From NCBI GenBank assembly GCA_963815655.1, contig CAWFHK010000001.1, positions 3,930,664 to 3,994,663 of the forward strand: a stretch of 64,000 nt of DNA. Reading direction: 5' to 3'. A program made the translations under genes and the position numbers. The notes below the pieces were generated by a model that did not search any database, had not been told where the DNA came from, and worked only from the letters and a program-made list of their open reading frames with translations. The stretch is from an uncultured Acidobacteriota bacterium (lineage in GTDB: Bacteria > Acidobacteriota > Thermoanaerobaculia > UBA5066 > Gp7-AA6). Below, in pieces: positions 1 through 64,000 of this stretch. Each line of letters begins with the position of its first letter. Positions within the stretch are counted from its first letter, which is position 1.

Positions 1-2
1 CG

Positions 3-719
3 GTGCTGGCGTTGTTCGAGGGGCGGTTCGATCCGGACAAGCTCGCCCGCGCCGCGGAGGGGCGGGGCGCCGTCCGCAGGTCCACCCCGGCGGGGGAGTA
101 CTACCTGCTGCCGGAGGGGCACCGCCACGGGAGCGGCGACGGGCAGCCGGGAGCGGTCGCGTTTGCCGGCCCGACGCTCGTCATCGCCGGCACGGAGTCG
201 GCGGTCGCGCAGGCGCTCGCGGACCGGCAGGCCGGCGGGACCGGGTTCGCCTCCGGCGCGGGCCTCGGGCAGGAGTTGAAGCGCGTGGACCGCGGGGCCT
301 CCGTCTGGGCGCTCGTGGACGTCACCCGCTACCCGGCGATCGCGAACCGGAGCGCGCACGTCCATGTCTCTGTGGACGCCGACGGCGAGCCGGCCGCGGC
401 CGTCCTGGGCGTGATGAAGTCCGTCTCGCTCGTCGCGTTCCAGGCGAAGGCCAGCGGCGACGCCCTGGAGCTTTCGGCGACGGGCATCACGAGAGACGCG
501 GAGACGCGGCAGCTCCTCGAGGATTCGCTCCGCGGCCTGATGGCCATGTGGCGGCTCGCGGTCCAGGACAAGGCGCCGGAGATGGTCACGATGATCCGCA
601 GGTTCTCGGTGTCGAGCGACGGCGAGGGCGTCTCGGTGCGCGGGACGCTCCCGGCCGCCTTCATCCGCTCGATCGCCGAGAAAGCGGAGAGGAAGAGGTC
701 CGAGACCCACCAGCACTGA
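3..719 (+). CDS. hypothetical protein, 5'-truncated by window edge
   Basis: Continuous ORF from the window start with protein-like composition (mixed charged and hydrophobic residues, not Arg/Pro-biased like the antisense frames). The stop is followed by the RBS and start of the next gene. Confidence 0.5.
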   Translation: MLALFEGRFDPDKLARAAEGRGAVRRSTPAGEYYLLPEGHRHGSGDGQPGAVAFAGPTLVIAGTESAVAQALADRQAGGTGFASGAGLGQELKRVDRGASVWALVDVTRYPAIANRSAHVHVSVDADGEPAAAVLGVMKSVSLVAFQAKASGDALELSATGITRDAETRQLLEDSLRGLMAMWRLAVQDKAPEMVTMIRRFSVSSDGEGVSVRGTLPAAFIRSIAEKAERKRSETHQH

Positions 720-816
720 GCCCTCGCCGTTCCCGTGCCTCCGGGCCCCGGCGCGCACCCCGAGCGCCGGGGCCCTTTTTCCCGCGTCCCTCCCGCCTTT
801 CGCGTTCCCGGTTACT

Positions 817-2910
817 ATGTCCACCCTCATGACGGCGTCTTCCATATCGGGGGTTCCGCTGACCTCCGAGATCAGCGAGCTCCTCGAGCAGAAGAACTTC
901 GACGCGCTCGAGGACGTCTGGACGGGGCGAATGGAGGCGGAGCCGGACGACCTCTCCTTCTTCTTCGCCGTCGCCTCCGCGATGAAGAAGAAGGGGGGCG
1001 GGGCGCAGGCCCTCTCCTGGCTCCGGTTCCTGGCCGATTACGAGGAGGAGCGCGGGGACGGCGACCGCCAGCTCGCCGTGCTCCTGGAGATCGCGCGGAT
1101 GTCCCCGACGGACGCGGAGATCCGCATGGAACTGGAGGCGGCGCTTCGGACCCGGTTCGCCTCGCATCCTTCGCTCGCGGTCGTCTTCGCCCAGTTCCCG
1201 CTGCAGGGTCCCGCGGACCCGATGGAGGCGGCGGGGAAGATCGCGCGCTGGCTCCATTTCTCTCCCGGCGAGATCTACTTCATGCCCGGGCGGGGAGCCG
1301 GGCGGATCGTGGAGCTGAATCCTGTGCTCGACGTGATCCGCGTGGATTTCTCGGACGCGAAGCTCCCGCTGTCGCTCGTCAACGCGGAGAGGAACCTGGC
1401 GCTCCTGCCGCGGGAGCACCTGCTGCGGCAGAAACTGGAGGAGCCCGAGGCCACCCGGGCTCTCGCCGAGCGCGATTCCGCCGAGACGGTGCGCCGGCTT
1501 CTCGAGAGCTTCGGCCGGCCGATGACTCTGATCGAGGTCAAGGAGAACCTGGCGGGCCTGGTGGAGGAGTCCCGCTGGGGGAGCTTCTGGGCGGCCGCGC
1601 GCAAGCACCCGCAGCTCGTCGCCTCCGGCACGGGGAAATCGGCGATGGTCTCCTGGTCCTCGAGCGCCGGCGAGGCGGAGGAATCCGTCCATCGCGAATT
1701 CGAGGAAGCGGCCCCGCAGCAGAAGATCGAGATCGCGCGCAAACAGGCGAGGCGCTCGAAGGACCTCGCGCGCTTCTTCGGCCGGACGCTCGCCGCGGAG
1801 GCGCGCAAGGCCGCGGAGGAGGACCGCCCGGCCCTGGCGTGGGAGCTGTCCCAGGCCGCCGTCAAGCTCCAACCCGGCGAACCGGAGGCCTTCACGGCCG
1901 CGGACCTTCTCTCCGTCCCGGACCTCCCTTCGGTCCTCGGACAGATCCACGATCACGTGGCCCGCGAGAGGGCGCTCGAGGCGGCGCGCGCCAGCCGCGC
2001 CGATTGGGCCGATCTCTTCGCCGACCGGATCTTCAAGGAGGACGACGCGCGGGTCCTGACGGCGCTCTTCGCCGCCCTCGCGGAGTTCCCCGAGCGTTCG
2101 GAGGAGCTTTCGCGGCGCATCCTGCGCTCTCCACGCCAGGCGCCGCGCGCGTTCCTCTGGCTCTGCGACCGGTTTCACGGGGAAGGCAGGCCCGTGCCCG
2201 GTCACCTCTTCTTGTCGATGCTCGACGCCCTGCGGCAGGAGGAGTTCTCGAGCTACCGCGCCCGTCTGAAGGAGATGTTCGACCCGGGCAAGCTCGCGGT
2301 CGCGATCGTCCAGTCCTCGGGCTCGGAGGAGGAGGCACGCGACTACCTCTCGGCGCTGGACCGGGCGGGGGGGCTCGAAGAGCACCGGCGGGCCCTCGTC
2401 AAGGAAGCGCTCCTGATGAAGTTCCCGGCCCTGCGCGGTCCCGCCCGCGAATACATCTATTCGACCTCCGAGGCGATCGAGGCGCGCCGCGCGGAGCTCG
2501 TCCACTTGAGGCAGGTGGACCTGCCGGCCAATGCCGAGGCGATGCGCGTGGCCAAGGACCACGGGGACCTGTCGGAGAACTTCGAGTACCACGCGGCGCG
2601 GCAGAGGCACGAGTACCTTTCCGCGCGGATCGCGTCGCTCTCCGACGAGCTGTCGCGCTCGCGGGCGCTCGATCCCTCCCGCATCGACGCCTCGGAAGTC
2701 CGGGTCGGCACACGGGTGACGCTGCGCGATTCGGTGACGGGGGCCGCGCGCCCGGCGACGGTCCTCGGCCCCTGGGACTCGCGCCCGGAGGAGGCGGTCT
2801 ATTCCTACCAGTCGGAATTCGCGCAGTCGCTCCTGGGCAAACAGCTCGGCGACCGCGTCCTGGTCGGGGAGTCCGAGATGGAAATCGTCGCGATCGAGTC
2901 GTGGAAGTGA
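817..2910 (+). CDS. Large GreA/GreB-family protein (697 aa) with a long N-terminal extension
   Basis: ATG at 817. The C-terminal ~150 aa carry the GreA/GreB hallmark (...KDHGDLSENFEYHAARQRHEYLSARIASL..., then an FKBP-like C-terminus). The N-terminal ~540 aa are helical and acidic with no recognisable domain. Confidence 0.7.
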   Translation: MSTLMTASSISGVPLTSEISELLEQKNFDALEDVWTGRMEAEPDDLSFFFAVASAMKKKGGGAQALSWLRFLADYEEERGDGDRQLAVLLEIARMSPTDAEIRMELEAALRTRFASHPSLAVVFAQFPLQGPADPMEAAGKIARWLHFSPGEIYFMPGRGAGRIVELNPVLDVIRVDFSDAKLPLSLVNAERNLALLPREHLLRQKLEEPEATRALAERDSAETVRRLLESFGRPMTLIEVKENLAGLVEESRWGSFWAAARKHPQLVASGTGKSAMVSWSSSAGEAEESVHREFEEAAPQQKIEIARKQARRSKDLARFFGRTLAAEARKAAEEDRPALAWELSQAAVKLQPGEPEAFTAADLLSVPDLPSVLGQIHDHVARERALEAARASRADWADLFADRIFKEDDARVLTALFAALAEFPERSEELSRRILRSPRQAPRAFLWLCDRFHGEGRPVPGHLFLSMLDALRQEEFSSYRARLKEMFDPGKLAVAIVQSSGSEEEARDYLSALDRAGGLEEHRRALVKEALLMKFPALRGPAREYIYSTSEAIEARRAELVHLRQVDLPANAEAMRVAKDHGDLSENFEYHAARQRHEYLSARIASLSDELSRSRALDPSRIDASEVRVGTRVTLRDSVTGAARPATVLGPWDSRPEEAVYSYQSEFAQSLLGKQLGDRVLVGESEMEIVAIESWK

Positions 2911-2912
2911 AG

Positions 2913-4199
2913 ATGAGTCCAAGGTCCAAGGTCCAAGGTCCAAAGTGGCCCGCTCTTCTCGGGCTCGCCGGGCTGATGCTCTCCTCTGCCGCTTTGCGTG
3001 CCGAAGATCCGTTGCACCTGCCGATCGGTGACCCGGTGCGCAAGGACCGGGACGTCCCGGTGGTCCTGGATGGGATCACGGAGACGGCCGGCGGAACGGT
3101 GCTGACGCCGGCGGAGCTGCCGGCGCGCCTGGCGGGAGTCCGCCTCCTGCTCGTCGGCGAAGAGCACACGGCGATGGAGTCGCACCGGGTCGAGCGGCGC
3201 GTCCTGGAGGAGCTGGCCGGCGCCGGGCGCCGGGTGTCGATCGGTCTCGAGATGTACCCGTACGGCGAGCAGCCGTGGCTCGATCAGTGGGTCGGCGGCA
3301 AGCTCTCGGAGAAGGAGTTCGTCGAGCAGTCCCGCTGGTACAAGAACTGGGGATACAACTGGGGCTACTCCCGCGACATCTTCCTGCTGGCGGGGAAGGC
3401 GCAGATGCCGATGTTCGCGATCAACACCCCGCGCGAGGTCGTCGCCGCCGTCCGGAAGAAGGGTTTCACCGGGCTGACCGAGGAGGAGGCCGCGCACGTC
3501 CCCGCGAAGATCGACACGGAGAACGCCGATCACCTCCGCCTCTTCAAGGCCTCGTTCGGCGACGAGGGCTTCCACACGGGCATGAGCGAGTCCGACTGGA
3601 AGAAGATGTTCGAGGCGCAGTGCACGTGGGACGCGACGATGGCGCAGAACGCGGTCGCGGCCATGAGGAAATCCGAGGCCGACGAGAAGGCGATCCTCGT
3701 CGTTCTCGCCGGCTCGGGACACGTCGAGTACGGCCTCGGCATCGAGCGGCAGGCGGCGCGGCTCTTCCCCGGCAGGATCGCCACGCTCATTGCCGTGGCG
3801 GTCCGCGACGACAAGGAGAAGCCGGTCCGGTCCGTCCGCGCCTCCTTCGCCAACTTCGTCTGGGGCGTCGCGCGGGAAGCCGACCCGGTCTTCCCGGAGC
3901 TCGGCGTCTCGACGCGCCCGGCGCAGGGGGGCAAGGGCGTTTCCGTCATCAACGTGGAGAAGAAGTCCGTCGCCGACAGGGCCGCGATCGCCCTGGGCGA
4001 CGTGATCGTGTCCATGGACGGGACGCCCGTCGAGGACCGCGAGACCCTGAACCGCCTCGTGGCGGAGAAGAAGTGGGGCGACTCGGCTCGCCTGGCTCTC
4101 CGGCGCGGCGGCAGTCCCATCGACGTCACGGTCCTCTTCCGGCGCCAGCCGGTCTCCGACGAGCCCGCGCCGGCCCCCGCTCCGAAGAAGGAGCCGTAG
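2913..4199 (+). CDS. ChaN-like (haem-binding/TIKI-TraB superfamily) secreted protein with C-terminal PDZ domain
   Basis: ATG 2 nt after the GreA-like stop. It has a signal peptide (WPALLGLAGLMLSSAALRA). The ChaN-type core has conserved GEEH, EMYPY and GSGH motifs. The C-terminus shows a PDZ fold (GVSVINVEKKSVADRAAIALGDVIVSMDG). Confidence 0.65.
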   Translation: MSPRSKVQGPKWPALLGLAGLMLSSAALRAEDPLHLPIGDPVRKDRDVPVVLDGITETAGGTVLTPAELPARLAGVRLLLVGEEHTAMESHRVERRVLEELAGAGRRVSIGLEMYPYGEQPWLDQWVGGKLSEKEFVEQSRWYKNWGYNWGYSRDIFLLAGKAQMPMFAINTPREVVAAVRKKGFTGLTEEEAAHVPAKIDTENADHLRLFKASFGDEGFHTGMSESDWKKMFEAQCTWDATMAQNAVAAMRKSEADEKAILVVLAGSGHVEYGLGIERQAARLFPGRIATLIAVAVRDDKEKPVRSVRASFANFVWGVAREADPVFPELGVSTRPAQGGKGVSVINVEKKSVADRAAIALGDVIVSMDGTPVEDRETLNRLVAEKKWGDSARLALRRGGSPIDVTVLFRRQPVSDEPAPAPAPKKEP

Positions 4200-4207
4200 G
4201 GCCTCGC

Positions 4208-4978
4208 TCATCCCGCCGGCGGGTCCGTCCCCTCCCCGGCCTCGCCTTCGAGCGCGCGCGCGATCGCTTCGCGGACGGACTCCGCCAGACGGGGCGCGTC
4301 GGAGGCCGTCAATCCGGCCGTCGGGATCGGCGGGAGGACGGTGAGCGTCGCCGTCGTCGGGGCGAACACGATCGAGTGTTTCGGCAGTCCCGCCGCCGTC
4401 CCCGCCAGCGCGAGCGGCACGACGTCCACTCCCGCCTCGATCGCGAGCCGGAATGCGCCTTCCCGGAATTGCCCCAGGGCGCCGCCGCCGCTGCGCGTTC
4501 CCTCCGGGAAGAAGAACACCGAGACGCGCCGGTCGAGCCAGCGGCGCAACTCCTCCATGGCGCGCCGCGCGCTCTCCTTGTTTCCGCGCATGACCGGGAC
4601 GTCGCCCGCCATGCGCATCTGCCAGCCGAGCAGCGGGATCCGCATGATGGACTGCTTGGACAGCAGCTTCATCTCCCACGGAAGGCGCACGATCAGGAAC
4701 GCGTCCGTGGAGGAGCGGTGGTTGGCGACGAAGACGTACGGGCGGCGCGGATCGGGATGGACGCGGTCCACGATCCGGAACCTCCAGAAGGGGTTCAGGT
4801 CTCCGGCCAGGACCGCCGAATTCCGGAAGAAGCGCCCGAGCCGGTACCGGTCCGGGTCGGACCGGCGCGTGGCGAGGCGGTAGAAGAAGACGAGGGGCGT
4901 CCAGCCGATGACGATGAGAACGTAGCTTCCCCAGATCAGGAGCGAGAGCGGCGCCGCGACCACTTTCCAACGGAGCAT
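4208..4978 (-). CDS. 1-acyl-sn-glycerol-3-phosphate acyltransferase (PlsC/LPLAT family)
   Basis: N-terminal TM segment. The acyltransferase motif I HxxxxD (NHRSSTDAF) and motif III FPEGTRS are both present. Confidence 0.8.
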   Translation of the reverse strand: MLRWKVVAAPLSLLIWGSYVLIVIGWTPLVFFYRLATRRSDPDRYRLGRFFRNSAVLAGDLNPFWRFRIVDRVHPDPRRPYVFVANHRSSTDAFLIVRLPWEMKLLSKQSIMRIPLLGWQMRMAGDVPVMRGNKESARRAMEELRRWLDRRVSVFFFPEGTRSGGGALGQFREGAFRLAIEAGVDVVPLALAGTAAGLPKHSIVFAPTTATLTVLPPIPTAGLTASDAPRLAESVREAIARALEGEAGEGTDPPAG

Positions 4979-5046
4979 CCGGGAATTATCCGGTCCCCCG
5001 GCCCTCTTGTGAGGGACGTCATCGAATTCGACGAAAAGGAGCCGGC

Positions 5047-5547
5047 ATGAGAAGGACCTTCGGCACGGGGATCGCGGCGGCCCTCCTGGCGGTGGCCGCC
5101 GCCGCCCAGACGGCGGAAACCACGCGGGCGGCGGGAGTTCCGCGGCGCGGCGATCACGTCATGGGTTTCGACCACACGAAGACCGCGCACCACTTCCGGC
5201 TGACACGCTCCGGCGGAAGGATCGAAGCCGAGGCGAACGACCCCGCCGACACCTCGAGCCGCGACCAGATCCGGATGCACATGACCCACATCGCGAAGAT
5301 GTTCTCCGAGGGGGACTTCGACGCGCCGATGCTCATCCACGAAAAGGTCCCGCCCGGCGTGCCGGTCATGAAGGAGCTCCGGGCTTCGATTCAGTACCGC
5401 TTCGAGCCGACCGAGCGCGGGGGCCGCATCGTGATCGGAACGAAGGACGCCCGGGCGCTCGCCGCCATTCACGAGTTCCTGCGCTTCCAGATCGACGACC
5501 ACAAGACGGGAGACTCGAAGAAGGTGGTGCCGGATAACTCGAAGTAG
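5047..5547 (+). CDS. secreted hypothetical protein
   Basis: ATG preceded by AAAGGAG, followed by a signal peptide (AAALLAVAAAAQTA). Coding-like composition. Convergent with the gene at 5572. Confidence 0.55.
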   Translation: MRRTFGTGIAAALLAVAAAAQTAETTRAAGVPRRGDHVMGFDHTKTAHHFRLTRSGGRIEAEANDPADTSSRDQIRMHMTHIAKMFSEGDFDAPMLIHEKVPPGVPVMKELRASIQYRFEPTERGGRIVIGTKDARALAAIHEFLRFQIDDHKTGDSKKVVPDNSK

Positions 5548-5571
5548 AGAGCCGGGGCCGGTGCCGGGCAC

Positions 5572-5826
5572 CTAGACCTCCATGTCGTCCACGGAGCACC
5601 AGCGCCAGTCCTCGCCCGGCTCGAAGGAGCGGATGATCGGGTGCTTCGTCTTCCGGAAGTGCTTCGTGGCGTGCCGGTTCGGGGAGTCGTCGCAGCAGCC
5701 GACGTGCCCGCACTCCAGGCAGAGGCGCAGGTGAACCCAGCTCGCTCCGATCTTCAGGCAGTCCTCGCAGCCGTCGGCGCTCGGCGTGACATCGCGAATC
5801 TGATTCAGATGGGTGCACGCCGTCAT
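5572..5826 (-). CDS. UBP-type zinc-finger domain protein
   Basis: 84 aa with the Cys/His spacing of zf-UBP (C..H...C..C...C.C..H..C). Confidence 0.65.
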   Translation of the reverse strand: MTACTHLNQIRDVTPSADGCEDCLKIGASWVHLRLCLECGHVGCCDDSPNRHATKHFRKTKHPIIRSFEPGEDWRWCSVDDMEV

Positions 5827-5930
5827 GACGACCTCCTGTTCTGCCAGATCCGGGCCAATCGGGCGGGCACGATCATCGCAGCGGATCTTCCCGGCCGCGG
5901 CGCCCAGTCCCGCGGCGAAAGGAGAGCCCG

Positions 5931-6080
5931 ATGATCCGCAAGCTCCCCTCCGGTGGGTACCGCCTCTACTCCCGCAAGAAAAACCCGAAGACGGAACGCC
6001 GGAGGAACCTCGGGACGTTCAAGAGCCTGGCGGCCGCGCGGAAGCACGAGCGCGCCGTCCAGTTCTTCAAGCGGAAGTGA
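5931..6080 (+). CDS. small basic protein (49 aa), possible nucleic-acid-binding
   Basis: ATG preceded by AAAGGAGAG at correct spacing. Encodes MIRKLPSGGYRLYSRKKNPKTERRRNLGTFKSLAAARKHERAVQFFKRK. It is absent from the ORF track because it is under 60 aa. Confidence 0.45.
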   Translation: MIRKLPSGGYRLYSRKKNPKTERRRNLGTFKSLAAARKHERAVQFFKRK

Positions 6081-6110
6081 TTTTCTCAATCGCAAATCAC
6101 CAATCACAGA

Positions 6111-6665
6111 TCACAAATCTTCTTTGATCGCCTCGGCGTCCACCGTGATGTCCACGTCGTCGCCGACGACGAATCCGCCGCGGTCGAGGACCCCGTTCCA
6201 GCTGACGCCGAAGTCGTGCCGGTTGATCCGGGTCGTGGCGGCGAACCCGGCGCGCGTCTTCGGTCCCTTGTCCACGTTCCCGTCCCACCATGGCGTCTGC
6301 CACTCCCCGAGGTATTCGACGTCGAGCGTGACCGGCCGGGTGACGCCGCGGATCGTCAGTTCGCCCTTGAGCTTCGCCACGTTCGCGCCGCACAGCTCGA
6401 CGTCGCCGCCCCGGAACGTGATCGTGGGATGGCGCTCGACATCCAGGAAGTCGGCGCTCTTCAGGTGGGCGTCGCGGTCCGGCTCGCCCGTCCAGATCTT
6501 CCGGGCGTCGATCGTGACGTCCACCGAGGTGGCCCGCGGGTCGCCCGGATCGAACTCCATCGTGCCGTGCACGTCCTTGAAGTGCCCCCGGACCCACGTC
6601 ACCATCATGTGCCGTGCCCGGAACTCCGCCGCCGTGTGACCGGGCTCGAAGAACCACCTCGCCAT
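6111..6665 (-). CDS. YceI-family periplasmic protein
   Basis: YceI-like fold motifs (HFKDVHGTM...GELTIRGVTRPV...). Start placed at the internal ATG (MARWFF...). An upstream alternative start at 6737 is possible. Confidence 0.7.
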   Translation of the reverse strand: MARWFFEPGHTAAEFRARHMMVTWVRGHFKDVHGTMEFDPGDPRATSVDVTIDARKIWTGEPDRDAHLKSADFLDVERHPTITFRGGDVELCGANVAKLKGELTIRGVTRPVTLDVEYLGEWQTPWWDGNVDKGPKTRAGFAATTRINRHDFGVSWNGVLDRGGFVVGDDVDITVDAEAIKEDL

Positions 6666-6868
6666 CGTGGGACCCCTTTCACTTGCGATCCGTTCTTGCT
6701 GGGAGTCGTGCGCCCTGGTCGAGGGACTCCACGCCATCGTTTACGCCGCGGATCCCGGATCGGGTTCAGCGGGTGGCTGTCCAACGGGGGCCGGCGGCCT
6801 TGACAGCGTCCTGGCCGCGGCGTACAGAGATGTCCTGCCCGAAGACAGTTGCTCGAAGGGAGGTCGTC

Positions 6869-8020
6869 ATGGAACCTCGGTCTTCCGGATTCGCCTGGCT
6901 CGTGCTGCTCGCGGGTGCCGCGGGCTGCGCCTCCGTTGGACCCCTCGACGTCAAACCGGAGTCCCTGGGCGCCTTCGAATGCGTGGACCGCGGGGCCGTC
7001 GCGTCGCCTCCGCCGCGCTCGGTCCTCGCCATCGGGCGCGCGCGGCGCGAGGAGAAGACGATCGTCCAGCGCGAGGGGAGGCCGCTCCTGACCCTCCGGC
7101 CGTGCGGGGACAGTAAGGTCCCGGTCTCGAAGACTCCGGCGAAGCCGACGGTGGCGAAGGGCAACCCTCTCCTCGGCGCGATCGACCGGCCGGTCTCCGA
7201 CTTCTTCAAAGAGGGGGGGACGGGCGAGGTGGTCCGGAAGAGCCTCCGCCCCTTCCGGAAGGTCTATTACATCCCGCCGGGACCGGACGAGGGCAAGCAC
7301 GAGGCGCCGGCGGATCCGCCCGCCTGCAACGGCATCTTCTACTACGGCGCCTGCTACTACTACGGGCCGGCGAGCTACGCGAGCGCGGCCGACGGTGGCG
7401 GCCTGACCGTGACCATCAAGCGCCCGGCCTTCCACGGCGAGGGGCACAGCCTGGACGAGATCTCCGTGCAGGGGGGAGAGGACAACGGCAACATCATCGA
7501 GCTCGGCTGGAATGTCTCGACCTCGCAATATCCGGACGCCGACCCGCACCTCTTCGTCTATCACTGGATCAACTGGGTCGGCACCTGCTACGACACCTGC
7601 GGCTGGCACCAGTACAGCCCGACCTATTTCCCGGGAATGAACCTGGCAGCGCTCGTCGGCCACGACGTCTACAACGGGTTCGTTCACTTCGGAGGAAACT
7701 GGTGGGCCTGGTTCGACAACCAGTGGCTCGGCTATTTCGCCGACTCGGAATGGAGCGGCAACTACACGAAGAGCGCGATGATCCAGTGGTTCGGCGAGGT
7801 CTCGACGAACAACGGGACCCCGCCGGAGGTCGACATGGGCAATGGGTTCTTCCCGACGAACCTCGCCGCGGCGAGGATGGCGACGCTCTGCGACGTGGAC
7901 GCGGCGGCGTGGGTCTGCTGGTACCGCGATCTCCAGTCGCTCGGTCCGAACTACCCGCCCTATTACGACATCCGCCGCATTGGCTTCGGCGAGACCCGCT
8001 ACGGCGGCCCCGGGCACTGA
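6869..8020 (+). CDS. lipoprotein with neprosin-like (DUF239) domain
   Basis: ATG with GAAGGGAGG RBS and a lipoprotein signal (LVLLAGAAGC). The C-terminal region matches the neprosin pattern IE.GW.V......P.LF.YW......GCY...C.GF.Q (IELGWNVSTSQYPDADPHLFVYHWINWVGTCYDTCGWHQY). Confidence 0.5.
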   Translation: MEPRSSGFAWLVLLAGAAGCASVGPLDVKPESLGAFECVDRGAVASPPPRSVLAIGRARREEKTIVQREGRPLLTLRPCGDSKVPVSKTPAKPTVAKGNPLLGAIDRPVSDFFKEGGTGEVVRKSLRPFRKVYYIPPGPDEGKHEAPADPPACNGIFYYGACYYYGPASYASAADGGGLTVTIKRPAFHGEGHSLDEISVQGGEDNGNIIELGWNVSTSQYPDADPHLFVYHWINWVGTCYDTCGWHQYSPTYFPGMNLAALVGHDVYNGFVHFGGNWWAWFDNQWLGYFADSEWSGNYTKSAMIQWFGEVSTNNGTPPEVDMGNGFFPTNLAAARMATLCDVDAAAWVCWYRDLQSLGPNYPPYYDIRRIGFGETRYGGPGH

Positions 8021-8024
8021 GCGG

Positions 8025-9002
8025 GTGGAGGAGACCGCGCCGCCGGGCCTGACGCTTTCCCGGATCGAAGAGGCGCGGGCGTTCCTGGGCGGCCGTGTCC
8101 GGCGGACGCCTCTGGAGGAATCGCCGGCCCTCTCCGCGCTCCTCGGCGTGCCGGCCTGGCTGAAGCTCGAATCGCTCCAGGTCACCGGCTCCTTCAAGAT
8201 CCGCGGCGCCGCCTTCCGCCTCTCCCTCCTGACGGAGGAGGAGAAGCGGGCGGGGGTCGCCACGTGCTCGGCCGGCAACCACGGGAAAGCCGTGGCGTAC
8301 GCCTCGAGAGCGCTCGGGCTCGTGCCGACGATCACCGTGCCCGCGAGCGTGGACGAGTCGAAGTACCGCGCGATCATGGAGCTCGGGGCCGACGTCATCC
8401 GCTCGGCGTTCCCCGGCTACGACGACACCGAGGAGTGGGCGATGCGGGAGGCGGAACGGTCCGGAAAGGTCTGGATCTCCGCCTTCGAAGACGTGGCGAT
8501 CATGGCGGGCAACGGCGGGACGCTGGCCCTCGAGATCCTCGAGGACCTGCCCGACGCCCGCGGTTTCGTTCTGCCGGTCGGAGGCGGGGGGATGTCCGCC
8601 GGCCTCGCCTTCACCGTCAAGGAGAAGCTCTCCGGCGCGACGATCGTCGGCTGCCAGCACGAGGCCTCGCCGGCGCTGGCGCTCTCGATCGAGCGCGGTC
8701 GCGCCGTCACGCGGCTGCCGGCCGTGGAGACCGCCGCCGGCGGGATCGAGGGAGGCATCGGGAGAAAGACTTTCGAGATCCTGCGGCCGCGCATCGACCG
8801 GGTCGCCCTCGTCTCGGAGCGGGAGATCTTCGAAGGAGTGCGCTGGACGCTCGCGGAGCACCAGCACCTGATCGAGCCCTCCGCGGCGGCCGCCGTCGCC
8901 GCCTGCCTGACCGGGAAGGCGGGTGAGTTCGACGGGCCCGTCGTGGTCGTGATCTCGGGCCGGAACGTCAGCCTGGAGACTCTTCGAAAGATACTTTGCT
9001 AG
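8025..9002 (+). CDS. PLP-dependent threonine/serine dehydratase family (fold-type II PLP enzyme)
   Basis: Contains the PLP-lysine motif SFKIRGA, the glycine loop GGGGM and the downstream SAGNHG. There is no in-frame ATG; GTG at 8025, just after the previous stop, is assumed. Start uncertain. Confidence 0.7.
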   Translation: MEETAPPGLTLSRIEEARAFLGGRVRRTPLEESPALSALLGVPAWLKLESLQVTGSFKIRGAAFRLSLLTEEEKRAGVATCSAGNHGKAVAYASRALGLVPTITVPASVDESKYRAIMELGADVIRSAFPGYDDTEEWAMREAERSGKVWISAFEDVAIMAGNGGTLALEILEDLPDARGFVLPVGGGGMSAGLAFTVKEKLSGATIVGCQHEASPALALSIERGRAVTRLPAVETAAGGIEGGIGRKTFEILRPRIDRVALVSEREIFEGVRWTLAEHQHLIEPSAAAAVAACLTGKAGEFDGPVVVVISGRNVSLETLRKILC

Positions 9003-9400
9003 GTCCTGTCATCCCGAGCCTGGTTCCTGTCATCCCGAGCGAAGCGAGGGATCTGCTCCCGTAATTCTCAGGCTGCGGAGCAGATCCCTCGTCGCGGAGC
9101 CAGTCCCGATCGTCGATGTCGCCTAGTCCACCGTAACGAAAGCAGACTCCTCGCGGAGCCTGTCCCGAGCGGACACGGCTCATCGAAGCGACTGGAGTAG
9201 ATCCCTCGCTGCGCTCGGGATGACAGGAGGGGGCGAGGGGCTCGGGATGACAGGAGGGGGCGAGGGGCTCGGGATGACAGGAGGGGGCGAGGGGCTCGGG
9301 ATGACAGGAAGGGCGAGGGGCTCGGGATGACAGGAGGGGGCGAGGGGCTCGGAATGACATGCGAAGCGGAGGGGCTCCTCGGGATAACAGGCCATCGATT
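9003..9400. repeat. Hairpin-forming dispersed repeat locus 1, including a 27-bp tandem array (9214-9391, ~6.5 copies of CTCGGGATGACAGGAGGGGGCGAGGGG)
   Basis: Imperfect palindromes TGTCATCCCGAGCGAAGCGAGGGATCTGCTCC ... GGAGCAGATCCCTCG. The same motif family recurs at 46.3 kb and 53.2 kb. It generates the spurious ORFs with SCHPEPLAP / VIPSPSPPP repeats. Confidence 0.8.
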
Positions 9401-10131
9401 CAGGCTCCGGCGTTTCCCGAGGCCGTCTTGAAATAGAGGCACTCCGCGCGGACGGGACAGACTTCGCAGCGAGGGTGGTTTGTCTTGCAGAGTTCCTGTC
9501 CATGCCGGCGCAGGAGCCGGTGTGCCTCGATGAGAGCGACGCAGTCCCGCGGGATCTGTCCCGCGGCGGCCTCCTGCGCCGAGCGATAGGACTTCGCGTA
9601 GCTCTTCTCCTGCGCGCCGAACCCCAGACGCAGGAGGGCACGCAGGCCGTTCGAGTCGAGGGCGAGAACGGGGAGGGCGCCCGCGAAGAGGAGGATCTTC
9701 TCGGCCCCGGGGTCGCCGATCGAGGGGAACTTCTTCAAGGCCTTGATCGCGTCTTTGGGAGGAAGGCGCGGAACGCCGGAGAGGTCGCCGCCGAATTCCT
9801 CGAGCGCGATCGCCGCGATCTCCCGGAGCTTCTCGACGGTGCCGCCGGGCAGGATCCCCCGCCCGCCGATTCCGTGGAGCGCCGCCGGCGGCGCCGCGAG
9901 GATCCGCTCGGGCTTCAACCCCGTCAGCTCTCTCAGGAGGCGGAACGCCTCCGTCCTCCGCGCGTCGCTGGCGAGGTAGGCGACGTTCTCGAAGAGGATC
10001 TGTTCCAGAGGGTCCGTCACCCCGGGCGGCGCGGGCTTTCCGTAGAAGGCCTCGAGGTCTCGCAGGATGCCGCCGAGCGACGTCGTGGCGCGCCTCTTCG
10101 CTGCGGTCGGCCTCTTCTTGCGGAGCGCCAC
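9400..10131 (-). CDS. HhH-GPD base-excision DNA glycosylase (endonuclease III-like)
   Basis: Helix-hairpin-helix GPD region (HGIGGRG). C-terminal 4Fe-4S cluster loop (CKTNHPRCEVCPVRAEC). Confidence 0.7.
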   Translation of the reverse strand: MALRKKRPTAAKRRATTSLGGILRDLEAFYGKPAPPGVTDPLEQILFENVAYLASDARRTEAFRLLRELTGLKPERILAAPPAALHGIGGRGILPGGTVEKLREIAAIALEEFGGDLSGVPRLPPKDAIKALKKFPSIGDPGAEKILLFAGALPVLALDSNGLRALLRLGFGAQEKSYAKSYRSAQEAAAGQIPRDCVALIEAHRLLRRHGQELCKTNHPRCEVCPVRAECLYFKTASGNAGA

Positions 10132-10241
10132 GGCGCATCAGACTCTCATGCCGAGGCCGTGGGAGGGTTGGAAAACGTTGTCCGGGGCGCGCCGGCGCGA
10201 AATAATCCTTCCTTCGACGAGAAAAACAAGGAGAGAACGAA

Positions 10242-13200
10242 ATGACAATCAGGCGAGTGTTCCCGGTCATCGGCGCCGTCCTGCTGGCGCTGCAAGGCTC
10301 CTACGGGCTCGCGGCCGCGGCCGCGAAGCCTTCCGCGCCCGCGGCGCCCGCGAAGGAGGAGAGCGAGGGGCCGCTGCAGAATATGAAGTTCCGCAACCTC
10401 GGTCCGGCCGTCGGCGGCGGGCGCGTGACCTCGGTCGCGGGGATCGCCGGCGATCCCAACGTCCTCTACGTCGGCGCGGCCGGCGGAGGCGTGTGGAAGA
10501 GCGTGGACGGCGGGAACAGCTGGAAGGCCATCTTCGAGAAATACCCGTCGTCCATCGGGGCGATCGCGGTCGCGCCTTCGAACCCGAGCCTCCTCTGGGT
10601 CGGCACGGGGGAGTCGAACCCCCGCAACGACATGATGGACGGTTACGGCGTCTACTTCTCGGCGGACGCCGGGAACACCTGGCGCTTCATGGGCCTGGCC
10701 GACGTCGGCCAGATCTCCCGCGTCCTCATCGATCCGTACGACCCGAACACGGTCGTCGTCGCGGCTCTCGGCCACGTCTGGGCTCCCAACGCCGAGCGGG
10801 GCGTCTACCGCACGACCGACGGCGGGCAGAGCTGGAAGAAGGTTCTCTTCGTGGACGACAAGACCGGCGCCTGCGATCTCGTCATGGCGCCCGGCAACCC
10901 GAAGGTCCTCTTCGCCGGGATGTGGCAGGTCCGGCGGTTCCCGTGGGAGCTCGTGGACGGCGGCCCCGGCTCCGGGATCTACCGCTCGACCGACGGCGGC
11001 GCGACCTGGACGAAGCTGACGAAGGACATCCCGGAAGGCCCGCTCGGCCGCATCGCCCTCGCGGTCGCCCCGACCAACTCGAACCGGGTCTACGCCCTGA
11101 TCGAGACGAAGAAAGGGCTCCTCTGGGATTCGAAGGACGGCGGCGACCACTGGGAGAAGCTCTCCGACAGCAAGCTCTTCAACGTGCGCCCGTTCTATTT
11201 TTCGCTCGTGGCCGTGTCGCCGGCCGACGAGAACAAGGTCTATTTCGGCTCCTACAATCTCGTCGAGTCCGACGACGGCGGCAAGACCTTCCGCGTGATC
11301 GACCAGCGCATCCATCCCGACCACCACGCGCTCTGGATCGATCCGAAGGACCCGGACCGGATCCTGCAGGGCAACGACGGCTACGCCCTCCTCTCGACCG
11401 ACGGCGGAAAGTCGTGGCGCGGCTTCGACAACATCCCGATCGAGCAGTTCTACATGGTCTCGACCGACTCGAGCGTCCCCTACCGCGTCTGCGGCGGGCT
11501 CCAGGACAACAACGCCTGGTGCGGGGCCTCCAACTCCCTCTCCCGCGGCGGCATCGGGGCGGCGGACTGGTTCGTCACGGCGGGGGGAGACGGCGAATAC
11601 GTCGTGCCGGCCCCCTCCGATCCGACGATCGTCTATTCCGACTCGCAGAACGGCAACATCAGCCGCCTGGACCTGAAGACGCACCTCTCGAAGAACATCC
11701 GTCCCTACCTCGGCACGGTCTCGGAGATGAGCCCGGCGGAGCTGAAGTACCGGTTCAACTGGACGAGCCCCATCGCCGTGTCGGCCGCGAGCGCCGACGA
11801 GGTGTACATCGGCGGCAATGTGGTCTTCAAGTCCACCGACGGCGGCGCGCACTGGGCCGTCACCAGCCCGGATTTGACGCGCGACGACAAGTCCAAGCAG
11901 GTCGTCTCCGGCGGCCCCATCCACCACGACCTCTCGGGCGCCGAGACCTACGGCACGCTCCTGTCGCTCCAGATCGCGCCGACGGATTCCAACGTGATCT
12001 GGGCGGGCTCCGACGACGGGCAGGTGAGCGTGACGCGCGACGGGGGGAAGAACTGGACGAACGTGACGAAGAAGATCCCGAGCCTGCCGGAGTGGGGGCG
12101 CGTCTACCAGATCGACGTCTCTCCCTTCGACGCCGGGACCGCCACGGTCGTCTCGGACCGCCACATGCTGGACGACCGGCGTCCCTACGCCTACCGGACC
12201 GTCAACTACGGCGAGACGTGGACCTCCATCGCGAAGGGGCTGCCCGGCGACGCCCCGTGCTTCGTCGTGCGGGAAGACCCGAACAGGAAGGGGTTCCTCG
12301 TGGCCGGCACCGGCACCGGGCTCTTCTCCTCCCTGGACGCCGGCGCGACCTGGAAGCCGTTGAAGGCCGATTTTCCGAGCACGCCGGTCTGGGACCTGAA
12401 GTTCGTCAAGGCTTCCCACGACCTCGTCGTCGCGACGCACGGCCGCGGGCTCTTCGTGCTCGACAACATCACGCCGCTCGAGGAGTGGAGCGACGCGATC
12501 GCGGGGAAGGACTTCCATCTCTTCTCCTCGCCGCCGGCGGCGATGCTCCAGGCCTGGAACCGGGGCGGCTTCGCGGCGGGCGGGTTCTGGGCGCCAAACC
12601 CTCCCCACGGGATCACCGTGGATTACTTCGTCAAGACCGAGATCAAGCAGACCGAGGAGCAGAAGAAGGCCCATCGGGACGCGGTCCGGATCGTCGTCAC
12701 TGACGAGAAGGGGGGCGCGGTCGCGACGCAGTGGGGGCCGGCGAAGGAGGGGATCAACCGCCACGTCTGGAACCTGCGGTACGAAGGGCCCAAGAAGGTC
12801 GCCTCCGCCAAGGAGGCGCCCCCCAACGAGTTCTTCGAGCCCAACCGCGGTCCCGACGTGATGCCGGGCTCGTACAGGATCGCCGTGACGGTCAAGGGAG
12901 AGACGCAGACGCAAACGGTGACCGTCCTGCCCGATCCGCGCATACCGGCCGACATGGAAGCCTTCCGCGCGCAGACGCGGGCGGCGCTCGAAGTCCGCAA
13001 CGGCGTGAGCGCCTTGAACGAGATGATCAACCGGATCGACAGCCTGCAGAATCAGATCGCGGCGCTCGAGAAGAACCTCCGCGGCGGCTCCGACGAGGGG
13101 GAAGCGGGCCACGGCTCGCGCCGCTACGAAGGCGTGCTCAAGGCCGCGAAGGATCTCGGCAAGAAGTTGAAGGAGGTGCGGGACGGCGTCTACAACCCGG

Positions 13201-13481
13201 ACATCCAGCGCGACGTCGGCCAGGACTCGATCCATTACCACACGGACTTCCAGGGGCGGCTGCAGCGCCTGAACCAGGCGCTCTCCGGATACAACCGGGC
13301 CCCGGGCGACCTCTTCAAGGAGGAGATGACGGAGAGGCGAAGGAAGCTCGACGACTGCCTCGCGCGGTTCAACGACCTGGCGAAGACGGACGTGGCGGCC
13401 TTCAACAAGACCGCCGCCGAGCAGGGAGTCCCGACGCTCTTCGCCGGCGATCCCATCGAGGTTCAGCCGCCGGGCATCTGA
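10242..13481 (+). CDS. secreted BNR/Asp-box repeat protein, tandem beta-propeller (sortilin/Vps10- or GH74-like), 1079 aa
   Basis: Signal peptide present. About 11 Asp-box motifs (SxDxGxTW: SVDGGNSW, SADAGNTW, TTDGGQSW, STDGGATW, ...). C-terminal coiled-coil-like region. Confidence 0.75.
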   Translation: MTIRRVFPVIGAVLLALQGSYGLAAAAAKPSAPAAPAKEESEGPLQNMKFRNLGPAVGGGRVTSVAGIAGDPNVLYVGAAGGGVWKSVDGGNSWKAIFEKYPSSIGAIAVAPSNPSLLWVGTGESNPRNDMMDGYGVYFSADAGNTWRFMGLADVGQISRVLIDPYDPNTVVVAALGHVWAPNAERGVYRTTDGGQSWKKVLFVDDKTGACDLVMAPGNPKVLFAGMWQVRRFPWELVDGGPGSGIYRSTDGGATWTKLTKDIPEGPLGRIALAVAPTNSNRVYALIETKKGLLWDSKDGGDHWEKLSDSKLFNVRPFYFSLVAVSPADENKVYFGSYNLVESDDGGKTFRVIDQRIHPDHHALWIDPKDPDRILQGNDGYALLSTDGGKSWRGFDNIPIEQFYMVSTDSSVPYRVCGGLQDNNAWCGASNSLSRGGIGAADWFVTAGGDGEYVVPAPSDPTIVYSDSQNGNISRLDLKTHLSKNIRPYLGTVSEMSPAELKYRFNWTSPIAVSAASADEVYIGGNVVFKSTDGGAHWAVTSPDLTRDDKSKQVVSGGPIHHDLSGAETYGTLLSLQIAPTDSNVIWAGSDDGQVSVTRDGGKNWTNVTKKIPSLPEWGRVYQIDVSPFDAGTATVVSDRHMLDDRRPYAYRTVNYGETWTSIAKGLPGDAPCFVVREDPNRKGFLVAGTGTGLFSSLDAGATWKPLKADFPSTPVWDLKFVKASHDLVVATHGRGLFVLDNITPLEEWSDAIAGKDFHLFSSPPAAMLQAWNRGGFAAGGFWAPNPPHGITVDYFVKTEIKQTEEQKKAHRDAVRIVVTDEKGGAVATQWGPAKEGINRHVWNLRYEGPKKVASAKEAPPNEFFEPNRGPDVMPGSYRIAVTVKGETQTQTVTVLPDPRIPADMEAFRAQTRAALEVRNGVSALNEMINRIDSLQNQIAALEKNLRGGSDEGEAGHGSRRYEGVLKAAKDLGKKLKEVRDGVYNPDIQRDVGQDSIHYHTDFQGRLQRLNQALSGYNRAPGDLFKEEMTERRRKLDDCLARFNDLAKTDVAAFNKTAAEQGVPTLFAGDPIEVQPPGI

Positions 13482-13608
13482 AGGGCTCCGCGCTCCGGTG
13501 CGCGGTGCGCGGGGCCGGACGCGGCGGCCCCGGCTTGGATCAGTGGTGCCTCGGCGGGCCTGATCCTTGTGAAGCCTGCCGGGGACTCGCGCCATAATCC
13601 GGGGTCCG

Positions 13609-16600
13609 ATGATCTGCCCCGAGTGCGGGAGTGACACGCCGGCGCCGGGGGGCCATTGCGCGGCCTGCGACGCGCCGGTCCCGCCGGACGTCGCGACCAC
13701 CGTCCGGACGCCGATCCCGAAGGGAGTGCGGGAGCCCGGGGGCACGCGGACCGCCGGCGACTCGGGGACGCGGACGCCCGCGAGGCCGCTCGGCGAGGTG
13801 GGCCGGGTCATCGGGACCTCCGCCGGGATGGACGAGGACGTGACGCTGCGGCAGGAGGCCGGCGCCCGTCCTGCCGCGGGGGGCGGACCGCTCGGCGTGG
13901 GACAGTGGTTCGGCTCCCGTTACCACGTCATCAAGCTCCTCGGCTCGGGCGGGATGGGCGAGGTCTACCAGGCGTGGGACGAGGAGCTGGGCGTCGCGGT
14001 CGCGTTGAAGGTGATCCGGCCGGAGACGATCGCGGACCCGGAGAGGGCCGCCGCGCTCCACCGGCGCTTCAAGCGCGAACTCCTCCTCGCCCGCCAGGTC
14101 ACGCACAAGAACGTCGTCCGCATCCACGACCTCGGCGAGGTCGAGGGGATCAAGTACATCACGATGCCCTACATCGCGGGGGACGACCTCGCGACGGTCC
14201 TGCGGCGCGAGGGGCGGCTTCCCGTGGCGCGCGTGCTCCGGATCGCGCGGCAGGTGGCGGCGGGGCTCGCCGCGGCGCACGAAGCGGGCGTTGTCCACCG
14301 GGACTTGAAGCCGCCCAACGTGATGATCGATCCCGACGACAACGCCGTGATCATGGACTTCGGCATCGCGCGGTCGGTGGACATGGGATCGAGCACCGTC
14401 GCCGGCGTCGTGGTGGGCACTCTCGCGTACATGGCGCCCGAGCAGGCCCGGGGCGAAGAGGTGGACCAGCGGGCCGACATCTATGCCTTCGGCCTCATCC
14501 TGTACGACATGCTGGCCGGACGGCGGCAGATGGCGGGCTCTTCGAGCGCGCTCGCGGAACTGGTGGCGCGGATGCAGCAGGCGCCCCCTCCGATCCGATC
14601 CGTCGACCCCTCGATCCCCGAGCCGGTCGAGCGCATCGTCGCGCGCTGCCTCGAGACGGACCGCGAGAACCGGTATCAGACGATGACCGAGCTGATCGCC
14701 GACCTGGACGCGCTCGACCCGGATGGCCACCGGATCCGCCCGCTTTCGCCCGGAGAAGTCCAGCCGGCGCGCCGGACGGCGGCCGTCGAGAGGGGGAGGG
14801 GGGGGAAGGCCCTCCCGGCGGGGTCGCTGAAGTGGATCGCCGTCGCGATCGCCCTCCTCCTCGCCGCGGGCGCGGCCGTCCTGATCCGCCAACGGCGGGT
14901 GGGCCGTCCGTCCGCGCCGGCGGCCGGAGCGGGCCGGACGATCTCCCTCGCGATCCTGCCCTTCCGCAACGCCACGGGGGACGCCTCCCTCGACTGGCTG
15001 GGGCCGAGCCTCTCCGAGATGCTCGGGACCGACGTGGGGCGGTCGGCGCGACTCCAGACGGTCCCCTCGGAACGGCTCCGCCAGATCCTCCACGACCTGC
15101 GGATCTCGGCGGACTCGACCTTCGATCCGGCCACGCTCCGAAAGCTGGCGGACTTCGGCAACGCCGACACGATCCTGTGGGGGCAGTTCCTGAAGTTCGG
15201 CAACGAGATCCGCATCGACGCCACCCTCCTCGACGTCAAGGGGCAGCGGTCCGTGCCGCTCAAGGCGCAGGCTCCGAGCCAGGGCGCCCTTCTCGCCGCC
15301 GTCGATCAGCTCGCGCAGGCGGTCCGCGAGAACCTCTCCTTCTCCGGGAGCGTGATCGAGGAGCTCAAGGCCTCGGCGTTCAAGCCGTCCACCCGGTCGC
15401 TCGAGGCGCTGCGGTTCTACAACGAGGGGCTGCAGCTCGCGCACCAGGACAAGAACTCCGAGGCGGTCAAGAAGTTCCAGGCGTCGATCCAGGCGGACCC
15501 CGAGTTCGCGCTCGCGTACGCGAAGCTCGCCCAGAGCTACGCGAGCCTGGGGTACGACGCGGAAGCCGAGCAGAACTCGCGCCGGGCGGTGGAGCTGGCC
15601 GAGCGGCTGCCGGCGCAGGAGAAGTACATCATCGCCGCCGGCCACGCGAAGATCGTCAACGACACGGCCAAGGCGATCGAGGCGTACGAGAACCTCGCGA
15701 AGGTGACGCCGGAGGACCCCGAGGTGAACTTCGAGCTGGCGGCCCTCTACGAATCCTCGGGCGCGTTCGATCGGGCGCGGGCCCACTACAAGAAGGTCCT
15801 GGAGCGCGATCCGAAGTCCGTCGCGGCCCTCCTCGCGTCGGGCCGCGTCGAGATCAAGGCGGGCAACCCGCAGGGGTCGCTCGATTTCCTGAACCAGGCC
15901 CTTTCGCTCGCGATCCAGCTCGAGAACGACGAGCAGAAGGCCGACGTGCTCCACGCCATCGGGGTCGCCTACAAGAGGCTGGACAAGCCCAACGACGCGC
16001 TGCGCTCCTACCGGGAGTCGCTCGAGATCAAGCGCCGCCTCGGCAACAAGCGCGGGATCGCCGTGACCCTCGGCGAGATCGCCCAGGTCCAGAAGCGGCT
16101 CGGGAACCCGGAGGCCTCGCTGGCGAGCCTCAAGGAAGCGCTGCAGATCCAGCGCGAGATCGGGGACAAGAAGGGGATCGCCACGACGCTCGTCCCTCTC
16201 GGGAACTTCTACGAGGACCGCGGGAGCTACGACCAGGCGCTGGAGAGCTACAAGGAGTCGCTGCAGATCCAGCGCGAGGTCGGCAACCAGAACGGCGAGG
16301 CGCTCTGCCTGAACAACATCGGCAACGTCTATCTCTTCAAGGCGCAGTACGACGACGCGCAGACGTACTTCGAGCGGGCGCTCCAGATCCGAGAGAAGAT
16401 CAAGAACCCGCGCGACATCGCCGACACGCTGCACAACCTGGCGGAGACCGCGACGAACAGGGGACAGTACGACGAGGCGCTCAAGCACTACCTGCGCGCG
16501 CTCTCGATCCGCCGGGAGACGGGCGACAGGCGCGGCGCCGCCATCGAGTCGCACAACATGGGGACCCTGTTCGAGTACCAGGGACAGTACGGAGCGGCCG

Positions 16601-17316
16601 TCAACGCGAAACAGGAGGCGCTCAAGGCGATGCGGGACCTCAAGGAGCAGGGGTTCTGGCTGGGCGAGATCCTGAGCGGGACCGGGCATGCCCTCGTCCT
16701 GATCGGACGGTCCGACGAGGCCCGGGGGGATCTCGCGGAAGCGGCGAAGGTCGCCGACGGGCTCGGGAACAAGGCCCTGACCGCGCAGATCCTGAACTTC
16801 GAGGGGGACCGGCTCTTCTACCGCGGCGAGGCCGCGGCGGCGCGGCCCGTGTACGAGCAGGCGCTCCAGACCGCTTCGAAGATCGGGGACCGGCGCCTCG
16901 AGCTGCTGTCCCGGGTGAACCTCGCGAAGGCCGCGATCGGGGAGGGGCGGCCCCAGCCCGCGATCGACACGCTGAAGAAGCTGGGCGACGAAGCCGACGC
17001 GCTCGGCCTGAAGTATCTCTCGGTCGACAGCGCCGTCTCCCTCGGGCAGGCGCTCATCGGCGCGAAGCGCGCGCGGGAGGCGCGCCAGGAGCTCGATCGC
17101 GCGCTCGCGAGGAGCGAGAAGTTCGGCCTGCGCGCCCTGACCGCGCGCTGCCATTTCCTGCTCGCCGCCGCGCTGCGGGCCACGGGCAGCGCCGCCGAGG
17201 CCTCCCGGCACCTGGGCGAGGCCCGCCGGGCCGTCGAGGAGATCCGCAAGGAGGCGAAGACCGACGACGTCGTGAAGCGCGCCGACCTCGCCCCGATCCT
17301 CGCGGAGGCCCGCTGA
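13609..17316 (+). CDS. Ser/Thr protein kinase with N-terminal zinc-ribbon, one TM segment and C-terminal TPR repeat array (1235 aa)
   Basis: Zinc ribbon CPECG...CAAC. Hanks-type kinase motifs: GSGGMGEVY, VALK, HRDLKPPN, DFG, APE. TM segment WIAVAIALLLAAGAAVLI. Many TPR-like repeats (LGNKRGIAVTLGEIA..., etc.). Confidence 0.85.
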   Translation: MICPECGSDTPAPGGHCAACDAPVPPDVATTVRTPIPKGVREPGGTRTAGDSGTRTPARPLGEVGRVIGTSAGMDEDVTLRQEAGARPAAGGGPLGVGQWFGSRYHVIKLLGSGGMGEVYQAWDEELGVAVALKVIRPETIADPERAAALHRRFKRELLLARQVTHKNVVRIHDLGEVEGIKYITMPYIAGDDLATVLRREGRLPVARVLRIARQVAAGLAAAHEAGVVHRDLKPPNVMIDPDDNAVIMDFGIARSVDMGSSTVAGVVVGTLAYMAPEQARGEEVDQRADIYAFGLILYDMLAGRRQMAGSSSALAELVARMQQAPPPIRSVDPSIPEPVERIVARCLETDRENRYQTMTELIADLDALDPDGHRIRPLSPGEVQPARRTAAVERGRGGKALPAGSLKWIAVAIALLLAAGAAVLIRQRRVGRPSAPAAGAGRTISLAILPFRNATGDASLDWLGPSLSEMLGTDVGRSARLQTVPSERLRQILHDLRISADSTFDPATLRKLADFGNADTILWGQFLKFGNEIRIDATLLDVKGQRSVPLKAQAPSQGALLAAVDQLAQAVRENLSFSGSVIEELKASAFKPSTRSLEALRFYNEGLQLAHQDKNSEAVKKFQASIQADPEFALAYAKLAQSYASLGYDAEAEQNSRRAVELAERLPAQEKYIIAAGHAKIVNDTAKAIEAYENLAKVTPEDPEVNFELAALYESSGAFDRARAHYKKVLERDPKSVAALLASGRVEIKAGNPQGSLDFLNQALSLAIQLENDEQKADVLHAIGVAYKRLDKPNDALRSYRESLEIKRRLGNKRGIAVTLGEIAQVQKRLGNPEASLASLKEALQIQREIGDKKGIATTLVPLGNFYEDRGSYDQALESYKESLQIQREVGNQNGEALCLNNIGNVYLFKAQYDDAQTYFERALQIREKIKNPRDIADTLHNLAETATNRGQYDEALKHYLRALSIRRETGDRRGAAIESHNMGTLFEYQGQYGAAVNAKQEALKAMRDLKEQGFWLGEILSGTGHALVLIGRSDEARGDLAEAAKVADGLGNKALTAQILNFEGDRLFYRGEAAAARPVYEQALQTASKIGDRRLELLSRVNLAKAAIGEGRPQPAIDTLKKLGDEADALGLKYLSVDSAVSLGQALIGAKRAREARQELDRALARSEKFGLRALTARCHFLLAAALRATGSAAEASRHLGEARRAVEEIRKEAKTDDVVKRADLAPILAEAR

Positions 17317-17317
17317 C

Positions 17318-17475
17318 AGAATCGGGTGATCGGATGATCGGGTGAACGGCGCAGTGGCTTAGGTTTTGCCCCCGTCAATCATCCGATCACCCGATCGCAG
17401 ATCACCCGATCGCAGATCACCCGATCGCAGGTCACCCGATCGCAGATCACCCGATTCCACTTCACCCGATTCCCC
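17318..17475. repeat. ATCACCCGATCGCAG 15-bp tandem array (~6 copies, 17386-17475) preceded by inverted GGGTGATCGG copies (17321-17346)
   Basis: Seen directly. It sits between the convergent kinase gene and the secreted-protein gene and can fold into a long stem. Confidence 0.8.
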
Positions 17476-18597
17476 TCAGGGGACCAGTCCGGTCCAGGTC
17501 CCGAACGACGTGAACGGGCCGTTGCACGAGAAGTCCCGCCCCCTCACGAGGACGTCCTTTGTCTTCTTCGGCCCCGTGCCGGGGGACGTGGCGAGATCGA
17601 GCGTCGCGCCCGGCATGACCAGGGAGAGGGTCGGCGCGCCCGGCTCGTTGACGCGGCTGTTGGCCGCCGCGTCGTTGAACCAGAGCCTGGCCGTGCCGGA
17701 GGTGTGGCTGTTCCCGACGCAGGAAACGCGCGTTGAGACCTCGATGCTCATCGCGTCGCCGGATGTGAACGCGCTCGACGGGAGCGACAGCGGGATCGTC
17801 CGCAGGTTCGCGTTGTTGAACCCGCTGCTGCCGCCGAGAACGCCCAGGAGCGTGCCGGAACTGACGGGAGTCCCGTTCTGCGTGACGATCGCCTTCAGGT
17901 CGAACCGGGTTCCGACGTCGTCGCTGTTCTTCAAACCGAGCCAGACCCGGGCCGCCGTCGAGGTGGGTCCGGTCTGGTCCACCGCTTCGAAGTCGGAGAA
18001 CCCGTCGCCGCTCCCGCTCACGCCGGCGTCGCTGTTGTGGTCCCCGATCGCGAAGACCTGGTCGGTGATGTCCTGCGTGTAGCAGTCGAAGCCCAGCGTG
18101 CAGGTTCCATCCGGCGGGACTCCGTCGAGCGGCGCCCGGTAGAGCCGCACGTTGTGAAGCAGGGCGAGAGTGGGGAAGTCCCAGAAGATGCGCACGGTCA
18201 CGTTGCCCGTGTAGTGGTCCGGCGACGGCGGGCTGGTGACATGGTAATAGCCGCACGTGCCCAGGCTCGTGTCGGAGGTGGCCCCAACGTACCGGATGCA
18301 GTCGACGGGAGCCAGCGGTGGTATGACGCGGGCGTCCAGTTCCGGGTCGGTGATCGGGATGAACTCCACGTTGAGGTCGAAGGGATCGACGACGTTCACG
18401 GTGAACTTGATGAAGTGGTCCCCGAACTGGTACTTGTTCGTCTGGTGGTCGGCATCGAACCGGTTGCAGATTCCGCCGCCGCTTCCGCTCCCTTCCCCGA
18501 TGCACGGGTTCGTCTGGGCCGAGGCCGGGCGGATGGAAGCCAGCGCCACGAGCGCCACGCCGCAGATGACGGTCTTGATCTGTGTCCTTCGTTCCAT
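17476..18597 (-). CDS. secreted hypothetical protein
   Basis: ATG preceded by GGAGGAGAAAT. Signal peptide (VALVALASIRPASAQT). Cys-rich, Gly/Ser/Thr-rich extracellular-like composition. Confidence 0.55.
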   Translation of the reverse strand: MERRTQIKTVICGVALVALASIRPASAQTNPCIGEGSGSGGGICNRFDADHQTNKYQFGDHFIKFTVNVVDPFDLNVEFIPITDPELDARVIPPLAPVDCIRYVGATSDTSLGTCGYYHVTSPPSPDHYTGNVTVRIFWDFPTLALLHNVRLYRAPLDGVPPDGTCTLGFDCYTQDITDQVFAIGDHNSDAGVSGSGDGFSDFEAVDQTGPTSTAARVWLGLKNSDDVGTRFDLKAIVTQNGTPVSSGTLLGVLGGSSGFNNANLRTIPLSLPSSAFTSGDAMSIEVSTRVSCVGNSHTSGTARLWFNDAAANSRVNEPGAPTLSLVMPGATLDLATSPGTGPKKTKDVLVRGRDFSCNGPFTSFGTWTGLVP

Positions 18598-18721
18598 GAT
18601 TTCTCCTCCTTCAGGAAGGCGGGACTTCGCGATTCTTCGATCGCGCGTCTGGATTCTTCATCCGGCCTGATCGGGTGTCAATCCCTTCCAAAGGTCGTAG
18701 TGCCGGATCGGGAAGCCCGGA

Positions 18722-19978
18722 CTACTCGAAGAGCCGGCCCCCCGGCTCGAGCGACTCGAAGTACTCCAGGTAGCGCCGCCTCTGCTCCGGCTCGCCGTAG
18801 AGCCGCTCGGCGGTCTCGCGCGCCTTCCGCGAGGCGGCGGCGTACTTCCCGGGGTCGTCCCAGAGCTCGCAGACCGCCTCGAACCACGGGCGGATCTCCT
18901 CCGCTTCCGGAACCACGAGGCTCTTCTCCGGCAGCCTGTCGGGGACCGGGAGCACGCGCCCGGCTCCGGCGACCGTCTGCGGCAGTCCCCCGCGGTCGCT
19001 CACGAGCGGCGGGATCCCGTTGATCATCGCTTCCGCCGCGACGCGGCCGAAGGGATCGGGAAACAACGAGGGGACGAGCAGGAGCTTCGTCAGCGCGAAG
19101 AAGTCGGCCGGCCGCGGCAGCGGGGGAGCGGCCATGATCTGAGGGTACTTTCCGAAGTCGATGCCGGGAATGGCGTTCAACGCCCCCGCGCTCGAGGCCG
19201 ACTGCACGACGAGGATCGGGATGTCGGGGCGGGTCGAGCCGAGCATGTCGGCGAGCCGCGCGAACACGCCGGCGCCCTTGTGCGGCGAGGGATTGACGTA
19301 TGTGACGAAATTCCGCGACTCTTCCGGCGCAAGCACCTCGGACCAGTCGATCGGCGAGGCGATGCCGACGCTGCGAAGCCCGATCTTCTCGCGGTACAGG
19401 TCGGAGAGGTACCGGCTCGTGGTGAAGACGTGATCCACGTGCTCGAAGAAGCGCCGGTCCTCGTACCCGTGGTTGCGGAGCGTGAAGACCGTCGCGACAC
19501 CGCGGGCCTGCGCGCGCCGCAGGGATTCGGCGACGACCGGATGCGAACCGTAGGTCAGGAGCAGATCGGGCCGGAACTCGCCGAGCTGTTGATCGAGCAG
19601 GAAGAGGAACTGCTCGGATTCGAGGTGGTCGGGATTCCGCCCCTCGTTGTGCCGGGTCAGGAGCATCGTGACCGCCGCGCCCCCGAGCGCGAAGTGGACG
19701 GTCGGCCGGCCGACCATCCTGTTGGCGGGTTTCCGAACCGACCGCACGAACGCGGGCGCCGGCGGCTGGCGCGCCACCTCGACGCCGAGGCCGGCCAGGT
19801 GCTCGTCGAGGTCGGGCGGCCGGGCGTCGAAGCGGGCCGTGGCGAGCACCCGGCAGTCGTGGCCCGCCTCCGCCAGCCACTTCATCAGGATCCGGATGCT
19901 GCGCGCGGCGCCGCTTTCCCTGTCGGTGTACGCGTTGTGAACGGCGAGAAGGATCCGCACGAGCCCACGCGGTACCAC
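18722..19978 (-). CDS. glycosyltransferase family 1 (GT4, GT-B fold)
   Basis: N-terminal ILLAVHNAY...GG and C-terminal E..G.P...SD.GG motifs typical of GT4 retaining glycosyltransferases. Confidence 0.8.
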   Translation of the reverse strand: MVPRGLVRILLAVHNAYTDRESGAARSIRILMKWLAEAGHDCRVLATARFDARPPDLDEHLAGLGVEVARQPPAPAFVRSVRKPANRMVGRPTVHFALGGAAVTMLLTRHNEGRNPDHLESEQFLFLLDQQLGEFRPDLLLTYGSHPVVAESLRRAQARGVATVFTLRNHGYEDRRFFEHVDHVFTTSRYLSDLYREKIGLRSVGIASPIDWSEVLAPEESRNFVTYVNPSPHKGAGVFARLADMLGSTRPDIPILVVQSASSAGALNAIPGIDFGKYPQIMAAPPLPRPADFFALTKLLLVPSLFPDPFGRVAAEAMINGIPPLVSDRGGLPQTVAGAGRVLPVPDRLPEKSLVVPEAEEIRPWFEAVCELWDDPGKYAAASRKARETAERLYGEPEQRRRYLEYFESLEPGGRLFE

Positions 19979-20218
19979 CGACGTGCCCGCCCGTCAAGAG
20001 CGATGCGGGCTCCGAGTCGTCTGCCGGTGGACCGTAACACCCGAATCGCAAGTGGCGCTCTCGAGGCGCGTGTTCCTTTCGAATCCGCCCCGGGGTCGGG
20101 CCGGCCTCCCTCCGTCGCACGCGACGGCCCAGCCGCGAAAGACAGAACCTGGCCGTCGCTTGTCGTTCAGTCGCACTGAAAGCGAGGCGATTGCAGTCGC
20201 GTCCCCGCTCCTTCACTC

Positions 20219-20751
20219 ACGCTCCTCCGGGAGGGGGCCCGTTGAGGTTGCAGAGGTTGATGTTGGGAGTGAAGTGCCCCGGGCCCGTGGACTGGACGAG
20301 GCCGAGGATCTCGACGGTGCAGGCTTCCAGGTGCACGAGGTCGGCGCCCGGGTCGGCCCCCTTGCTGCTGACGCCGCCGTCGTCGTCGATCAGCAGATCG
20401 CAGCAGGCCTTGCGATGTTGTGCCCCGCGTAGCGATCGACGGCAGCGTCCTTGCCGCCGACGGTGATCTGCATGGAGCAGGCGCTCGCGCCCGAGGGTGA
20501 GGCGGGATCGTCGCCCGGGATGTGGCCGTTCGAAGTGATGATCAGATCACCGGCGACCGCGTACGGGCCGCAGAGAGAAACCGTCGTGCTGATGACCGTG
20601 GGTAAGAGGAGGCGGAAGGGCCAGGCTCCGTTTTTCCCCGCAACAGGAAGAATCCCGCCGCCAGCAACGCAATCAACAGCCACGTTTCCCGGTTTCTCTT
20701 CAGTGCCGCGATGTTCACCCTCCTCCGAAGTTCTTGATGAGCGGAGCCCAT
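20219..20751 (-). pseudogene. membrane-anchored small secreted protein disrupted by two frameshifts
   Basis: A true ATG at 20751 gives an N-terminus with a TM anchor ([37 protein letters not shown]...) that stops at ~20542. The protein-like sequence continues in a second frame (...TVISTTVSLCGPYAVAGDLIITSNGHIPGDD...) and then a third (...CCDLLIDDDGGVSSKGADPGADLVHLEACTVEILGLVQSTGPGHF...*). Confidence 0.35.
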
Positions 20752-20884
20752 AACACGCGATGGCCGGCAACGTCAATTGGACATTGGTCCAGACCAGGAA
20801 CCAATCCTCGCATCTCCTTGCGCGGGCCCGGCTTCGCCTCTCTGTTACTGTGTTATAGATGCCACGAAAGAAATCGAAAACATC

Positions 20885-22069
20885 ATGAAGAGAAGAGGCG
20901 GTACTGGAGCGCGGATCGGTGTCTTCGCCGGTGCCCTGGCCTCAGCCGTCCTGGTCCTGGGCGCAACCCGGGGCCCCGCACCGGTGGACGTCTTGACGAT
21001 CGGGACGGTGAACGTCTCGTCCGGCACGGGCCAGGTCAAGGTCCCGTTCTCGATCCAGGACAACACCGGCACCCTGATCGGCCGCGACAAGGGCGCGGGC
21101 CTGCGGATCACGATCTTCGCGGCGCAGGTGGTCTACGGGCCCAACGCCTGCATCGACACGCCGTCTTCGGCGAGCGCGCGCATCGACCTGACCGGCGGCA
21201 TCCTCGCCAGCCAGAGCGCGGACCTTGACAGCCGCGTCAAGGTGGCCAACACGTCGCAGACCTGGTTCTACTCCTCGGCGGAGTCGAACGGGCTCATCCC
21301 CTTCACGGCGGCGGCCAGCCCCGGAGACCTGATGGGACAACTGGTCTTCGACCTGACCGGCTGCCCGGCCGGCCCGATCAGCCTGACCGTCACCGCGTCC
21401 GGCGCGGCGCAAGCCCTGCTCAGCTCCGACAGTGGCATGTCCGAGACTTCCGGCAGCGGTCTCACGGTCGTCAACGGCGCGATCAACATCACTCTCCCCA
21501 CGAGCACGCCGACGAACACTCCGACCAATACGCCGACGAATACGCCCACGAGCACGCCGACGAGGACGCCGACCGGCACGCCGACCAACACGCCGACACT
21601 CACGCAGACGCCGACGAACACACCGACGTTTACGCCGACGAACACGCCCACGATCACGCCGACGGTTACCTTCACGAACACGCCGACGCTCACGCCGACC
21701 GGCACGCAGTCGCCGACCTTCACGCCGACGCTCACGCCGACGAACACGCCGACGAACACGCCGACGGCCACGGTGACGAACACGCCGACGAACACGCCGA
21801 CCGGCACTCCGCCGCCGACGATCACGCCGACGTTCACGGCGACGAACACGCCCACGATCACGGCGACGTTCACGGTGACCAACACCCCGACGAACACGCC
21901 GGTCGCGACGGTGACGCCGACGACGACCCCGATTCCGCCCCCGACCACGACGCCGGTTCCGGGAGCGATTCCGGCAAACATCCCGACGCTGGACGGACGG
22001 TCGCTCGCTTTCCTCGCCGCGCTCCTCGCGGCTGCCGGCCTGCTGCTGTCGAAGCGCCTTTCCGGGTAG
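20885..22069 (+). CDS. IPTL-CTERM sorting-signal protein with extended Thr-Pro (TPTNTP) repeat linker
   Basis: Signal peptide ([27 protein letters not shown]). About 150 aa of TPTNTP-type repeats, encoded by an 18-bp DNA tandem at 21490-21960. The C-terminus is [30 protein letters not shown], i.e. an IPTL motif, a TM helix and a basic tail. Confidence 0.7.
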
Positions 22070-22079
22070 GAGTACGATC

Positions 22080-24104
22080 ATGACAAGTTCCTCGAGTGAA
22101 TGGAGAAAATGCTCAGGGGCTCGTCGGGCGCCGGCGGCCAGGCTCGCCCTGCTCGTCCTGCCCGCGCTTCTCCTGGGGTCTCGTCCGGGATCGGCCGCGA
22201 CCCCCGCCCGGAAAGCACGAGTGGACGCCGTCATTCCGCGAGAGGCCGTCCAGGCCCTGTCGTCGGAGCAGAGGACCACCCCGCTCTCCCTGTCCGTATT
22301 TCGCGGCCTCTCGAAATCGGAGGCCGAGGTCGTCTTCGGGGCTTCACAGGCAGCCGTCTACGCCGAGAAGGGGGGAATCGTCTACGCTCTGACGACCTCC
22401 TCCGCGCCGCGCGCGACCCGGATGTTGCTGGCCCGGCGCCCGTCGCTCACGCCGACGGACCCGTGGGCAAAGGCCCGCTTCCTGAGAACCACAACGGCCG
22501 AGGCGTTCGCGTCCGCCGTCAACTCTCTCCTGCCGGGCCTCACCCGGGGCGCGTACGGAGCGTACCTGACGAAGTTTCCCTACACGCTCGAGCTATCCGC
22601 GGCGGCCGCGGCGTCCCTGCCGAAAGGGCCTGCAGCCCGACCGGCGCGCCCCGCGGCGCCCAGGACCGCCGGGACCGTCCTGTCCGAGACGTTCGAGACC
22701 GACCCGTTCGCGAGCCGGTGGGCCCAGACCAGCCTGGACGGGGACGGGGGCACGATCGAGTGGGGCTGGACGACTTGCGACGCGCATACCGGCTCGCACT
22801 CGATCGACGGCGTTCGGGGCGGCACGACCGGGAGCACGATCGGGTGCGCCTCGGCATACCCCGCGAACCAGTTCAACCTCATCAACTACACCACTTACCT
22901 CGACATGACCGGAGCCTCCACCCAGGCCTGGATGGAAGTCTTCATGAACATGGTCACGGAGAACAACCCCAACAACGACTTCGTGGGGATCCTCTTCCGC
23001 GACCCGCTCCATATCTCCCAACTCCACGGGTTCCGTTACTCCGGGGATCAGGCGGGGGCGTGGTGGCGATTCCTTTTCAACCTGAAGGAGTGGACGCCGC
23101 ACCTCGACCTCACGCTCCACGACGACAATGTCCTCGCCCTCGTGTTCGGGTCCAATGCCACGACCCAGTCCGGGTTCGGGGCCCGCGTCGACGACCTCAC
23201 GATCACGACGGACACGACCCCGGGGATGACCTGCAACGCGGCGGTCGACATCGCGTATGGACAGGTGCCTGTCTCCGTCACGCTGACCGGCAGCACGACC
23301 GGCGGGACGGGGTCGCCGACCTTCATCTGGGACCCACTCGACGGCAGCTCCCAGGTCGCGGGTCAGGTTCTGATGCACACGTACACCGTGCCCGGAGAGT
23401 ACCAGCCCGACATGTTCGCCACCGACACGGTCAGCGGCGTCACGACTCGCTGCACGGCGTCCGTGCACGTCACGGCCGCGCGGAGCGCCATGGGCGTCGA
23501 CCGCCCGAACGACGTCTGCAGCGCCGCCAAGCTCATCCCCACCAGTTCATTCAGCGAAGCCTTCTCGGCGGTCGGCTACACGCAGGACCCCGACGAGCCC
23601 CAGCCCTGCGGGCCGGCGATCGGCGCCACCGCGTGGTACAAGTTCGTCGCTCCTTCCACCGGGACGGCGCTCATCTCGCTCTGCTCATCCAATTACGACA
23701 CCGTCCTCGGCGTGTACACCGGGTCCTGCGGCAGCTTTACGACCCGGGGCTGTAACGACGACGACGCGTCGTGCGGCGGCAACCCCGCCGCCTCGAAGCT
23801 CACGCACGTCCAGATGACGAACGGGACCACGTACTGGATCCAGGTGGGCGCTTCCGGCGGCTATGGCTCACAACCCGGAAATGCCCAGATCGACTTCACG
23901 TTCACGCCGGGAGTCAACGGCGACGCGGACGGGAACGGGATCGTCAACGGGCTCGATGTCGTCTACCTCATCAACTACATCTTCGCGGGAGGCCCCGCCC
24001 CCCTGGGGCCGGTGGACGCGAACGGGGACGGGAACGTCAACGGACTCGACATCGTCTACCTCATCAACTACATCTTCGCGGGAGGACCGGCGCCGGTGCC
24101 CTGA
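22080..24104 (+). CDS. secreted protein with PPC (pre-peptidase C-terminal-like) domain and C-terminal dockerin-type repeat pair
   Basis: Signal peptide. PPC-like segment (AWYKFVAPSTGTALISL...YDTVLGVYTG...TTYWIQVG). Two dockerin-like Ca-binding repeats (DADGNGIVNGLDVVYLINYIF and DANGDGNVNGLDIVYLINYIF). Confidence 0.7.
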   Translation: MTSSSSEWRKCSGARRAPAARLALLVLPALLLGSRPGSAATPARKARVDAVIPREAVQALSSEQRTTPLSLSVFRGLSKSEAEVVFGASQAAVYAEKGGIVYALTTSSAPRATRMLLARRPSLTPTDPWAKARFLRTTTAEAFASAVNSLLPGLTRGAYGAYLTKFPYTLELSAAAAASLPKGPAARPARPAAPRTAGTVLSETFETDPFASRWAQTSLDGDGGTIEWGWTTCDAHTGSHSIDGVRGGTTGSTIGCASAYPANQFNLINYTTYLDMTGASTQAWMEVFMNMVTENNPNNDFVGILFRDPLHISQLHGFRYSGDQAGAWWRFLFNLKEWTPHLDLTLHDDNVLALVFGSNATTQSGFGARVDDLTITTDTTPGMTCNAAVDIAYGQVPVSVTLTGSTTGGTGSPTFIWDPLDGSSQVAGQVLMHTYTVPGEYQPDMFATDTVSGVTTRCTASVHVTAARSAMGVDRPNDVCSAAKLIPTSSFSEAFSAVGYTQDPDEPQPCGPAIGATAWYKFVAPSTGTALISLCSSNYDTVLGVYTGSCGSFTTRGCNDDDASCGGNPAASKLTHVQMTNGTTYWIQVGASGGYGSQPGNAQIDFTFTPGVNGDADGNGIVNGLDVVYLINYIFAGGPAPLGPVDANGDGNVNGLDIVYLINYIFAGGPAPVP

Positions 24105-24130
24105 ATCGCCGGCCACCCCGATCCGGACGA

Positions 24131-24165
24131 GAAGCCCCGGCGCCGCCGGGGCTTCATTGTTGTTG
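24131..24165. terminator. intrinsic terminator hairpin between convergent genes
   Basis: GC palindrome AGCCCCGGCGCCGCCGGGGCT followed by TCATTGTTGTT. It lies between the stops at 24104 (+) and 24175 (-). Confidence 0.5.
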
Positions 24166-24174
24166 AACCGTCTG

Positions 24175-25518
24175 TCATCGGCCGGACACGACGCTCGCGG
24201 AGGCCGGGCCGGGATTTCCTGCGAGCAGGACCCCGGGGAGATCTCCGCGCAGCTCGAGCAGCCGGGCGCGCGCGGCGACGAGGCCCTGGCTCGCCTGGGA
24301 TTCGTCGTCCGCGGCTCTCGCCGCGGCGATCTCGGCGCGGTCGATGGCGTCGGGCTCGCCGCGGCCTTCGTCGGCAAGCGCCTTCTCGACGGCCAGCGCC
24401 TGCGCCGCGACCGCGAGGGCCCGCGTCGCGAGCTGCCTCTGCAACGCCGCCTTCGCCGCCTCGATCTCGGCGCGCCGCACCGCGAGCTCGACGTCGCGCT
24501 CGCGGGCGCGCCGGTCCGCCCGGATCCTGTCGAGGCGGGCCTGCGCCGCGGCCTGTCCCTGCGCGAGGCGTCCGCCGGTCCAGAGCGGCACGGCGACCGA
24601 GACTCCCACCGCCCAGTCGTTCGCCTTGAACTTGACGAAGTACTGGTCGAAATTGTTGAAATTCGCCAGCCGCATGTACTGCCCCTCCGCCTGGACGACC
24701 GGGAGCCAGGCGCGCCTCTGGAGGAAGGCGGCGCGGTCGAGCGCGGCCTCCTGCCGCGAGAGGGCCGCGAGTGCGGGATCCGCGGCGCGCGCGGCGGCGA
24801 GATGGTTGCCGGGCGCGGGCTCGGGGAGGGCCGCGAGCGGGTCCTCGGCGGCGTCGAGAGCCTCGCCGCGCGGCGCGTCCACGAGCCAGGCGAGCTCCAG
24901 CCGGTCGAGCTCCGCCTCGCCTTGGCGGTCGGCCAGCGCCTGCTTGGCGCGCGCGACGTCGAGGCCCGCCTGCGCAGCGTCGAGGCTCGTCCGCCGCCCT
25001 TCGCGGGCGAGCGCGGTGACGCGGCGCAGCATCGCCTCGCGCGCCTCGAGCTCCCTCCGGGCGTTGCCGATCCTCCGGCGATCCTCCCAGTTGCGCGCAT
25101 AGGAGAGGACGAGAGCGCGCGCCGTCGCGGAGCTCGCGAGGGCGGAGGCCCCGGCCAGGCCTTCCGCGCCGGCCTGCGCTTCGAGGGCCTCGGCGCGGCG
25201 GGCGGGGTCGTAGAGAGTCTGGTGGACCTCGAGGCCGAACACGGCGGGGACCCTCCCCGCGACCGCGACGGGAAGGCCGCTCGAGTATCCGGGAGTCGTG
25301 GTCGCGAAGGCCTGGGGATGGAATCCCGCGGCGGCGGCTCCGGCGCGGCCCGCCGACTCCGCGGCCGCGGCCCGCGCCGACGCGGTCTCCGGCGCGTGGG
25401 CCAGGGCCAGCTCCGCGGCGCGGCGGAGCGTCAACGGTGCGGCCGCCGGCGCCTGGCCGGAAACCGGGAGAGCGGGCAGCGCGGCGGCGAAGAGCAGGGC
25501 GAGTCCCGGTCTATTCAT
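24175..25518 (-). CDS. TolC-family outer-membrane efflux protein
   Basis: Signal peptide. Two-repeat alpha-helical/beta-barrel OMF composition with Ala/Arg-rich coiled-coil heptads. Last gene of an MFP-permease-OMF operon. Confidence 0.75.
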   Translation of the reverse strand: MNRPGLALLFAAALPALPVSGQAPAAAPLTLRRAAELALAHAPETASARAAAAESAGRAGAAAAGFHPQAFATTTPGYSSGLPVAVAGRVPAVFGLEVHQTLYDPARRAEALEAQAGAEGLAGASALASSATARALVLSYARNWEDRRRIGNARRELEAREAMLRRVTALAREGRRTSLDAAQAGLDVARAKQALADRQGEAELDRLELAWLVDAPRGEALDAAEDPLAALPEPAPGNHLAAARAADPALAALSRQEAALDRAAFLQRRAWLPVVQAEGQYMRLANFNNFDQYFVKFKANDWAVGVSVAVPLWTGGRLAQGQAAAQARLDRIRADRRARERDVELAVRRAEIEAAKAALQRQLATRALAVAAQALAVEKALADEGRGEPDAIDRAEIAAARAADDESQASQGLVAARARLLELRGDLPGVLLAGNPGPASASVVSGR

Positions 25519-26716
25519 AGCGGAGAGCCTCCGTCGGGTTGAGATGCGCGGCGCGGTAGGCCGGCACGACGCCGAACACGACCGTGACGCCGCAGGAGAA
25601 GAGGAACGCGAGGAGAGCGGAGAGTCCCGAGACCCGGATCAGGAAGGTCTTGACGAAGGGGCGCAGCAGGAGCGGGAGGCCCATGCCCACGACGACGCCG
25701 ATCAGGGCGCCGATCGCGCCGAGCATCAGGGCCTCGAGCAGGAACTGGCGGAGGATGTCGCGCCGCCGGGCTCCGACCGACATGCGGACGCCGATCTCCC
25801 GGGTGCGCTGCTCGACCGAGGCGAGCAGGATGTTCATGATCCCGACGCCGCCGACGACGACCGAGACGGCCGCCGCGGCGATGAACGCGGCGATCAGGCC
25901 GAAGGAGATCGTGCGGGCGACGCGGATGACTGTCGTCATGGTCTTGACCTTGAAGACCGAGCCCTGGTGGTGGCGCTCCTTCAACAGCTCCTCGACCGCC
26001 GCCGCGGCGTTCGGGATCTCGGAGAACTCCCGCACCTCGGCGAACACCGTGTCCACGCGCCGCGTCGGCGTGAAGAACCAGGCGACGGTGACCGGGATGA
26101 AGATCGAATACGGGGTGACTTCTCCCTGGCCCATTGTGTCCACGGGCTTGTCGAACTCGCCGACGACCTGGAAGGTCATCCCGAGAGTGCGGATCGTCTT
26201 GTCCGGGGAGTCGTCGTTTCCGAAGAGGTCGTGGTAGAGCGGCTGGCTGACGACGCACACCTTCGCGCGCTGGGAGACGTCGTCCTCGTCGAGGAACCGG
26301 CCGCGCAGGATCCGCAGATTCTTCCGGACGGAGGCGTAGTTGGGCGTCGTCCCGAGGACGGCGAGGTCCAGGGCCCGGGAGAGGACGGAGACGGTGCCGT
26401 GGAGCTGGACAAGCGGAGTGACGCCGGAGAAGAGATCGGCGCGCGCCTCGACGGCGCGCACGTCCGCGTCGGTGATCCGGTCCTCCGTCGTGCGCGAAAC
26501 GCCGGCCGTGACCGTTCCCTCGTAGCTCGCCCAGATCAGGTGCGACCCGACCCCTTCGATCTGCGACATGACGAAGGTACGACCGGTCAGTCCCAGCGCG
26601 ACGATGATGATGATCGCGGACGTCCCGACGACGAGCCCCGCCAGCGTCAGCGCGGTCTGGACGGGATGCGTCCGGAACCGGTGCATCGCCGTCTCAAACG
26701 TTTCCCGCGTGAACAT
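25511..26716 (-). CDS. ABC transporter permease, FtsX/MacB-type (no fused ATPase domain)
   Basis: N-terminal TM, a large periplasmic domain, then 3 C-terminal TM helices of the FtsX fold (...GIMNILLASVEQRTREIGVRMSVGA...). Overlaps tolC by 8 bp. Confidence 0.8.
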   Translation of the reverse strand: MFTRETFETAMHRFRTHPVQTALTLAGLVVGTSAIIIIVALGLTGRTFVMSQIEGVGSHLIWASYEGTVTAGVSRTTEDRITDADVRAVEARADLFSGVTPLVQLHGTVSVLSRALDLAVLGTTPNYASVRKNLRILRGRFLDEDDVSQRAKVCVVSQPLYHDLFGNDDSPDKTIRTLGMTFQVVGEFDKPVDTMGQGEVTPYSIFIPVTVAWFFTPTRRVDTVFAEVREFSEIPNAAAAVEELLKERHHQGSVFKVKTMTTVIRVARTISFGLIAAFIAAAAVSVVVGGVGIMNILLASVEQRTREIGVRMSVGARRRDILRQFLLEALMLGAIGALIGVVVGMGLPLLLRPFVKTFLIRVSGLSALLAFLFSCGVTVVFGVVPAYRAAHLNPTEALRYE

Positions 26717-27913
26717 CTACGAACGGCGATCCGGGGACGTTACGCGAAGACCGTCCGACAGCGGAACTGTTCCGGGCAAGATGACAACGTCGTTGTCCCG
26801 CAAGCCGTTCGTGATCTCGACGTCGTTGACGCCGATGAGGCCGATCGTGACGTCGCGCCGGCGCGCGCGGCCGTCCTCGAGCCGATAGACGAAGCGGCGG
26901 TCTCCGTCGCGGAAGAGGGCCGCGCGGGGAACGGCCAGGGCGCCGTGCTTCTCTCCCGTCACGATCTGCACGTTGACGGAGGCGTTGGGGGGAAGGGACA
27001 GGGTCTTGTCGGAGATCTCTCCCAGCACCTCGCCCACCTCGCGGCCGGCGGCTTGCCGGACGCCGGGCGACACGGCGAGGACCTTCCCCTCCCAGCGCCG
27101 GTCGGGCAGGCCGTCGAACAGGACGATGAGCCGCTGGCCCACCGCGACGCGCGGGAGGTCCGGCTGGTCCACGCGCGCCCGCACGCGCAGGTGCTCGGGG
27201 TCGGCCACGCCCGCGACCACCTGCCCGGCCGAAACGGTCTCTCCCGCCTTCCGCGGCAGGCCGTAGACGGTCCCCTCGAACGGGGCGGCGACGGTGAGGG
27301 CGGCCACGCGGCGCTCGAGCTCCCGCGCGGAGGTTTCGGCGAGCTCGAGACGGGACGGACCGGCGCCCGACCCGGCCAGCGATTCGAAGCGAGCCTGCGC
27401 CACGCGGAGGCGCTCGACTCCCTGGCGGTAGGCGAGCTCGTCCGTCTCGTAGGTCGCTCGGGGGATGGCCGACTGGCTCAGGAGCCGGGCGTCCGCCTCG
27501 AAGGTCTCCCTCGCGCGGGCCGTCTCCCGCTTCTGCTGCTCGAGATCTCCCTCCGCGCGGATCCTCTCCTCGGAGAGCTGGGCGGCCGTCGAGCGCGCCT
27601 GCAGAGCGGACTGGGTCAGCTCCGGGCTCTGGAGGACGACGAGCGGCGCCCCCTTCGCGACGCGATCCCCCTCGCGCGCGGGGATGGACGCGACCGTCGC
27701 CGCCTCGGGTGCCCGCAGCTCTCCGCCCGCCGGCGGCTCCAGGCTGCCGTCGGAGAGGATCGGAACGACGAGGTCCCTGCGCGCGACGCGCGCGGTCTGG
27801 ACCGGCACGCCGCTCGGGCCCCGGAAAGCGACGGCCGCGAGGATCACGACGAGCAGGACGGCCATGCCGGCCGCCCAGCGCCAGGGGATCCGGAAGCCGG
27901 GGTCTTCCTTCAA
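26717..27913 (-). CDS. efflux periplasmic adaptor (HlyD/MacA-family membrane fusion protein)
   Basis: N-terminal TM segment, coiled-coil hairpin and beta-barrel/lipoyl-like segments. The start may be TTG at 27913 or the internal ATG at 27865. Confidence 0.75.
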   Translation of the reverse strand: MKEDPGFRIPWRWAAGMAVLLVVILAAVAFRGPSGVPVQTARVARRDLVVPILSDGSLEPPAGGELRAPEAATVASIPAREGDRVAKGAPLVVLQSPELTQSALQARSTAAQLSEERIRAEGDLEQQKRETARARETFEADARLLSQSAIPRATYETDELAYRQGVERLRVAQARFESLAGSGAGPSRLELAETSARELERRVAALTVAAPFEGTVYGLPRKAGETVSAGQVVAGVADPEHLRVRARVDQPDLPRVAVGQRLIVLFDGLPDRRWEGKVLAVSPGVRQAAGREVGEVLGEISDKTLSLPPNASVNVQIVTGEKHGALAVPRAALFRDGDRRFVYRLEDGRARRRDVTIGLIGVNDVEITNGLRDNDVVILPGTVPLSDGLRVTSPDRRS

Positions 27914-27925
27914 GGCTCGCTTCGC

Positions 27926-27975
27926 TCGCCCGGGACTCGGGACTCGAGACTCGGGACTCGGAATTCGGGATTCGA
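27926..27975. repeat. GGGACTCG octamer tandem array (~5 copies) just upstream of the efflux operon start
   Basis: CCCGGGACTCGGGACTCGAGACTCGGGACTCGGAATTCGGGATTCG. The same octamer array recurs at 40.25-40.37 kb. Confidence 0.8.
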
Positions 27976-27980
27976 TGCGC

Positions 27981-29372
27981 TCATTCGTTCTCGGAACGCC
28001 GGAGAGGCCGGGTTTCCTCCTCGACGTCGGCGCCGTCTTCGTAGTAGTCGAGCCCGGAGTGATCGAGGACCTCTTCGCCCACGAGAATCCGCAGCGTGTT
28101 GGTCAGCTTCAGGTGCTGGATGAAGAGGTCGTGCTCCGGCTTCAGGTCCGGGCGGGACATGGGCGACTTGAAGTAGAAGGAGAGCCACTCCTGGATGCCG
28201 GAGAGCCCGGCGCGCTGCGCGAGATCGAGGAAGAGGATCAGGTCGAGAACGATCGGCGCGGCCAGGATCGAGTCGCGGCAGAGGAAGTCGATCTTGATCT
28301 GCATCGGCTGCCCCAGCCATCCGAAGATGTCGACGTTGTCCCACCCCTCCTTCGCGTCTCCGCGCGGCGGGTAGTACTCGATGCGGATCTTGTGGAAGTA
28401 GTCGCCGTACAGCTCGGCGTACAGGTCCGGCTGCAGGATGGCGTCGAGGACGGCGACCTTGGACAGCTCCTTGGTCCGGAAGGAGCCGGGGTCGTCCAGC
28501 ACCTCGCCGTCGCGGTTGCCGAGAATGTTGGTGGAGAACCACCCCTTCAGGCCCAGCATCCGCGCCTTCAACCCGGGCGCGAGGATCGTCTTCATGAGCG
28601 TCTGTCCGGTCTTGAAGTCCTTGCCCGCCACCGGGAGGCCCATGGCCTTCGAGAGCTCGACGAGTGCGGGGATGTCCACGGTCAGGTTCGGAGCGCCGTT
28701 GGCGAAGGGGACGCCCGCCTTGAGGGCCGCGTAGGCATAGATCATCGACGGGGAGATGTCGGCGGCGTTGCTCCGCAGACCCTTCTCGAACGCGGCGAGG
28801 GTCTCGTGGGTGGCGCTCGCTTCGAAATACGCCTCGGTCGAGCCGCACCAGACCATGACGGCGCGGTCGACGCCGCGCGTCCTGCGGAAGCTCTCGATGT
28901 CCGCGACGAGCGCTTCGGCGAGCTCCATTCTTGTCGCCGCCTGCTTCGACTGCTTCGCCTCGAGGCGCACGACGTACCGCTGGTCGAAGACGCCGGGCCA
29001 TGGAACGAGGCTCTCCAGCTCCTCGCGCACGGGGGCGAGGGTCGCCGGCGGCAGCACGCCGGCCGCGGCGGCCGCCTGCCAGGCGTTGTCGGGGAAGATG
29101 TCCCAGGCGCCGAAGACGAGGTCCTGGAGCCGCGCGAGCGGGACGAGCTCCTGGATCGGCACGAACCTCGGGTGAGTCCGCTTTCCCAGGCGGAGCTTCT
29201 GCATCTGGGTCAGCGAGCCGATGGGGCGGGCGAGCCCCTTGTTGATCAGGTGGACCCCGGCGACGAGCGTCGTCGAGATCGCTCCGAGGCCCGGCAGGAG
29301 GACGCCGAGCTTCCCGCGGGCGGGCGCGATCTCGCGGGCAAGCTCCGGGTAGAACGAGGTGCGGTCGCTCAC
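27981..29372 (-). CDS. myo-inositol-1-phosphate synthase (MIPS)
   Basis: N-terminal Rossmann NAD motif (LGVLLPGLGAISTTLVAGV). Conserved MIPS blocks (...NGAPNL..., ...LCRDSILAAPIVLDLI..., ...SKVAVLD...). GTG start with GGAG 9 nt upstream, overlapping the upstream stop as GTGA. Confidence 0.8.
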   Translation of the reverse strand: MSDRTSFYPELAREIAPARGKLGVLLPGLGAISTTLVAGVHLINKGLARPIGSLTQMQKLRLGKRTHPRFVPIQELVPLARLQDLVFGAWDIFPDNAWQAAAAAGVLPPATLAPVREELESLVPWPGVFDQRYVVRLEAKQSKQAATRMELAEALVADIESFRRTRGVDRAVMVWCGSTEAYFEASATHETLAAFEKGLRSNAADISPSMIYAYAALKAGVPFANGAPNLTVDIPALVELSKAMGLPVAGKDFKTGQTLMKTILAPGLKARMLGLKGWFSTNILGNRDGEVLDDPGSFRTKELSKVAVLDAILQPDLYAELYGDYFHKIRIEYYPPRGDAKEGWDNVDIFGWLGQPMQIKIDFLCRDSILAAPIVLDLILFLDLAQRAGLSGIQEWLSFYFKSPMSRPDLKPEHDLFIQHLKLTNTLRILVGEEVLDHSGLDYYEDGADVEEETRPLRRSENE

Positions 29373-30496
29373 GCGGGACTCCGAAGGACGTTTCCGCGCC
29401 CCGCGCGCGCCAGCGCCAGGAGCGAAAGGAAGAAGAGAGGAGCCCCGACCGCGGCGAGAATCAGGAACCAGCGGACGAGGCCAAGGGCCGCGAGGATGAC
29501 GACGAGGTAGATGAAGTCCCGGCGCGCGAGGGCGTCGGCCACGCGCGAATAGCGCGACGGCACGCGGGCGACCGAGGTGAAGAGCGGGCCTTCCCGTGTC
29601 CTGGCCGGCGCCATCGTCTGAGAATAGACGAATCCGGCCGAAGCCACGGTCCCCAGGATCGCGCCGGCGCCGAGCGCGAGCGGCCACGCGGAGCCCGAGC
29701 CCCGGCTCCATCCGATGGCGATCGCGCCGAACACGGCGGAATGGACGACGTTATCTCCCCAGAAATCGAGCGTGCCGCCCAGGCGCGATTCCTGGAACTT
29801 CAGGCGCGCCAGCTCGCCGTCGCAGCCGTCGACGATCGAATGCGCGAGGAAGAGGAGCGCGCCCGCGACATCGAGCGCCGGACGGGCCGGGAGGAAGAGA
29901 ACAGCTCCCACGAGGCCCAGGCCCACGCTCGCGAGCGTCATCGCGTTGGGAGTGACCCGCGTCGAGGCGAGGCGGCGGGAGATGGCGAGCGAGATCTTCC
30001 GGTCCACGTGGCGCGCCATGAAGCCGTCTTGCTGCTTGACGAGAGTCGCGAGCAGCCACATCTGCGCCTTCGGGAGGTCGGCCGGGCTCGAGACGGCGAA
30101 GCGCGATCCTTCCCCGGGAGGCTCCGGGAAGGGCGCGAAGGGGCGCGAGCGCAGGACCCCGGCGAGATGGTCCGACGGGCCGAGGTCTCCGAGGACGGCG
30201 TCCGGGTCCGCGGTCTCGAGCGCGGCCGCGCACACCCCGTCGGAATAGAGCCGCCCGGGTTCGAGCGGCATCTCTCGAAGCGAGCGCAGCCAGGGCACGG
30301 TCGGGATGACGGACCCCGGGAGCAGGACGACCCGCCCGGGGGAGAGCGAACCGGGCGCCCGCGCCTCGGCCGCGGGAAGAATCCGGCCGAAGCCGGCGCG
30401 CTCGGCGGCCTTCACGATTCTCGTCGTCAACGGCAGGCCCAGGACGATGGTCTCGCGCGGGACCGGCCCGGCCAGGATCACGAGGGTCGCGCTCAC
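29369..30496 (-). CDS. CDP-alcohol phosphatidyltransferase with ~150-aa N-terminal cytoplasmic extension
   Basis: CDP-OH-PT signature D-G-x2-A-R-x8-G-x3-D-x3-D (DGCDGELARLKFQESRLGGTLDFWGDNVVH). 5-6 TM helices. The N-terminal domain has a weak nucleotidyltransferase-like Gly-rich start (LVILAGPVP). Confidence 0.7.
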   Translation of the reverse strand: MSATLVILAGPVPRETIVLGLPLTTRIVKAAERAGFGRILPAAEARAPGSLSPGRVVLLPGSVIPTVPWLRSLREMPLEPGRLYSDGVCAAALETADPDAVLGDLGPSDHLAGVLRSRPFAPFPEPPGEGSRFAVSSPADLPKAQMWLLATLVKQQDGFMARHVDRKISLAISRRLASTRVTPNAMTLASVGLGLVGAVLFLPARPALDVAGALLFLAHSIVDGCDGELARLKFQESRLGGTLDFWGDNVVHSAVFGAIAIGWSRGSGSAWPLALGAGAILGTVASAGFVYSQTMAPARTREGPLFTSVARVPSRYSRVADALARRDFIYLVVILAALGLVRWFLILAAVGAPLFFLSLLALARAGRGNVLRSPA

Positions 30497-30500
30497 ATTG

Positions 30501-31541
30501 TCACCCGGACGTCATCTTAACGGGGGACCTGGCCGGAAGCGGGACGGGCTCGCCGCCGCGCCGGCTCGATTCGTAGGCGGCGGCCACCAGGCCCGCGCAC
30601 AGGCCCGCCACGGCGAGGTTCCCGCCGCGGGACGCGCGGTCGGTAATCGCCTCGGCGAACTCGGCGGCGACCCCGGCGAACCAGTCCGGGTGTTGCGAAC
30701 CGTGCGAAAGCGGCTCGGGGAACCCCCATTGCGCCGTCCCGGGTCCGCCGCCGGATCCGGTCAACTCGAGGAGCCTCCCGTCCAGGGAGAGCGCGCCCCG
30801 GCTCCCTTCGATCCAGGCCCGGTTCGTCCGCTCCGCGCCGGCCCACGTCAGGAAGACCTCCGCTTTCGCGCCGTCGTAGTCGAGGAAGACCCGGGCCGTG
30901 TCTTCGAACCCGCCGCCTCGTCTGTCCTCCAGATGCGCGGCGACATGGCGGGGAGGCTGCGGGAGCCAGTCGGCGAGAACGGAAAGCGCGTGCCAGCCGT
31001 GGTCCACGAGGATCCCTCCGCCCGAGACGGCGGGGTCCACGCGCCAGTTGCTCGCCATGCTTGACGCCGCGGGCTCGCGCCGCACGGTCTCCCAGAGAAA
31101 CCGGCGGACCTCCCCGATGGCTCCCTCCGCGGCGAGCTCGCGGGCCTTCGCGAAGATCGGCGCGTGCCGCCAGTTGAGGACCGTGAAGAGGACCCGGTCG
31201 GCACGCCCGGAGGCCTCGACGAGGGGCGGCAGCTCCTCCGGCCGGATGACGAGCGGCTTCTCGCACAGGACGTGCCGCCCGGAGAGGAGCGCCCGCCTCG
31301 CCAGGTCCGCGTGCGCGGCCGGCGGAGCGCAGATGTCCACGAAGTCGAGCTCCTCGCGAGCGAGCAGCTCTTCCGCGGAAGCGTGCCACCGGATTCCCGC
31401 CGCGCGGGACTCGAGCTCCCGCCGGCCGGTCTCGCTCGGATCGCTGGCGGCGACGAGGGAAACGTCTTCGCGCTCCAGCCACGCCGGCAGGTGGCCGCGC
31501 AGGGCCACGTTGCCGACTCCGATGATCGCCCCTCGAAGCAT
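30501..31541 (-). CDS. Gfo/Idh/MocA-family NAD(P)-dependent oxidoreductase (inositol/sugar dehydrogenase-like)
   Basis: N-terminal Rossmann motif IIGVGNVA...H and the EKP catalytic motif (VLCEKPL). Confidence 0.8.
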   Translation of the reverse strand: MLRGAIIGVGNVALRGHLPAWLEREDVSLVAASDPSETGRRELESRAAGIRWHASAEELLAREELDFVDICAPPAAHADLARRALLSGRHVLCEKPLVIRPEELPPLVEASGRADRVLFTVLNWRHAPIFAKARELAAEGAIGEVRRFLWETVRREPAASSMASNWRVDPAVSGGGILVDHGWHALSVLADWLPQPPRHVAAHLEDRRGGGFEDTARVFLDYDGAKAEVFLTWAGAERTNRAWIEGSRGALSLDGRLLELTGSGGGPGTAQWGFPEPLSHGSQHPDWFAGVAAEFAEAITDRASRGGNLAVAGLCAGLVAAAYESSRRGGEPVPLPARSPVKMTSG

Positions 31542-31555
31542 CGTCCTCCGGGCGG

Positions 31556-32821
31556 CTAGCCGGGTCTCTGTTCACGGAAGACGACACCCATGGCTTCGTC
31601 AAGGATGCCGAGGCCTTCGAGCGCCGTGTCCTCGTCGATCGTCAGCGGGGGGTTGATCCGGATGTTGTGCGAATAGCACATGGAGAGGAGTCCCCGGCGG
31701 ACGCATTCCTGAAACAAGGCCCGCGTCGTCTCCTTCTCGAGCGGCTCCTTCGTCGCGCGGTCCCTGACCAGCTCGACGCCGAGGAGCAGGCCCTTGCCCC
31801 GGACATCCCCGATGAAGGGGTGCTTCTCCTTCATCGCGAGGAGCCGGGCGAGCATCGCGCCCCCGACCCGCTCGGAATTCTCGACGAGGTTCTCGCGCGT
31901 GATGATCTCCAGCGCGGCGAGCCCGGCGGCCGCGGCGAGCGGGTTGCCGCCGTACGAGGAGGAGCTGCCGCTCGGTTTCGAGAACGGGGGGTGCGCGGTG
32001 AGCGCTTCGGTCGAGACGACGCCGGAGAGCGGGAACCCGCCGCCGACGCCCTTGCCGACCGTCATGACGTCGGGCACCACGCCGTCGTGGTCCACGCCCC
32101 ACATCTTTCCCGTCCGCCCGAAGCCCGTGATCATCTCGTCGGCGATGAAGAGGGCGCCGTGCTCGCGGGCGATGGACTGGATGGCGGGGAGAAAGCCCGG
32201 AGGCGGAATGACGTTGCCGGCGGTGCCCTGCATCGGCTCGACGATCACAGCCGCGACCGCGCCTCCCGTCTGGTTTCGGATCACCTCGCGCGTCTTCTCG
32301 GCGCAGGCGATGCCGCAGGCGGGATAGGTCAGGGAGAGCGGGCAGCGATAGCAGTAGGCGTAGGGCGCCGAGTAGCAGCCCGGGGCGAAGGGCCCGAGGC
32401 CTTCCTTGAAGCCGCCCCAGAGGAGCGGCAGAACGCCCCCCGTCTTGCCGTGGAAGGCGCCCGTGTAGCCGACGAACTCGTGTTTCTTCGTCGCGGACTT
32501 GGCCAGCCGGAACGCCGCCTCGACCGCCTCGGCGCCGCCGGAGAAGAGCTGGATGCGCGTCAGGCCCGGCGGCGCCACGCTCGCGAGGAGCTCCAGGAAC
32601 TTCGCCCGGACCTCCGTCGTGAAGCTTCCGAAGGTCACGCGTTCGAGCTGCTCCTTCAGGCGGGCGACGTAGTGCGGGTGGCAGTGCCCCACGCTCCCCA
32701 CCGCGACGCCGGCGATGAAGTCGATGTAGGCCCTGCCGTCTTCGTCGTAGAGACGGCTGCCGCTTCCGCGGGCGATGGCGAGTCCCGAAGAGAGCGCGAA
32801 GGATTGGAGTCCCGGCGCCAT
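31556..32821 (-). CDS. class-III (AT-III) PLP aminotransferase, HpnO/ornithine-GABA aminotransferase-like
   Basis: Class III aminotransferase blocks (DGRAYIDFIAG..., ...LFIADEMITGFGRTGKMWG..., ...TVGKGVGGGFP...). ATG at 32821. Confidence 0.8.
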   Translation of the reverse strand: MAPGLQSFALSSGLAIARGSGSRLYDEDGRAYIDFIAGVAVGSVGHCHPHYVARLKEQLERVTFGSFTTEVRAKFLELLASVAPPGLTRIQLFSGGAEAVEAAFRLAKSATKKHEFVGYTGAFHGKTGGVLPLLWGGFKEGLGPFAPGCYSAPYAYCYRCPLSLTYPACGIACAEKTREVIRNQTGGAVAAVIVEPMQGTAGNVIPPPGFLPAIQSIAREHGALFIADEMITGFGRTGKMWGVDHDGVVPDVMTVGKGVGGGFPLSGVVSTEALTAHPPFSKPSGSSSSYGGNPLAAAAGLAALEIITRENLVENSERVGGAMLARLLAMKEKHPFIGDVRGKGLLLGVELVRDRATKEPLEKETTRALFQECVRRGLLSMCYSHNIRINPPLTIDEDTALEGLGILDEAMGVVFREQRPG

Positions 32822-32886
32822 GTGACGCTGCTCGTCGGCGAAGACTCTCCGGGAGCGCGGGCCGGGGCCTCCCTCCCGATGTTTGC

Positions 32887-33759
32887 TCAGGGTCGGGCCT
32901 CGACCGGACCGGCCTCCCTCTGCAGGCAGGCCGCGAGGCGCACGGCGATGCGCTCGGACGCGATCCGGCGGTAGAGGGCGAAGCTCGGCCAGGCGTTGAT
33001 GTCGATGACCACGAGGCGGCCGTCGGCGGCCGCGATGGCGTCTCCGCCGTAGACCTCGAGGCCGAGCGAGCCGGCGGCGCGGGCGGCGGTCGCCGCGAGA
33101 GCGTCCGTGTCGAAGGGATGCCGCGACAGTTCCTGGTCCCGATGGTAGAACCACTGGAACCAGGCCTCGCCCTCCGGCTCCGGGGGCGCGACGCCGTAGA
33201 ACTTGATCAGGTCTCCGGGCACGTGCTCCTGGATGACCGCCGTCTCGATGCCGCGCTCCGCCATTCGCGCGAGCACGGCGGCCGCCGGCTCCGAGCCCGC
33301 GGCGAACGACACGTCGTCCTCCCGCGTCCTGTGATGGTCGCCGCGCTTGACCCAGACCGGCGCCGCGCGCGAAGGGAGCGCGTCCGCCGGCAGGGGCTCG
33401 CCCGTCGCCACGAGGACGCTGCGGGGGAACGGGATTCCGTCTCTCGCGAGGAGCGCGATCATCCGGTGGCGGCGGGTGTTGAGGATCGCCGACACGCGGT
33501 TGACGATGCGCGCGCCGTTCTGCTCCCACCGCCCGAGCAACTCGAGGATCGGGGGAAGCTCGCACATGACGAAGGCCAGGGAAGGCGCCTGCGCCGACGC
33601 GGCCGCCTCGTCCGGCGTCAGGAGGGTCACGGGCTGTCCCAGCGATTCCAGGCGCCGGGCCGTCGCGCGGAGGATCTCGGCGTCGTCCACCTCCCGGCCG
33701 GGGGAATGCATGAGCTCGCGGTAGATCCCCCAGCAGGACCGCCCCGCCGGCGCGTTCAT
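32887..33759 (-). CDS. ATP-grasp family ligase
   Basis: ATP-grasp C-terminal motifs (...VIQEHVPGDLIKFYGV..., ...VVIDINAWPSF...). The ATG overlaps the upstream stop (ATGA). Confidence 0.6.
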   Translation of the reverse strand: MNAPAGRSCWGIYRELMHSPGREVDDAEILRATARRLESLGQPVTLLTPDEAAASAQAPSLAFVMCELPPILELLGRWEQNGARIVNRVSAILNTRRHRMIALLARDGIPFPRSVLVATGEPLPADALPSRAAPVWVKRGDHHRTREDDVSFAAGSEPAAAVLARMAERGIETAVIQEHVPGDLIKFYGVAPPEPEGEAWFQWFYHRDQELSRHPFDTDALAATAARAAGSLGLEVYGGDAIAAADGRLVVIDINAWPSFALYRRIASERIAVRLAACLQREAGPVEARP

Positions 33760-34484
33760 GGTTTCCCTGCCGTCACGGGCGCGCCGGGCTCGCGGGCCGC
33801 GAGCTCCTCGGCGAGGGCCAGGTCCTCGGGGCGGTCCACGTCCACGACGGCGGGGATGGAGAAGGCGAGGAGGGTCTCTCCGCTCCGCGCGAGCCAGGAG
33901 AGGAACTCCCGCAGCCGTCCGATGTTCTCGGGAGGGCGGAGCTTCCGGACCCGCTCGGGGAAGGCGTACATTCCTGCCGTCACGACGTCTCCTTTCTCTC
34001 CTCCAAGAGCCGTGATCCGCCCCGCCGGGTCGACGGACGCGCGCAGCGGCTTTTCGTCCGCGACGAACGGAGTCACCGCGAGCATCGCCGCCTCCGGCGC
34101 CTCCGCGGCCGCTCGCGCGAAGCGCAGGAAGTCTTCCCGCGGGCACCAGGCGTCCACCGTCGAGAAGAGCGCCGGACCCGGCGGCAGGCGCGCCGCGACC
34201 CGCCGGAAGCTCTCGTAGGAGGAGGCCGTCGTCTTCAGGATGACCTCCGTCTCGAGGGAAGGGAACCGGCCGCGGATCCAGTCGGCGCAGTCCTGCTCGC
34301 TCTCGTTGAAGATGACCGTGACGCGGTCGACGCCGGCCGCCGCGAAGTTGGCGAGGACGTGCGCGACGAGCGGGACGCCGGCGACCCGCACGAGGGGCTT
34401 GGCGGCCCCCCCTCCTCCCGCGCGCAGCCGGCTGCCCTCGCCGGCCGCGAGGAGGCCGCCGACGCGGATCGGCCCGGGCGTCAC
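33756..34484 (-). CDS. nucleotidyltransferase (NTP_transferase fold; sugar/alcohol-phosphate cytidylyl- or guanylyl-transferase-like)
   Basis: N-terminal GGLLAAGEGSRL...KPL signature. GTG start overlapping the upstream stop (GTGA). Confidence 0.65.
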   Translation of the reverse strand: MTPGPIRVGGLLAAGEGSRLRAGGGGAAKPLVRVAGVPLVAHVLANFAAAGVDRVTVIFNESEQDCADWIRGRFPSLETEVILKTTASSYESFRRVAARLPPGPALFSTVDAWCPREDFLRFARAAAEAPEAAMLAVTPFVADEKPLRASVDPAGRITALGGEKGDVVTAGMYAFPERVRKLRPPENIGRLREFLSWLARSGETLLAFSIPAVVDVDRPEDLALAEELAAREPGAPVTAGKP

Positions 34485-35218
34485 GGCAGGATCTCCTCGA
34501 TCTCCGCGAGCCGCCGGATCATCGGATCGCCCGGACAGCACGGCCGGGCGCCTCCGTCGGCCTCGCGGGCGGCGAGCCAGACATGCCGCATGCCGGCCTC
34601 GCGGGCGCCCGCCATATCGCGCGGGGCGGAGTCGCCCACGAAGACCGTCTCGCCGGCATGCGCTCGAAGCGGCGTCAGGGCGGCCTCGAAGATGCGGCGG
34701 TCGGGCTTCGTGTATCCGACCACGGCCGAATCGACGGCGACGGAGAGCGACGGCGCGAGACCGGTCTCGGCGCAGACCGCGGCGAGATTTCCGTAGAAGT
34801 TGGAGACGATCCCGATGCGGTACCGGCGGGCGAGCCGCTCGAGCAGCCGCGCGCTTTCGGCGAGCCGCTCGCTCGCCTGCGCGTGGAACCGCGCCGCCAG
34901 CCTCGCTGCGACGGATTCGTCCGCGAGGCCGAGCGTTCCGGCGAGCCCGGCGGCCAGCCTCTCGACGGTCTCGCGCAGCCCGAGCGTCGCGGGAAGCCTC
35001 CCGACGAGCGCGTCGTTGGCGGTGTAGAAGGCCGGGTCGAATCTCTCCCGCGGGACCTCGATCCCTTCCTCCCGGCAGTGGCGGAAGAAACGCTCCTTCC
35101 AGGGGATGCCCTCGGCGTCGAGCGTGCCCCCGAAGTCGAAGAGGAGGAAGAGGACCGGATCGTTGCGGACCGGGTCCGGCGCCGAGTGCCGGGGGCCGGG
35201 AGGCGCAAGCGGATTCAT
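34481..35218 (-). CDS. HAD-superfamily hydrolase (phosphatase)
   Basis: Motif I DFGGTLD (DxD), motif II SN, and the motif III/IV K...GD (TVFVGDSAPRD). Confidence 0.7.
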   Translation of the reverse strand: MNPLAPPGPRHSAPDPVRNDPVLFLLFDFGGTLDAEGIPWKERFFRHCREEGIEVPRERFDPAFYTANDALVGRLPATLGLRETVERLAAGLAGTLGLADESVAARLAARFHAQASERLAESARLLERLARRYRIGIVSNFYGNLAAVCAETGLAPSLSVAVDSAVVGYTKPDRRIFEAALTPLRAHAGETVFVGDSAPRDMAGAREAGMRHVWLAAREADGGARPCCPGDPMIRRLAEIEEILP

Positions 35219-36228
35219 CGCAGCTCCTCGGCCCCGGTCGGCAGCTCGACGGCCGACGCCCGCTTCCCGCGGGCCGGGCGCGCGATCAGGTAGAGAGCCC
35301 CGGGCACGAGCCAGACGAACTCCCGGGCGCGCCGCGCGAGCGCGTACGCCGCGCCCTGCGCCGCCGCGAGCCCGAGCAGGACGAAGATCCCGACCCGGAC
35401 CCCTTCGGCGCTGCCGGCCCTCGCCGGGACCCAGAGGAACATGTTGTTGAGCGCCATGGCCATCGCTTCGACGGCGAACGCGGTCGGCCACCCGGCGCCG
35501 GGCGCCACGAGGCGCAGGATGAGATACGTCTCGACCAGTCCCCCGCACCAGCCGAGAAAGCTCAGGCCGACGGCCGCCCCGAACCGTCCGCGCCGCCTCG
35601 CGTAGAAGCCGCGGATGTCGGCATCCACGCGCTGAGCGGCTTCCTGGTACCGGCCGACCCGCGCGGCGAGGAACCTCCAGCGCGCGAGCCACCGCAGGAT
35701 CGGGGCGTAGGTCCCCCGGAAGAGCGACCACGTCAGCAGGACAAAGAGCGCGCCCAGCACGGCGACCCCGCCGAGGGCCCCCCAGCGCGCCCCCGCGGGC
35801 AGAGGAAAGCGGACCAGGCAGACCGTCACTCCGCCGACGATGAAGACCCACTGGGCCAGCATGTCGGCGTGCTTGTGGATCGTGAGCGAGGCGAGCGCGC
35901 GGCCCGGCGGCAGCGTCCCGGTGAGCAGCCGGGCCTTGAGCGGCTCGCCCGCGACGCCTCCGGGCGCGACGTAGTTGACCGTGTACCCCGCGAGGTAGAC
36001 GCCCATCAGGCGCGGCAGCGCGGAGAGAGGCAGGAGCGGATCGATCACGAGCCACCAGCCGAGCAGGAACGCGGCCTCCGCGAAGAAGTAGATCGCGACG
36101 AGCAGGACGAACCAGGCGCCGATCGCCTCCAGGTTCGAGGCGATCGCGGGCCAGCCGACCCGCCAGAAGAGCCAGGCGACGAGCGCCAGGCCCGCCAGCA
36201 GGAGCGCGCCCCGCGTGCTCCGGTTCAT
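35215..36228 (-). CDS. UPF0104 / lysyl-phosphatidylglycerol-synthase-TM-like 'flippase-like' membrane protein (HpnL-like)
   Basis: About 8 TM helices, all hydrophobic, and an Arg/Lys-rich N-terminus. This family is known as a hopanoid-cluster-associated membrane protein. Overlaps the HAD gene (ATGA). Confidence 0.6.
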   Translation of the reverse strand: MNRSTRGALLLAGLALVAWLFWRVGWPAIASNLEAIGAWFVLLVAIYFFAEAAFLLGWWLVIDPLLPLSALPRLMGVYLAGYTVNYVAPGGVAGEPLKARLLTGTLPPGRALASLTIHKHADMLAQWVFIVGGVTVCLVRFPLPAGARWGALGGVAVLGALFVLLTWSLFRGTYAPILRWLARWRFLAARVGRYQEAAQRVDADIRGFYARRRGRFGAAVGLSFLGWCGGLVETYLILRLVAPGAGWPTAFAVEAMAMALNNMFLWVPARAGSAEGVRVGIFVLLGLAAAQGAAYALARRAREFVWLVPGALYLIARPARGKRASAVELPTGAEELR

Positions 36229-36247
36229 GGAAGGGGCTCCGCGCGCC

Positions 36248-37225
36248 TCACGCCGTCGGGAGAAGCGCCTTCAGTTCGACCGGGAGGGGAAAGTTCACGT
36301 CCTCCTGCACCGTTTCGAACTCCTCGACGGACTCGACGCCCAGACTTTCGCGCGCGTAGTCCACGACTTCGCGCACGAGGATCTCCGGCGCGGACGCGCT
36401 CGCGGTCAGGCCGAGGACCCGGACGCCCGAGAGCCATTCCGGCCGGATGTCCATCGCCCGCTCGATCAGGTACGACGGGACGTTGTGCGCGCGGCCGACC
36501 TCGCAGAGGCGAAGGGAGTTGGAGCTGTTGGGCGCGCCGAGCACCAGGAGGGCGTCCACGTGCGGCGCCATCGCGCGCACCGCGTCCTGCCGGTTCTGGG
36601 TGGCGTAGCAGATGTCCCCCTTGGGCGGGCTGACCATGTCGGGGAAGCGGCGCTTCAGGACCTCGACGATCTCGCGCGTGTCGTCGAGCGAGAGTGTCGT
36701 CTGGGTCAGGTACGCCACCCTGCCGGGATCGGGGACCTCCACCGTCTCGGCCTCTTCCCGGTTCCCGACCAGGCGGATCGCCCCGGGCGCCTCTCCGAGC
36801 GTGCCGATCGTCTCGTCGTGGTCGTGATGCCCGATCAGGAGAATCGTGTAGTTCTTCTTCGCGTAGTGGATCGCCTCGAGGTGGACCTTCGTGACGAGCG
36901 GGCAGGTCGCGTCAATTGTCTTCAGCTGCTTGCGGCGGGCGTCGGCCCGCACCGTCGGCGAGATGCCGTGGGCCGAATAGATGAGCCACGACCCGTCGGG
37001 GACCTCGTTGACCTCCTCGACGAAGACAGCCCCCTTCTCCCGCAGCTCGTCCACGACGTAGCGGTTGTGGATGATCTCCTTTCGCACGTAGACCGGGCCG
37101 TCGCAGACCTGCAGCGCCCGGTCCACGACGTCGATCGCGCGCACGACGCCGGCGCAGAAGCCGCGCAGCCCCGCCACGAGGAGCTTCTCGACGCGCGCCG
37201 CGCCGGGATCCGTCGCTACGACCAT
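36248..37225 (-). CDS. ispH: 4-hydroxy-3-methylbut-2-enyl diphosphate reductase
   Basis: Conserved IspH/LytB blocks (GFCAGV, ...ATCPLVTKVH..., ...HNVPSYLIE...). Confidence 0.9.
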   Translation of the reverse strand: MVVATDPGAARVEKLLVAGLRGFCAGVVRAIDVVDRALQVCDGPVYVRKEIIHNRYVVDELREKGAVFVEEVNEVPDGSWLIYSAHGISPTVRADARRKQLKTIDATCPLVTKVHLEAIHYAKKNYTILLIGHHDHDETIGTLGEAPGAIRLVGNREEAETVEVPDPGRVAYLTQTTLSLDDTREIVEVLKRRFPDMVSPPKGDICYATQNRQDAVRAMAPHVDALLVLGAPNSSNSLRLCEVGRAHNVPSYLIERAMDIRPEWLSGVRVLGLTASASAPEILVREVVDYARESLGVESVEEFETVQEDVNFPLPVELKALLPTA

Positions 37226-39165
37226 GTCACCGTCTCCACGGCCTTCTCCTCGTCACGCGGCGAGGCGGTCTTCTCTCCGGGCGCCGCGGCGCGCGCGAGC
37301 TCCGGGTAGAGCGTCAGGACCGTCTCCACGACGCCCGCCGCGTCGAGCTTCAGGTTCGCGCGCTGGAGCGCCTGCGGACTGTGCTCCACGAACTGGTCCG
37401 GGATCGCGTGGATCTTCAGCTTCCCGGCCGGAAGGCCGGCCGCGTGGAAGGCCTCGAGGACGCCGCTTCCGAAGCCGCCCGTCGCCAGGTGTTCCTCGAG
37501 CGTCAGGACGCGCGGCGCCATGAGCGCGATCCGGGAGAGAAGGTCCCCGTCCAGCGGCTTGGCGAACCGCGCGTCGGCCACGCCGCAATCGATTCCTCGC
37601 TCCTTCAGCGCGTCGGCGGCGGCGAGGGCCACCGCGACCATCGAGCCGTAGGCGAGCAGGCAGAGGTCCTTCCCTTCGCGGAGGATCTCGCCGCGGCCGA
37701 TCGGGATCTTCTTCAGCTCCGGGTCGAGCTCGACGCCCACGCCGAGCCCGCGCGGGTAACGGATCGTGAAGGGCCCGCCCGATTCGATCGCGGTGAAGAG
37801 CAGGTGCTGCAGCTCGTTCTCGTCCCTGGGCGCCGCGACGACCATGTTCGGAAGGGAGCGGGTGTAGGTGATGTCGAAGATCCCGTGGTGGGTCTTCCCG
37901 TCGTCGCCGACGAGGCCAGCCCGGTCCGCGCAGATCGTCACCGGGAGGTTCTGCAGGCAGACGTCGTGGATCAGCTGGTCGAACGCGCGCTGCAGGAACG
38001 TGGAGTAGATCGCGACGACCGGCTTCCAGCCCGCCTTGGCCATGCCGGCCGCCATGATGACGGCGTGCTCCTCGGCGATGCCGACGTCGTAGACCCGTCC
38101 GGGGAAGCGCTTCTGGACCTCGATCAGGGCCGTCCCTTCGAGCATCGCGGCGCTGATCGCGACGATCTTCTCGTCTTTCTCCATGAGCCGCGAGAGCGTC
38201 TTCGCGAAGACCTGCGAGTAGGTGTAGCGCGCGCCCGGCCCGACGCTCGCCGACGGCGTGCCCGGCTGATGGAACTTGGAAGGGTTGTCCTCGGCGAGCT
38301 TGTAGCCCCGCCCCTTGTGGGTCAGGACGTGAACGACGACCGGCGTGCCTTCCCGCGAGATGTCCTTGACGCTCTTCAAGGACTCGGCGAGCTCCTCGAG
38401 GTTGTGGCCGTCGACCGGGCCGATGTACTGGAGGCCCATCTCCTCCCAGATCAGGTTGGGGAAGAAGAGCCCCTCCACCGAAGTCTTGACCTTGCGGGCG
38501 ATCTTCCACGCCTCTTCCCCGAGCGGCAGCCTGGAGAGGAGCTTCTGGCCCGCTTCCGTCAGCTTCTGGTACTTGGGGTGGAGCATGAACCGGTTGCGCC
38601 AGTGCGCGAGCCAGCCGATGTTCTCGGAGATCGACCAGCCGTTGTCGTTGAAGATGACGACGAGCCTCTTCGGCTTCAGGTGGACGATGTTGTTCAGGGC
38701 CTCGTAGCTCGGCCCCGAGGTCAGGGCGCCGTCCCCCACGACGGCGACGACGTAGGGCTCGCCCGGAGCGTTCTGAAGCGCGACCGCCATCCCGAGCGCG
38801 TAGGAGAGACCCGTCCCCGCGTGTCCGGCCGCGAGCATGTCGTGTGGGCTCTCCGCCGGCTCCGCGAAGCCGGACAGCCCGCCGGGCGTGCGGATCGTCG
38901 CAAACCGGTCCCTCCGGCCCGTGACGAGCTTGTGGGTGTAGCACTGGTTCGACGTGTCCCAGACGATCCGGTCCCTGGGGCTGTCGAAGGCGCGGTGGAG
39001 GGCCAGGGTCAGCTCCACGACGCCGAGATTGGAGGCCAGGTGCCCGCCGGTCCGGGTGATCGTCTCCACGATCATGCCGCGGCATTCCTCCGCCACCTCG
39101 CCCAGCTCCTTGATGCTCAAGGCCTTCAGGTCCTGAGGGCCCTCGATCCCTTTCAGTCGCGACAT
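37216..39165 (-). CDS. dxs: 1-deoxy-D-xylulose-5-phosphate synthase
   Basis: TPP-binding GDG(A)LT...NDN motif, the transketolase-like pyrimidine domain and the C-terminal domain. 649 aa. Confidence 0.9.
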   Translation of the reverse strand: MSRLKGIEGPQDLKALSIKELGEVAEECRGMIVETITRTGGHLASNLGVVELTLALHRAFDSPRDRIVWDTSNQCYTHKLVTGRRDRFATIRTPGGLSGFAEPAESPHDMLAAGHAGTGLSYALGMAVALQNAPGEPYVVAVVGDGALTSGPSYEALNNIVHLKPKRLVVIFNDNGWSISENIGWLAHWRNRFMLHPKYQKLTEAGQKLLSRLPLGEEAWKIARKVKTSVEGLFFPNLIWEEMGLQYIGPVDGHNLEELAESLKSVKDISREGTPVVVHVLTHKGRGYKLAEDNPSKFHQPGTPSASVGPGARYTYSQVFAKTLSRLMEKDEKIVAISAAMLEGTALIEVQKRFPGRVYDVGIAEEHAVIMAAGMAKAGWKPVVAIYSTFLQRAFDQLIHDVCLQNLPVTICADRAGLVGDDGKTHHGIFDITYTRSLPNMVVAAPRDENELQHLLFTAIESGGPFTIRYPRGLGVGVELDPELKKIPIGRGEILREGKDLCLLAYGSMVAVALAAADALKERGIDCGVADARFAKPLDGDLLSRIALMAPRVLTLEEHLATGGFGSGVLEAFHAAGLPAGKLKIHAIPDQFVEHSPQALQRANLKLDAAGVVETVLTLYPELARAAAPGEKTASPRDEEKAVETVTWS

Positions 39166-39383
39166 GGATCTCCTTGCCGTTGCCCGTCCTGGCGCGGGGC
39201 GCGTTCGACGTCCGTACCGTGTCCCGCTCTCGAGCCGATGTGCCTCAAGTTATCGCGCTCCCCTGAATATACCAGCTTGATAGCATTCGGGTTTCAGCCC
39301 GCGAGGAGTCTTGCAATTCCATGGCCGGAGAGGCGATAGTCCCCGGCGCGGGGGAATCGGCGGAGAGGAGGTCCCACAGGGAC

Positions 39384-40295
39384 ATGGAAGCCTTGCGGAT
39401 CGGATCGGACGAACACGCCCGTCTCTTCTGCGGGACGTTCCTGGAGACTCACCGCCCCTTCCGGGCCCGGGACATCGTCTGGCCCGAGCTGGACGAGGAG
39501 AACCTGGCCAGGTTGAAGGGCCTCCCCGTCTGGGACGAGGCGGCGAGGACGGAAGCCGCCACCGCAGTCAAGGTGCAGACCCTCGGGGAAGCCGAGACCG
39601 ACCCGCTCCTGAAGGAAGCCATCGCCCTGCAGGGCTACGAGGAGGGGCGCCACGCGGAGATCATCTCCCTCCTGACGAAGACCTACGGGATCGCCACCGC
39701 TCCCTTCGGAGAGCCGGAGAGGCCGAAGAACCCGACGTGGACCTTCCTGCGCACCGGCTACGGCGAGTGCCTCGATTCCTTCTTCGCCTTCGGCCTCTTC
39801 GACATCGGGCGCAGGAGCGAGTTCTTCCACGCGGACCTGATCGCGCTCTTCGACCAGATCATGCAGGAGGAGGCGAGGCACATCCTCTTCATCGTGAACT
39901 GGGCGGCGTACCTGCGCGCCCGCAGGCCCCTTCCGCTCAAGCCGGTGTTCGACGCGCGGCGGGCCTGGAACATCGCCGCGCAGGCCTTCGACCGCGTGAG
40001 CGGCGCGATGCGAATGGCCGGCGGCGGAAACGGCGGCGGCGGAGAAAACGGTGAAGAGAAGGCGAAGGGGACGCAGAGGGGGTTCACGCTGAAGAGCCAC
40101 TCGGCCTTCGGCGATTTCAAGCTGCGCTCGTTCCTGGAGCTCTGCCTGGCCGAGAACGTGCGGCGCCTCTCGCCCTACGACCCGCGCCTGTTGAGACCCA
40201 CGCTGGTACCGGGGACCGTGCGGCTCCTGGTGAAGCTGCTCCCCCGGGCGAAGCCGGGACGCGGGACTCGGGACGCGAGACTCGAACCGAAGTGA
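39384..40295 (+). CDS. ferritin-like di-iron carboxylate protein
   Basis: ATG with GGAGAGGAGG RBS. Two ExxH motifs (EEGRH, EEARH) in helical context. Gly-rich C-terminal tail. Confidence 0.55.
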   Translation: MEALRIGSDEHARLFCGTFLETHRPFRARDIVWPELDEENLARLKGLPVWDEAARTEAATAVKVQTLGEAETDPLLKEAIALQGYEEGRHAEIISLLTKTYGIATAPFGEPERPKNPTWTFLRTGYGECLDSFFAFGLFDIGRRSEFFHADLIALFDQIMQEEARHILFIVNWAAYLRARRPLPLKPVFDARRAWNIAAQAFDRVSGAMRMAGGGNGGGGENGEEKAKGTQRGFTLKSHSAFGDFKLRSFLELCLAENVRRLSPYDPRLLRPTLVPGTVRLLVKLLPRAKPGRGTRDARLEPK

Positions 40296-40365
40296 TGGTC
40301 CTTCGCTCCAAGAACCCAACCAGGTTTCCCCCTCCGAACCCCGAGTCCCGAGTCCCGAGTCCCGA
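40250..40365. repeat. inverted GGGACTCG / CGAGTCCC octamer arrays spanning the ferritin-like stop and abutting the next start codon
   Basis: CGGGACGCGGGACTCGGGACGCGAGACTCG (40250-40280) and CCGAGTCCCGAGTCCCGAGTCCCGAC (40340-40365) are reverse complements of each other. The second ends 3 nt before the ATG at 40369. Confidence 0.75.
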
Positions 40366-40368
40366 CTG

Positions 40369-41541
40369 ATGGGAAGCGACCTCGTCAGCGCCTGCGTCTT
40401 CTGCGCGGGGATCCTGCTCGGCATGGAGCTGACGCCGCCGCCCGGATACCACGCGGAGGTCGGGTTCTCCTACGCGACGGCGGCGCGCCGGTACGTCATC
40501 GGCCCGGGAAGCGACGACACGTCCGACGTCACGCCCAAGTTCGCGCTCGTGGGGCTGGGCTGGTCGCGGGACGCCGCCGCCGGGCTCGGGGCCGGCACGC
40601 CCGCAGCGGAGTGGAGGGTGCGCGTCGCCCTCGCGCCTTCGCACGACGAGCAGGAGCAGACGCCGTTCGCGGCGACCAACACGACGGCCACCGGCACCGG
40701 CCGTTACGAGAACTTCGCGCTCCTCGCGCGCTACCCGCTCTCGCCGCGCGACTCGCTCGAGGCCGCGTGGAACCGCCGGACGCACAAGGCGACCGACGAG
40801 CTGGACATCGCCCACGAGCGCTTCTTCCTCTCGGAACAGCGCGTCCTCTCGGCCGAGCGCGTGGACGTCGCGGTCGGCTGGAGGCGCCGATGGAAAGGAA
40901 TCGAGGCAGCCCTGTCGGCGCGGTACGCGCGCCCGAGCGGGAGCCAGACGACGTCGGCCACGGACCGGATCTCGGAGGGCCCGATCTACGGAGGAGCGCT
41001 CGAGGCGCGCGCCCGCCGGGGACGGTGGACGCTCTCGGTCCTGGCCGAGCGGGCGAGCGGATCGATCGGCGTGCACGAGCAGAGCCAGCCGGATTTCGCG
41101 CACCGCGATTTCGACGGCACCGCCACCCTCGAGGCGTACCGGATCGGAGCGGGTTACGCGTCGGGCAGCACCGAAGCGTTCCTCCAGGCCACCTACGACC
41201 GCTCGCGCCTCCCCTTCGTGGCGTTCGCGGTCCTGGGCACCGAGGTCTCGGCCCTGGAGGCGGGCTACCACCCCGAGTCCCGCGCGAACCTGGTCTTCTG
41301 GGACCTCACCGTCCGGCACGCGTTCGTGCCGGGGTTCCGGGTGAAGGTCCTCCTGCGCTCTTCGAGCGGCGACGAGACGCTGACGCTGACCGACCCGGCC
41401 GGGGTCCTGCCGGCGCGCCGCCTCGACATCCGCCGCTCCGGAGTCTTCGGCGCCGGCCTCTCCCGCGTCCTCGGCGGCCCGGAGGTGAGCCTGGGCGTCG
41501 GCGCCGAGATCGCCCTCCCTTTCGCAGACCGGGGGCCGTAA
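40369..41541 (+). CDS. hypothetical secreted / outer-membrane-like protein
   Basis: Signal peptide (ACVFCAGILLGMELT). Alternating beta-strand-like pattern with aromatic C-terminal region (IALPFADRGP). Confidence 0.5.
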   Translation: MGSDLVSACVFCAGILLGMELTPPPGYHAEVGFSYATAARRYVIGPGSDDTSDVTPKFALVGLGWSRDAAAGLGAGTPAAEWRVRVALAPSHDEQEQTPFAATNTTATGTGRYENFALLARYPLSPRDSLEAAWNRRTHKATDELDIAHERFFLSEQRVLSAERVDVAVGWRRRWKGIEAALSARYARPSGSQTTSATDRISEGPIYGGALEARARRGRWTLSVLAERASGSIGVHEQSQPDFAHRDFDGTATLEAYRIGAGYASGSTEAFLQATYDRSRLPFVAFAVLGTEVSALEAGYHPESRANLVFWDLTVRHAFVPGFRVKVLLRSSSGDETLTLTDPAGVLPARRLDIRRSGVFGAGLSRVLGGPEVSLGVGAEIALPFADRGP

Positions 41542-41648
41542 GACGTGAGACGTAAGAACGTGAGGCGTGGCGCGGGAAGGGCATTTGGAGCTTCGTTTTG
41601 CGTTTCACGCTTAACGTCTTACGGCTCTGGTGTTAACTTGGTCCAAAG

Positions 41649-43250
41649 ATGAAGTCGCGCCGGCGGATCCTCTGCGTCTTCCCGCGCTACGCGCGGTCGT
41701 TCGGGACGCTGCACCACGCCTACCCGCTCATGCCGCGGGTGCGCGCCTTCATGCCGCCGCAGGGGCTCCTCCTGATCGCGGCGTCGCTGCCGTCGACTTG
41801 GGAGGTCCGGTTCGTGGACGAGAACATGTCGCCGGCGGGACCGGAGGACTTCGCCTGGGCGGACGCGGTCTTCGTGACCGGGATGCACGTGCAGCGCGAC
41901 TGCATCAACGACGTCAACGAGCGGGCGCACGTCGCGGGCAAGGTCACGGCGCTCGGAGGGCCCTCGGTCTCCGCCTCCCCCGAGTGGTATCCGAATTTCG
42001 ACATCCTCCACGTCGGGGAGATGGGCGACGCGACGCGGGCGCTCTATGCCCATCTGGACGAGACCGTCGAGCGGCCGCGAGAACAGCTCCGTTTCACGAC
42101 GGCGGACCGGACGCCGCTGACGGACTTTCCCACCCCCGCCTACCACCTGATCGACATCAAGCACTACTTCCTGGCGAGCGTGCAGTTCTCGAGCGGCTGC
42201 CCCTACCGCTGCGAGTTCTGCGACATCCCGGAGCTTTACGGCCGGAACCCGAGGCTGAAGACGCCCGAGCAGGTCTGCCGCGAGCTCGACGCGATCGTGG
42301 CGGCCGGGCCGCCCGGCGCGATCTACTTCGTGGACGACAACTTCATCGGCAACCAGAAGGCCGCGCTCGACCTGCTGCCGCACCTGGTCGCCTGGCAGCG
42401 CCGCACCGGCTACCGCGTGCGCTTCGCCTGCGAGGCGACGCTGAACATCGCGCAGAACCGAAAGGTCCTGGAGCTCATGAAGGAGGCGTTCTTTCACACC
42501 GTCTTCATCGGCATCGAGACGCCCGACCCGGAGGCGCTGCACGGCATGGTCAAGGACCAGAACCTGCGCCTGCCGATCCTCGAAGCGGTCGCGATCCTGA
42601 ACTCCTACGGCATGGAGGTCGTCTCCGGGATCATCATGGGGCTCGACCAGGACACAGAGCGGACGGCGGACGACATCCTGGCCTTCATCGAGGCGTCGAA
42701 GATCCCGATGCTCACGATCAACCTTCTCTACGCGCTTCCCAGGACGCCGCTCTGGCGCCGCCTGGAGAAGGAGGGGCGCATCCTCTCCGACGGGACCGGC
42801 GGCGAGGAATCGAACGTCCAGTTCCTTCTCCCGCGCGAAGTCGTGCGCGGCAACTGGTTGAAGTGCGTGACGGAATCCTACGAGCCGGAACCCCTTTACC
42901 GGCGCTACCAGCACCAGATCGAGCACACCTACCCGAACCGCTTCGACCCCGGGGCCCTGCGGAGAGTCGAGCGGAGCGACATCGCCAATGGCTTCCGGAT
43001 CCTCGGCCGGATCCTCTGGCGCGTGGGCCTCCGCTCCGACTACCGGAAGGTCTTCTGGCGCATGGCCCGCCCGGCCTTGAAGCGCGGCGATATCGAATCG
43101 GTCATCCATGTCGGCCTGGTGGGCCACCACCTGATCCGGTTCGCCCGTGACTGCGAGGCCGGCGTCGGCGAGTATTCCTTCTACTCCGAGAAGGGCGCCG
43201 CCCGCCCCGGCGCGGCGGCCTCCGCCCGCCCCGCCCGCGCGACCGGCTGA
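41649..43250 (+). CDS. B12-binding radical SAM protein with DUF4070-type C-terminus (candidate hopanoid C-methylase, HpnP/HpnR-like)
   Basis: N-terminal cobalamin-binding region. Radical SAM CxxxCxxC (CPYRCEFC). 533 aa. Divergent from, and adjacent to, the hopanoid cluster. Confidence 0.75.
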   Translation: MKSRRRILCVFPRYARSFGTLHHAYPLMPRVRAFMPPQGLLLIAASLPSTWEVRFVDENMSPAGPEDFAWADAVFVTGMHVQRDCINDVNERAHVAGKVTALGGPSVSASPEWYPNFDILHVGEMGDATRALYAHLDETVERPREQLRFTTADRTPLTDFPTPAYHLIDIKHYFLASVQFSSGCPYRCEFCDIPELYGRNPRLKTPEQVCRELDAIVAAGPPGAIYFVDDNFIGNQKAALDLLPHLVAWQRRTGYRVRFACEATLNIAQNRKVLELMKEAFFHTVFIGIETPDPEALHGMVKDQNLRLPILEAVAILNSYGMEVVSGIIMGLDQDTERTADDILAFIEASKIPMLTINLLYALPRTPLWRRLEKEGRILSDGTGGEESNVQFLLPREVVRGNWLKCVTESYEPEPLYRRYQHQIEHTYPNRFDPGALRRVERSDIANGFRILGRILWRVGLRSDYRKVFWRMARPALKRGDIESVIHVGLVGHHLIRFARDCEAGVGEYSFYSEKGAARPGAAASARPARATG

Positions 43251-43298
43251 GTCTTCCCGGAACGCGGCAGGGCGAGAAACGGGTTACCGGAGGCTAGA

Positions 43299-43604
43299 TC
43301 AGCTCCACTTCTTGCCGAGCGCTTCGAGCCCCGCGCTCTTCAGATCCTCCGGGCTCATGACCGGGTGAAACTCGACGTCGGCGTCGAACTGGAGGAACCA
43401 GGGCTCGGCGATCGCCGGGATCCCCGAGACGTCCTTCAGGTTGACGATCAGGATCGCGGTTCGCCGGCCGTGCATCTCGGTGAAGTAAGCCGACTCGGGC
43501 TTCGTATCTTCCAGGATGCGGTTCATCGTCTGGCCGACCGTCCCCTTGCGGACGGCCTCGTTGAACTTTTCGTGAGGGATCGAGACTTTGAGGAGAATTC
43601 GCAT
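43299..43604 (-). CDS. small conserved hypothetical protein (101 aa)
   Basis: Compact ORF with protein-like composition immediately downstream of the squalene-synthase-like gene. Confidence 0.45.
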   Translation of the reverse strand: MRILLKVSIPHEKFNEAVRKGTVGQTMNRILEDTKPESAYFTEMHGRRTAILIVNLKDVSGIPAIAEPWFLQFDADVEFHPVMSPEDLKSAGLEALGKKWS

Positions 43605-43704
43605 TTCCGCTCCTTATCTTGCTGGAACTCCGATCCTACTCGTTCTCGCCCGGAATGGCAGCTCCCGGGGAAGCGGACGCCGAAGGAAGGCCGGAACCGG
43701 GTGG

Positions 43705-44610
43705 TCAGGGCCGGATCGCGACCGCCGGATCGCCGCGGTCGAGCGCCCGGTCGAGACGCCGGCGGATGGCGAAGAGCTCGAGGCGCGAGACCTTGGAGCC
43801 GGGGCCGCGCTCCTCGACCTTCCGGAGCGTCGCCCAGGCGAGCTCGACGGGGAGGGCGCAGAACTCGACGAGACCGCGCGGGGCGGCGGCGCGCTGCAGG
43901 GCGAGCGTGTACTCGCCGGCGACATGGAGGTCCCGGCGGGCCTTGGCGAAGACGTCCGCGCGGGGGACGCTCCCGGGCAGGAAGCCGCGCCCCTCCGATG
44001 CGTCCACCGAGGCGTCCTTGAGGATGTTGACGAGCTGCAGGGCCTCGCCGAAGGTCGCCGCGCGCGCGCGCAGGTAGGGCGCGACCGGAGCCAGGATGTC
44101 CCGCTTCAGGAGGAACAGATCCGAGAGCATCTCGCCCACGATCCCGGCGACGGCGTAGCAATAGGCGCGCAGCTCTTCGAGGTCTTTCAACGCGAGGACC
44201 CCGGCGTCGGACCGGGCCACGAAGCCGGCCATTCCCGCGGCCGAGCGGGAGACGTGGCCGCGGACGGAGGCGATCGCTTCAGGGTCGAGCGCGAAGAAAG
44301 CCTCGAGAACGAACGGAGTCTCGGCGATCAGCTCGCGGTAGCCGGCGTGGGGCGAGACGCCGGCCCCGGTCCATTTCCCGGCGAGCCGGCGCGCCTCCCC
44401 GAAAGAGAAGTCGCGCAGCAGGTCCTGGAACTCCGCGAGGGCCTCGATCCGCCGCTCGGGCGGCCAGTGGGCGGCGTCCTCGAAGGTGTCGGCGATGCGG
44501 AAGAGAAGGTAGGCGATCATGACCTGCCGCCTCGTCGGCTCGGGGAGCACCGGGATCGAGATCGCGAAGGTGCGGCTCGTCTTCTCCAGCAGCTCTTCGA
44601 GCGTCGTCAT
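43705..44610 (-). CDS. squalene/phytoene synthase family protein (HpnC/HpnD/Sqs-like)
   Basis: Trans-isoprenyl diphosphate synthase head-to-head fold. Asp-rich motif region (YCYAVAGIVGEM) and N-terminal LEKTSRTFAISI. Confidence 0.8.
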   Translation of the reverse strand: MTTLEELLEKTSRTFAISIPVLPEPTRRQVMIAYLLFRIADTFEDAAHWPPERRIEALAEFQDLLRDFSFGEARRLAGKWTGAGVSPHAGYRELIAETPFVLEAFFALDPEAIASVRGHVSRSAAGMAGFVARSDAGVLALKDLEELRAYCYAVAGIVGEMLSDLFLLKRDILAPVAPYLRARAATFGEALQLVNILKDASVDASEGRGFLPGSVPRADVFAKARRDLHVAGEYTLALQRAAAPRGLVEFCALPVELAWATLRKVEERGPGSKVSRLELFAIRRRLDRALDRGDPAVAIRP

Positions 44611-45350
44611 TCGAATCCGTCCTCGAGGAGGCGCCCGAGAAAGAGCGCGAGGCCCTCGCTGCAGTCGAGCACCCGGCGGCGCATCCGGAGGAGGGCGGGG
44701 ATCGTGCGGGGGCGCCGGAGGGCCCTCGCGGCCACCGCGCCCCGGCGGATCCCGCCGTCCTCCCCGACGCTCGCGGCGATCGACTCGGGCAGGGACTCCT
44801 CGGCCCGGTCGCTGATGGAGCGGACGACGAGGTAGGGGATCGAGGCCCGCGCCGCGACCCGCGCCCAGGCCGAGGATTCCATGTCGGCGGCCGCCGGGCC
44901 GCCGGAATCGGCCAGCGCCGCGAGAACCTCCTTCTCCCGCGCCGTGACGGCCGGCCGCTCGACCGTCAGGAGCGTGCCGGCGCGCGCGCCCGCCGCGAGC
45001 GCGCGGGCGAGCAGGCCCTCATCGGGAGCCGCGGCTTCCCTGGAGGAGTCGCGGACATGGCGGGAGGCGAGCAGGTCTCCGATTTCGAGCTCCGCCGAAA
45101 GCGCGGCGGCCACGCCCGCCCCGAGGAGCGCCGCGGGGCGGAGGGCCCCGCAGAGCCGGGCCGACTCGCGCTCGGCATTCCTCGGGCCGGTTCCGGTCGC
45201 CGCGATGGCGACCCGCGCCGCTCCGATCCGCGCGGTGACGTACCCCGCGCCGTCGAAGCGAGCGTCCTCCGCGTGGCGGACGATGGCGTCGAGCTCCTCC
45301 TTCATGGCCGTCACGATGACGATCCTGCGGCCGTTCCTATCCGCGGACAT
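44607..45350 (-). CDS. hpnG: hopanoid-associated phosphorylase/nucleosidase (PNP_UDP_1 fold, HpnG-like)
   Basis: MTA/SAH-nucleosidase-like fold (IVIVTAMKEEL...). Sits between the squalene-synthase-like gene and hpnA. Start at the internal ATG 45350; an alternative start is at 45374. Confidence 0.65.
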   Translation of the reverse strand: MSADRNGRRIVIVTAMKEELDAIVRHAEDARFDGAGYVTARIGAARVAIAATGTGPRNAERESARLCGALRPAALLGAGVAAALSAELEIGDLLASRHVRDSSREAAAPDEGLLARALAAGARAGTLLTVERPAVTAREKEVLAALADSGGPAAADMESSAWARVAARASIPYLVVRSISDRAEESLPESIAASVGEDGGIRRGAVAARALRRPRTIPALLRMRRRVLDCSEGLALFLGRLLEDGFE

Positions 45351-46323
45351 AGCCGTTTTCGCGGAACCAGGCAACCGCGCGGGCGAGGGCCTCCTCGACC
45401 GGCGTCTGCGGTAGCCCCAGCTCCCGCACCGCCTTGCCCGGGTCGAAATACATCCGGTGGCGGGACATCCGAGCGCCCTCGAGCGGCACCCGGGGCGGCT
45501 GCCCGGTCACTCTCGAGGCGAGCGTGCTCACCGCGGCGGCGGCAAGCGGGACCCAGTGCGGCAGGCGGACTCTCGGCGAGGGGATGCCCGTCAGCTTCGA
45601 GAGCGCGTCGAAGATCTCCTTGAGAGTCATGTCGCGGTTTCCGAGGATGTATTTCTCTCCGATCCGTCCCTTCTCCGCGGCGAGGACGTGCCCCTCCGCG
45701 ACGTCCCGCACGTCCACGAGATTCAATCCCGTCTCAACGTAGGCTGGCATCCGGCGGTTCAGGAAGTCCACGATCATCTGCCCGGTGGGCGTCGGCTTGA
45801 TGTCCCTCTCGCCGACCGGCGTCGAGGGATTGACGATGACGACCGGAAGGCCCCTGGCCGCGAACTCCTTCGCGACGCCCTCGGCCTCGTGCTTGCTCTT
45901 CTTGTAATGGCCGATCAGGGTGCGGGGCTCGACCGGAGTCTCTTCGTTTCCGGGCCGGCCGTCGCGCGTCAGGCCCAGGGCGCCGACGCTGCTCGTGTAG
46001 ACGACCTTCTCGGCTCCGATTTCCGCTGCGGCCGCGAGGACGTTGCGGGTCCCCTCGACGTTGGCGGCATAGATCTCGCGGGGGCGCCGCGCCGAGAGCC
46101 GGTAATCCGCGGCGCAGTGATAGACTCGCTGCGCGCCGGCCATCGCCCGCACCAGCGACTCCGGGTCCGTCACGTCGCCCGCCACCACCTCGACCGGCAG
46201 CTCCTCGAGGTTGCTCAGCCGGCTGGAGGATCGGACGAGGCAGCGAACGGTCCGTCCGCGCTTGACGAGCGCCCGCACGACGTGCGCGCCCACGAACCCG
46301 GTGCCGCCGGTGACGAAGTCCAC
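45337..46323 (-). CDS. hpnA: hopanoid-associated NAD-dependent sugar epimerase/dehydratase (HpnA-like)
   Basis: N-terminal GGTGFVG Rossmann motif and YxxxK (YKKSK). 328 aa. Position in the hpn cluster. Confidence 0.75.
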   Translation of the reverse strand: MDFVTGGTGFVGAHVVRALVKRGRTVRCLVRSSSRLSNLEELPVEVVAGDVTDPESLVRAMAGAQRVYHCAADYRLSARRPREIYAANVEGTRNVLAAAAEIGAEKVVYTSSVGALGLTRDGRPGNEETPVEPRTLIGHYKKSKHEAEGVAKEFAARGLPVVIVNPSTPVGERDIKPTPTGQMIVDFLNRRMPAYVETGLNLVDVRDVAEGHVLAAEKGRIGEKYILGNRDMTLKEIFDALSKLTGIPSPRVRLPHWVPLAAAAVSTLASRVTGQPPRVPLEGARMSRHRMYFDPGKAVRELGLPQTPVEEALARAVAWFRENGYVRG

Positions 46324-46329
46324 CTATCC

Positions 46330-46535
46330 CCCCTGTCATTCCGAGGAGCCCCTCCGCTCGTTCTGTCACTCCGAGCGAAGCGAGGAGTCTGCCCTGGTCG
46401 TTTTTGACCGGCTCGGATCAAGATCGGGACAGGCTCCGCGACGAGGAATCTACCTCCGTTGGGCCGCGCCGGAGCAGATCCCTCGCTGCGCTCGGGATGA
46501 CAAAGCGGGGCGGGAGGCTCGGAATGACAGGAACG
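46330..46535. repeat. Hairpin-forming dispersed repeat locus 2
   Basis: TGTCATTCCGAGGAGCC...TGTCACTCCGAGCGAAGCGAGGAGTCTGCC...GGAGCAGATCCCTCGCTGCGCTCGGGATGACA. Same family as 9.0-9.4 kb and 53.2 kb. Lies between hpnA and hpnH. Confidence 0.8.
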
Positions 46536-46544
46536 GTCGGAGAC

Positions 46545-47546
46545 CTACCCGGTGAGGTTCCAGGCGAGGAGGCGAAACATGTCGCCGGGGTGCTTCGGGA
46601 GCTCCTTGACGACGGAAGCCTCGAACCCGGAGTGCATCGCGCAGTTGGCGCAGAGGGGGTCCTCGCGCGACTCCCAGTAGTCCCAGTCGGTGCCGCCCCA
46701 GAACTCGTCCCACGAGTGCGTGTACGTTTTTCCGATCAGGTAGCAAGGGCCCTTCCAGCCGTTGGGCGTGAAGGTGACGGTGCTCCAGGGGGAGCACTTG
46801 TACTCGCGCAGCCCCGCCGCGAACTCGAGGAACATCGGCGTCGAGGTCAACTTGTACTTCTTGGAGATCTCCAGCACCCGCCGGAACTTCTTCTGGATCT
46901 CCGATTTCGTCAGGAACATGTCGCGCTCGACCGACTCGTAGTGATAGCCGGGCGAGACGAGGAGCCCCTCGACCCCCAGGCCCGTCAGGAGCTCGCAGAC
47001 CTGCTCGACCTCCGAGACGTCGGTTTCCTTGAAGATCGTCATGTTGGCCATGACGTGATGGCGCAAGCGAACGCCCTCGCGGATCATCTCGACGGCCGTG
47101 TCGAAGACGCCGTCGCGGGCGCAGACCTTGTCGTGGGTTTCCCGCATGCCGTCCAGGTGGACGTTGATCATCAGGCGGCGGTCGGGAGGGATGACGCCGT
47201 ACACCTTCTGGTCGAGGAGAAGCCCGTTGGTGCAGAGGTAGATGTGGCGCTTCCTGCGGATGATCTCGGAGACGAGCGCGGGCAGTTCCGGGTAGATCGT
47301 CGGCTCGCCGCCGCAGATCGAGACGATCGGAGCCTTCGAGGTCTCGACCGCCTCGAGGCACTTCTCGATCGGGAGGCGGTCCTGGAGCTTCCCCGTGTGC
47401 CGCTCGATCGCGCACCCCAGGCAGGCGAGGTTGCAGGTGTAGAGGGGCTCGAGCATCAGGACGAACGGGTAGCGCTTGTTGCCCGCGAGGGCGTTGACGA
47501 TCTGGTGCCGGACCGTGCCGGTCGTGATGTGCAGCGGGAACCTCAT
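46545..47546 (-). CDS. hpnH: adenosylhopane-forming radical SAM enzyme
   Basis: Radical SAM CxxxCxxC (CNLACLGC). Strong HpnH-like conserved blocks. The ATG overlaps the shc stop (ATGA). Confidence 0.85.
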   Translation of the reverse strand: MRFPLHITTGTVRHQIVNALAGNKRYPFVLMLEPLYTCNLACLGCAIERHTGKLQDRLPIEKCLEAVETSKAPIVSICGGEPTIYPELPALVSEIIRRKRHIYLCTNGLLLDQKVYGVIPPDRRLMINVHLDGMRETHDKVCARDGVFDTAVEMIREGVRLRHHVMANMTIFKETDVSEVEQVCELLTGLGVEGLLVSPGYHYESVERDMFLTKSEIQKKFRRVLEISKKYKLTSTPMFLEFAAGLREYKCSPWSTVTFTPNGWKGPCYLIGKTYTHSWDEFWGGTDWDYWESREDPLCANCAMHSGFEASVVKELPKHPGDMFRLLAWNLTG

Positions 47547-49548
47547 CGGCTCGATTCTCCTTCGCTCGTCCTCGTGTCGGCCGTGGCTTCCAGGGCCTTC
47601 CGATCGGCGGCCTCGAGTCCGGGGCCGGAAGACCCGGCCTCCCGTCCATAGACCGCGAGGGCCCAGAGCGGGAAGTACGTCGCGTAGAGATGGTAGCGCA
47701 GGTAGAAGACCCGCGGGAACCCCGTCCCGGTCCAGTATTCGTCCTTCCAGGAGCCGTCGTACTGCTGGTTTCCCAGCAGGTAGTCGAGGCCGCGGCGAAC
47801 GCTGTTGGAAGTCCAGTCGCCCAACGCGAAGAGTCCAAGCAACGCCCATGCCGTCTGGGAGGGGGTGCTCGGCCCGGTGCCTTTGCGCCCCGGCTCGTCG
47901 TAGGAGCGCGGGAGCTCTCCCCATCCGCCGTCCTCGTTCTGGTGGCGGCGCAGCCAGCTCCCCCCCGCTGATACCGTTCCTGGGAGAGGTCCTCGCCGGC
48001 GCTCGCGAGTCCCCTCAGGGCGAGCCACGTCCCGTAGATGAAGTTGCACCCCCACCGCCCATACCAGGTTCCTTCGGTGTCCTGCCTGCGGTTCAGATAC
48101 GCGACGGCGCGCCGGACCGCCTTGACGCCGCGCCCGACGCCGATCCGGTCGAGCGCCTCGAGCGTGCGCCCGGTGATGTCCTCGCAGCTCGGGTCGATCA
48201 TGGCGTTGTGGTCCGCGAACGGGATGAACGTCAGCACCTCGTTGTCGCAGTCGCGGTCGAAGGCGGGCCAGCCGCCGTCGCCGTTCTGCATCGCGAGCTG
48301 CCAGGTCACGCCGCGCTCGATCGCCCCCTGCCGGCGCCGCTCGTCGCGCTCGTCGGGAAAACGCACGGCGGCCAGAGACGTCAGCACTTCCGCCGTGTCG
48401 TCGGTATCGGGATAGAACTCGTTCTCGTACTCGAAGTACCAGCCGCCGGGGGGCGTCTTCGGGATCCGCCGCTGCCAGTCCCCGGGCACGCGGACTTCGC
48501 GGTCGAGCAGCCAGCCCGCCGCGCGCAGCAGGCACGGATCGTCTTCCGGGACGCCCGCCTCCCGCAGCGCGACCACCGCGAGCGCCGTGTCCCAGACCGG
48601 GGGGAAGCAGGGCTGCAGGCGAATCGTCTCTTCCTCCTCGATCTCCAGCTTCTGCAGCTCTTCGACCTGGCTCTTCACCGTCGGGTGATCGGCCGCGTAG
48701 CCGCGGCAGCGCAGCGCGAGGATCGTGTTGACGATCGGAGGGAAGATCGCTCCGAGCCCGTCGCTCCTCTCGAGACGCTCGAGGACCCACGCCTCGGCCC
48801 GTGCCAGCGCCCGCCTGCGCAGGGGAGTCCAGCGCCGGGACTCCAGCTCGTGGAGGAACCGGTCCACCCCGCCGAAGAAGGCTCCCCAGAACCGCGCGCG
48901 CAGGCTCCGCGCCCGCCGCTTCGGCTGCGCCGCGCCCTCCGGCGTCCGGAGCTCGGTGAGAGACGCGCTCTCCGGGACGGGACAGCTCGGGCGATATGCC
49001 GAGATGATCGAGAGGGGCACCACGATCGCGCGGGACCAGGAGGACATCCGATAGATCGAGAACGGCATCCAGTCCGGCAGCAGGACGAGCTCCGCCGGGA
49101 CGGTCGGGCATCTCTCCCAATCGTATTGTCCGAAGATCGAGAGATAAATCTTCGTGAAGGAGTTGCACGCGTCCAGCCCGCCATGCTCGCGGATGACGCG
49201 CCGCGCCTTCGCCATGTGCGGGGCTTCGGGGTCGTCGCCGACGAGCTTCAAGGCGAAGTAGGCCTTCGTCGAGGCGCTCACCTCCGCCGGGCCTCCCGGG
49301 TAGACCGCCCAGCCCCCCGACGGGAGCTGCTGGCGCCGCAGGTACTCGGCCGCCTTCCGGATCCGGTCCTCCCCGGTGCGCCCGAGGAAATGCATCGTCA
49401 GCATGTACTCGGACTCGAGGATCGTGTCCCCCTCGAGCTCGCCGCACCAGTGGCCGTCCTCGCGCTGGATGGAGAGGAGGTACCGGCGGGCCGCCGCCGC
49501 GGCGTCGTCCACCCCGAGTGCGGGTTCCACGTCTTTCTCGACCGACAT
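47543..49548 (-). CDS. shc: squalene-hopene cyclase, reading frame interrupted at a G7/C7 homopolymer (47960-47966)
   Basis: The N-terminal ~530 aa (frame A) carry the QW motifs and DxDDTA (DTDDTAEV). The C-terminal ~140 aa (GGWGE...TGTGFPRVFYLRYHLY...) lie in a second frame. One extra G in the run would restore ...SQERYQRGGSWLRRHQNEDGGWGE.... Confidence 0.8.
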
Positions 49549-49714
49549 GATTCGCTTGCCGGGGCCGTTGCCTGTCACCGACGGCCCCACTGCTTCCCTC
49601 CGTTTTGCCGGGAGTGTAATCCCTCCGACCCGGACACCCGCAAACCGATTTCGGGAGTATACGGTCCCGGACCGGGAGGCGATTCAAGGAGAGCCGATCG
49701 CGGATAATGCCGTC

Positions 49715-52700
49715 GTGACGAGCGCGGCGGAAGAGGCGGCGGCGAGGGAGCGGTCCGAGGCCCTGTCCGAGATCCTCGCCGAGCGGATCCTCGTGCTGGA
49801 CGGCGCCACGGGGACCTGGCTCCAGGAGGAGAACCTGACGGCGGCGGACTTCGGCGGCGAGGCGTACGAGGGGTGCAACGAGCACCTGGTGCTGACCCGG
49901 CCCGACGTCGTCCTGCGGATGCACGGGAGCTACCTCGAGGCCGGGGCCGACATGGTCGAGACCGACACCTTCGGAGGGACGCCTCTCGTCCTGGCCGAGT
50001 ACGGCCTGGCGGAAAAAGCCTTCGAGATCAACGCGCGGGCGGCGCGCCTGGCCCGCCAGGCCGCGGCGAAGTTTTCCACGCCCGAGCGCCCGCGGTTCGT
50101 CGCGGGCTCGATGGGGCCGACGACGCGGTCGGTGACCGTCACGGGGGGCGTCACGTTCGACGAGCTCACCGGGCATTACAGGACGCAGGCGGCGGGGCTC
50201 CTCGCGGGAGGCGCGGACGTGCTGCTGCTCGAGACGACGCAGGATACGCGCAACCTGAAGGCCGGCCTGATCGGAGTCCAGGAGGCGTTCGGCGAGGCCG
50301 GCTGGAGCGTCCCGGTCATGGCCTCGGTGACGATCGAGCCGATGGGGACGATGCTCGCCGGGCAGGCGATCGACGCCCTCTACGCCTCGATCATGCACGC
50401 TCCGCTCCTCAGCGTGGGGTTGAACTGCGCAACGGGGCCGGAGTTCATGGCGGACCACCTCCGCACGCTCTCGGGGCTCGCGAAGACGCTCGTCTCGTGC
50501 TATCCCAACGCCGGACTGCCCGACCCCGACGGCCGTTACCCGGAGACGCCGGAGCGGATCGCGGCGCATCTCACGCGCTTCATGGAGGAGGGGCTCGTCA
50601 ACATCGTCGGCGGCTGCTGCGGGACGACCCCGGCCCACATCCGCGCGCTCGCGGCGGCGGCGCGGGGGAAGAGGCCGCGCCGCGTGCCGATCCACAACAA
50701 GTCGCTCGTCTCGGGCGTCGAGATGCTCGAGATCAACGAGGACAACCGGCCGGTGCTCGTCGGGGAGCGCACGAACGTGCTCGGCAGCCGCAAGTTCAAG
50801 CGGCTCGTCGCGGAGGGGAAGTTCGAGGCGGCCGCGGAGATCGCCCGGGCGCAGGTCAAGGGGGGCGGCCAGGTCATCGATGTCTGCCTCCAGGACCCGG
50901 ACCGCGACGAGGCCGCGGACGCGGACGCGTTCCTCGAGCGCGCCACGAAGATGGTCAAGGTGCCGCTGATGCTCGACTCGACGGACTGGCGCGTCATGGA
51001 GCTCGGCCTGAAGTGGAGCCAGGGGAAATCGATCCTGAACTCCATCAACCTCGAGGACGGGGAGGAGCGGTTCCAGGCGGTCGTCCCGCTCGCGCAGAAG
51101 TACGGCGCGGCCCTGATCGTCGGCACGATCGACGAGGACCCGGAGACCGGGATGGGCGTCACGCGCGAGCGGAAGCTTGCGATCGCCCGCAGGTCCTACA
51201 CGCTCCTGACCGAGAAGTACGGCGTGGCGCCGGAGGACATCATCTTCGACCCTCTCGTCTTCCCGTGCGGGACGGGAGACGAGAAGTACGTCGGGAGCGC
51301 CGTCGAGACGATCGAGGGGATCCGGGCGATCAAGGCGGCGTTCCCCGAATCGCGCACGATCCTCGGGATCTCCAACGTCAGCTTCGGGCTGCCGGAGTCG
51401 GGGCGCGAGGTCCTGAACTCCGTCTTCCTCTATCACTGCGTGAAGGCGGGGCTCGATCTCGCGATCGTCAACTCCGAGAAAGTGATGCGGTATCCATCGA
51501 TCCCCGAGGAGGAGCGGCGGCTGGCCGAGGACCTGCTCTCCAACCGCGGCGAGGACCCGGTCGGGGCCTTCGCGACCCACTTCAAGGCGAAGGGCGCGGC
51601 GCCGAAGAAGCCGGCGGAGCGCGCCGGCACGCCGCTCGAGCGCCTGCCGCGCTACATCCTGGAAGGTTCAAAGGAGGGTCTGCTCGACGACCTCGAGGCC
51701 GTGCGCGGAGGCGGCATGGCCCCGCTCGACATCATCAACGGCCCGCTCATGGATGGGATGCGGGAGGTCGGCCGCCTCTTCAACGCGAACGAGCTGATCG
51801 TGGCGGAAGTGCTGCAATCGGCGGAGGCCATGAAGGCGGCCGTCAGCCACCTCGAGAAGTTCATGGAGAAGAAGAGCGACTCGCGCAAGGGGAAGGTCCT
51901 CCTCGCGACCGTCAAGGGAGACGTTCACGACATCGGGAAGAACCTGGTCGAGATCATCCTCTCCAACAACGGCTACGAGGTCGTCAACCTCGGCATCAAG
52001 GTCCCGCCCGAGCGCCTGATCGAGGCGTACCGGGAGCACCGTCCGGACTTGATCGGCCTCTCCGGCCTTCTGGTCAAGAGCGCGCAGCAGATGGTCGCGA
52101 CGGCGCGGGACATGGCCGCGAGCGGCGTCGAGGCGCCGATGCTCGTGGGCGGCGCCGCGCTCTCGCAGAAGTTTACGGACCTGAAGATCGCTCCGGCCTA
52201 CGGCGGCCTCGCCGTCTACGCCCAGGACGCGATGCGCGGCCTCGCGCTCGCCGACCGGATCCTCTCGGGGAGAGAGGCGCGGACAGCGCTCGCCGCGGAA
52301 GCGGAGGAGCGGCGGCGCTCCTCGGTGGCCGCCGCCGTGGCGGAGACCGAGAACCCGCTCGCCGCGCCGGAGGTGCGCAGCGACAGCGTCCCGCTCGTCG
52401 CGCCGGTGGCCGCGCCGGATCTCGTCGAGCACGTTCTGCCCGACCTCGATCCCGAGGAGATCTGGCAGTACGTCAATCCCCACATGCTCTACGCAAAGCA
52501 CCTGGGCCTGCGGGGGAGCTACCGGAAACTGAAGGAAGCGGGGGACCCGAAGCTCGCGGAGCTGGAGGCGGTCGTCGAGCGCGTCCGGAGCGCCGGATGG
52601 ATCCGCCCGCGCGCCCTGTACCGCTACTTCGAGGCGTACTCGGAAGGCAACGGGCTTCACCTCGTCTGCGGAGAGAGGCCGGTCGCGCGCTTCGTCTTCC

Positions 52701-53179
52701 CGCGGCAGGCGATGGGGGAGCGGCTGTGCCTGGCCGACTTCGTCGCTCCGCCCTCGGGCGCCGGGAAGCCGGATTCGATCGCTCTCCTCATCACGACCGC
52801 CGGCGAGGGGGTCCGCGAGCGCGCCGAGGACCTGAAGGCCCGCGGCGAGTACCTCCTCTGCCACTGCCTGCAGGCGCTCGCCGTCGAGACCGCCGAGGCG
52901 GCCGCCGAGTGGGTCCACCGCGTCATCCGCGAGGGCTGGGGCTTCCCCGATCCTCCCGGCACGACGATGACCGACCGCTTCCAGGCCCGCTACCGCGGCA
53001 AACGCTACAGCCCCGGCTACCCCGCCTGCCCCGACCTCGCCGACCAGGCGACGATCTTCGGGCTCCTGCCCGGCGGCAAGATCGGCGTGGAGCTGACCGA
53101 GGGCTTCATGATGGACCCCGAGGCCTCCGTCTCCGCCCTCGTCGTCCACCACCCCCACGCTCGCTACTACGCCGTCTGA
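49715..53179 (+). CDS. metH: cobalamin-dependent methionine synthase
   Basis: Hcy-binding, pterin-binding, B12 cap and binding (DVHDIGKN), and AdoMet-reactivation domains all recognisable. The start is assigned to GTG at 49715 with a weak RBS and is uncertain. Confidence 0.85.
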
Positions 53180-53204
53180 GCATTCCCTCGTTGCGCGGAG
53201 AGAG

Positions 53205-53440
53205 GCCCTTCTCATTCTGAGGAGCGATTCCATTCCCCTGTCATTCTGAGGAGCCTCCTCGGCTTCGCATGTTCATTCCGAGCCCCTCGCCCTTCGCTGT
53301 CATCCCGAGCGGAGCGAGGGATCTGCTCTGCCCGATTCGAGTCGCCGCATCCGAGCTCGGGACAGGCTCCGCGAGGAATCTGCCCTCGTTACCGTGAACC
53401 CGCGACATCAATCATCGGGACAAGCTCCGACGAAGAACCG
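53205..53440. repeat. Hairpin-forming dispersed repeat locus 3
   Basis: TGTCATTCTGAGGAGCC...TGTCATCCCGAGCGGAGCGAGGGATCTGCTC...GGGACAGGCTCCGCGAGGAATCTGCC. Same family as loci 1 and 2. Downstream of metH. Confidence 0.8.
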
Positions 53441-53467
53441 GCCCCGCCTGCCGAGTCGCCGGCAGCC

Positions 53468-54889
53468 TCAGTGGAGGTGGGCGGTCGGGTCGCCGGGGGG
53501 CAGGGCTTCAAAAGCGGGGTGCTCCGGATTTCCGCGGGTCAGGATCATCGCGTAGAGGAAGGGGCCGAAGCTCGTCCCCTTCCGGCCGTTGACGGCCACG
53601 ATCGGCGTTCCGTCGGAGTCGAACAGGGCGGCCGTGGTGATGTCGTCCTCGAGCTTCAAGCTCGTCGCCGCGGAATCCATGCAGGCGGAGAGAGCCGGGC
53701 GGGGCAGGAAGGGCGCCGCGATCTGGAACATCTTCTCGCGGTTGAGGGTCTCCTGCGCGGCGAAGAGCGCCGCGGCAAACTGCGGCTCCTTGCCGGTCGG
53801 TTCCATGCAGATCCTCGCCTGCGCCGCGGCGCACCGCACGTCGTCCCCTTTTCTCTGCCCCACGAAGGGGTTGCAGCGCCCGTCGAGCGGGAACTGCCGC
53901 GCGTCCACGCTGAAGCTGCCGGGCGGCGAGCTTTCGCGCAGCGTCCGCAGGGTCTCCTGGAGCGCGGCGCAGTGCTCGCAGAGGATGTCGGTGAACTCGG
54001 TGATCCGCACGGTCGCCAGGTCCGATCCGGCCAGGGCGCGCGGCGGCGGCAGCCGCTGCGGCGGCGCCGCGCGGTAGATGGCCAGCGAGTCGGCGAGGGT
54101 CTGCTTGAGGGGAGGCTCGAGCGAGGCGATCATGTCCGCGAGGACCTTGTCGGTCTGGGCGTTGCCCGTGCCGGCGGCCGGCGGCGAGGCGCCCCCGGAC
54201 CGGGCCGCCTCCGACACGGCCTTCCTGCCCGCCTCGCCGCTCGATTTCGGCGTGCGCAGCCCCGGATAGAGGAGGAGGACGAAGGCTCCGAGGGAGACTC
54301 CGGCCGCGAGCAGGAACCCGCGCCGAGCCTGCGGGAATCCCGCGGGGCGCCACTGCAGGAGAGTGATGAACCCGTAGGCCGCCACGATCACGTACGTCAC
54401 AGCGCACCCGAGGCAGAAGGCGCCGGCGATCGCGCTTGCGGCGAGCATCAGCGCCACGGCCAGGATCCCGGCGAGGCCGACGAACCGGGTCGCGGCCGGG
54501 AGCGGCGCCAGCGTCTTCCCTTCCGCGCGGCGCACCAGCGCGGCGAGCGGCAGGAGAAACGCCGCCGCGCTCCAGGCGAGACCCCAGCCTGCGATCGGAA
54601 CGCCGGTCAGCCTGTGGACCGTCGAGGCGAGCGCCCCGGTCCAGACTGCCTCGCAATCGAGGTTGCCGCCGAAGCCGCAGAAAGAGCTGCCTCCCGATCG
54701 CACGAGCACGAGTTCCGCCCACAGAAAAAGCGACCAGAGCCCCGACAGCCCGCCGAGCACGCACAGCTTCGCCAGGCTGCGCGGTGTCACGACCGCCGCG
54801 GAGTCCGCCGGCACGACCGGGCGCTCCTTCGGCTCCGACCCTTCCTCTCTGCGCCGATCTTTCCGGGCCATCTCCCGGGATTCTGACAT
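53468..54889 (-). CDS. VKOR (vitamin K epoxide reductase)-like membrane domain fused to periplasmic DsbA/thioredoxin-like domain
   Basis: 5 TM helices with a loop CxxC (CGFGGNLDC) and a TM CxxC (CLGC). C-terminal thioredoxin-fold CxxC (ILCEHC). Confidence 0.7.
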   Translation of the reverse strand: MSESREMARKDRRREEGSEPKERPVVPADSAAVVTPRSLAKLCVLGGLSGLWSLFLWAELVLVRSGGSSFCGFGGNLDCEAVWTGALASTVHRLTGVPIAGWGLAWSAAAFLLPLAALVRRAEGKTLAPLPAATRFVGLAGILAVALMLAASAIAGAFCLGCAVTYVIVAAYGFITLLQWRPAGFPQARRGFLLAAGVSLGAFVLLLYPGLRTPKSSGEAGRKAVSEAARSGGASPPAAGTGNAQTDKVLADMIASLEPPLKQTLADSLAIYRAAPPQRLPPPRALAGSDLATVRITEFTDILCEHCAALQETLRTLRESSPPGSFSVDARQFPLDGRCNPFVGQRKGDDVRCAAAQARICMEPTGKEPQFAAALFAAQETLNREKMFQIAAPFLPRPALSACMDSAATSLKLEDDITTAALFDSDGTPIVAVNGRKGTSFGPFLYAMILTRGNPEHPAFEALPPGDPTAHLH

Positions 54890-54959
54890 GGCGGCGTCGG
54901 AGGCCGCCGGACTGCAACTTTCCGGCGGCCTGACGTTTTCTAGTGGGCGACGCTCTTTA

Positions 54960-54999
54960 TTCTGTTGACGATTATTCTAAGAATAGTTAAGTTATTTGA
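54960..54999 (+). promoter_or_regulatory. AT-rich divergent promoter region with 13-bp perfect palindrome TATTCTAAGAATA (54973-54985) and TTGACG -35-like hexamer
   Basis: The only strongly AT-rich stretch in the window. It lies immediately upstream of the Lrp/AsnC regulator gene. Confidence 0.5.
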
Positions 55000-55488
55000 A
55001 TGATCAACGGTACAGATAGAAAAATACTAGAGATTCTTCAGAAGAACGCTCGAACCTCAAATGCCGAGATCGCCCGAACCGTGGGCATGGTGCCCTCGGC
55101 GGTTTTCGAGAGGATCCGCAAGCTCGAAGAGAGGGGGACGGTTCGGGGCTATCACGCCGGGGTCGACCCGAAGGCGGTCGAGCTCGGACAGCTCGCGTTC
55201 ATGTTCATCCGCTCGAACGACCGTCCGGGAGCGGCGGGCACGGCGGCTCAGCTCTCAGAGATCCCGGAGATCCTCGAATTGCACCACGTCGCGGGGGAGG
55301 ACTGCTTCCTGGCGAAGGTCCGCGTGCGCGACGCCGAGGCTCTCGGCCGGCTCCTGCGCGAGCGGCTGAGCCGGATCGAGACGATCACTTCGACCCGGAC
55401 GACGATGGTCCTCGAAACCGTCAAGGAGACCGTCGAGCTTCCGCTCGAGGCGGCGGAGTCGGAAGGCGAGGAAGCGGCCAGTGCGTGA
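55000..55488 (+). CDS. Lrp/AsnC-family transcriptional regulator
   Basis: N-terminal HTH (DRKILEILQKNARTSNAEIARTVGMVPSAVFERIRKLEE) and C-terminal RAM domain. Confidence 0.85.
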   Translation: MINGTDRKILEILQKNARTSNAEIARTVGMVPSAVFERIRKLEERGTVRGYHAGVDPKAVELGQLAFMFIRSNDRPGAAGTAAQLSEIPEILELHHVAGEDCFLAKVRVRDAEALGRLLRERLSRIETITSTRTTMVLETVKETVELPLEAAESEGEEAASA

Positions 55489-56428
55489 CGTCGAGGCCGG
55501 GATCGCGCCCCGCCAGGCGAAGCTCGTCGCGGCGTTCGCGGCGGTGTACGTCCTTTGGGGCTCGACGTATCTCGCGATCCGGTTCGGCGTCGAGACGATC
55601 CCGCCGTTCCTGATGGCGGGAACGCGGCATCTGAGCGCCGGGCTGCTCCTCTTCCTCTGGACGCGGCTGCGCGGCGAGCCGCGCCCGGATCGGCGCCACT
55701 GGGCAACGGCGTTCTTCCTCGGCGGATTGATGCTCCTGGGGGGCAACGGTCTCGTGACCTGGGCCGAGCGGCGGGTGCCTTCCGGGCTCGCCGCGCTCAT
55801 CGTGGCATCGGTGCCGCTCTGGATGGCTCTGCTCGACGGCATCCACCGGCGCGCTCGCCCGCGGGCGCACGTGGTTGCCGGGCTGCTCATCGGCCTGGCG
55901 GGAATCCTGCTGCTCGTCGCGCCGGGGCGCTTCGCGGGCAACGGGCGGGTGGACCCGCTCGGCGCCGGCGCGCTCCTGCTGGCGGCTCTCTGCTGGACGG
56001 CCGGCTCTCTCTTCTCCCGCCATGCGCGGCTGCCCGAATCGGTGCTGACCGCGACGGCGATGCAGATGATCGGCGGAGGAGTCCTCCTCTGGCTCGTCGG
56101 GCTTGGCATCGGCGAAGGGTCGCGGCTCGACCTCGCCGCCGTGTCGCCGCGCTCGATCCTCTCGCTCGGATATCTCATCGTCTTCGGATCGCTCCTCGGC
56201 TTCTCCGCCTATGTCTGGCTCCTTCGGGCGACGACGCCCGCGCGGGTCTCGACCTACGCCTACGTCAACCCCGTGGTGGCGGTCTTTCTGGGATGGGCGT
56301 TTGCCGGCGAGGCGGTGACGCTCCGCGTCGCGCTGGCGGCCATCGCGATCGTCGCTTCCGTGGCGCTTATCATCCGCTACGGCGGCGCGCGGGCGAAGCC
56401 GGAGAACCGAAAGGAGGCTGCGGCATGA
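55481..56428 (+). CDS. EamA/DMT-family transporter
   Basis: 10 TM helices with two EamA repeats. Alternative (GTG) start overlapping the Lrp gene end. Confidence 0.8.
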   Translation: MRDVEAGIAPRQAKLVAAFAAVYVLWGSTYLAIRFGVETIPPFLMAGTRHLSAGLLLFLWTRLRGEPRPDRRHWATAFFLGGLMLLGGNGLVTWAERRVPSGLAALIVASVPLWMALLDGIHRRARPRAHVVAGLLIGLAGILLLVAPGRFAGNGRVDPLGAGALLLAALCWTAGSLFSRHARLPESVLTATAMQMIGGGVLLWLVGLGIGEGSRLDLAAVSPRSILSLGYLIVFGSLLGFSAYVWLLRATTPARVSTYAYVNPVVAVFLGWAFAGEAVTLRVALAAIAIVASVALIIRYGGARAKPENRKEAAA

Positions 56429-56937
56429 CGAAGCGAAGAGTGGCACGGAAGGTCGGCGGGATCGCCGTACTCCTCCACGCCCTGGACGAGGCCTACGACA
56501 ATCAGGCGTGGCACGGGACGGCGCTCAAGGGATCGCACCGCGGCGTGACGGCGCGGCAGGCTTCGTGGCGGCCGTCGCCGGGGCGCCACAACATCCGGGA
56601 GCTGGTCGTGCACGCGGCGTACTGGAAGAACCTGGCGCGCCGGCGGCTGACGGGGGAAAAGAACAGGTCCTTCCCGATCGAAGGGAGCAACTGGTTCGTG
56701 CGGTCGGGCGCGGACGAGAAGGCGTGGCGCTCCGAGCGCGACCTCCTCGAGATCGAGCACCGGGCATTGCGCGCCGCCGTCGCGAAGCTGCGCTCGGCGA
56801 GCCTGGCGCGACCGCTCCCGGGGACCCGCGGGCGGACCGCGCTGCGGGAGGTCGCCGGGGCCGCGTTGCACGACGTCTACCATACGGGGCAGATCCAGCT
56901 CATCAAGGCCCTGCTCAGGCAGCGGCGCGTCCCCTGA
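56425..56937 (+). CDS. DinB-family (DinB/YfiT-like four-helix bundle) protein
   Basis: ATG with AAGGAGG RBS. His-containing metal-site motifs of the DinB fold (HAAYW, HDVYHTGQ). Confidence 0.65.
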   Translation: MTKRRVARKVGGIAVLLHALDEAYDNQAWHGTALKGSHRGVTARQASWRPSPGRHNIRELVVHAAYWKNLARRRLTGEKNRSFPIEGSNWFVRSGADEKAWRSERDLLEIEHRALRAAVAKLRSASLARPLPGTRGRTALREVAGAALHDVYHTGQIQLIKALLRQRRVP

Positions 56938-56951
56938 AAACAGGAGGGATC

Positions 56952-57482
56952 ATGGACCCGCGATACCCGATCGGGCCGTTCGTCAGGGAGAAGGAGCCCC
57001 TGAGCGCGGAGCAGCGCCGCCGCTTCCTCGCCGAGATCGCCGCCGCGCCCGGGAAGCTCCGCGAGGCGGTCGCCGGCCTGACGGCGGCGCAGCTCGACAC
57101 GCCCTACCGCCCGGAAGGCTGGACCGTGCGCCAGGTGGCGCATCACATTCCCGACAGCCACGTCAACGCGTACGTTCGATTCAAGCTCGCCCTGACGGAA
57201 GAAGAGCCGGAGCTGAAGGCGTACGAGGAATCGGAGTGGGCGAAGCTGCCCGACACGGCGGAGACGCCGGTCGAGGTGTCCGTGGCGCTGCTCGATGCCC
57301 TCCACCGCCGGTGGGTCGCGCTGCTCGGCGCGCTCGGCGAGAAGGACTTCCTCCGGACGGCGCGTCACCCGTCCTGGGGCATCGTCACGTTGGACTTCCT
57401 TCTCGCGCAGTACGCGTGGCACGGCCGGCATCATGTCGCGCACATCACCTCGCTACGGGAGAGGGAAGGCTGGACGGCTTGA
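56952..57482 (+). CDS. DinB_2/YfiT-like metal-dependent hydrolase/transferase
   Basis: ATG with AGGAGGG RBS. HxxxH / H..HH motifs (HHIPDSH, WHGRHHVAH). Confidence 0.65.
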   Translation: MDPRYPIGPFVREKEPLSAEQRRRFLAEIAAAPGKLREAVAGLTAAQLDTPYRPEGWTVRQVAHHIPDSHVNAYVRFKLALTEEEPELKAYEESEWAKLPDTAETPVEVSVALLDALHRRWVALLGALGEKDFLRTARHPSWGIVTLDFLLAQYAWHGRHHVAHITSLREREGWTA

Positions 57483-58183
57483 GCCCGCGCCGCCTCATCG
57501 ATCTCTCGTATCCGATCGAGCCCGGGATGACGACCTACCCGGGACTCCCCGCTCCGGTGGTCTCGGAATTTCTCTCGCGCGAGGCCTCGCGCGGGAAGTA
57601 CGCGCCCGGAACGGCCTTCTCGATCGCGCGGATCGAGATGGTGGCGAACACCGGGACATACGTGGACGCGCCGTTCCACCGGTTCGCCGAAGGCCTCGAC
57701 GTGGGAAGCCTGCCGCTCGAGCGCCTGGCGGACCTGGACGGCGTCGTCGTCGATCTGCTCCCTCTCCCGGCGGGAGAGGGCGGGGGTGAGGGGCGGCGCC
57801 GCGCGTTCGACGCCGGGCTCCTGGCGGGACGGGACCTGGAAGGCAAGGCGGTCCTGCTGCGCTCCGGTTGGGACGTTCACTGGCGGACGCCGGCGTACTC
57901 CCGGGGCCACCCGTACGTCACCCGCCGGGCCGCCGAGGCCCTCGCGGCGGCGCGGCCGGCCCTGGTCGGGATCGACTCGCTGAACATCGACGACACGGAG
58001 GACGGGACGCGGCCGGCGCACACTCTCCTCCTCGAGGCCGGCATCCCGATCGCCGAGCATCTCTGCAACCTCGCGGACCTGCCGCTCGAAGGATTCCGTT
58101 TTCACTGCGCTCCGGCGCCGTTTCACGGCGTCGGCAGCTTCCCCGTCCGCGCCTATGCGGTGGTCGAATCGGGCGCCCGATGA
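57479..58183 (+). CDS. cyclase-family protein (kynurenine formamidase-like)
   Basis: Metal-binding HxGTHxDAPxH-like motif (NTGTYVDAPFH). TTG start overlapping the previous stop (TTGA); an ATG further in is also possible. Confidence 0.65.
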   Translation: MSPRRLIDLSYPIEPGMTTYPGLPAPVVSEFLSREASRGKYAPGTAFSIARIEMVANTGTYVDAPFHRFAEGLDVGSLPLERLADLDGVVVDLLPLPAGEGGGEGRRRAFDAGLLAGRDLEGKAVLLRSGWDVHWRTPAYSRGHPYVTRRAAEALAAARPALVGIDSLNIDDTEDGTRPAHTLLLEAGIPIAEHLCNLADLPLEGFRFHCAPAPFHGVGSFPVRAYAVVESGAR

Positions 58184-58617
58184 CCTCGATGAGGCTCCTC
58201 GTCCTCTCCGTCGTGGTCATCGTCGCGTCCAACGTGCTCTACCACGTCTCGCAGAAGTCCATCCCGGCCGGCGTGCACCCCCTGCTCTCGGTCGCCGTGA
58301 CCTACGCGGTGGCCCTCCTGGTCACGCTCGCCCTGTGGCCACTTTCTCCCGGCGGGGCTCCGAAGCTCTCGGGGCTCGCGCAGCTGAACTGGGCCACGCT
58401 CGGCGTCGCGGTCTCGGCCGTCGGGATCGAGATCGGGTTTCTCCTCGCCTACCGCGCCGGCTGGAACATCAACATCGGCTCGATGATCGTCAGCGTCGCC
58501 GTCGCGCTGCTGCTCATCCCGACGGGAGCGCTCCTCTTCCACGAGCGGCTGTCGGCGGCGAACGTCGCCGGGATCGTGCTGTGCCTGGCGGGGCTCGTGC
58601 TCGTGATGCTGCGCTGA
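58180..58617 (+). CDS. small 4-TM membrane protein (DMT/EamA-like half-transporter)
   Basis: 145 aa with four hydrophobic helices. The ATG overlaps the cyclase stop (ATGA). Confidence 0.55.
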   Translation: MTSMRLLVLSVVVIVASNVLYHVSQKSIPAGVHPLLSVAVTYAVALLVTLALWPLSPGGAPKLSGLAQLNWATLGVAVSAVGIEIGFLLAYRAGWNINIGSMIVSVAVALLLIPTGALLFHERLSAANVAGIVLCLAGLVLVMLR

Positions 58618-58684
58618 CGAGCCGCCGGCGATCAGGCGGCGGCGATCCGGGTCGAACGGGAAGAAGCGAGAGCCGGGAGCTCTC

Positions 58685-59188
58685 TCAGAGGCACTTGAAG
58701 ACGCGCCCGGCGACTCCGAGAGTCAGCTCGAACGGGCCGAAGGATTGCCCGGTGTCCGTCTCCGTCACGGTGAAGCTCATCGTCTTTCCCGACACCGTGC
58801 CCGTGTAGCGCGCGGGATGCGTGACGGGGTCCCCTTCGTGGACCGGCCCGGGGGTCTCGGGGATGTGGGTGCCCACGAGATCGAATTTCCCGTTCGCGTC
58901 CGTGACGAACGGCTGATCGATCGTCCCGTGCGCGCAGGAGTAGGAGAGGATGGCGCTCGCGGCGCCGACCGTGATCGTCAGGTTCTGGCCTCCCCACGTC
59001 CCGATCATGCCGTCGACGGAGACCTCCCGCGCCGGAAGAGAACGGGGAGCCGGCCGGCCGGCGGAAGAAACCGCCTGCGGCGAGGCGGAGCCGCTCTCCA
59101 TCGAAACCGGCTGCGTGGGGGAGGAGTCGCTGCAGGCGAGGGGAAGCGCCAGGACCGTGAGCAGAGCGAAGAACCTGCGAAAACCCAT
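58685..59188 (-). CDS. hypothetical lipoprotein
   Basis: Lipobox (LALPLAC). Ser-rich linker. Start at the internal ATG 59188. Confidence 0.5.
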   Translation of the reverse strand: MGFRRFFALLTVLALPLACSDSSPTQPVSMESGSASPQAVSSAGRPAPRSLPAREVSVDGMIGTWGGQNLTITVGAASAILSYSCAHGTIDQPFVTDANGKFDLVGTHIPETPGPVHEGDPVTHPARYTGTVSGKTMSFTVTETDTGQSFGPFELTLGVAGRVFKCL

Positions 59189-59332
59189 AACACGCTCCGA
59201 GAATCGGAATCCTAACACACGGGGAACGGCCCCCGTCAACGCGCAATCCGCATACAATCGCCTCGGTCTTCAACGGCCCGGGGCGAGGTCAACCATTCGC
59301 TGAACATTCCTATTCCCGCAACTGCAAACCGG

Positions 59333-60601
59333 ATGCCCAGAGCCATCCTCGCCTCGATTGCCGCTCTCCTCCTCGCGGTGGCCGCCCGCGTCCGGCTCCC
59401 GGAGGAGCCCGGGGGCCTTCCGGCGGCGCCCGACATCGCGCTCGTCCCGCTCGCATCCGGGATCGGGCCGATCACGGCGATCGCGAACGCGGGGGACGCG
59501 CGCCTTTTCCTGACCGTGCAGACGGGGGAAGTGCTGATCTTCAGCGGCGGGCAGGTCCAGCCGGCGGCGTTTCTCGACCTGTCGCCGCTCGTCTCCTGCT
59601 GCGGCGAGCGCGGCCTCCTCGGCCTCGCGTTCCATCCGCATTACGCCGCAAATCGCTTCCTCTTCGTCGACTACACCGACGCCGCCGGCAATACGGTCAT
59701 CGCGCGCTATCAGGCCTTCGCGGGAAACGCCGACCAGGCCGATCCGGCGAGCGGCGTCGTCCTCCTGACGATCCCGCAGCCCTTCAGCAACCACAACGGA
59801 GGCCAGCTCCAGTTCGGGCCGGACGGCGACCTCTACATCGGCACCGGGGACGGCGGCTCGGCCAACGACCCGATGTGCAACGGCCAGCGGCAGGACACGC
59901 TGCTCGGCAAGCTCCTGAGGATCGACGTGGACCAGAACGCGGGAACGGCTCCCTTCTTCGGCATTCCGCCCTCCAACCCGTTCGCGGCGGCCGGTCCTCC
60001 CGCCGACAGGATCTGGGCCCTGGGACTGCGCAACCCCTGGCGTTTCTCCTTCGACCGCGCGACCGGAGACCTCTTCGTCGCCGATGTCGGGCAAAGCGCC
60101 CGCGAGGAGATTGACTTTCAGCCGCGCGCGAGCGCCGGAGGCGAGAACTACGGCTGGAAGATCATGGAAGGAACGCTCTGCGGGGCGGGCGGCAGCTCCG
60201 GATGCCCCGCCGGTCTCCCCGCGTGCCACTCCCCGACCTTCAAGGCGCCTCTCTACGAGTACGGCCACGAAGGGAGCGGCGGCTGCACCGGCACGGTCAT
60301 CGGAGGGTACGTCTATCGCGGCGCGGCCTATCCGGCGCTCGACGGCGTTTACTTCTACGGCGACTACTGTTTCGGCCGGCTCTTCGGGAACGGCCAGGTG
60401 CTGACACCCGCCGCGCCGCAGTTGACGACCTTCGGCGAGGATGCCGCGGGAGAGATCTACCTCGGCACGGAAGACGGGAGGCTCTCCCGGATCGCGTCCG
60501 CAGTCGTCGCGACGCCGACCCCGATTCCTCCGCGCCTGTCGCCCGACCGGTCTCTTCCCCCGAGGCCGCCGCCCCGCGTCCTCACGCGCCCGCCGGATTG
60601 A
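59333..60601 (+). CDS. PQQ-dependent soluble sugar (glucose/sorbosone) dehydrogenase, beta-propeller
   Basis: Signal peptide. Conserved sGDH-family blocks (...GLAFHP..., ...NHNGGQLQFGPDG.LYIGTGDGG..., ...RNPWRFSFD...GDLFVADVGQ...). Confidence 0.75.
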   Translation: MPRAILASIAALLLAVAARVRLPEEPGGLPAAPDIALVPLASGIGPITAIANAGDARLFLTVQTGEVLIFSGGQVQPAAFLDLSPLVSCCGERGLLGLAFHPHYAANRFLFVDYTDAAGNTVIARYQAFAGNADQADPASGVVLLTIPQPFSNHNGGQLQFGPDGDLYIGTGDGGSANDPMCNGQRQDTLLGKLLRIDVDQNAGTAPFFGIPPSNPFAAAGPPADRIWALGLRNPWRFSFDRATGDLFVADVGQSAREEIDFQPRASAGGENYGWKIMEGTLCGAGGSSGCPAGLPACHSPTFKAPLYEYGHEGSGGCTGTVIGGYVYRGAAYPALDGVYFYGDYCFGRLFGNGQVLTPAAPQLTTFGEDAAGEIYLGTEDGRLSRIASAVVATPTPIPPRLSPDRSLPPRPPPRVLTRPPD

Positions 60602-60610
60602 TGTCCCGGC

Positions 60611-62293
60611 TCATTGCTGCGCCGCCCGCCGTCCCCAGGAGAGAAACGCGGCGGCGGAGAGCGCGGCGAGGAGCACCCCGTACGCCGCGGCGGCGCCGGT
60701 GTCCTGCATCCGCAGCGAGGAGAGGATCTCGATGGAAATCGGCCGCGTGTCGAAGGTGTAGAGGACGATCGAGACGACGAAATCGCCGAGAGACGTCAGG
60801 AACGCGAGAGACGCCCCGGCGAGAAGGGCCGGCGCGAGGAGCGGAACCGTGATCCGGGCCAGGCGCCTCCAGGGCGGGGCGCCGAGGGAGGCGCCTGCCT
60901 CATCCAGGGACCGGTCGAGCTGCCGCAGGCCGGCGAAGGCCGCCCGCCCGGTCAGCGGCAGGTTCCTCACGAGATAGCCGAGAGGCAGGATCGCCGCCGT
61001 GCCGACGAGCACGAAGCGCCCCGCCCAGGGAGCGTGCCGGGAGAAGGTCGCCGCCAGGGCCACGGCGAAGACGGTCCCCGGAAGCGCCCACGGCACCGAG
61101 ACGAGCGACTCGAGCGCTCCGCGCCAGCGCGTCCGCCTGGCGACGGCGAGCCACGCCGCGAAAAACCCGAGGAGAAGCGCGCCCGCGGTCGAGACGACGG
61201 CCATCCAGAGGGAGTTCACGATCGGCCGCAGGCGTTCCGTCTGCGAGAAGACCGAGGCCCAGTTGGAGAAGTTCAGGACGGGCGGCCACGGCTCGATCGT
61301 CCACGTCCCGGGGGGCACGAACGAGACGAGGAGAAGCGTGGCGTGCGGAAGCAGGAGGAAGAGGGCCAGCAGCCACGCCAGCACGGCCACGAGCGCCCCG
61401 CGCCGCAGCCGGCGCCGCGAAGGCGGCGTGCCGCGGATCGCACCGGCCACCTCCCGGCGTTTCTCCGCCCGCTGCAGGAAAAAGAGTCCGAGCAGGGCGA
61501 CAGCCGCGAGCGTCGTCGTCTCGACCATCGCCATCTCGTTGTCGCCGTTCAATCGCGAGAAAACGATCTGCGTCGTCATGACGCGGAACGTCCCGCCGAA
61601 GAGATACGGCGCCGAGAAGGACGAGAGCGACGTCATGAAGGTCAGGAGCGCTCCGCCGGCGAGCGCGGGCGCCAGAAGCGGCAGCGTCACCCGGGCCAGG
61701 ATGCGCCCGGGCCCCGCTCCCAGGGCCGCGGCCGCCTCCAGGTACGCGGCATCCAGACGAGCCAGCCCGGCCCGCGTGAAGAGATAGAAATAGACGTACA
61801 TCGAATAGGCGTGGACGAGCAGGACGGCTCCGGGGCCGGAGAGACGCCAGGGCGGCTCTCTGGATCCCGTCACGGCCTGGACGGCCCGCGCGAAAAACCC
61901 GCTCTCTCCGTAGAGGAAGAGAAACGCGACGACGCCGACGAGCGGAGGCAGGACGACCGGCAGCGCGATCAGCGTCCCGAGCGCGCGCCGCCCCGGGAAG
62001 TCCGCCCGCTCGAAGAGGAACGCCAGCGGAATGCCGATCGCCGCCGAGAGCGCGACCGTCGCGAGCGAGATCCAGAGAGTCGCCCAGAGCGCCTGCCACT
62101 CGTCGGGCCGGCGAAAGAACTCGGCGAAGTAGCGCAGGCTCCACCCCGGCGCCGCGAGCGCCTCCCGAAACGTCAGCAGGAGCGGATAGCAGACGAGCCA
62201 CGCCAGGAGCAGCGTCAGGATCGCGGCCGGTATTCTTCCCTCTCCCGGCGGGAGAGGGGCAGGGTGAGGGGCGCCCCTGCGCCGTCCGATCAA
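60611..62293 (-). CDS. ABC transporter permease, duplicated-domain iron(III)/thiamine type (FbpB/ThiP-like)
   Basis: 12 TM helices with two BPD-transporter EAA-like loops. Start tentatively TTG overlapping the ATPase stop (TTGA). Confidence 0.7.
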   Translation of the reverse strand: MIGRRRGAPHPAPLPPGEGRIPAAILTLLLAWLVCYPLLLTFREALAAPGWSLRYFAEFFRRPDEWQALWATLWISLATVALSAAIGIPLAFLFERADFPGRRALGTLIALPVVLPPLVGVVAFLFLYGESGFFARAVQAVTGSREPPWRLSGPGAVLLVHAYSMYVYFYLFTRAGLARLDAAYLEAAAALGAGPGRILARVTLPLLAPALAGGALLTFMTSLSSFSAPYLFGGTFRVMTTQIVFSRLNGDNEMAMVETTTLAAVALLGLFFLQRAEKRREVAGAIRGTPPSRRRLRRGALVAVLAWLLALFLLLPHATLLLVSFVPPGTWTIEPWPPVLNFSNWASVFSQTERLRPIVNSLWMAVVSTAGALLLGFFAAWLAVARRTRWRGALESLVSVPWALPGTVFAVALAATFSRHAPWAGRFVLVGTAAILPLGYLVRNLPLTGRAAFAGLRQLDRSLDEAGASLGAPPWRRLARITVPLLAPALLAGASLAFLTSLGDFVVSIVLYTFDTRPISIEILSSLRMQDTGAAAAYGVLLAALSAAAFLSWGRRAAQQ

Positions 62294-63381
62294 CTTCTTT
62301 CCCTCGAAAAAACTCGGGCCGGCTGCCCCGCCGGGTCCGGCGCCACGAACACCTTCTCCCCGGGACGCGATGCCTCCGGCGCCGCCAGCACCTCGACGCT
62401 CTCTCCGGCGTCGAGCGCTACGTCGAAGGACGCCGTGCGGCCCGCGTACCGGCGCCCTGTCACCTCCCCGGCGAGTGCGTCCGGCCCCGGAGCGCCGACG
62501 ATCCTCAGTCCTTCCGGCCGGACCACGAGATCCACCGCCGCGCCGTCCGGCAGGCCCTCGCCCCCGGCGGCGCGCCACACCGGCCCCGCCGCCAGCCGGA
62601 CACTTCCCGCCGCCCAGGTGCCGGCGAGAACGCTCGAGCGCCCGATGAATGTCGCGACGAATCGGCTCGCGGGCTCCTCGTAGAGCGCCTCCGGCGGGCC
62701 GACCTGCTCGAGCCTCCCCGAGTTGATGACCGCCACCCGGTCGCCGAGGTCGAAGGCTTCCTCCTGCTCGTGCGTGACGAAGAGCGTCGTGATCCCGACG
62801 CGCCGGATGATGCGCTTCAGCTCTCGCCGCGTCCGCTCGCGCAGGGTCGGATCGAGGTTGGAGAGCGGCTCGTCGAGCAGAAGGACGCGCGGCTGCGGCG
62901 CGAGCGCGCGCGCCACCGCGACGCGCTGCTGCTGGCCGCCGGAGATCTCACCGATGCGCCGCCGCTCGAACCCGGCCAGCTCCACGGCGGCGAGCGCCTC
63001 GGCGACGCGGCGCTCGACGTCCGCCCGCGGCATCCGCCGCGCCTCCAGGCCGAAGGCGACGTTCTCTCCGACGCTCATGTGCGGAAAGAGCGCGTAGTGC
63101 TGAAAGACCATCCCGAACCGCCGCTTCTCCGGGGGGAGCCGCGTCACGTCCTCGTCCTCGACGCGCACGCTGCCGGAGTCGGGAGTCTCGAACCCCGCGA
63201 CGAGTCTCAACACTGTCGTTTTGCCGCTCCCGGACGGCCCGAGCAGCGCCACGATCTCGCTGCGGCCGACCGCAAGGGAGAAATCGGCCGTCACGTGCAG
63301 TTGGCCGAAATGCTTGTCGAGCCGATCGAGAACCAGAAATTGCGAATTGTGAGTTGTGAGTTGTGAATGGGGCGGAATCAT
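62290..63381 (-). CDS. ABC transporter ATP-binding protein (Fe3+/polyamine importer type, FbpC/PotA-like)
   Basis: Walker A GPSGSGKTT, signature LSGGQQQRVAVARAL, Walker B LLLDEP, and a C-terminal TOBE-like domain. Confidence 0.85.
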   Translation of the reverse strand: MIPPHSQLTTHNSQFLVLDRLDKHFGQLHVTADFSLAVGRSEIVALLGPSGSGKTTVLRLVAGFETPDSGSVRVEDEDVTRLPPEKRRFGMVFQHYALFPHMSVGENVAFGLEARRMPRADVERRVAEALAAVELAGFERRRIGEISGGQQQRVAVARALAPQPRVLLLDEPLSNLDPTLRERTRRELKRIIRRVGITTLFVTHEQEEAFDLGDRVAVINSGRLEQVGPPEALYEEPASRFVATFIGRSSVLAGTWAAGSVRLAAGPVWRAAGGEGLPDGAAVDLVVRPEGLRIVGAPGPDALAGEVTGRRYAGRTASFDVALDAGESVEVLAAPEASRPGEKVFVAPDPAGQPARVFSRERS

Positions 63382-63482
63382 CGGGTCTCTTGCCTATCTC
63401 AAGTTCATCAGTCCGGAGCCGCGAGTTGGAGAGCGGCGGGCTGGCTTTTTCGCTTGTTCACAATTCACAATTCGCAATTCAC
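63331..63482. repeat. inverted repeat pair AATTGCGAATTGTG ... CACAATTCGCAATT with flanking CACAACT/CACAATT heptad tandems, bracketing the importer-operon start
   Basis: 14-bp perfect inverted repeats at 63331-63344 and 63460-63473, about 115 bp apart. Each is embedded in 3-4 heptad tandem copies. Confidence 0.7.
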
Positions 63483-64000
63483 GATTTCCCTTTTCCTCTC
63501 ACTTCCCGGTCCCACTTCGCCATCCAGGCCTGGCTTTCCCGCTCGAGCAGGTCCCAGTCCATCTTCGCCGGAGTCATCTTCTTTTCGACGTCGCGCGCCC
63601 AGTCGGGAAGGTCTCCGGCGGGGAGGTCCGTGCGCGCGGGAAGACGGTAGGCGTTCCGCGCGGCCAGCAGCTGCGCCTCGGGGCTCCCGATCCAATCGAT
63701 GAGATCCCGCGCCTCCTTCGGGTGCTTCGCGCCGGCGACGAGCCCGACGGCGTCGTCGATGACCGGCGTGCCGCTCGCGGGGAAGACATACGCGAGGTCC
63801 TTGCTGCGCCGCATCTCCAGGAGAACGTCGGGCAGGTCCCAGACCGTCACGAGTCCCTCGCGCCGCGAGATCTTCTCGACGAGAACCGAGGCGTTCATGA
63901 CGTATTCCTTCGTCTGGGCGTCCAGGCGCAGGAGCCACTGGAACCCCCGGTCGGTTGAGCCCGTCTCCGCGAGCGACCGCTCGAGCACCATCCCGAAGAT
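63479..64000 (-). CDS. extracellular solute-binding protein of iron(III)-type ABC importer, C-terminal part (continues beyond window)
   Basis: Periplasmic-binding-protein-like composition. First gene of the SBP-ATPase-permease operon. Confidence 0.65.
   Translation of the reverse strand: MFGMVLERSLAETGSTDRGFQWLLRLDAQTKEYVMNASVLVEKISRREGLVTVWDLPDVLLEMRRSKDLAYVFPASGTPVIDDAVGLVAGAKHPKEARDLIDWIGSPEAQLLAARNAYRLPARTDLPAGDLPDWARDVEKKMTPAKMDWDLLERESQAWMAKWDREVRGKGKS

Follow-up and report, generated by a model that had tools for sequence, protein, structure and literature searches.

An AF2299-type CDP-alcohol phosphotransferase in an operon with myo-inositol-1-phosphate synthase in an uncultured Acidobacteriota bacterium

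Gene content and conservation of the locus

The window analysed here is a stretch of 64,000 nucleotides from an uncultured Acidobacteriota bacterium, and it contains a co-directional, tightly packed run of genes on the reverse strand, on which all of the genes described below lie. The first genes of the run (36248-39168) are Dxs (about 37216-39168) and IspH (36248-37225), identified by the Pfam families DXP_synthase_N and LYTB, and the gene order is the same in the related loci L001, L003, and L004. They are followed by a flippase-like membrane protein of 337 amino acids (35215-36228) of the LPG_synthase_TM/HpnL-like type (Pfam PF03706, 106 bits), whose best NCBIfam match, TIGR03476 (HpnL), scores 108.5 bits against a cut-off of 195.65, short of the level of a true HpnL. 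Next come a HAD-IA phosphatase of 245 amino acids (34481-35218; Pfam Hydrolase and HAD_2, NCBIfam HAD-IA), a stand-alone nucleotidyltransferase of 242 amino acids (33756-34484; Pfam NTP_transf_3), and an unannotated, RimK/LysX-like ATP-grasp enzyme of 290 amino acids (32887-33759), to whose fold inositol-phosphate kinases are nearly as close as RimK/LysX. A class III aminotransferase of 421 amino acids (31556-32821; Pfam Aminotran_3, 325.8 bits) has 69-86% identity across phyla. The Gfo/Idh/MocA oxidoreductase after it (346 amino acids, 30501-31541; Pfam) is a candidate inositol (or polyol) dehydrogenase, with weak NCBIfam matches, below the cut-offs, to IolG-like and levoglucosan-dehydrogenase-like families. 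The CDP-alcohol phosphotransferase that is our main subject (29369-30496) and a myo-inositol-1-phosphate synthase (MIPS) of 463 amino acids (27981-29372; Pfam NAD_binding_5, 315.9 bits, and Inos-1-P_synth, 104 bits) follow, and the MIPS gene call is the same in L001, L004, and L005.

Directly downstream of MIPS (24175-27913; Pfam HlyD, MacB_PCD, and FtsX) lie a membrane-fusion protein (26717-27913), a MacB/FtsX-type permease (25511-26716), and an outer-membrane factor (24175-25518), which together may form an exporter. This trio is present in 10-14 of the fetched loci, with OEP in orthologous loci. A hairpin (24131-24155) follows the outer-membrane factor, the last gene, and the operon is marked by 4-nt gene overlaps and by the absence of an internal terminator.

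As the preliminary description had stated, a separate NTP-transferase is encoded by the fourth gene upstream of the transferase. This stand-alone enzyme has an intact AAGxGxRL...KP motif, with G9, A13, A14, G15, G17, R19, L20, K29, and P30 invariant (GxAAGxGxRL..KP), and its profile matches AfIPCT (2xme, E 4.6e-7) and the IPCT half of 4mnd over the full length. We therefore regard it as a candidate CTP:inositol-phosphate (or other alcohol-phosphate) cytidylyltransferase. Given the Dxs and IspH neighbors, a role as IspD was also considered and was rejected at 24 bits against a cut-off of 181.

Together, the HpnL-like, HAD, NTP-transferase, ATP-grasp, aminotransferase, dehydrogenase, transferase, and MIPS genes make up a conserved operon that recurs in Acidobacteriota, Methylomirabilota, and Nitrospirota, where the hosts are soil and groundwater members, and in other phyla. 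Across 57 loci, the ATP-grasp enzyme, which is the most constant partner, and the HAD, NTP-transferase, aminotransferase, and dehydrogenase genes each occur in 42-52 (dehydrogenase, upstream, 42; aminotransferase, 44; NTP-transferase, 45; HAD, 46), while the HpnL-like gene occurs in 33 and MIPS is adjacent to the transferase in only 31. Full-text literature searches found no paper describing the operon, and its context may be new.

The locus is also physically linked to bona fide hopanoid side-chain genes, with HpnA (45337-46323; TIGR03466, 478.7 bits, cut-off 367.65) and HpnH (46545 to about 47560; TIGR03470, 351.6 bits, cut-off 225.05) lying about 10-17 kb upstream on the same strand (45337-47560; NCBIfam). 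Four other Acidobacteriota contigs (L056, L066, L073, and L075) carry a paralogous cluster of HpnL, HAD, ATP-grasp, and transferase genes at a distance of 180 bp to 2 kb from SQS-HpnA-HpnH; in L056, its immediate neighbors are a B12-radical-SAM gene on one side and SQS on the other. The Nitrospirae locus L005 has MlaC and Omp85 before the cluster, and IspG and an HpnH-like gene (3 kb downstream) after it. Hopanoid adjacency was seen in Acidobacteriota and this one Nitrospirae contig and not in the Methylomirabilota/Rokubacteria loci, and no squalene-hopene cyclase was found among the window ORFs scanned.

The transferase gene and its membrane domain

The transferase gene starts with GTG and encodes 375 amino acids; a second GTG five codons downstream, at 30481, would give the 370-amino-acid protein called in the 95%-identical orthologue P0001. 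The open reading frame is real, with coding-like composition (GC3 0.88) and more than 2000 homologues in a homologue search. The proposed GTGA overlap with MIPS can be read directly in the sequence (...GCG TGA GCG ACC...), where the TGA stop of the transferase lies inside GTGA and that GTG starts MIPS, and an identical 4-nt overlap is present in independent gene calls on related contigs. The overlap suggests translational coupling of the two genes.

Pfam CDP-OH_P_transf (PF01066) matches residues 181-308 with 39.1 bits against a cut-off of 22. The full D-G-x2-A-R...G-x3-D-x3-D signature reported earlier for the membrane domain is confirmed in the complete form Dx2DGx2AR..Gx3Dx3D, and it reads D223x2D226G227x2A230R231x8G240x3D244x3D248 (HSIVDGCDGELARLKFQESRLGGTLDFWGD, 29753-29830). 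All of its residues are invariant across a 58-sequence alignment except D244, which is conserved in at least 90%, and the segment is near-identical to that of AF2299 (HSIIDGCDGEIARLKFMESKYGAWLD). The protein also has the six transmembrane (TM) helices of solved prokaryotic enzymes of this class. These features make it a class-I CDP-alcohol phosphotransferase, in which the metal/CDP-binding signature lies in a catalytic membrane domain of six helices.

Among solved structures, the nearest sequence relative is AF2299 of Archaeoglobus fulgidus, found by phmmer with E 1.1e-22 and 45% identity over 106 residues (155-260). The bifunctional IPCT-DIPPS follows at E 1e-13 with 37% identity over residues 135-268, and PIPS and PgsA1 are far weaker (E 1e-6 to 3e-3). 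The NCBIfam models rank in a similar order, with the DIPPS-type NF041135 (88.7 bits) ahead of archaetidylinositol-phosphate and PIP synthases (about 47) and pgsA (22). NF041135 matches in the DIPPS half alone (residues 135-285) and falls far below its whole-protein cut-off of 580, and the scores for PIPSynth (NF045883, 46.8 against 170) and pgsA (TIGR00560, 22.3 against 109.1) are likewise below threshold. The grouping with ordinary phosphatidylglycerophosphate (PGP) synthases that had been named as a refuting outcome was therefore not seen. The AF2 model of the transferase (pLDDT 89.7) superposes as a whole on AF2299 and IPCT-DIPPS, and Foldseek gives a full-length match to AF2299 over 372-385 columns with a TM score of 0.73-0.78. 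In PIP synthase, the acceptor-phosphate motif is RxxR, and conserved Arg-rich motifs before TM6 of the transferase (RYSR, ALARRDF) align with it.

The N-terminal domain

A juxtamembrane helix and a cytosolic domain of about 150 residues (1-152; 30041-30496) precede the six-helix membrane domain. This soluble extension is genuine, with neither the disorder nor the lack of conservation that would have spoken against it. Its predicted structure is compact and of the alpha/beta kind, most blocks having a pLDDT of 91-96 and two having 86 and 79, and L19, G20, R26, R33, A34, G35, R55, V57, L59, V63, W69, L70, L73, D140, A144, E145, and W147 are near-invariant in the 58-sequence alignment. Residues 1-150 have no Pfam or NCBIfam match. 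Because detection from sequence was nil or marginal, comparison at the level of fold was needed, and this fold is that of a nucleotidyltransferase. When the family profile of the domain was compared with the PDB, the sole matches were the N-domains of AF2299 (E~0.07), through a common LLGLxLxxRIxxxxxRAGF motif, and hhalign against the operon NTP-transferase was marginal (E 0.014, probability 3%). Homology is thus indicated mainly by fold and position, sequence similarity to either protein being marginal. A phmmer search of 1.84 billion representatives found 67 proteins, none better than 1e-30, and no convincing case of the domain in another architecture; where long enough to judge, most were of family length with the domain near the N-terminus.

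The preliminary description had also held that the domain is not a canonical CTP:inositol-1-phosphate cytidylyltransferase (IPCT), and this stands: although nucleotidyltransferase-like in fold, it lacks the full length and the conserved GxGxR(L)...K of that domain as well as any Pfam NTP-transferase match. The nucleotidyltransferase-like Gly-rich loop, however, did not hold up. The segment reads AGPVPR here, G10 and G11 are variable among the 58 relatives, Pro stands in place of R14 in 37 of them, one being the 95%-identical orthologue, and the P-loop has no conserved Lys. Because the catalytic motifs are missing, we infer that catalysis has been lost and that the domain is what is left, in inactive form, of the IPCT half of an ancestral IPCT/DIPPS fusion. 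By analogy with AF2299, it has probably been retained to buttress the TM2-TM3 loop structurally, and it may possibly serve as a docking surface. Binding of a phosphorylated ligand by the invariant R26, R33, and R55 could still be conceived.

This architecture is not surprising, since the AF2299 type has been known structurally since 2014. The suggestion that it departs from known enzymes has to be given up, as it matches solved archaeal AF2299 (PDB 4O6M/4O6N/4Q7C), with its short cytosolic cytidylyltransferase-like N-domain, juxtamembrane helix, and six TM helices, and is best read as a shortened, degenerate form of the fused IPCT/DIPPS layout. The two proteins share the N-domain motif and, in the most similar region, HSI(V/I)DGCDGE(L/I)ARLKF. 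They differ in that AF2299 is archaeal and the transferase bacterial, with just 24% identity overall and an N-domain diverged beyond reliable sequence detection; moreover, the transferase was seen within an operon of MIPS, NTP-transferase, HAD, ATP-grasp, dehydrogenase, and aminotransferase genes, whereas AF2299 was compared as a protein alone. The bifunctional IPCT/DIPPS (AF0263, PDB 4MND, NF041135, EC 2.7.7.74 and 2.7.8.34) has the same domain order, but the N-domain here is about two-thirds as long, and the cytidylyltransferase is a separate gene in mesophilic hosts. Both AF2299 and AfDIPPS combine an N-terminal cytidylyltransferase-like domain with soluble substrates (PMC4634129). PIP synthases (PgsA1, RsPIPS) have no native N-terminal domain, and the AF2299 domain in PDB 5D91/5D92 is an engineered fusion (PMC4634129).

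Possible function of the operon

We think it likely that the protein is an AF2299-type (DIPPS-clade) CDP-alcohol phosphotransferase with an IPCT-remnant N-domain, which receives its CDP-alcohol in trans and transfers the phospho-alcohol. MIPS would supply inositol-phosphate, the stand-alone NTP_transf_3 enzyme would activate it in trans (CTP + alcohol-phosphate -> CDP-alcohol), and the transferase would move the phospho-alcohol from the water-soluble CDP-alcohol to an acceptor hydroxyl, releasing CMP. The soluble nature of the donor is suggested by clade membership and by the operon-encoded NTP-transferase. It would most likely be CDP-inositol, or CDP-inosamine after dehydrogenase and aminotransferase steps, though AF2299 was crystallised with CDP-glycerol and a different donor could be used. 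Possible acceptors are inositol-phosphate, which DIPPS uses, and membrane polyols, for example diacylglycerol or bacteriohopanetetrol, and the HAD phosphatase, ATP-grasp enzyme, and HpnL-like membrane protein might then process or translocate the product. AF2299 has no assigned physiological role, and the operon context offers a testable hypothesis for enzymes of its type, for HpnL, and for the operon partners.

The labels that homologues carry in JGI records point elsewhere, and neither fits, which makes the mis-annotation systematic. Many are named 'phosphatidylglycerophosphate synthase', and the Pfam family is indeed common to both; with MIPS adjacent, a PIP synthase is also conceivable, and in either case the enzyme would use CDP-diacylglycerol and the N-domain would be an irrelevant add-on. 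The scores for pgsA and PIP synthase and the weak matches to PIPS and PgsA1 make this improbable, however, as does the fact that an enzyme dependent on CDP-diacylglycerol, the lipidic donor of actinobacterial PIP synthase, would need no operon-encoded soluble NTP-transferase. Several others are named '1L-myo-inositol 1-phosphate cytidylyltransferase / CDP-L-myo-inositol myo-inositolphosphotransferase', which would make the N-domain itself an active IPCT. Its fold is right, but it measures about 150 residues rather than the roughly 230 of IPCT, its nucleotide-binding motifs are degenerate, the NF041135 match is confined to the DIPPS half, and 45 of the 57 loci also have an intact NTP-transferase in a gene of its own; bifunctionality thus seems hardly credible.

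If the likely reading of an AF2299-type enzyme supplied in trans is accepted, the nature of the acceptor divides the remaining possibilities. A tentative proposal is that the enzyme is a Kennedy-type head-group transferase, placing phospho-inositol or -inosamine from a CDP-alcohol onto diacylglycerol or a bacteriohopanetetrol side chain, with the ATP-grasp enzyme decorating the head group and the HpnL-like protein and MacB-type pump moving the product outward. The Dxs, IspH, and HpnL-like genes at the start of the operon, the nearby HpnH and HpnA, the paralogous clusters beside SQS-HpnA-HpnH, and the surroundings of the Nitrospirae locus are all consistent with a membrane product, and HpnL has no known function (PMC12324291). 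Hopanoid adjacency does not extend to Methylomirabilota/Rokubacteria loci, however, and full-text literature searches found no report of a phospho-inositol hopanoid. Known lipid-acceptor CDP-alcohol transferases carry extra TM helices, which this six-helix enzyme is without. Its closest characterised relatives, DIPPS and AF2299, do not process lipids (PMC4634129). That kinship instead favors a soluble acceptor and a split form of the di-myo-inositol phosphate (DIP) pathway, leading from MIPS through the stand-alone NTP-transferase as IPCT and the transferase as DIPP synthase to the HAD phosphatase. The product would be DIP or a related phosphodiester solute, derivatised by the extra enzymes. 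All of the enzymes for this logic are in the operon, the Arg-rich motifs before TM6 align with an acceptor-phosphate motif, and a Methylomirabilales MAG (L009) has a canonical fused IPCT-DIPPS-like gene within the same locus. We nevertheless find a soluble product somewhat unlikely: DIP is a solute of (hyper)thermophiles and the hosts are soil and groundwater bacteria, the NF041135 score is low, and the DIP pathway neither needs nor has an equivalent of the ATP-grasp, dehydrogenase, aminotransferase, and HpnL-like genes.

A more specific and speculative idea, unlikely as it stands, is that the hopanoid locus has a head-group pathway attached to it that has not been described before. MIPS-derived inositol would be oxidised and transaminated to inosamine and (re)activated via the ATP-grasp enzyme and the stand-alone cytidylyltransferase. 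The AF2299-type enzyme would then link it through a phosphodiester to bacteriohopanetetrol or a different membrane polyol, and the product would be exported by the HpnL-like protein and MacB-type pump. If true, this would be the first physiological function for both AF2299-type enzymes and HpnL, and Acidobacteriota, Methylomirabilota, and Nitrospirota would be expected to contain hopanoids or lipids of a new class, carrying phospho-inositol or phospho-inosamine. More broadly, the locus points to an unrecognised inositol-derived phosphodiester, lipid or solute, in abundant uncultured soil phyla.

A membrane product would also be in keeping with the inositol-lipid cluster, termed 'alternative' and functionally unconfirmed, that was proposed for Bacteroides vulgatus and Prevotella (Heaver et al. 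2022; PMC9246714). Compared by domain composition alone, the two have in common an NTP-transferase, a CDP-alcohol phosphatidyltransferase, a HAD hydrolase, MIPS, and an LPG-synthase-like gene nearby. The window and most of the related loci contain all five components in the same orientation, and to these the operon described here adds the ATP-grasp enzyme, the Gfo/Idh/MocA dehydrogenase, the class III aminotransferase, and a hopanoid/isoprenoid neighborhood.

A bacterial transferase of the AF2299 kind

The transferase gene lies on the minus strand at 29369-30496, in a window of about 70% G+C, and encodes 375 amino acids from a GTG start; the Gfo/Idh/MocA gene before it ends in a TGA 4 nt earlier. 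An alternative GTG five codons downstream would yield the 370-residue form called in a 95%-identical orthologue. At its other end, the stop (GCG-TGA-GCG) falls within a GTGA whose GTG starts a 463-aa myo-inositol-1-phosphate synthase (MIPS; Pfam NAD_binding_5 at 316 bits). This 4-nt overlap, pointed out in the preliminary description, recurs in independent gene calls on related contigs. Pfam CDP-OH_P_transf matches aa 181-308 (39 bits; cut-off 22), and the full catalytic signature read there earlier is indeed complete, as D223x2D226G227x2A230R231x8G240x3D244x3D248. Across 58 aligned sequences its residues are invariant other than D244, which is kept in at least 90%.

The preliminary description had also set the architecture apart from the fused IPCT/DIPPS and from mycobacterial PIP synthase; on structural comparison it is not new. 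The best Foldseek matches of the transferase model in the PDB are the AF2299 structures 4O6N, 4O6M and 4Q7C, from the two-domain enzyme of Archaeoglobus fulgidus; these alignments span 372-385 columns (target-normalised TM 0.73-0.78) and therefore cover both domains. Engineered chimeras of the AF2299 N-domain with PIP synthase and the fused IPCT-DIPPS 4MND rank next. Over aa 155-260 the transmembrane half shares 45% of its residues with AF2299 (E 1e-22); its identity to DIPPS is 37%. Because AF2299 shows the same layout by Foldseek, by sequence and in the account of Clarke et al. (PMC4634129), the architecture is already known: the protein is a bacterial member of the AF2299 kind, and its architecture is ordinary. 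According to Clarke et al., neither AF2299 nor DIPPS processes lipids.

Grouping with ordinary phosphatidylglycerophosphate (PGP) synthases, which would have undone the earlier reading, was not found; AF2299 is the closest solved relative. By the NCBIfam family tests the protein qualifies neither as a bifunctional IPCT/DIPPS nor as a PGP or PIP synthase. Database records of the homologous proteins P0002-P0120 are inconsistent, using either "phosphatidylglycerophosphate synthase" or "IPCT / CDP-inositol inositolphosphotransferase", and by those tests both names are wrong.

A conserved N-terminal domain and a separate nucleotidyltransferase

The N-terminal extension is neither disordered nor idiosyncratic, two possibilities that had been raised against it. 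AlphaFold2, given the homologue alignment, models the transferase with a mean pLDDT of 89.7 and a pTM of 0.84; blocks within aa 1-150 score mostly 91-96, with two at 86 and 79, and form a predicted beta-alpha-beta domain, with a juxtamembrane helix and the transmembrane bundle coming after it. The best 120 homologues are all at least 51% identical, almost every one of them aligns to most of the query, extension included, and L19, G20, R26, R33, A34, G35, R55, V57, L59, V63, W69, L70, L73, D140, A144, E145 and W147 are nearly invariant. Even variants whose tblastn match begins only at aa ~134 have a shorter N-domain that retains the motif LLGLPxxRR..A(E/R)RAGF. When a profile of the N-domain only was compared with the PDB, AF2299 N-domains were the sole matches, marginally (E~0.07), through LLGLxLxxRIxxxxxRAGF.

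The extension was rightly described as not a canonical IPCT domain: it has ~150 aa against ~230, has no nucleotidyltransferase match in Pfam or NCBIfam, and lies largely outside the match to NF041135 (IPCT/DIPPS), which is restricted to aa 135-285 and reaches 88.7 of the required 580 bits. The nucleotidyltransferase-like Gly-rich loop proposed for it does not hold up. The loop reads AGPVPR here, its Arg position is Pro in 37 of 58 relatives, the 95%-identical orthologue among them, G10 and G11 are variable, and no Lys is conserved. By hhalign, a conserved segment of the N-domain weakly matches (E 0.014) the NTP-transferase family at the beta-strand and helix after its P-loop Lys.

In contrast to this domain, the separate NTP-transferase, found as previously noted four genes upstream (Pfam NTP_transf_3; 33756-34484, minus strand), has the motif GxAAGxGxRL...KP, which does not vary in its family. 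A profile of that family aligns over the full length of A. fulgidus IPCT (2XME, E 4.6e-7) and of the IPCT half of 4MND. Judging from sequence, the N-domain is probably not an enzyme. It is probably what is left of a degenerate IPCT half, kept as a structural partner of the transmembrane domain, and its three invariant arginines could possibly allow residual ligand binding.

Intact and degenerate versions coexist, since a Methylomirabilales contig (L009, 13137-15576) carries a canonical fused gene a few kb downstream of the orthologous cluster. That gene joins an intact IIAAGRGGRL...KPL nucleotidyltransferase domain to a DIPPS-like transmembrane domain and is followed by a second HpnL-like gene. 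The Rokubacteria loci L022, L025 and L032 hold a further paralogue whose degenerate N-domain is different.

The operon and its distribution

The transferase belongs to a run of 13 co-directional genes spaced by short gaps or 4-nt overlaps: Dxs, IspH, an HpnL-like LPG_synthase_TM protein, a HAD-IA phosphatase, the NTP-transferase, an unannotated 290-aa protein, a class III aminotransferase, the Gfo/Idh/MocA dehydrogenase, the transferase, MIPS, a membrane-fusion protein, a MacB/FtsX permease and an outer-membrane factor. No convincing minus-strand terminator was found within the run; past its last gene comes a strong hairpin. This perfect 11-bp, GC-rich hairpin (GAAGCCCCGGCGCCGCCGGGGCTTC; 24131-24155) sits between that gene and a convergent one at 22080-24104 on the plus strand, which encodes a 674-aa PKD/dockerin-like secreted protein, and is probably a bidirectional terminator.

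The 290-aa protein (32887-33759, minus strand) is an ATP-grasp enzyme, be it ligase or kinase, with a profile match to RimK (E 5e-7) and an AF2 model at pLDDT 88.6; its counterparts in related loci are all labelled "hypothetical protein", without a Pfam domain. The three genes directly downstream of MIPS (24175-27913, minus strand), for the membrane-fusion protein, MacB/FtsX-type permease and outer-membrane factor, have no adjoining ABC ATPase gene and resemble DevBCA/TolC-type glycolipid exporters in layout. The same set occurs in 10-14 of the fetched loci.

A genome scan found at least 552 species-level loci, those listed being all in MAGs, from Acidobacteriota (Thermoanaerobaculia), Methylomirabilota/Rokubacteria, Nitrospirota, Rhodospirillales, Chloroflexota and others. 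Flanking sequence was sufficient at 57 loci, where the partners were ATP-grasp (52), HAD (46), NTP-transferase (45), aminotransferase (44), dehydrogenase (42), HpnL-like (33) and MIPS (31), and variants missing both the dehydrogenase and the aminotransferase occur. Certain Acidobacteriota have a second, shorter paralogous cluster (L056, L066, L073 and L075; also L026, L035, L078 and L079) of HpnL-like, HAD, ATP-grasp and AF2299-type transferase genes, without NTP-transferase, aminotransferase, dehydrogenase or MIPS. In two genomes among the first four, the companion full cluster has no HAD gene of its own. We found no published description of the operon in a full-text literature search.

Possible chemistry and the hopanoid neighbourhood

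With fold, motif, clade and operon established, a pathway can be proposed. The stand-alone cytidylyltransferase would convert a MIPS-derived inositol phosphate to a soluble CDP-alcohol; this precursor may first be dephosphorylated, oxidised, transaminated and, with the ATP-grasp enzyme, reactivated to an inosamine phosphate. The AF2299-type transferase would then pass the phospho-alcohol to an acceptor hydroxyl, releasing CMP. An alternative CDP-inositol route to inositol lipids has been proposed, unconfirmed, for Bacteroides vulgatus and Prevotella (PMC9246714), and its set of NTP-transferase, CDP-alcohol transferase, HAD, MIPS and LPG-synthase homologue corresponds to five genes of the operon.

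The nature of the acceptor can be approached from two sides. Ahead of TM6 lie two conserved Arg-rich segments (R315-Y-S-R318 and ALARRDF) that line up with the RxxR motif for the acceptor phosphate in PIP synthase; together with the HAD phosphatase of the operon, they would fit an acceptor that is phosphorylated, inositol-1-phosphate for example. A membrane-bound product is favoured by another part of the context, namely the HpnL-like protein, the exporter genes in the run and a nearby hopanoid locus.

HpnA (45337-46323; TIGR03466, 479 bits, cut-off 368) and HpnH (46545 to about 47560; TIGR03470, 352 bits, cut-off 225) are encoded ~10-17 kb upstream of the operon on the same, minus strand. Between them and the operon lie a squalene/phytoene-synthase-like (SQS) gene (43705-45018, minus) and a B12-binding radical SAM gene with DUF4070 (41637-43250, plus), the latter under the cut-offs for HpnJ, HpnR and PhpK. 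The stretch 41637-48014 makes up a hopanoid side-chain locus; no squalene-hopene cyclase was found among the scanned window ORFs. On a Nitrospirae contig, the genes after the cluster are IspG and an HpnH-like gene. The paralogous cluster is found 180 bp to 2 kb away from SQS-HpnA-HpnH in L056, L066, L073 and L075; in L056 its place is directly between the B12-radical-SAM gene and SQS. HpnL is the top-scoring NCBIfam family for the operon's HpnL-like gene, below cut-off; the function of HpnL is not known (PMC12324291). Such linkage was not seen in Methylomirabilota loci, and the connection between operon and hopanoids is suggestive. A full-text search on hopanoids and inositol found no report of a phospho-inositol hopanoid. 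The conservation of the operon offers a testable way to the physiological roles of AF2299-type enzymes and HpnL, and possibly to a novel head group derived from inositol in abundant, uncultured soil phyla.

Two neighbouring plus-strand ORFs (39267-40295 and 40234-41541) have no Pfam or NCBIfam match. The first is found in 28 related loci and may be part of the isoprenoid/hopanoid neighbourhood, because it adjoins Dxs in many of them. Unrelated neighbours in the window include a VKOR-DsbA/thioredoxin fusion (53468-54976, minus), the B12-dependent methionine synthase MetH (49304-53179, plus) and a large Ser/Thr kinase with TPR repeats (13573-17316, plus).

Follow-up and report, generated by a model that had tools for sequence, protein, structure and literature searches.

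A Gfo/Idh/MocA oxidoreductase, a class-III aminotransferase and an ATP-grasp-fold protein, encoded by consecutive genes in an uncultured Acidobacteriota bacterium, occupy the central positions of one eight-gene operon, and we give an even chance to the reading, drawn from homology and gene order, that this operon would build, attach and flip a CDP-activated cyclitol-phosphate lipid head group. The window, the whole stretch of 64,000 nucleotides analysed, had been interpreted in a sequence-only reading as carrying a serial route to an acylated inosamine. The three genes are present and their class assignments were correct, and the inositol link and the pairing of oxidoreductase and aminotransferase also held, whereas the ATP-grasp as last step, the gene order and the close analogy with the aminotransferase HpnO did not.

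A single eight-gene operon on the minus strand

Third-codon-position GC located the trio as consecutive genes on the minus strand, lying head to tail in the order Gfo/Idh/MocA, aminotransferase and ATP-grasp with rising coordinates, and the genes for a CDP-alcohol phosphotransferase (CDP-OH-PT) and myo-inositol-1-phosphate synthase (MIPS) directly adjoin the Gfo/Idh/MocA (Gfo) gene. All belong to a colinear cassette, given here in the order of transcription:

35215..36228, minus strand: HpnL-like, MprF-flippase-type membrane protein (337 aa; PF03706 LPG_synthase_TM 2.8e-30)
34481..35218, minus strand: HAD-IA small-molecule phosphatase (245 aa; PF00702 1.4e-16, PF13419 6.4e-12)
33756..34484, minus strand: MobA-like NTP transferase (NT), predicted cytidylyltransferase (PF12804 8.1e-13, PF00483 9.3e-06)
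32887..33759, minus strand: ATP-grasp-fold enzyme of an unannotated family (290 aa)
31556..32890, minus strand: class-III (fold-type I) PLP aminotransferase (PF00202 1e-97)
30501..31541, minus strand: Gfo/Idh/MocA NAD(P)-dependent oxidoreductase (346 aa; PF01408 1.5e-18, PF22725 3.5e-22, PF02894 1.4e-12)
29369..30496, minus strand: AF2299/DIPPS-like CDP-OH-PT (375 aa; PF01066 1.3e-09)
27981..29372, minus strand: MIPS (PF07994 4.1e-94, PF01658 4.7e-30)

Start and stop codons overlap by 4 nt at most junctions, namely HpnL-like/HAD (ATGA), HAD/NT (GTGA), NT/ATP-grasp, ATP-grasp/aminotransferase and CDP-OH-PT/MIPS (GTGA, the GTG start of MIPS overlapping the preceding stop), and a hairpin search gave no convincing minus-strand terminator inside the cassette, the sole strong hairpin being at 24131-24155, past a TolC-like gene; these two observations speak for the cassette being one operon. 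The proposed link of the trio with MIPS and CDP-OH-PT is borne out by adjacency within a shared colinear cassette, but the trio is transcribed before both genes and lies "directly downstream" of them in plus-strand coordinates only. A GTG at 34484 that overlaps the stop codon of the HAD gene is the probable start of the NT gene; the earliest in-frame start of its open reading frame is at 34541. For the aminotransferase the probable start is a CTG at 32890, overlapping the stop of the ATP-grasp gene, which gives 444 aa rather than the 421 aa read from the ATG at 32821; its orthologues have 440-446 aa and an N-terminal peptide, GPRSRxIFxxExRH, which in the window is encoded in frame 5' of this ATG. 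The HAD protein gave weak matches to the REG-2-like and YjjG-like NCBIfam families.

For comparison we retrieved 80 loci from genomes of other bacteria in several phyla. Most of them, in Acidobacteriota, Methylomirabilota, Nitrospirota and Elusimicrobia, keep this gene order, the cassette is also found in Ignavibacteria, and colinearity is kept across at least five phyla; such recurrence goes far beyond what chance would give. The NT gene is present at 76 loci, the HAD gene at 69 and the HpnL-like gene at 67, and MIPS is 73-84% identical in related loci. According to the record titles, the hosts are bacteria of soil, groundwater and gut, mesophiles rather than hyperthermophiles. Around the cassette, the window contains the following genes:

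37216-39165, minus strand: dxs (TIGR00204, 710 bits)
36248-37225, minus strand: ispH (NF002190 (PRK01045.1-4) 407.7 bits, cut-off 389; TIGR00216 311.6, cut-off 187.85)
24175..27913, minus strand: MacA-like, MacB/FtsX-like and TolC-like efflux genes (classes read from translations alone)
43705..49560, minus strand: hopanoid gene block (profile scores and tblastn), made up of the next five genes
43705-44610, minus strand: squalene-synthase-like
44607-45374, minus strand: HpnG-like (108.7 bits, under cut-off)
45337-46323, minus strand: HpnA (478.7 bits, over cut-off)
46545-47924, minus strand: HpnH (351.9 bits, over cut-off)
~47543-49560, minus strand: squalene-hopene cyclase (shc), split over two frames (tblastn with the cyclase of locus L041, 48% and 61% identity)

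The dxs and ispH genes lie directly upstream of the cassette on the same strand and are found beside it in Acidobacteriota loci only (56 of the 80), and the efflux genes follow 3' of MIPS, also on the same strand, a position conserved in 11-13 loci. Hopanoid genes abut the cassette in three phyla, though not everywhere: MlaC, an HpnN-like MMPL protein and SHC are encoded directly upstream in Methylomirabilota, and IspG and an HpnH-like radical SAM gene lie nearby in Nitrospirota, but no hopanoid gene was found within 8-10 kb of the Ignavibacteria cassettes L086 and L083. The Ignavibacteria cluster has MlaEFD genes embedded in it, and elsewhere MlaC and MMPL genes, or MacAB-TolC, adjoin the cassette.

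The oxidoreductase and aminotransferase pair

Across the loci, the Gfo and aminotransferase genes are jointly present or jointly absent: Gfo occurs at 67 of the 80, every time with the aminotransferase, which is found at 69 and as two further frameshifted copies. They appear to be an optional two-enzyme module of the cassette, and lie inside it even where hopanoid genes are not nearby. The Gfo protein, in whose translation the motifs EKP and D-x3-H are seen, scored 68 bits against the IolG model (cut-off 355) and has ring-sugar and cyclitol dehydrogenases as best matches. The aminotransferase fell under all NCBIfam cut-offs, and far under those of the GabT, ArgD and ornithine-type models (best 335.7 vs 574), and rather than clustering with enzymes of primary metabolism it belongs to a cassette-specific clade whose members are 53-87% identical across phyla. 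Its suggested likeness to HpnO holds at the level of class but not of closer kinship, as it scores nearer to the GabT/dialkylglycine-decarboxylase (DGD) type (249 bits) than to the ArgD/OAT type (172-190 bits). The joint occurrence of the two genes, their embedding in an inositol cassette, the Gfo matches and the aminotransferase clade argue for a unit acting on a cyclitol, and we consider it fairly probable that the pair aminates the ring, in agreement with the inositol, inosose, inosamine sequence put forward earlier. Gfo would turn one hydroxyl of the ring into a ketone, which the aminotransferase would then transaminate, so that an anionic phospho-inositol head group would become a zwitterionic phospho-inosamine.

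The ATP-grasp protein and its place in the pathway

The ATP-grasp-fold protein has no Pfam domain match and falls outside the RimK and glutathione-synthetase families (25 bits against the RimK/GshB models, cut-off 143). Were the three enzymes to work in series, as the sequence-only reading supposed, it would N-acylate or aminoacylate the inosamine as a last decoration, a tRNA-independent analogue of aminoacylation by MprF; the MprF-type flippase protein in the operon and the translational coupling of the ATP-grasp and aminotransferase genes fit such a step. We nevertheless regard it as unlikely, because the ATP-grasp gene persists where the amination pair is missing. All invariant residues are intact in a nested five-locus clade that lost aminotransferase and Gfo, and distant homologues occur in Bacteroidales/Bacteroidaceae clusters of the order NT-grasp-CDPOH-(LPG_synthase_TM)-HAD-MIPS, again without the pair; the family-wide invariants are identical with or without it. 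A paralogous four-gene cassette at 11 loci also retains the ATP-grasp with most invariants, its consistent differences being R139Q, D141T, H206P, Q209K/H/R and L46Y. In addition, the protein is fused as NT-grasp (at least seven clusters at 50% identity), HAD-NT-grasp (P0271) and grasp-CDP-OH-PT, and never, among the proteins sampled, to aminotransferase or Gfo; these partners link it to CDP activation and transfer rather than to a last N-acylation. The RimK/LysX "N..RGG" signature and Gly-rich loop are likewise absent from its alignment.

Further evidence against acylation comes from the putative "alternative inositol-lipid cluster" of Bacteroidetes, which comprises MIPS, NTP transferase, CDP-OH-PT and HAD with an LPG-synthase homologue nearby, and whose carriers B. 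vulgatus and P. veroralis make unmodified PI-dihydroceramide (Heaver 2022, PMC9246714). That cluster (B. vulgatus, Prevotella) has five of our eight cassette genes in common, the LPG_synthase_TM homologue included, but differs in having neither Gfo/Idh/MocA, nor aminotransferase, nor a hopanoid neighbourhood. No ATP-grasp is named in it as published, whereas the Bacteroidales clusters that we retrieved combine this core with a homologue of our ATP-grasp; gene order in these other Bacteroidales suggests one in B. vulgatus itself.

From its retention without the pair, its constant invariants and its fusions, we infer that the ATP-grasp belongs to the core of the pathway and catalyses a step that does not depend on the amine and is tied to CDP activation and transfer. 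Homology cannot separate a kinase from a ligase role, and we favour the kinase type: an ATP-dependent phosphotransferase acting on a cyclitol or cyclitol phosphate is a tentative assignment just short of evenly balanced, and a carboxylate ligase is rather less likely. A kinase would seem redundant if the NT takes inositol-3-phosphate (Ins3P) directly, like IPCT.

The putative product and related systems

In the pathway that we propose, MIPS would convert glucose-6-phosphate into Ins3P, the MobA-like NT and AF2299/DIPPS-like CDP-OH-PT would carry out the CDP-alcohol chemistry and the HAD-IA phosphatase would remove a phosphate, all as judged from homology and synteny. The ATP-grasp, as fifth core enzyme, would act beside the NT and yield the species for CDP activation, for example by converting Ins3P to Ins(1,3)P2, or free inositol or inosamine to its phosphate. 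The HpnL/MprF-type protein is the candidate flippase moving the product outward, and the lipid acceptor may be diacylglycerol, a ceramide-like lipid or, in this organism, a hopanoid polyol. A membrane-lipid product is suggested by this flippase-type protein, by the embedded MlaEFD and by the adjacent MlaC/MMPL or MacAB-TolC genes. The CDP-OH-PT alone is no proof of it, since DIPPS-type enzymes are membrane proteins with soluble products.

A soluble phosphodiester of the di-myo-inositol-phosphate type, possibly aminated, would indeed follow if the NT were an IPCT, the CDP-OH-PT a DIPP synthase and the HAD, which is of small-molecule type, a DIPP phosphatase. The DIPPS, AIPS and PIPS families use an inositol phosphate acceptor and need a phosphatase afterwards, which would fit, and the closest characterised relatives of our CDP-OH-PT are AF2299 (PDB 4o6m, E 1.1e-22) and IPCT/DIPPS (4mnd, 1.3e-13). 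They share with it a cytosolic N-terminal domain (~150 aa here, which looks like a degenerate nucleotidyltransferase) and the motif D(x)2DG(x)2AR...G(x)3D(x)3D, intact in the translation as DGCDGELAR...GGTLDFWGD, and the IPCT/DIPPS pathway also has a cytidylyltransferase partner, a MIPS-supplied substrate and a phosphatase expected after transfer. Such a solute is improbable, however, given the conserved flippase-type protein, the lipid-transport genes, the inositol lipids of Bacteroidetes with the core cluster (PMC9246714), the mesophilic hosts and DIPPS scores that all lie far under the NCBIfam cut-offs (88.7 vs 580 for NF041135 IPCT/DIPPS); ATP-grasp and amination pair set the cassette further apart.

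We give equally little credit to a hopanoid role, in which an HpnO-like aminotransferase and Gfo as side-chain dehydrogenase/reductase would turn ribosylhopane or bacteriohopanetetrol into an amino-bacteriohopanepolyol before phospho-inositol is added. HpnO is likewise of class III, and the hopanoid and isoprenoid genes beside the cassette in three phyla (here shc, hpnH, hpnA, the hpnG-like gene, dxs and ispH) speak for it; both the aminotransferase and the HpnL-like protein are encoded close to the first four. Yet HpnO, described as ArgD-like, requires no dehydrogenase partner because ribosylhopane supplies its aldehyde, and our aminotransferase scores higher with the GabT/DGD type and goes together with the inositol cassette rather than with hopanoid genes, as in L086 and L083; the Gfo matches also point to rings. 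HpnL is an uncharacterised hopanoid-associated membrane protein with a speculated role in head-group modification (PMC12324291), and the cassette protein falls under its model cut-off (TIGR03476, 108.5 vs 195.65 bits). A chance adjacency of a housekeeping GABA/ornithine aminotransferase, a generic sugar dehydrogenase and a RimK/glutathione-synthetase-type ligase, as automatic names such as "4-aminobutyrate aminotransferase-like" and, for some ATP-grasp homologues, "glutathione synthase/RimK-type ligase-like" might suggest, is hardly credible with curated primary-metabolism cut-offs all missed by a wide margin and start and stop codons overlapping; synteny and fusions effectively refute it.

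The favoured head-group route shares with aminoglycoside and rhizopine aminocyclitol pathways the logic of a Gfo/Idh/MocA-type ring-hydroxyl oxidation followed by PLP transamination. These pathways employ an inositol dehydrogenase and an inosose aminotransferase, followed in streptomycin biosynthesis by a scyllo-inosamine kinase, which by analogy offers a precedent for an ATP-grasp kinase. The kinases of those routes are not ATP-grasp enzymes, however, and the routes lead to antibiotics or opines that are secreted, instead of to CDP-activated lipid head groups. Characterised inosose aminotransferases of aminoglycoside pathways are of the DegT/StsC type, as in rhizopine routes, whereas that of the cassette is class III, a difference that counts against ring amination.

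Homology and synteny portray an inositol-phosphate lipid head-group operon conserved in lineages that range from Acidobacteria of soil to Bacteroidales of the gut. With MprF the cassette shares the PF03706 flippase-type membrane domain but not the C-terminal aminoacyl-tRNA-dependent synthase domain, and transamination of the head-group ring, instead of an esterified amino acid, would supply its amine. The predicted outcome would nonetheless be the same as with MprF: an amine placed on an anionic phospholipid head group, which may make the cell surface less negatively charged.

Gene layout and relation to a putative inositol-lipid cluster

The Gfo/Idh/MocA oxidoreductase, the class-III aminotransferase and the ATP-grasp gene that the sequence-only reading had placed in series at 30501-33759 lie exactly there, within a cassette of eight genes. 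That reading had also set them directly downstream of the genes for MIPS and the CDP-OH-PT, and this order has to be reversed, because the genes are on the minus strand and CDP-OH-PT and MIPS are therefore transcribed after the triplet. As the G+C content of the window is about 70%, reading frames were picked by third-position GC, and all real genes between 27981 and 39165 are on the minus strand.

Genes of the cassette in transcription order (window positions)
35215-36228, minus strand: gene 1, HpnL-like LPG_synthase_TM protein
34481-35218, minus strand: gene 2, HAD-IA phosphatase
33756-34484, minus strand: gene 3, MobA-like NTP transferase
32887-33759, minus strand: gene 4, ATP-grasp protein of 290 aa, no Pfam match
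31556-32821 (ATG start), minus strand: gene 5, class-III aminotransferase (PF00202, 1e-97)
30501-31541, minus strand: gene 6, Gfo/Idh/MocA oxidoreductase (PF01408, PF22725, PF02894)
29369-30496, minus strand: gene 7, CDP-OH-PT, directly adjoining the triplet
27981-29372, minus strand: gene 8, MIPS, last transcribed

A 4-nt overlap of stop and start codon links the HpnL-like and HAD genes (ATGA), the HAD and NTP transferase genes (GTGA), the NTP transferase and ATP-grasp genes (ATGA) and the CDP-OH-PT and MIPS genes (GTGA). The terminator scan gave weak sites only and no convincing terminator inside the cassette, and the promoter scan returned no match. Directly upstream lie dxs and ispH, and directly downstream, on the same strand, MacA-, MacB- and TolC-like genes. 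The cassette is an eight-gene operon that contains the triplet. Aminotransferase orthologues are 440-446 aa long and share a conserved N-terminal peptide, GPRSRRVFADEQRH, which in the window is encoded in frame 5' of the ATG (32821-32890, minus strand). Upstream of this first ATG there is no ATG, GTG or TTG start, the sole candidate being a CTG at 32890 sharing bases with the stop codon of the ATP-grasp gene (CTGA); translation probably begins at this non-canonical codon. Close orthologues have been shortened by gene callers to 416-421 aa.

Inositol lipids are regarded as rare among bacteria, and gut Bacteroidales have an alternative pathway for them that is unsolved. Five of the eight genes are shared with the alternative cluster of Heaver et al. 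2022 (PMC9246714), in which genes for MIPS, an NTP transferase, a CDP-alcohol phosphatidyltransferase and a HAD hydrolase are grouped close to a lysyl-PG-synthase homologue, and which these authors proposed to act via CDP-inositol, a putative function; all five are present and contiguous in the window. By analogy with that cluster, itself putative, the cassette is predicted to produce a phosphoinositol lipid. Our literature searches (hopanoid and inositol, SHC and MIPS, ATP-grasp and CDP-inositol, follow-ups of the Bacteroidetes cluster) did not turn up a description of the cassette, and two apparent matches proved unrelated.

The catalytic motif of the CDP-OH-PT is intact, and its closest solved structures are AF2299 (E = 1.1e-22, with the same two-domain size) and then IPCT/DIPPS, a likeness that would suit a soluble DIP-like solute as the cassette product. 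Against the IPCT/DIPPS model NF041135, however, the protein reached 88.7 bits of the 580 required, over the transferase half only, and its N-terminal 135 residues matched no nucleotidyltransferase model in Pfam; such a soluble product is unlikely. The HpnL-like protein of 337 aa differs from MprF, which joins a flippase transmembrane domain to a C-terminal aminoacyl-PG synthase domain, in showing PF03706 alone, and the Pfam search found no aminoacyl-PG synthase domain in it.

The ATP-grasp family and its place in the pathway

A profile of the ATP-grasp family retrieved relatives in 353 species genomes, and of these we took the best 80 loci for examination; they belong to Thermoanaerobaculia and other Acidobacteriota, Methylomirabilota/Rokubacteria, Nitrospirota and one Elusimicrobia. 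In tblastn searches with the window proteins as queries the cassette was colinear in most of these loci; with many of them ending at contig edges, the genes were recovered for ATP-grasp in 80/80, NTP transferase in 76/80, HAD and aminotransferase each in 69/80, Gfo and HpnL-like protein each in 67/80, CDP-OH-PT in 66/80 and MIPS in 60/80. An Ignavibacteria cluster (L086, 4773-15101), preceded by a MarR-type regulator, holds the full gene set with MlaE, MlaF and MlaD inserted between the NTP transferase and the ATP-grasp gene, and these embedded genes tie the cassette product to the Mla phospholipid-transport system.

Some loci depart from this picture. In an Acidobacteriota locus (L016, 12200-20834) the cassette ends after the aminotransferase, with no Gfo, CDP-OH-PT or MIPS gene in the next 8.6 kb and no N runs there, which may reflect a rearrangement or an insertion. 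A Methylomirabilales locus (L041, 16574-18067) carries downstream of the cassette an extra 497-aa NTP_transf_3 and CDP-OH_P_transf fusion of IPCT/DIPPS-like architecture, followed by a weak HpnL-like match. Rates of evolution differ strongly among cassette proteins of close relatives: between the window and three loci (L009, L012 and L024), Dxs, IspH, aminotransferase and MIPS are 79-94% identical, and ATP-grasp, Gfo, CDP-OH-PT, NTP transferase and HAD only 47-60%.

The ATP-grasp protein had no Pfam match at E <= 0.01 and has the three-domain ATP-grasp fold. Of the ATP-binding lysines, K138 never varies and K186 hardly does (at least 90% in A2), and the Mg2+-binding acidic/Asn triad (D240, D253 and N255) is invariant across 80-143 family members; lysines and triad align with the RimK motif. 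Among 1.84 billion representatives searched, 1285 were members of the family (representatives at 50% identity), and a separate search gave thousands of Bacteroidales relatives. Fusions to the NTP transferase recur, and HAD-NTP transferase-ATP-grasp and ATP-grasp-CDP-OH-PT fusions were each seen once (n = 1); at locus L082 ATP-grasp and CDP-OH-PT are joined in a protein of 700 aa. Distant members, with an identity of only 30-36%, sit in Bacteroidales/Bacteroidaceae clusters of the order NTP transferase, ATP-grasp, CDP-OH-PT, (LPG_synthase_TM), HAD and MIPS, which lack both aminotransferase and Gfo; the Ignavibacteria cluster holds a further distant member. Five of the 80 loci form one clade that has lost these two genes jointly and retained the ATP-grasp with every invariant residue. 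A second, paralogous and divergently oriented cassette of four genes (HpnL-like, HAD, ATP-grasp and CDP-OH-PT) occurs in 11 loci (L013, L023, L027, L037, L038, L042, L048, L056, L058, L060 and L073) and also in L082; many Acidobacteriota carry it, and in those genomes the main cassette is without its own HAD gene. The paralogous ATP-grasp shows the consistent changes R139Q, D141T, H206P and Q209K/H/R, which suggested R139 and D141 as residues co-varying with the aminotransferase and Gfo; both are kept in Bacteroidales that lack the aminotransferase, and we rejected them.

The family-wide invariant residues are identical with or without aminotransferase and Gfo. Given this, together with the fusions, the clusters and the clade devoid of both genes and the second cassette, the ATP-grasp is a core enzyme of the pathway, coupled to the NTP transferase and the CDP-OH-PT, and no amine-dependent tailoring enzyme. 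From the proposed route of inositol to inosamine to an N-acyl or aminoacyl product, the amination stays plausible, whereas the evidence does not support an N-acylating ATP-grasp as the terminal step. The PI-dihydroceramide of B. vulgatus and P. veroralis is unmodified (PMC9246714), a plain product that argues against an ATP-grasp acylating the head group, to the extent that the putative role of the cluster holds. From gene order we infer that the B. vulgatus gene between the NTP transferase and the phosphatidyltransferase is an ATP-grasp homologue. In Phocaeicola vulgatus this predicted homologue lies between BVU_RS13095 and BVU_RS13105.

As to the chemistry, the ATP-grasp profile matched PsnB (9e-8), RimK-type (9e-7), ITPK4 (2e-5) and ITPK1 (5e-4) structures in the PDB, and the weak Pfam matches of the 80 members were divided among RimK (18), ATPgrasp_ST (17) and Ins134_P3_kin (15), the last being the top weak match of the window protein. 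Homology alone, as read from these sequence comparisons, does not decide between a kinase and a ligase. A RimK/LysX/glutathione-synthetase enzyme is at odds with a TIGR00768 score of 25.3 (cut-off 143.4), a PF08443 E-value of 0.22 for the window protein and an alignment in which neither the 'N..RGG' signature of RimK/LysX nor the Gly-rich loop is seen in the family, the RimK 'FRSNLHRGG' lying opposite 'FQWFYHRDQ'. On context we tentatively favour a phosphotransferase that would make the species to be cytidylylated, because of the nucleotidyltransferase fusion, the amine independence, the plain PI product of Bacteroidetes and the HAD phosphatase in the cassette. A ligase is somewhat less probable.

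Predicted amination by the oxidoreductase and aminotransferase

The Gfo protein matched PF01408 (1.5e-18), PF22725 (3.5e-22) and PF02894 (1.4e-12), all exceeding gathering scores, and has the Rossmann NAD(P)-binding N-terminal and alpha/beta C-terminal domains; its translation contains 'VLCEKPL' and 'VDHGWH', which we take to be the catalytic EKP lysine motif and the Asp-x3-His pair of the family. It scored 68 bits against the myo-inositol 2-dehydrogenase (IolG) equivalog TIGR04380 (cut-off 355) and equally weakly against levoglucosan, xylose and UDP-GlcNAc dehydrogenase models, the top matches being ring-sugar and cyclitol dehydrogenases, every one far under cut-off. The aminotransferase matched PF00202 over its full length (327.9 bits, residues 14-410) and contains 'DEMITGFGRTG' and 'TVGKGVGGG', with the Schiff-base lysine present. 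It stayed below the cut-offs for GabT (TIGR00700, 292.4 vs 506.65), argD (TIGR00707, 261.9 vs 410.05) and PRK08117 (335.7 vs 574). A GABA, acetylornithine or ornithine aminotransferase of primary metabolism, which would have undone the proposed route, was rejected on these curated cut-offs, all missed, and on synteny.

The aminotransferase clade is cassette-specific, with 70-87% identity across the 80 loci, falling to 58% and 53% in two distant clusters. In the loci examined, Gfo and aminotransferase always co-occur or are jointly absent; two loci seemingly with Gfo alone contain frameshifted aminotransferase genes in long-read MAGs. The pair also remains in the inositol cassette where no hopanoid gene lies within 8-10 kb. 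Gfo would oxidise one ring hydroxyl and the aminotransferase would transaminate it, giving an inosamine head group, and the substrate could be free inositol, a phosphorylated or CDP-activated intermediate, or the finished lipid. This is the most economical reading and, in our judgement, a fairly probable one; a class-III aminotransferase in ring amination would be unusual.

Hopanoid neighbourhood, possible lipid acceptor and implications

The window also encodes HpnH, HpnA, HpnG-like and squalene-synthase-like proteins and a squalene-hopene cyclase (two frames), and some 14 kb separate the aminotransferase gene from hpnH and shc. Methylomirabilota have, immediately upstream of the cassette, genes for MlaC, an HpnN-like MMPL protein, a further MlaC, a PagL-like protein and SHC, and one Nitrospirota MAG has MlaC, IspG and an HpnH-like radical SAM gene on the flanks of the cassette. 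As hopanoid genes are missing near the cassette in other loci, the linkage is frequent and not universal, and a hopanoid acceptor is possible and not the default. Like HpnO, the window aminotransferase is of the class-III type, but it scores higher with GabT/DGD than with ArgD/OAT types; IPR005814 is not HpnO-specific, and a 2025 preprint on hopanoid-associated genes left HpnL uncharacterised (PMC12324291). We found no inositol-hopanoid link in the literature. A hopanoid-polyol acceptor in Acidobacteriota, Methylomirabilota and Nitrospirota, giving a phospho-inosamine (or phospho-inositol) bacteriohopanepolyol, is improbable, and would need a new ATP-grasp family of inositol(-phosphate) kinases, with HpnL-type proteins as flippase.

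The squalene-hopene cyclase gene (47543-49560, minus strand) lies in two reading frames: a Methylomirabilota SHC aligns through its residues 27-528 to 49482..47965 and through residues 532-643 to 47956..47618 in the other frame, with an apparent 1-nt frameshift near 47957-47965. This could be an assembly error or a pseudogene, the former being conceivable because related long-read MAGs have similar frameshifts. In the ORF called hpnH (46545-47924) the N-terminal 126 aa are therefore spurious. Divergent from dxs, three plus-strand genes (39321-43250) encode a 324-aa protein with diiron-like EEGRH...EEARH motifs and no Pfam or PDB match, whose gene is conserved beside dxs in 50/80 loci, a 390-aa putative outer-membrane barrel without a match in Pfam, and a B12-binding radical SAM protein with DUF4070 that falls far under the HpnJ, HpnR and PhpK cut-offs. 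In the region 21268-24104, a plus-strand gene (22080-24104) encodes a 674-aa secreted-looking protein with two C-terminal dockerin-like DANGDGNVNGLDIVYLINYIFAGGPAP repeats, and the minus-strand ORF 21268-21981, with a low-complexity, GV-rich translation, is probably not a gene.

If the model holds, the repeated siting of the cassette near shc, hpnH and hpnN/hpnM-like genes would be a lead on HpnL-type proteins and would bear on those nitrogen-containing hopanoids that serve as environmental biomarkers and are so far unexplained; a phospho-inosamine (or phospho-inositol) bacteriohopanepolyol, if real, would carry the first hopanoid head group to be linked by a phosphodiester and to depend on CDP. 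Two predictions follow that can be tested directly, one of a new family of core enzymes and one of an inosamine-phosphate lipid. If the first is true, an unannotated ATP-grasp family without a Pfam model is indicated as a missing core enzyme of the Bacteroidales alternative inositol-lipid pathway. As to the second, the ATP-grasp marker gene occurs in 353 species genomes, from phyla that are abundant in soil and groundwater, and most of the 80 loci examined contain the whole cassette. If it is true, Gfo and the aminotransferase predict an undescribed lipid class with a phospho-inosamine head group, 0.984 Da below the inositol analogue in lipidomics, which would be a zwitterionic counterpart of phosphatidylinositol.

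Follow-up and report, generated by a model that had tools for sequence, protein, structure and literature searches.

What is the role of the three genes that lie between dxs and the hopanoid (hpn) genes in the genome of an uncultured Acidobacteriota bacterium? Hopanoids are major bacterial membrane lipids, the counterparts of sterols, and few molecular biomarkers are used as much as their fossil forms. No genes have been assigned to the enzymes that add extra side-chain hydroxyls (pentols and hexols) or ring double bonds to them, and one of the three genes, here called X, represents a candidate family encoded near hpn genes. Considering the whole stretch of 64,000 nucleotides that was analysed (the window), we favor with moderate confidence an explanation in which the three genes would form an accessory tailoring module of the Thermoanaerobaculia hopanoid locus, comprising hpnP, the di-metal oxidase X, with side-chain hydroxylation as its likeliest reaction, and a 390-aa protein.

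Gene order around the three-gene arm

Inspection of the open reading frames in the window placed three consecutive plus-strand genes between dxs and the hpn genes, in the following order:

35215-36228, minus strand: HpnL-like, flippase-like membrane protein (LPG_synthase_TM; TIGR03476, 108.5 bits)
36248-37225, minus strand: ispH (LytB)
37216-39165, minus strand: dxs, the divergent partner of the arm
39384-40295, plus strand: X, ferritin-like di-iron carboxylate protein, 303 aa
40252-40367: inverted heptamer-array hairpin, (GGGACTC)n/(GAGTCCC)n, i.e., (CGGGACT)n ... (AGTCCCG)n, between X and the 390-aa gene
40369-41541, plus strand: 390-aa protein with the conserved N-terminus M..DLVSACVFCAG and relatives in Thermoanaerobaculia only
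41535-41625: second intergenic hairpin, of GTAAGAC/GTGAGAC heptamers, between the 390-aa gene and hpnP
41649-43250, plus strand: hpnP, orthologue of the B12-dependent radical SAM hopanoid C-2 methylase, 533 aa
43299-43604, minus strand: conserved 101-aa ORF with a weak DUF3303 match, last gene of the minus-strand hpn operon
43705-44610, minus strand: squalene/phytoene synthase family protein, best matched by the squalene synthase model
44607-45374, minus strand: hpnG-like nucleosidase/phosphorylase (TIGR03468, 108.7 bits, below cut-off)
45337-46323, minus strand: hpnA (TIGR03466, 478.7 bits, above cut-off)
46545-47546, minus strand: hpnH (radical SAM, DUF3463)
47543-49548, minus strand: shc, squalene-hopene cyclase, split by a frameshift in this assembly

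The initial annotation had rightly counted two genes, X and the 390-aa gene, both on the plus strand, between the radical SAM gene and dxs. It had also set the radical SAM gene head-to-head with an hpnC/D-like gene, and this had to be corrected on both points: the two genes converge tail-to-tail, separated by the 101-aa ORF (also found in the related loci L001 and L089), and the supposed hpnC/D-like gene scored highest as a single squalene synthase type, under every curated cut-off. It is dxs that the arm faces head-to-head. Beyond ispH, the flippase-like protein is related to HpnL and misses the TIGR03476 cut-off of 195.65 bits. The frameshift in shc falls in a G7 run near 47955-47965, and the gene is intact in the syntenic locus L089 and in L003; were the frameshift real and not a homopolymer error, this genome would lack a working hopanoid pathway.

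Repeat arrays of GGGACTCG had been described as framing both genes between the radical SAM gene and dxs. A GGGACTC array does lie at 40252-40367, while the hairpin at 41535-41625 is built of other heptamers and no comparable hairpin was found upstream of X; in the window as a whole, GGGACTCG occurs 15 times where 10.3 occurrences are expected, no significant excess. The 5′ arm of the first hairpin lies within the last codons of X and its 3′ arm stops 2 nt before the 390-aa gene, with a predicted RNA fold of -58.1 kcal/mol (z = -3.45); relatives carry a different heptamer at this position. The second folds at -54.2 kcal/mol (z = -5.73). Both are long and carry no U-tracts; a role at the RNA level or in structure is more likely for them than intrinsic termination.

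The 390-aa protein had initially been described as secreted or located in the outer membrane, with a signal peptide and barrel-like periodicity. Homologues of it were found at nine loci, each near X. It had no Pfam or PDB match and no significant match to porin models, and a single-sequence AF2 model was unusable (pLDDT 30). Its conserved N-terminus is hydrophobic and has no basic n-region, and beta periodicity exceeds alpha periodicity in 248 of 381 windows along the protein, a slight excess. The protein is lineage-specific and probably exported and beta-rich; speculatively, it might handle hopanoids in the envelope.

The radical SAM gene as an hpnP orthologue

The 533-aa protein carries B12-binding, Radical_SAM and DUF4070 domains in Pfam, with PF04055 and PF13282 over their cut-offs and PF02310 slightly under its gathering score (30.5 bits against 32.1; E = 3.6e-07). 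The radical SAM CxxxCxxC motif reads GCPYRCEFC, as it does in HpnP of Nostoc punctiforme (N. punctiforme). Identity reaches 57.9% with the verified HpnP of R. palustris TIE-1 (B3QHD1), 63% with ACC80996, identified as N. punctiforme HpnP by Hoshino 2023, 59-61% with the Koribacter and Granulicella proteins and 60-63% with cyanobacterial HpnP. Taken by clade, identity is highest with seven sequences of the HpnP clade (57.9-62.7%), falls to 49-50% with the cyclase-less sister clade and is lowest, at 32-37%, with five HpnP-like sequences, and in a neighbor-joining tree of a small taxon sample, without bootstrap, the protein nests within the HpnP clade. The stringent KO-based name of its close relatives is "hopanoid C-2 methylase."

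Other radical SAM assignments fell far below their curated thresholds. The C-3 methylase HpnR (TIGR04367) scored 53.8 bits against a cut-off of 650, the cyclitol-ether enzyme HpnJ (TIGR03471) 57.0 against 577.6, compared with 803.7 for true HpnJ from related loci, and the BchE-like anaerobic cyclase (TIGR02026) 45.7 against 481. The initial annotation had proposed a hopanoid C-2 or C-3 methylase and had named a non-hopanoid, for example BchE-like, clade as the outcome that would speak against it. The model searches, identities and tree settle the choice on HpnP and not HpnR, and the protein does not fall in such a clade. On sequence grounds, the gene product is an HpnP orthologue and, by that orthology, a genuine hopanoid C-2 methylase; as a cobalamin-dependent radical SAM methylase it would transfer a methyl group to C-2 of the hopanoid. 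The distance from hpnP to shc is 4.3 kb, and L089 has this arrangement too, with its shc intact.

Fold and genomic linkage of X

The start of X at 39384 agrees with the N-termini of its homologues and with an AGGAGG 12 nt upstream; an alternative start at 39321 would give 324 aa. No Pfam or NCBIfam family matched X at E ≤ 0.01, the models of named di-iron families (Ribonuc_red_sm, FA_desaturase_2, AurF, MiaE, ADO) included, and the top match of a PDB sequence search reached only E = 0.47. The structure model is a confident R2/R2lox-type di-iron bundle, with R2, R2lox, sMMO, ADO and desaturase as structural neighbors and the N-oxygenases AurF and CmlI as distant relatives. The pair of ExxH motifs noted at the outset is present with its ligands kept: six metal ligands, in the order E/ExxH/E/ExxH, are invariant in the family and sit on four core helices. 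Motifs specific to X are W33-P34, GECxDSFFAFG, an NW after the second ExxH and a C-terminal DPRLLRP. According to the model, X belongs to the R2-like branch of the ferritin-like di-iron carboxylate superfamily, with a predicted metal site, and the retention of all six canonical ligands makes O2 activation at a di-iron (or Mn/Fe) center its most likely chemistry. X would thus be a soluble R2/R2lox-like di-metal carboxylate protein oxidizing a hydrophobic substrate. The locus shows no evident partner reductase.

The neighborhoods of X were sampled from a genome-collection scan by taking the 80 best loci. Hopanoid genes lie within 10 kb of X in 53 of 83 loci among the matches listed, and in 37 of the 47 loci with at least 8 kb on both flanks; chance would give about 1%. 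Neighbors exceed the curated cut-offs for HpnI, HpnJ, HpnK, HpnL and HpnB, and hpnL is the most frequent of all (43 of 82 loci among the matches listed). The commonest order is hpnI-hpnJ-hpnK-X-hpnL, seen in Sphingomonas, Rhizomicrobium, Nevskia and Steroidobacteraceae; Cupriavidus has X-hpnB-hpnA-ispH-hpnH, and Thermoanaerobaculia dxs<>X...sqs-hpnG-hpnA-hpnH-shc. Within Acidobacteriota, X stands either beside hpnJ-K-I-L or beside sqs-hpnG-hpnA-hpnH-shc. In a Sphingomonas locus (L054), hpnK-X and X-hpnL each overlap by 4 bp, and X is translationally coupled between them. The linkage thus covers Acidobacteriota and the Alpha-, Beta- and Gammaproteobacteria in differing gene orders, and the earlier concern that the ferritin-like protein might be a generic DUF devoid of lipid-gene linkage was not borne out, since its relatives lie inside hopanoid clusters.

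These loci also bear on whether X is a hopanoid enzyme at all. It might instead oxidize envelope lipids or isoprenoids in general, or serve in iron metabolism or oxidative stress as a protein of the ferritin/rubrerythrin type; its proximity to hpn genes would then reflect co-regulation or hitch-hiking alongside dxs/ispH. Close relatives invariably have X divergent from dxs-ispH, an arrangement kept in L002 and L007, whose hpn genes lie at another site; roughly one-third of the loci, in Elusimicrobiota, Binatia, Myxococcota and B. cenocepacia, have no hpn neighbor, and distant members occur in other settings related to the envelope or to lipids, next to genes for a CMAS methyltransferase, a PMT_2 glycosyltransferase or a LolA-like protein. 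Hitch-hiking is, however, hard to sustain when four groups of phylum or class rank show the linkage to hopanoid-specific genes in differing gene orders, and the translational coupling within hpnK-X-hpnL also speaks against it. We regard a role outside hopanoid metabolism as unlikely. Synteny and fold together point to hopanoid tailoring, and our best guess, predicted from fold, ligands and synteny, is that X is an O2-dependent hopanoid oxidase. Judging by genomic context, it most likely acts on an extended hopanoid (bacteriohopanepolyol, BHP). Having relatives within hopanoid clusters of several phyla, X is a testable candidate for a hopanoid-modifying step that lacks a gene.

Candidate reactions of X and comparison with known systems

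The likeliest reaction would be C-H hydroxylation of the side chain, converting BHT to bacteriohopanepentol (BHpentol) or bacteriohopanehexol (BHhexol) and leading to their cyclitol ethers. We tentatively propose X as an O2-dependent bacteriohopanepolyol side-chain hydroxylase (BHpentol/BHhexol synthase) of a new di-iron family that is usually paired with HpnL. The genes for BHpentol and BHhexol are stated to be unknown, and a 2025 survey of 52 strains found no candidates near hpn clusters (PMC12583986). Comparison of the loci with the published BHP survey showed that S. formosensis CC-Nfb-2, which has X (L055), makes 22.6% BHpentol cyclitol ether. B. cenocepacia has X as well, and BHpentol cyclitol ether has been reported from it (PMC8560942). 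A contrary case is Roseomonas (Muricoccus) pecuniae DSM 25622, where X adjoins hpnH/shc (L076) and the sole BHP detected was BHT, with a very low yield.

The chemistry of B. cenocepacia cannot separate a hydroxylase from a desaturase, because unsaturated hopanoids, namely unsaturated BHT and BHpentol cyclitol ethers, are made there too. X could instead introduce the delta-6 and/or delta-11 ring double bonds of unsaturated bacteriohopanepolyols, abstracting two hydrogens at the di-iron site as soluble acyl-ACP desaturases do, and the gene for hopanoid desaturation is likewise unknown (PMC12583986). Against this, Sphingomonadales, in whose hpn clusters X is very common, contained 0-1% unsaturated BHPs in the 52-strain survey (1% in X-bearing S. 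formosensis), and the unsaturated-BHP producer Afipia broomeae belongs to Hyphomicrobiales, of which no cultured member appears among the X matches listed. Ring desaturation is rather doubtful.

Head-group chemistry is a quite improbable alternative, in which X would act with HpnI/K/J and HpnL, not on the hopane skeleton or side chain, and oxidize glucosamine, a cyclitol or a related amino-cyclitol before HpnL-dependent flipping. The prevailing hpnI-hpnJ-hpnK-X-hpnL order with HpnL as top neighbor, the pairs of X and hpnL alone in Stellaceae and other Alphaproteobacteria, the unexplained later-eluting isomers and methylated cyclitol ether of the survey, and the distant relationship to the N-oxygenases all speak for it. 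The lineage of the window, Cupriavidus and Roseomonas nevertheless link X to hpnA/B/G/H and shc without nearby hpnI/J/K, and X-bearing R. pecuniae makes no cyclitol ether. If side-chain hydroxylation by X proved true, the gene would allow pentol and hexol hopanoids, and oxygen-dependent hopanoid tailoring, to be tracked genetically in environmental and sedimentary work. X is present in many cultured, genetically tractable bacteria, such as Sphingomonas, Burkholderia and Cupriavidus.

The HpnP of the window resembles characterized HpnP (B3QHD1, ACC80996) in its three domains, CxxxCxxC motif, 58-63% full-length identity and clade, and its genome encodes a squalene-hopene cyclase, as in HpnP systems. 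Unlike published HpnP, it is encoded inside a hopanoid locus near shc, whereas no SC-HpnP synteny was found in any phylum by Hoshino et al. 2023, whose data set did not contain this Thermoanaerobaculia branch. The locus thus contradicts the published statement that hpnP and shc never occur in synteny, and hpnP within a hopanoid cluster of Thermoanaerobaculia extends the list of potential 2-methylhopanoid sources by a soil acidobacterium.

X differs from R2lox and class I ribonucleotide reductase R2 in being only 10-13% identical to them, with no Pfam R2 match, and in a genomic context of hopanoid biosynthesis, not nucleotide reduction; compared with acyl-ACP desaturase, aldehyde-deformylating oxygenase and MiaE, it has neither a family-model match nor an ACP or tRNA context. 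The family is unnamed in the hopanoid literature searched and absent from the families given in a Belin lab preprint (10.1101/2025.07.29.667474). Microsynteny is the only link of X to hopanoids, as it is for HpnL, HpnM, HpnS and HpnT in that preprint, and X usually adjoins hpnL. Those four proteins are membrane or periplasmic, transport-like and were found via domain annotations; X, in contrast, is predicted to be a cytoplasmic redox enzyme and carries no domain annotation.

Gene layout and intergenic repeats

The arm, comprising three plus-strand genes, combines a genuine hpnP with a gene from an unnamed family of putative di-iron oxidases, linked to hopanoid clusters in more than one phylum, and a third gene whose protein is lineage-specific. 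The G+C content of the window is about 70%, and its proteins have their closest relatives in Thermoanaerobaculia (Acidobacteriota) metagenome-assembled genomes. The genes are arranged as follows.

Genes of the arm and its surroundings
35215-36228, minus, HpnL-like membrane protein
36248-37225, minus, ispH
37216-39165, minus, dxs
39384-40295, plus, ferritin-like protein X
40369-41541, plus, 390-aa protein
41649-43250, plus, B12-binding radical SAM protein (hpnP)
43299-43604, minus, 101-aa ORF
43705-44610, minus, squalene/phytoene-synthase family gene
44607-45374, minus, hpnG-like
45337-46323, minus, hpnA
46545-47546, minus, hpnH
47543-49548, minus, shc

All three genes of the arm in the initial annotation proved real, but the arm does not lie head-to-head with the squalene-synthase gene, as had been described; it is convergent with that gene and divergent from dxs. 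Promoter and terminator scans of 39000-43750 found no sigma-70-like promoters or intrinsic terminators. The gene at 43705-44610 is the sole squalene/phytoene-synthase family member of the cluster. Its best score is against TIGR01559 (91 bits), the model for single-enzyme squalene synthase, and not against HpnC or HpnD, and no hpnE lies near it, which points to squalene being made by an Sqs-type enzyme and not through HpnCDE. At a run of seven G (CAGCGGGGGGGAGC; 47955-47965, minus strand), shc falls into two reading frames: aligned to an intact SHC, its 550 N-terminal and 130 C-terminal residues lie in different frames. A homopolymer error of long-read assembly is the probable cause, but a real pseudogene could also account for it.

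A conserved block was also observed upstream of ispH (about 29400-36228, minus strand, placed by correspondence with the relative's locus L001; also in L003 and L091), encoding a CDP-alcohol phosphatidyltransferase, a Gfo/Idh/MocA oxidoreductase, a class-III aminotransferase, a 290-aa protein, a nucleotidyltransferase, a HAD phosphatase and the HpnL-like protein, to which relatives add a myo-inositol-1-phosphate synthase. It looks like an amino-cyclitol phosphate head-group pathway beside the hopanoid genes.

The 390-aa protein is lineage-specific, its gene being present in nine Thermoanaerobaculia loci; in L026 the gene has a break like that in shc. Its N-terminus (M..DLVSACVFCAG) is strikingly conserved and its hydrophobicity pattern slightly beta-like; no family or structure match was found by PDB profile search or in Pfam at E <= 5, and the single-sequence AF2 model was unusable.

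The two genes preceding hpnP had been thought to be framed by GGGACTCG repeats. An inverted GGGACTC heptamer array at 40252-40367, folding into a long hairpin (-58 kcal/mol, z = -3.5), upheld this in part; nothing similar lies upstream of X, and the second hairpin (41535-41625; -54 kcal/mol, z = -5.7) is built of other heptamers, GTAAGAC/GTGAGAC. Both hairpins lack a U-tract, and GGGACTCG is not over-represented window-wide (15 observed vs 10.3 expected). Arrays of 7-nt units, in tandem or inverted, occur in many intergenic regions and fold into long hairpins, often terminating just 5' of a start codon (in the window at 2917-2943, 6088-6119, 17321-17470, 27931-27974, 40252-40367, 41535-41625 and 63347-63486). 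The spacer between X and the 390-aa gene also carries such arrays in L002, L005, L012, L014 and L017, the heptamer varying among relatives (GGGACTC, GGAAGGC, CAACTCT, CTACCGA, AACGCTT), so that at the orthologous spacer the architecture is kept and the sequence is not. To our knowledge, this kind of element has no described counterpart. Two larger tandem repeats were also seen in the window. At 9213-9377 a 27-nt unit, GCTCGGGATGACAGGAGGGGGCGAGGG, is present in 5.5 copies; at 21500-21955 a degenerate 12-nt unit, ACGAACACGCCG, recurs about 33 times and shows a 102-nt super-period, and this second repeat probably encodes a repetitive protein segment.

The ferritin-like family and its linkage to hopanoid loci

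X had no significant match in Pfam, NCBIfam or a PDB sequence search (phmmer), yet its family comprises 771 clusters at 50% identity, at least 561 species-level genome matches and metagenomic proteins by the thousand, named, where named at all, generically as 'ferritin-like domain-containing protein'. The AlphaFold model (38 sequences) was confident (pLDDT 87, pTM 0.85), and the canonical ligands E57, E87-x-x-H90, E128 and E163-x-x-H166 fall, by residue number, within four predicted helices; all six are invariant across homologues at 40% to 88% identity. Fold and ligands together support a putative O2-activating di-iron (or Mn/Fe) oxidase. No earlier name was found in the literature under ferritin-like/hopanoid, hpnL, hpnQ (an alias of the aminotransferase) or bacteriohopanepentol hydroxylase, and the hopanoid nomenclature searched (hpnA to hpnT, hpnX) holds no di-iron member.

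A scan of the genome collection with a nine-sequence alignment matched at least 561 loci, of which the best 80 were retained. Neighborhoods of X homologues were fetched for 84 loci and analysed for 83, L004 being left out. Queries were the hpn proteins of the window and neighbors scoring above NCBIfam cut-offs (HpnI 439, HpnJ 804, HpnK 337, HpnL 354 and HpnB 512 bits). The lipid-gene linkage of the ferritin-like gene extended to other genomes, with one or more hpn-family genes no farther than 10 kb from X in 53 of the 83 loci and a strictly hopanoid-specific gene in 40; where both flanks reached 8 kb or more, these counts were 37/47 and 28/47. The rough chance expectation is about 1% (20-kb neighborhood, 4-Mb genome).

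Gene order around X differs between lineages. The window lineage of Thermoanaerobaculia has dxs-ispH<>X ... sqs-hpnG-hpnA-hpnH-shc, a second Thermoanaerobaculia group X-hpnJ-hpnK-hpnI-hpnL, and Sphingomonas, Rhizomicrobium, Nevskia and Steroidobacteraceae hpnI-hpnJ-hpnK-X-hpnL; in S. quercus, X overlaps hpnK and hpnL by 4 bp each. X adjoins hpnH, shc and ispH in Roseomonas, and the order is X-hpnB-hpnA-ispH-hpnH on the chromid of Cupriavidus metallidurans CH34 (replicon context in Burkholderia and Cupriavidus was derived by tblastn). HpnL is the most frequent neighbor (43/82 loci), and X and hpnL also occur as a pair on their own; hpnP and the 390-aa gene are accessory.

The linkage is not universal, as hpn neighbors are absent from loci of Elusimicrobiota, Binatia, Myxococcota and B. 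cenocepacia, which have no other partner in common; when another conserved partner was sought in loci lacking hpn genes, HpnL alone recurred. Distant members adjoin a CMAS-type lipid methyltransferase (Acidimicrobiales), a PMT_2 glycosyltransferase and a LolA-like protein (Gloeobacter), the Gloeobacter neighbors giving no HpnL match. A role for X outside hopanoids is improbable, and we consider that X rather probably acts on hopanoids.

Candidate roles of X

Within the arm, X is the item of most interest, since with it a question explicitly left open in hopanoid biosynthesis becomes accessible to an experiment on one gene. Neither for bacteriohopanepentols/hexols nor for delta-6/delta-11 unsaturation were the genes known according to a 2025 survey of 52 strains of Alphaproteobacteria, whose inspection of hpn neighborhoods yielded no candidates (PMC12583986). 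Pentol producers among its strains are S. mali (90% BHpentol-CE), S. haloaromaticamans (50%), Sphingobium estronivorans (40%), Enhydrobacter aerosaccus (77%), Nitrospirillum and the Acetobacteraceae. Three cultured carriers of X have lipid data.

Hopanoids of cultured X carriers (BHT, bacteriohopanetetrol; BHpentol, bacteriohopanepentol; CE, cyclitol ether)
S. formosensis CC-Nfb-2 (L055): 69% BHT-CE, 22.6% BHpentol-CE, 1% unsaturated
B. cenocepacia: BHT-CE, BHpentol-CE and unsaturated forms of both (PMC8560942)
Roseomonas pecuniae DSM 25622 (L076): BHT only, 0.1 mg/g

This pattern, thin and with one negative case, mildly favors side-chain hydroxylation over desaturation, because X is common in Sphingomonadales, where unsaturated hopanoids are almost nil. 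The same distribution speaks against X as a ring desaturase, which we regard as unlikely, ranking it above a non-hopanoid role; participation in head-group chemistry ranks last. That X is the pentol/hexol hydroxylase is our leading, still tentative, assignment.

HpnA (45337-46323) also scored 235 bits against the NCBIfam model of SdmB, a component of sterol C-4 demethylase. This 3-beta-HSD/decarboxylase-like reductase acts together with an oxygenase partner, and the likeness may hint at a role for HpnA beside an oxidase such as X.

Identity and position of hpnP

The proposed hopanoid methylase narrowed to the HpnP type. The radical SAM protein has B12-binding, Radical_SAM and DUF4070 domains, the architecture that defines HpnP and HpnP-like proteins (Hoshino et al., 2023; PMC10697835), and scored far below the cut-offs for HpnR (53.8 vs 650 bits), HpnJ (57 vs 578), BchE (46 vs 481), PhpK and the ladderane B12-rSAM models. 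Outside the Acidobacteriota it is closest to cyanobacterial proteins (62-65% identity over 96-99% of its length), among them ACC80996, the HpnP of Nostoc punctiforme PCC 73102 (supplementary table of Hoshino et al., 2023; PMC10697835). It was aligned with sequences from the alignments of that study.

Identity of the radical SAM protein to reference groups
R. palustris TIE-1 HpnP (reference enzyme): 57.9%
Koribacter and Granulicella HpnP: 59-61%
Cyanobacterial HpnP: 60-63%
Cyclase-less myxobacterial/alphaproteobacterial sister group: 49-50%
Five HpnP-like sequences: 32-37%

In a neighbor-joining tree it nested inside the HpnP clade, and close relatives bear the JGI name 'hopanoid C-2 methylase', which probably goes back to KO K22705; a recent benchmark judged this KO over-stringent, not lax. 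Given its domains, the failed HpnR, HpnJ and BchE models, the identities, the clade placement and the names of relatives, we file it as an HpnP orthologue with predicted C-2 methylation.

The downstream side of hpnP is variable between relatives: a PMT/PMT_2 (ArnT-like) glycosyltransferase is inserted there in L001 (13894-15651), and an island (RHH/PIN toxin-antitoxin, FokI-like, QueC, N6-methylase) replaces the hpn genes in L002 (14084-20930). In L091, a metagenomic cluster without X, Dioxygenase_C (intradiol-type) and glyoxalase-fold genes (9609-11608) adjoin hpnL, between hpnP and hpnL-hpnK-hpnJ-hpnI; the former may be another oxygenase in the place of X.

The layout dxs<>X-390aa-hpnP><101aa-sqs-hpnG-hpnA-hpnH-shc is common to the window, L001 and L089 (the shc of L089 being intact), and hpnP is co-located with X in these three and L002. 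The L091 cluster, which includes hpnI/J/K/L, has hpnP directly opposite dxs, and in L090 hpnP lies elsewhere in the genome. SC-HpnP synteny was reported as not observed in any phylum (Hoshino et al., 2023; PMC10697835). The window lineage is an exception to that statement; the hpnP of the arm adds a new member to a known family, and its syntenic position is unusual.

Follow-up and report, generated by a model that had tools for sequence, protein, structure and literature searches.

A single-base frame break in the squalene-hopene cyclase gene of an uncultured acidobacterium: probable consensus deletion in a long-read assembly

Introduction

Has an uncultured soil acidobacterium with an otherwise intact hopanoid gene cluster lost its squalene-hopene cyclase (SHC), or has the gene been broken only in the assembly of its genome? 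The question is raised by a stretch of DNA of 64 kb, analysed here in full and called the window, in which the minus-strand gene shc changes reading frame at a run of seven identical bases (positions 47960-47966) that reads as C7 on the plus strand and as G7 in the gene. A preliminary description of the sequence had noticed this change of frame and offered three readings of it: an error of sequencing or assembly, a phase-variable gene, and an inactivated gene. Here, we weigh these readings against related genomes, the substitution pattern on both sides of the break and the accuracy of assemblies of the same kind.

The shc gene and its neighbourhood

The gene starts at the ATG at 49548 (MSVEKD..., matching its relatives) and ends with a stop codon at 47543-47545, all on the minus strand. 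Its N-terminal part, codons 1 to about 528 (47967-49548), contains the catalytic motif DTDDTA (DXDD), and its C-terminal part (47543-47959), 139-140 codons plus the stop in a frame displaced by one base, carries the active-site segment GTGFP..FYL.Y..Y. Around the run the minus strand reads ...TAT CAG CGG GGG GGA GCT GGC..., and past it the SHC sequence resumes as SWLRRHQNEDGGWGE..., in the displaced frame, which is read from the AGC at 47959 up to the stop codon. As given, shc thus does not read as one uninterrupted frame. A Viterbi frame scan based on GC3, which uses composition only and no prior information, places the switch at 47960/47961. The two halves lie in tblastn frames -2 and -1, and residues 529-668 of the repaired protein match the C-terminal part at 100%. 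With one base added, the gene encodes an SHC of 668 aa that scores 697.3 bits with the hopene_cyclase model TIGR01507 (cut-off 431.1) and aligns end to end with the enzyme of Alicyclobacillus acidocaldarius (PDB 1GSZ, residues 18-625 of 631, E = 6e-157), the C-terminal part corresponding to residues ~519 to 625. That the halves are in different frames and that the switch lies at G7, as first described, is confirmed by the tblastn frames, the Viterbi scan and the TIGR01507 match after repair.

In a 19-sequence SHC alignment that includes the repaired window protein, and whose listed invariant columns are kept in that protein by construction, the DTDDTA motif sits at the invariant columns D381, D383 and D384. 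The window gene shares with the A. acidocaldarius enzyme (PDB 1GSZ/2SQC) and with the TIGR01507 family both the DXDD motif and the conserved C-terminus. Unlike the gene of the solved enzyme, it changes reading frame at the codon equivalent to residue ~519, and the product of its N-terminal frame as given would be without the last ~140 residues and would gain an out-of-frame extension of ~500 aa. The unshifted frame stays open for a further 1511 nt beyond the break and meets its first stop at 46450-46452 (minus strand), out of frame and past all of hpnH. No second shc is present in the 64-kb window. The N-terminus of the window SHC is 8-10 residues shorter than that of its relatives, in a variable region ahead of the first conserved helix, and a 30-nt in-frame difference from a conspecific contig (L083, described below) lies at 49521, at the 5' end of the gene.

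The shc gene is the first of a minus-strand run. It is followed by hpnH (46545-47546; adenosyl-hopene transferase, 353 bits with TIGR03470, cut-off 225), which starts at an ATG that shares bases with the stop codon of shc (ATGA), by hpnA (45337-46323; hopanoid-associated sugar epimerase, 478 bits with TIGR03466 against a cut-off of 368), by a gene for an hpnG-like phosphorylase (44607-45374), which is intact in the window and scores 109 bits with TIGR03468, below the cut-off, and by a squalene synthase-like gene of the squalene/phytoene synthase family (43705-44610), whose 301 aa equal the length found in the relative L001. A B12 radical-SAM gene, dxs, ispH and an hpnL-like gene lie further along, all of them intact, and metH lies upstream of shc and is divergently transcribed. 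The preliminary description was right to call the rest of the hopanoid cluster intact, as the neighbouring hopanoid genes are unbroken in the window.

Several other features of this region were observed. Between dxs and the B12 radical-SAM gene lie two conserved genes on the plus strand (39321-40295 and 40369-41541), whose products have no NCBIfam match and whose counterparts in L083 (303 aa and 386 aa) have no Pfam match; both may belong to the hopanoid region as uncharacterised genes. L083 carries a PMT_2-family glycosyltransferase gene of ~1.9 kb (11638-13556 of that contig) between its B12 radical-SAM and squalene synthase-like genes, which is absent from the window (43291-43301), a strain-level difference in gene content inside the hopanoid region. 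An intergenic repeat family occurs at 9177-9377, 46332-46547 and 53273-53399: at 9.2 kb it forms a tandem array of seven copies of a 27-nt unit (GGGCGAGGGGCTCGGGATGACAGGAGG), and related copies are found in the 220 nt that separate hpnH from hpnA and, in inverted orientation, downstream of metH. The hpnH-hpnA spacer measures just 15 nt in L001; the repeat element is also present in L083. Scans of the 64 kb for tRNAs and for Rfam families (gathering threshold) gave no match, and hence none for a cobalamin riboswitch close to metH or to the B12 radical-SAM gene.

Selection on both sides of the break

If shc had been inactive for long, its sequence should have begun to drift, and a conspecific contig allows this to be judged. 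L083 (ENA contig_47257, 750 kb) shares 95-97% nucleotide identity with the window over 31.6-51.1 kb. Differences between the two were polarised with three outgroups, and the neutral expectation is roughly three non-synonymous changes per synonymous one. In the window lineage since its split from L083, the part of shc before the break has gathered 25 synonymous against 3 non-synonymous changes, and the 140 codons beyond it 6 against 1; in the comparison with three relatives at a greater distance, the counts are 34 synonymous and 15 non-synonymous. These counts lie under the neutral ratio, which implies that the 140 codons beyond the break have remained under coding constraint for essentially the whole history of the lineage. 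Neither further lesions (a second stop or indel) nor relaxed selection was found in shc on either side of the break, and in comparison with the relative L002 the missing base is the sole gap in 2.6 kb. An old pseudogene is rejected on the substitution pattern, and judged from these comparisons either the lesion arose an evolutionary instant ago or it is not real.

The inactivated shc that had been proposed would consequently have to be a very recent one, since the part after the break is still under purifying selection. In that form the proposal says that a real one-nucleotide loss-of-function deletion arose in shc a very short time ago, is carried by the dominant genotype of the population and has turned hopanoid synthesis off. 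The lack of a second lesion and the unrelaxed selection downstream weigh against it, and together with the evidence discussed below they lead us to consider it unlikely.

The missing base

According to the preliminary description, one more G restores the junction. One added base does restore a full-length SHC, but the relatives argue against G as the base that was lost. The three nearest 90%-identity clusters contribute 32 close SHCs, of which 31 read QRAGSW and one reads QRSGSW, and Ala stands at the junction position in all 18 homologues of the alignment; an eighth G would give QRGGSW. At the DNA level, L001 and L004 have CAG CGC GCG GGG AGC, L006 has CGG GCG GGA, L003 has CGT GCG GGA, L002 and L008 have CGC GCG GGC, and L005 and the conspecific L083 have CGC GCC GGA (CGCGCCGGA in L083). 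The common pattern is CGN GCN GGN AGC, that is, GGGCGGGG-type sequence, and none of the relatives examined, L083 included, has a G tract at the site. Deletion of a C from CGG-GCG-GGG-AGC yields exactly the CGGGGGGGAGC of the window. The missing base was thus probably the C of the Ala codon GCG and not a G: loss of C fits better because the close relatives read QRAGSW or QRSGSW and not QRGGSW. Since one C deletion accounts for the window sequence and no relative carries the homopolymer, the G7 run is most simply a by-product of the lesion, and we regard it as probably created by the lesion, not as an earlier slippery tract. Gly does occur at the junction in 55 of 118 SHCs of more distant origin, about half of them, and an ancestor with G8, in which Ala changed to Gly before a G was lost, is conceivable, at the price of one extra step compared with the C deletion.

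These comparisons bear directly on the idea that shc is a phase-variable contingency locus, in which slipped-strand mispairing in a poly-G tract would toggle the gene and with it hopanoid production. Phase-variable contingency genes with poly-G or poly-C tracts are known in Neisseria, Haemophilus and Campylobacter, and the window gene resembles them in having a G run inside a coding region where a change of one unit toggles the frame. The run lies exactly at the switch, eight G would restore the frame, and the Gly that would then be encoded is tolerated in those more distant SHCs. Unlike the tracts of these pathogens, however, the run is 7 nt only, is not conserved in orthologues and most plausibly arose through the deletion, and the gene that holds it encodes a core enzyme of biosynthesis in a soil bacterium; to our knowledge, contingency loci have been found mainly in host-adapted pathogens and not in soil Acidobacteriota. 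Moreover, this 70% GC window is rich in runs of 6-8 G. With the tract missing from the relatives, down to the CGC GCC GGA of the conspecific, a phase-variable shc is not supported, and we hold it to be extremely improbable.

A further reading is recoding, in which full-length SHC would arise through slippage, either of the ribosome by -1 on G_GGG_GGA or of the RNA polymerase on G7. A heptamer of the form X_XXY_YYZ is formally present in the zero frame (CG G_GGG_GGA GCT), as in programmed -1 frameshifting of the dnaX or IS3/IS911 type, and a -1 slip on it would give QRGGSWLRR.... Unlike those systems, the site in the window is without a stimulatory structure and without conservation, its G-only motif is inefficient and the zero-frame product would be useless. 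The 90 nt downstream fold no better than shuffled sequences (minimum free energy -36.8 kcal/mol against a shuffle mean of -38.0, z = 0.35), so no stimulatory RNA structure was found there, and all orthologues examined encode SHC in one frame across the site. We know of transcriptional slippage on long runs of A or T, not on G7. In Escherichia coli, G_GG.G_GG.U without a stimulator gives 0.018% frameshifting, which is background, and no G-only heptamer is among the motifs above 0.1% (PMC4066793). Recoding of shc is in our view barely credible, and even taken together with phase variation it remains very improbable.

Accuracy of the window and of related assemblies

Whether a single missing base can be blamed on the assembly depends on how accurate the assembly is elsewhere. 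In the GC3 Viterbi scan, shc contains the sole true frame break among about 50 coding segments in 64 kb. Coding segments that end without an in-frame stop are the N-terminal part of shc and a stretch of a Pro-Thr (PT) repeat gene; all others are properly terminated. The window contains 35 homopolymer runs of at least 6 nt, all but one of them G or C, and the other G/C runs of 7-8 nt, at 2367, 7213, 14798 and 34406, all lie inside unbroken coding segments. With these four in frame, the assembly does not miscount such runs systematically. The product of the PT-repeat gene (20777-22069, plus strand) is secreted and contains an extended stretch of Pro-Thr repeats (TPTNTPTN..., period 12 nt, array at 21471-21950). 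A candidate second frameshift at 20947-21354 was rejected, as it belongs to this gene, whose composition fools the GC3 model into a call on the opposite strand.

The origin of the sequence can be narrowed down from its neighbours in the databases. Five window proteins were located on one NCBI/ENA contig of 4,462,701 bp, which has no annotation names, as is the case for the Microflora Danica (MFD) MAGs, and among the matches listed for the repaired SHC those closest to it, at identities of up to 90%, come from MFD MAGs whose contigs carry names in the style of Flye. A contig of 4.46 Mb from an uncultured soil lineage probably implies long reads, presumably from the Nanopore platform. The MFD long-read MAG catalogue was built from Nanopore reads only, with Flye assembly and one round of Medaka polishing (PMC12313526).

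Assemblies of these siblings contain the same class of lesion in neighbouring genes. In L083, shc itself is broken by a 1-nt insertion at window position 49368, hpnG is split in two by a 1-nt insertion at 45064, the squalene synthase-like gene is broken by a 1-nt insertion at 44532, and dxs contains an out-of-frame stretch of ~85 aa in which GC3 falls from 0.94 to 0.5. The two sequences are reciprocal: the window is intact at each of the L083 lesions, and L083 is intact at the site of the window lesion. The metH gene lies in three frames in L004 (6264-10000) and in two in L008 (6258-10110). These sibling lesions are best explained as consensus errors, because the genes concerned are conserved and otherwise 85-97% identical to intact orthologues; as a consequence, the annotations of these MAG records will under-report intact pathways. 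In the coordinates of L083 itself, the lesions in dxs, the squalene synthase-like gene, hpnG and shc lie at 5575-7527, 14785, 15318 and 19829, respectively, and the gene calls for metH of L001 and L004 are split into three proteins. According to Sereika et al. (2022, PMC9262707), indels in Nanopore consensus sequences shift the frame of called genes, and polishing is required for bins with coverage under about 40x; homopolymers of less than 11 nt are, in the same work, reported as resolved in R10.4 consensus.

Consensus deletion or recent loss

Taken together, we read the break in shc, with a probability of about 0.7, as a single-base consensus deletion in a long-read metagenome assembly. The C of the Ala codon would have been dropped, turning CGG-GCG-GGG-AGC into CGGGGGGGAGC, as a residual one-base deletion in the consensus of a long-read (probably Nanopore-only) chromosome within a G-rich 8-mer of low complexity, and the organism itself would have an intact shc at the head of an intact hopanoid operon. 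We infer that the window contig comes from the same type of data as its siblings and that the extra base would be present in the reads. Of the error originally proposed, the general form is now the favoured alternative; a simple miscount of G8 as G7 is improbable, as the relatives have GGGCGGGG-type sequence.

Several observations support the consensus deletion: one base suffices to give a full SHC, L083 is intact at the site, the gene is without decay, the break is isolated, and the same class of lesion is frequent in sibling assemblies. The lesion is also like the indels described for Nanopore-only assemblies (PMC9262707, PMC12313526) in being a single base in a low-complexity, G-rich context of an otherwise conserved gene, and like those of the sibling MFD MAGs in its class. 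Other observations weigh against it. The remaining G/C runs of 7-8 nt were called in frame, short homopolymers are reportedly resolved in R10.4 consensus, and one frameshift per 64 kb also fits the natural rate of pseudogenes. Unlike Nanopore homopolymer errors, the window lesion is probably not a pure run-length error, and it is a deletion, whereas the indels seen in the sibling MAGs are insertions.

Part of this counter-evidence speaks for the recent inactivation introduced above: the lesion is present in the sequence as given, the other G7-G8 runs are called in frame, and a single frameshift in 64 kb suggests a fairly accurate consensus. The truncated product would also be inactive, as the C-terminal active-site segment is lost. 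On the other side, the conspecific and all relatives are unbroken at the site, every neighbouring hopanoid gene is intact, and sibling lesions of this class are mostly artefacts in such data. A deleterious allele would furthermore have to be in the majority in an environmental population in order to reach the consensus. Contigs of JGI metagenomes were scanned for copies of the junction from independent conspecific genomes, once with a degenerate pattern of variable gap and once with a 48-nt flank, and neither scan gave a match; as the pattern also missed L002, which should match, this may reflect the content of the collection and says little about whether conspecific sequence exists.

It is nevertheless worth stating what a real lesion would entail. 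The C-terminal part aligns with the segment of A. acidocaldarius SHC that contains F601, F605, Y609 and Y612, which we take, from SHC mutagenesis, to be active-site aromatic residues. SHC would be abolished, because these aromatic residues would be lost. Ribosomes would run out of frame across hpnH, and translation of hpnH, whose ATG overlaps the shc stop, would probably be disturbed too. It is conceivable that, if the deletion is real, slippage by -1 on the newly created G_GGG_GGA provides a trace of rescue. That the deletion is both real and dominant, so that a free-living soil acidobacterium of the class Thermoanaerobaculia very recently lost hopanoid synthesis with a polar effect on the translationally coupled hpnH, seems to us rather improbable.

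Implications

Taken at face value, the frameshift leads to a genome scored as being without squalene-hopene cyclase; if the break is a consensus deletion, as we favour, a hopanoid producer would be wrongly dropped from surveys of lipid biomarkers in the Acidobacteriota. In high-GC long-read MAGs of this group, single-base indels break shc, metH, dxs and hpnG, at rates of up to one per few kilobases. At such rates, there is a need for frameshift-aware gene calling or for checks at the level of the reads before a pathway is called present or absent. The main value of the locus thus lies in its warning about inferring the loss of a pathway from such assemblies; were the lesion real, it would be a modest case of very recent pathway loss.
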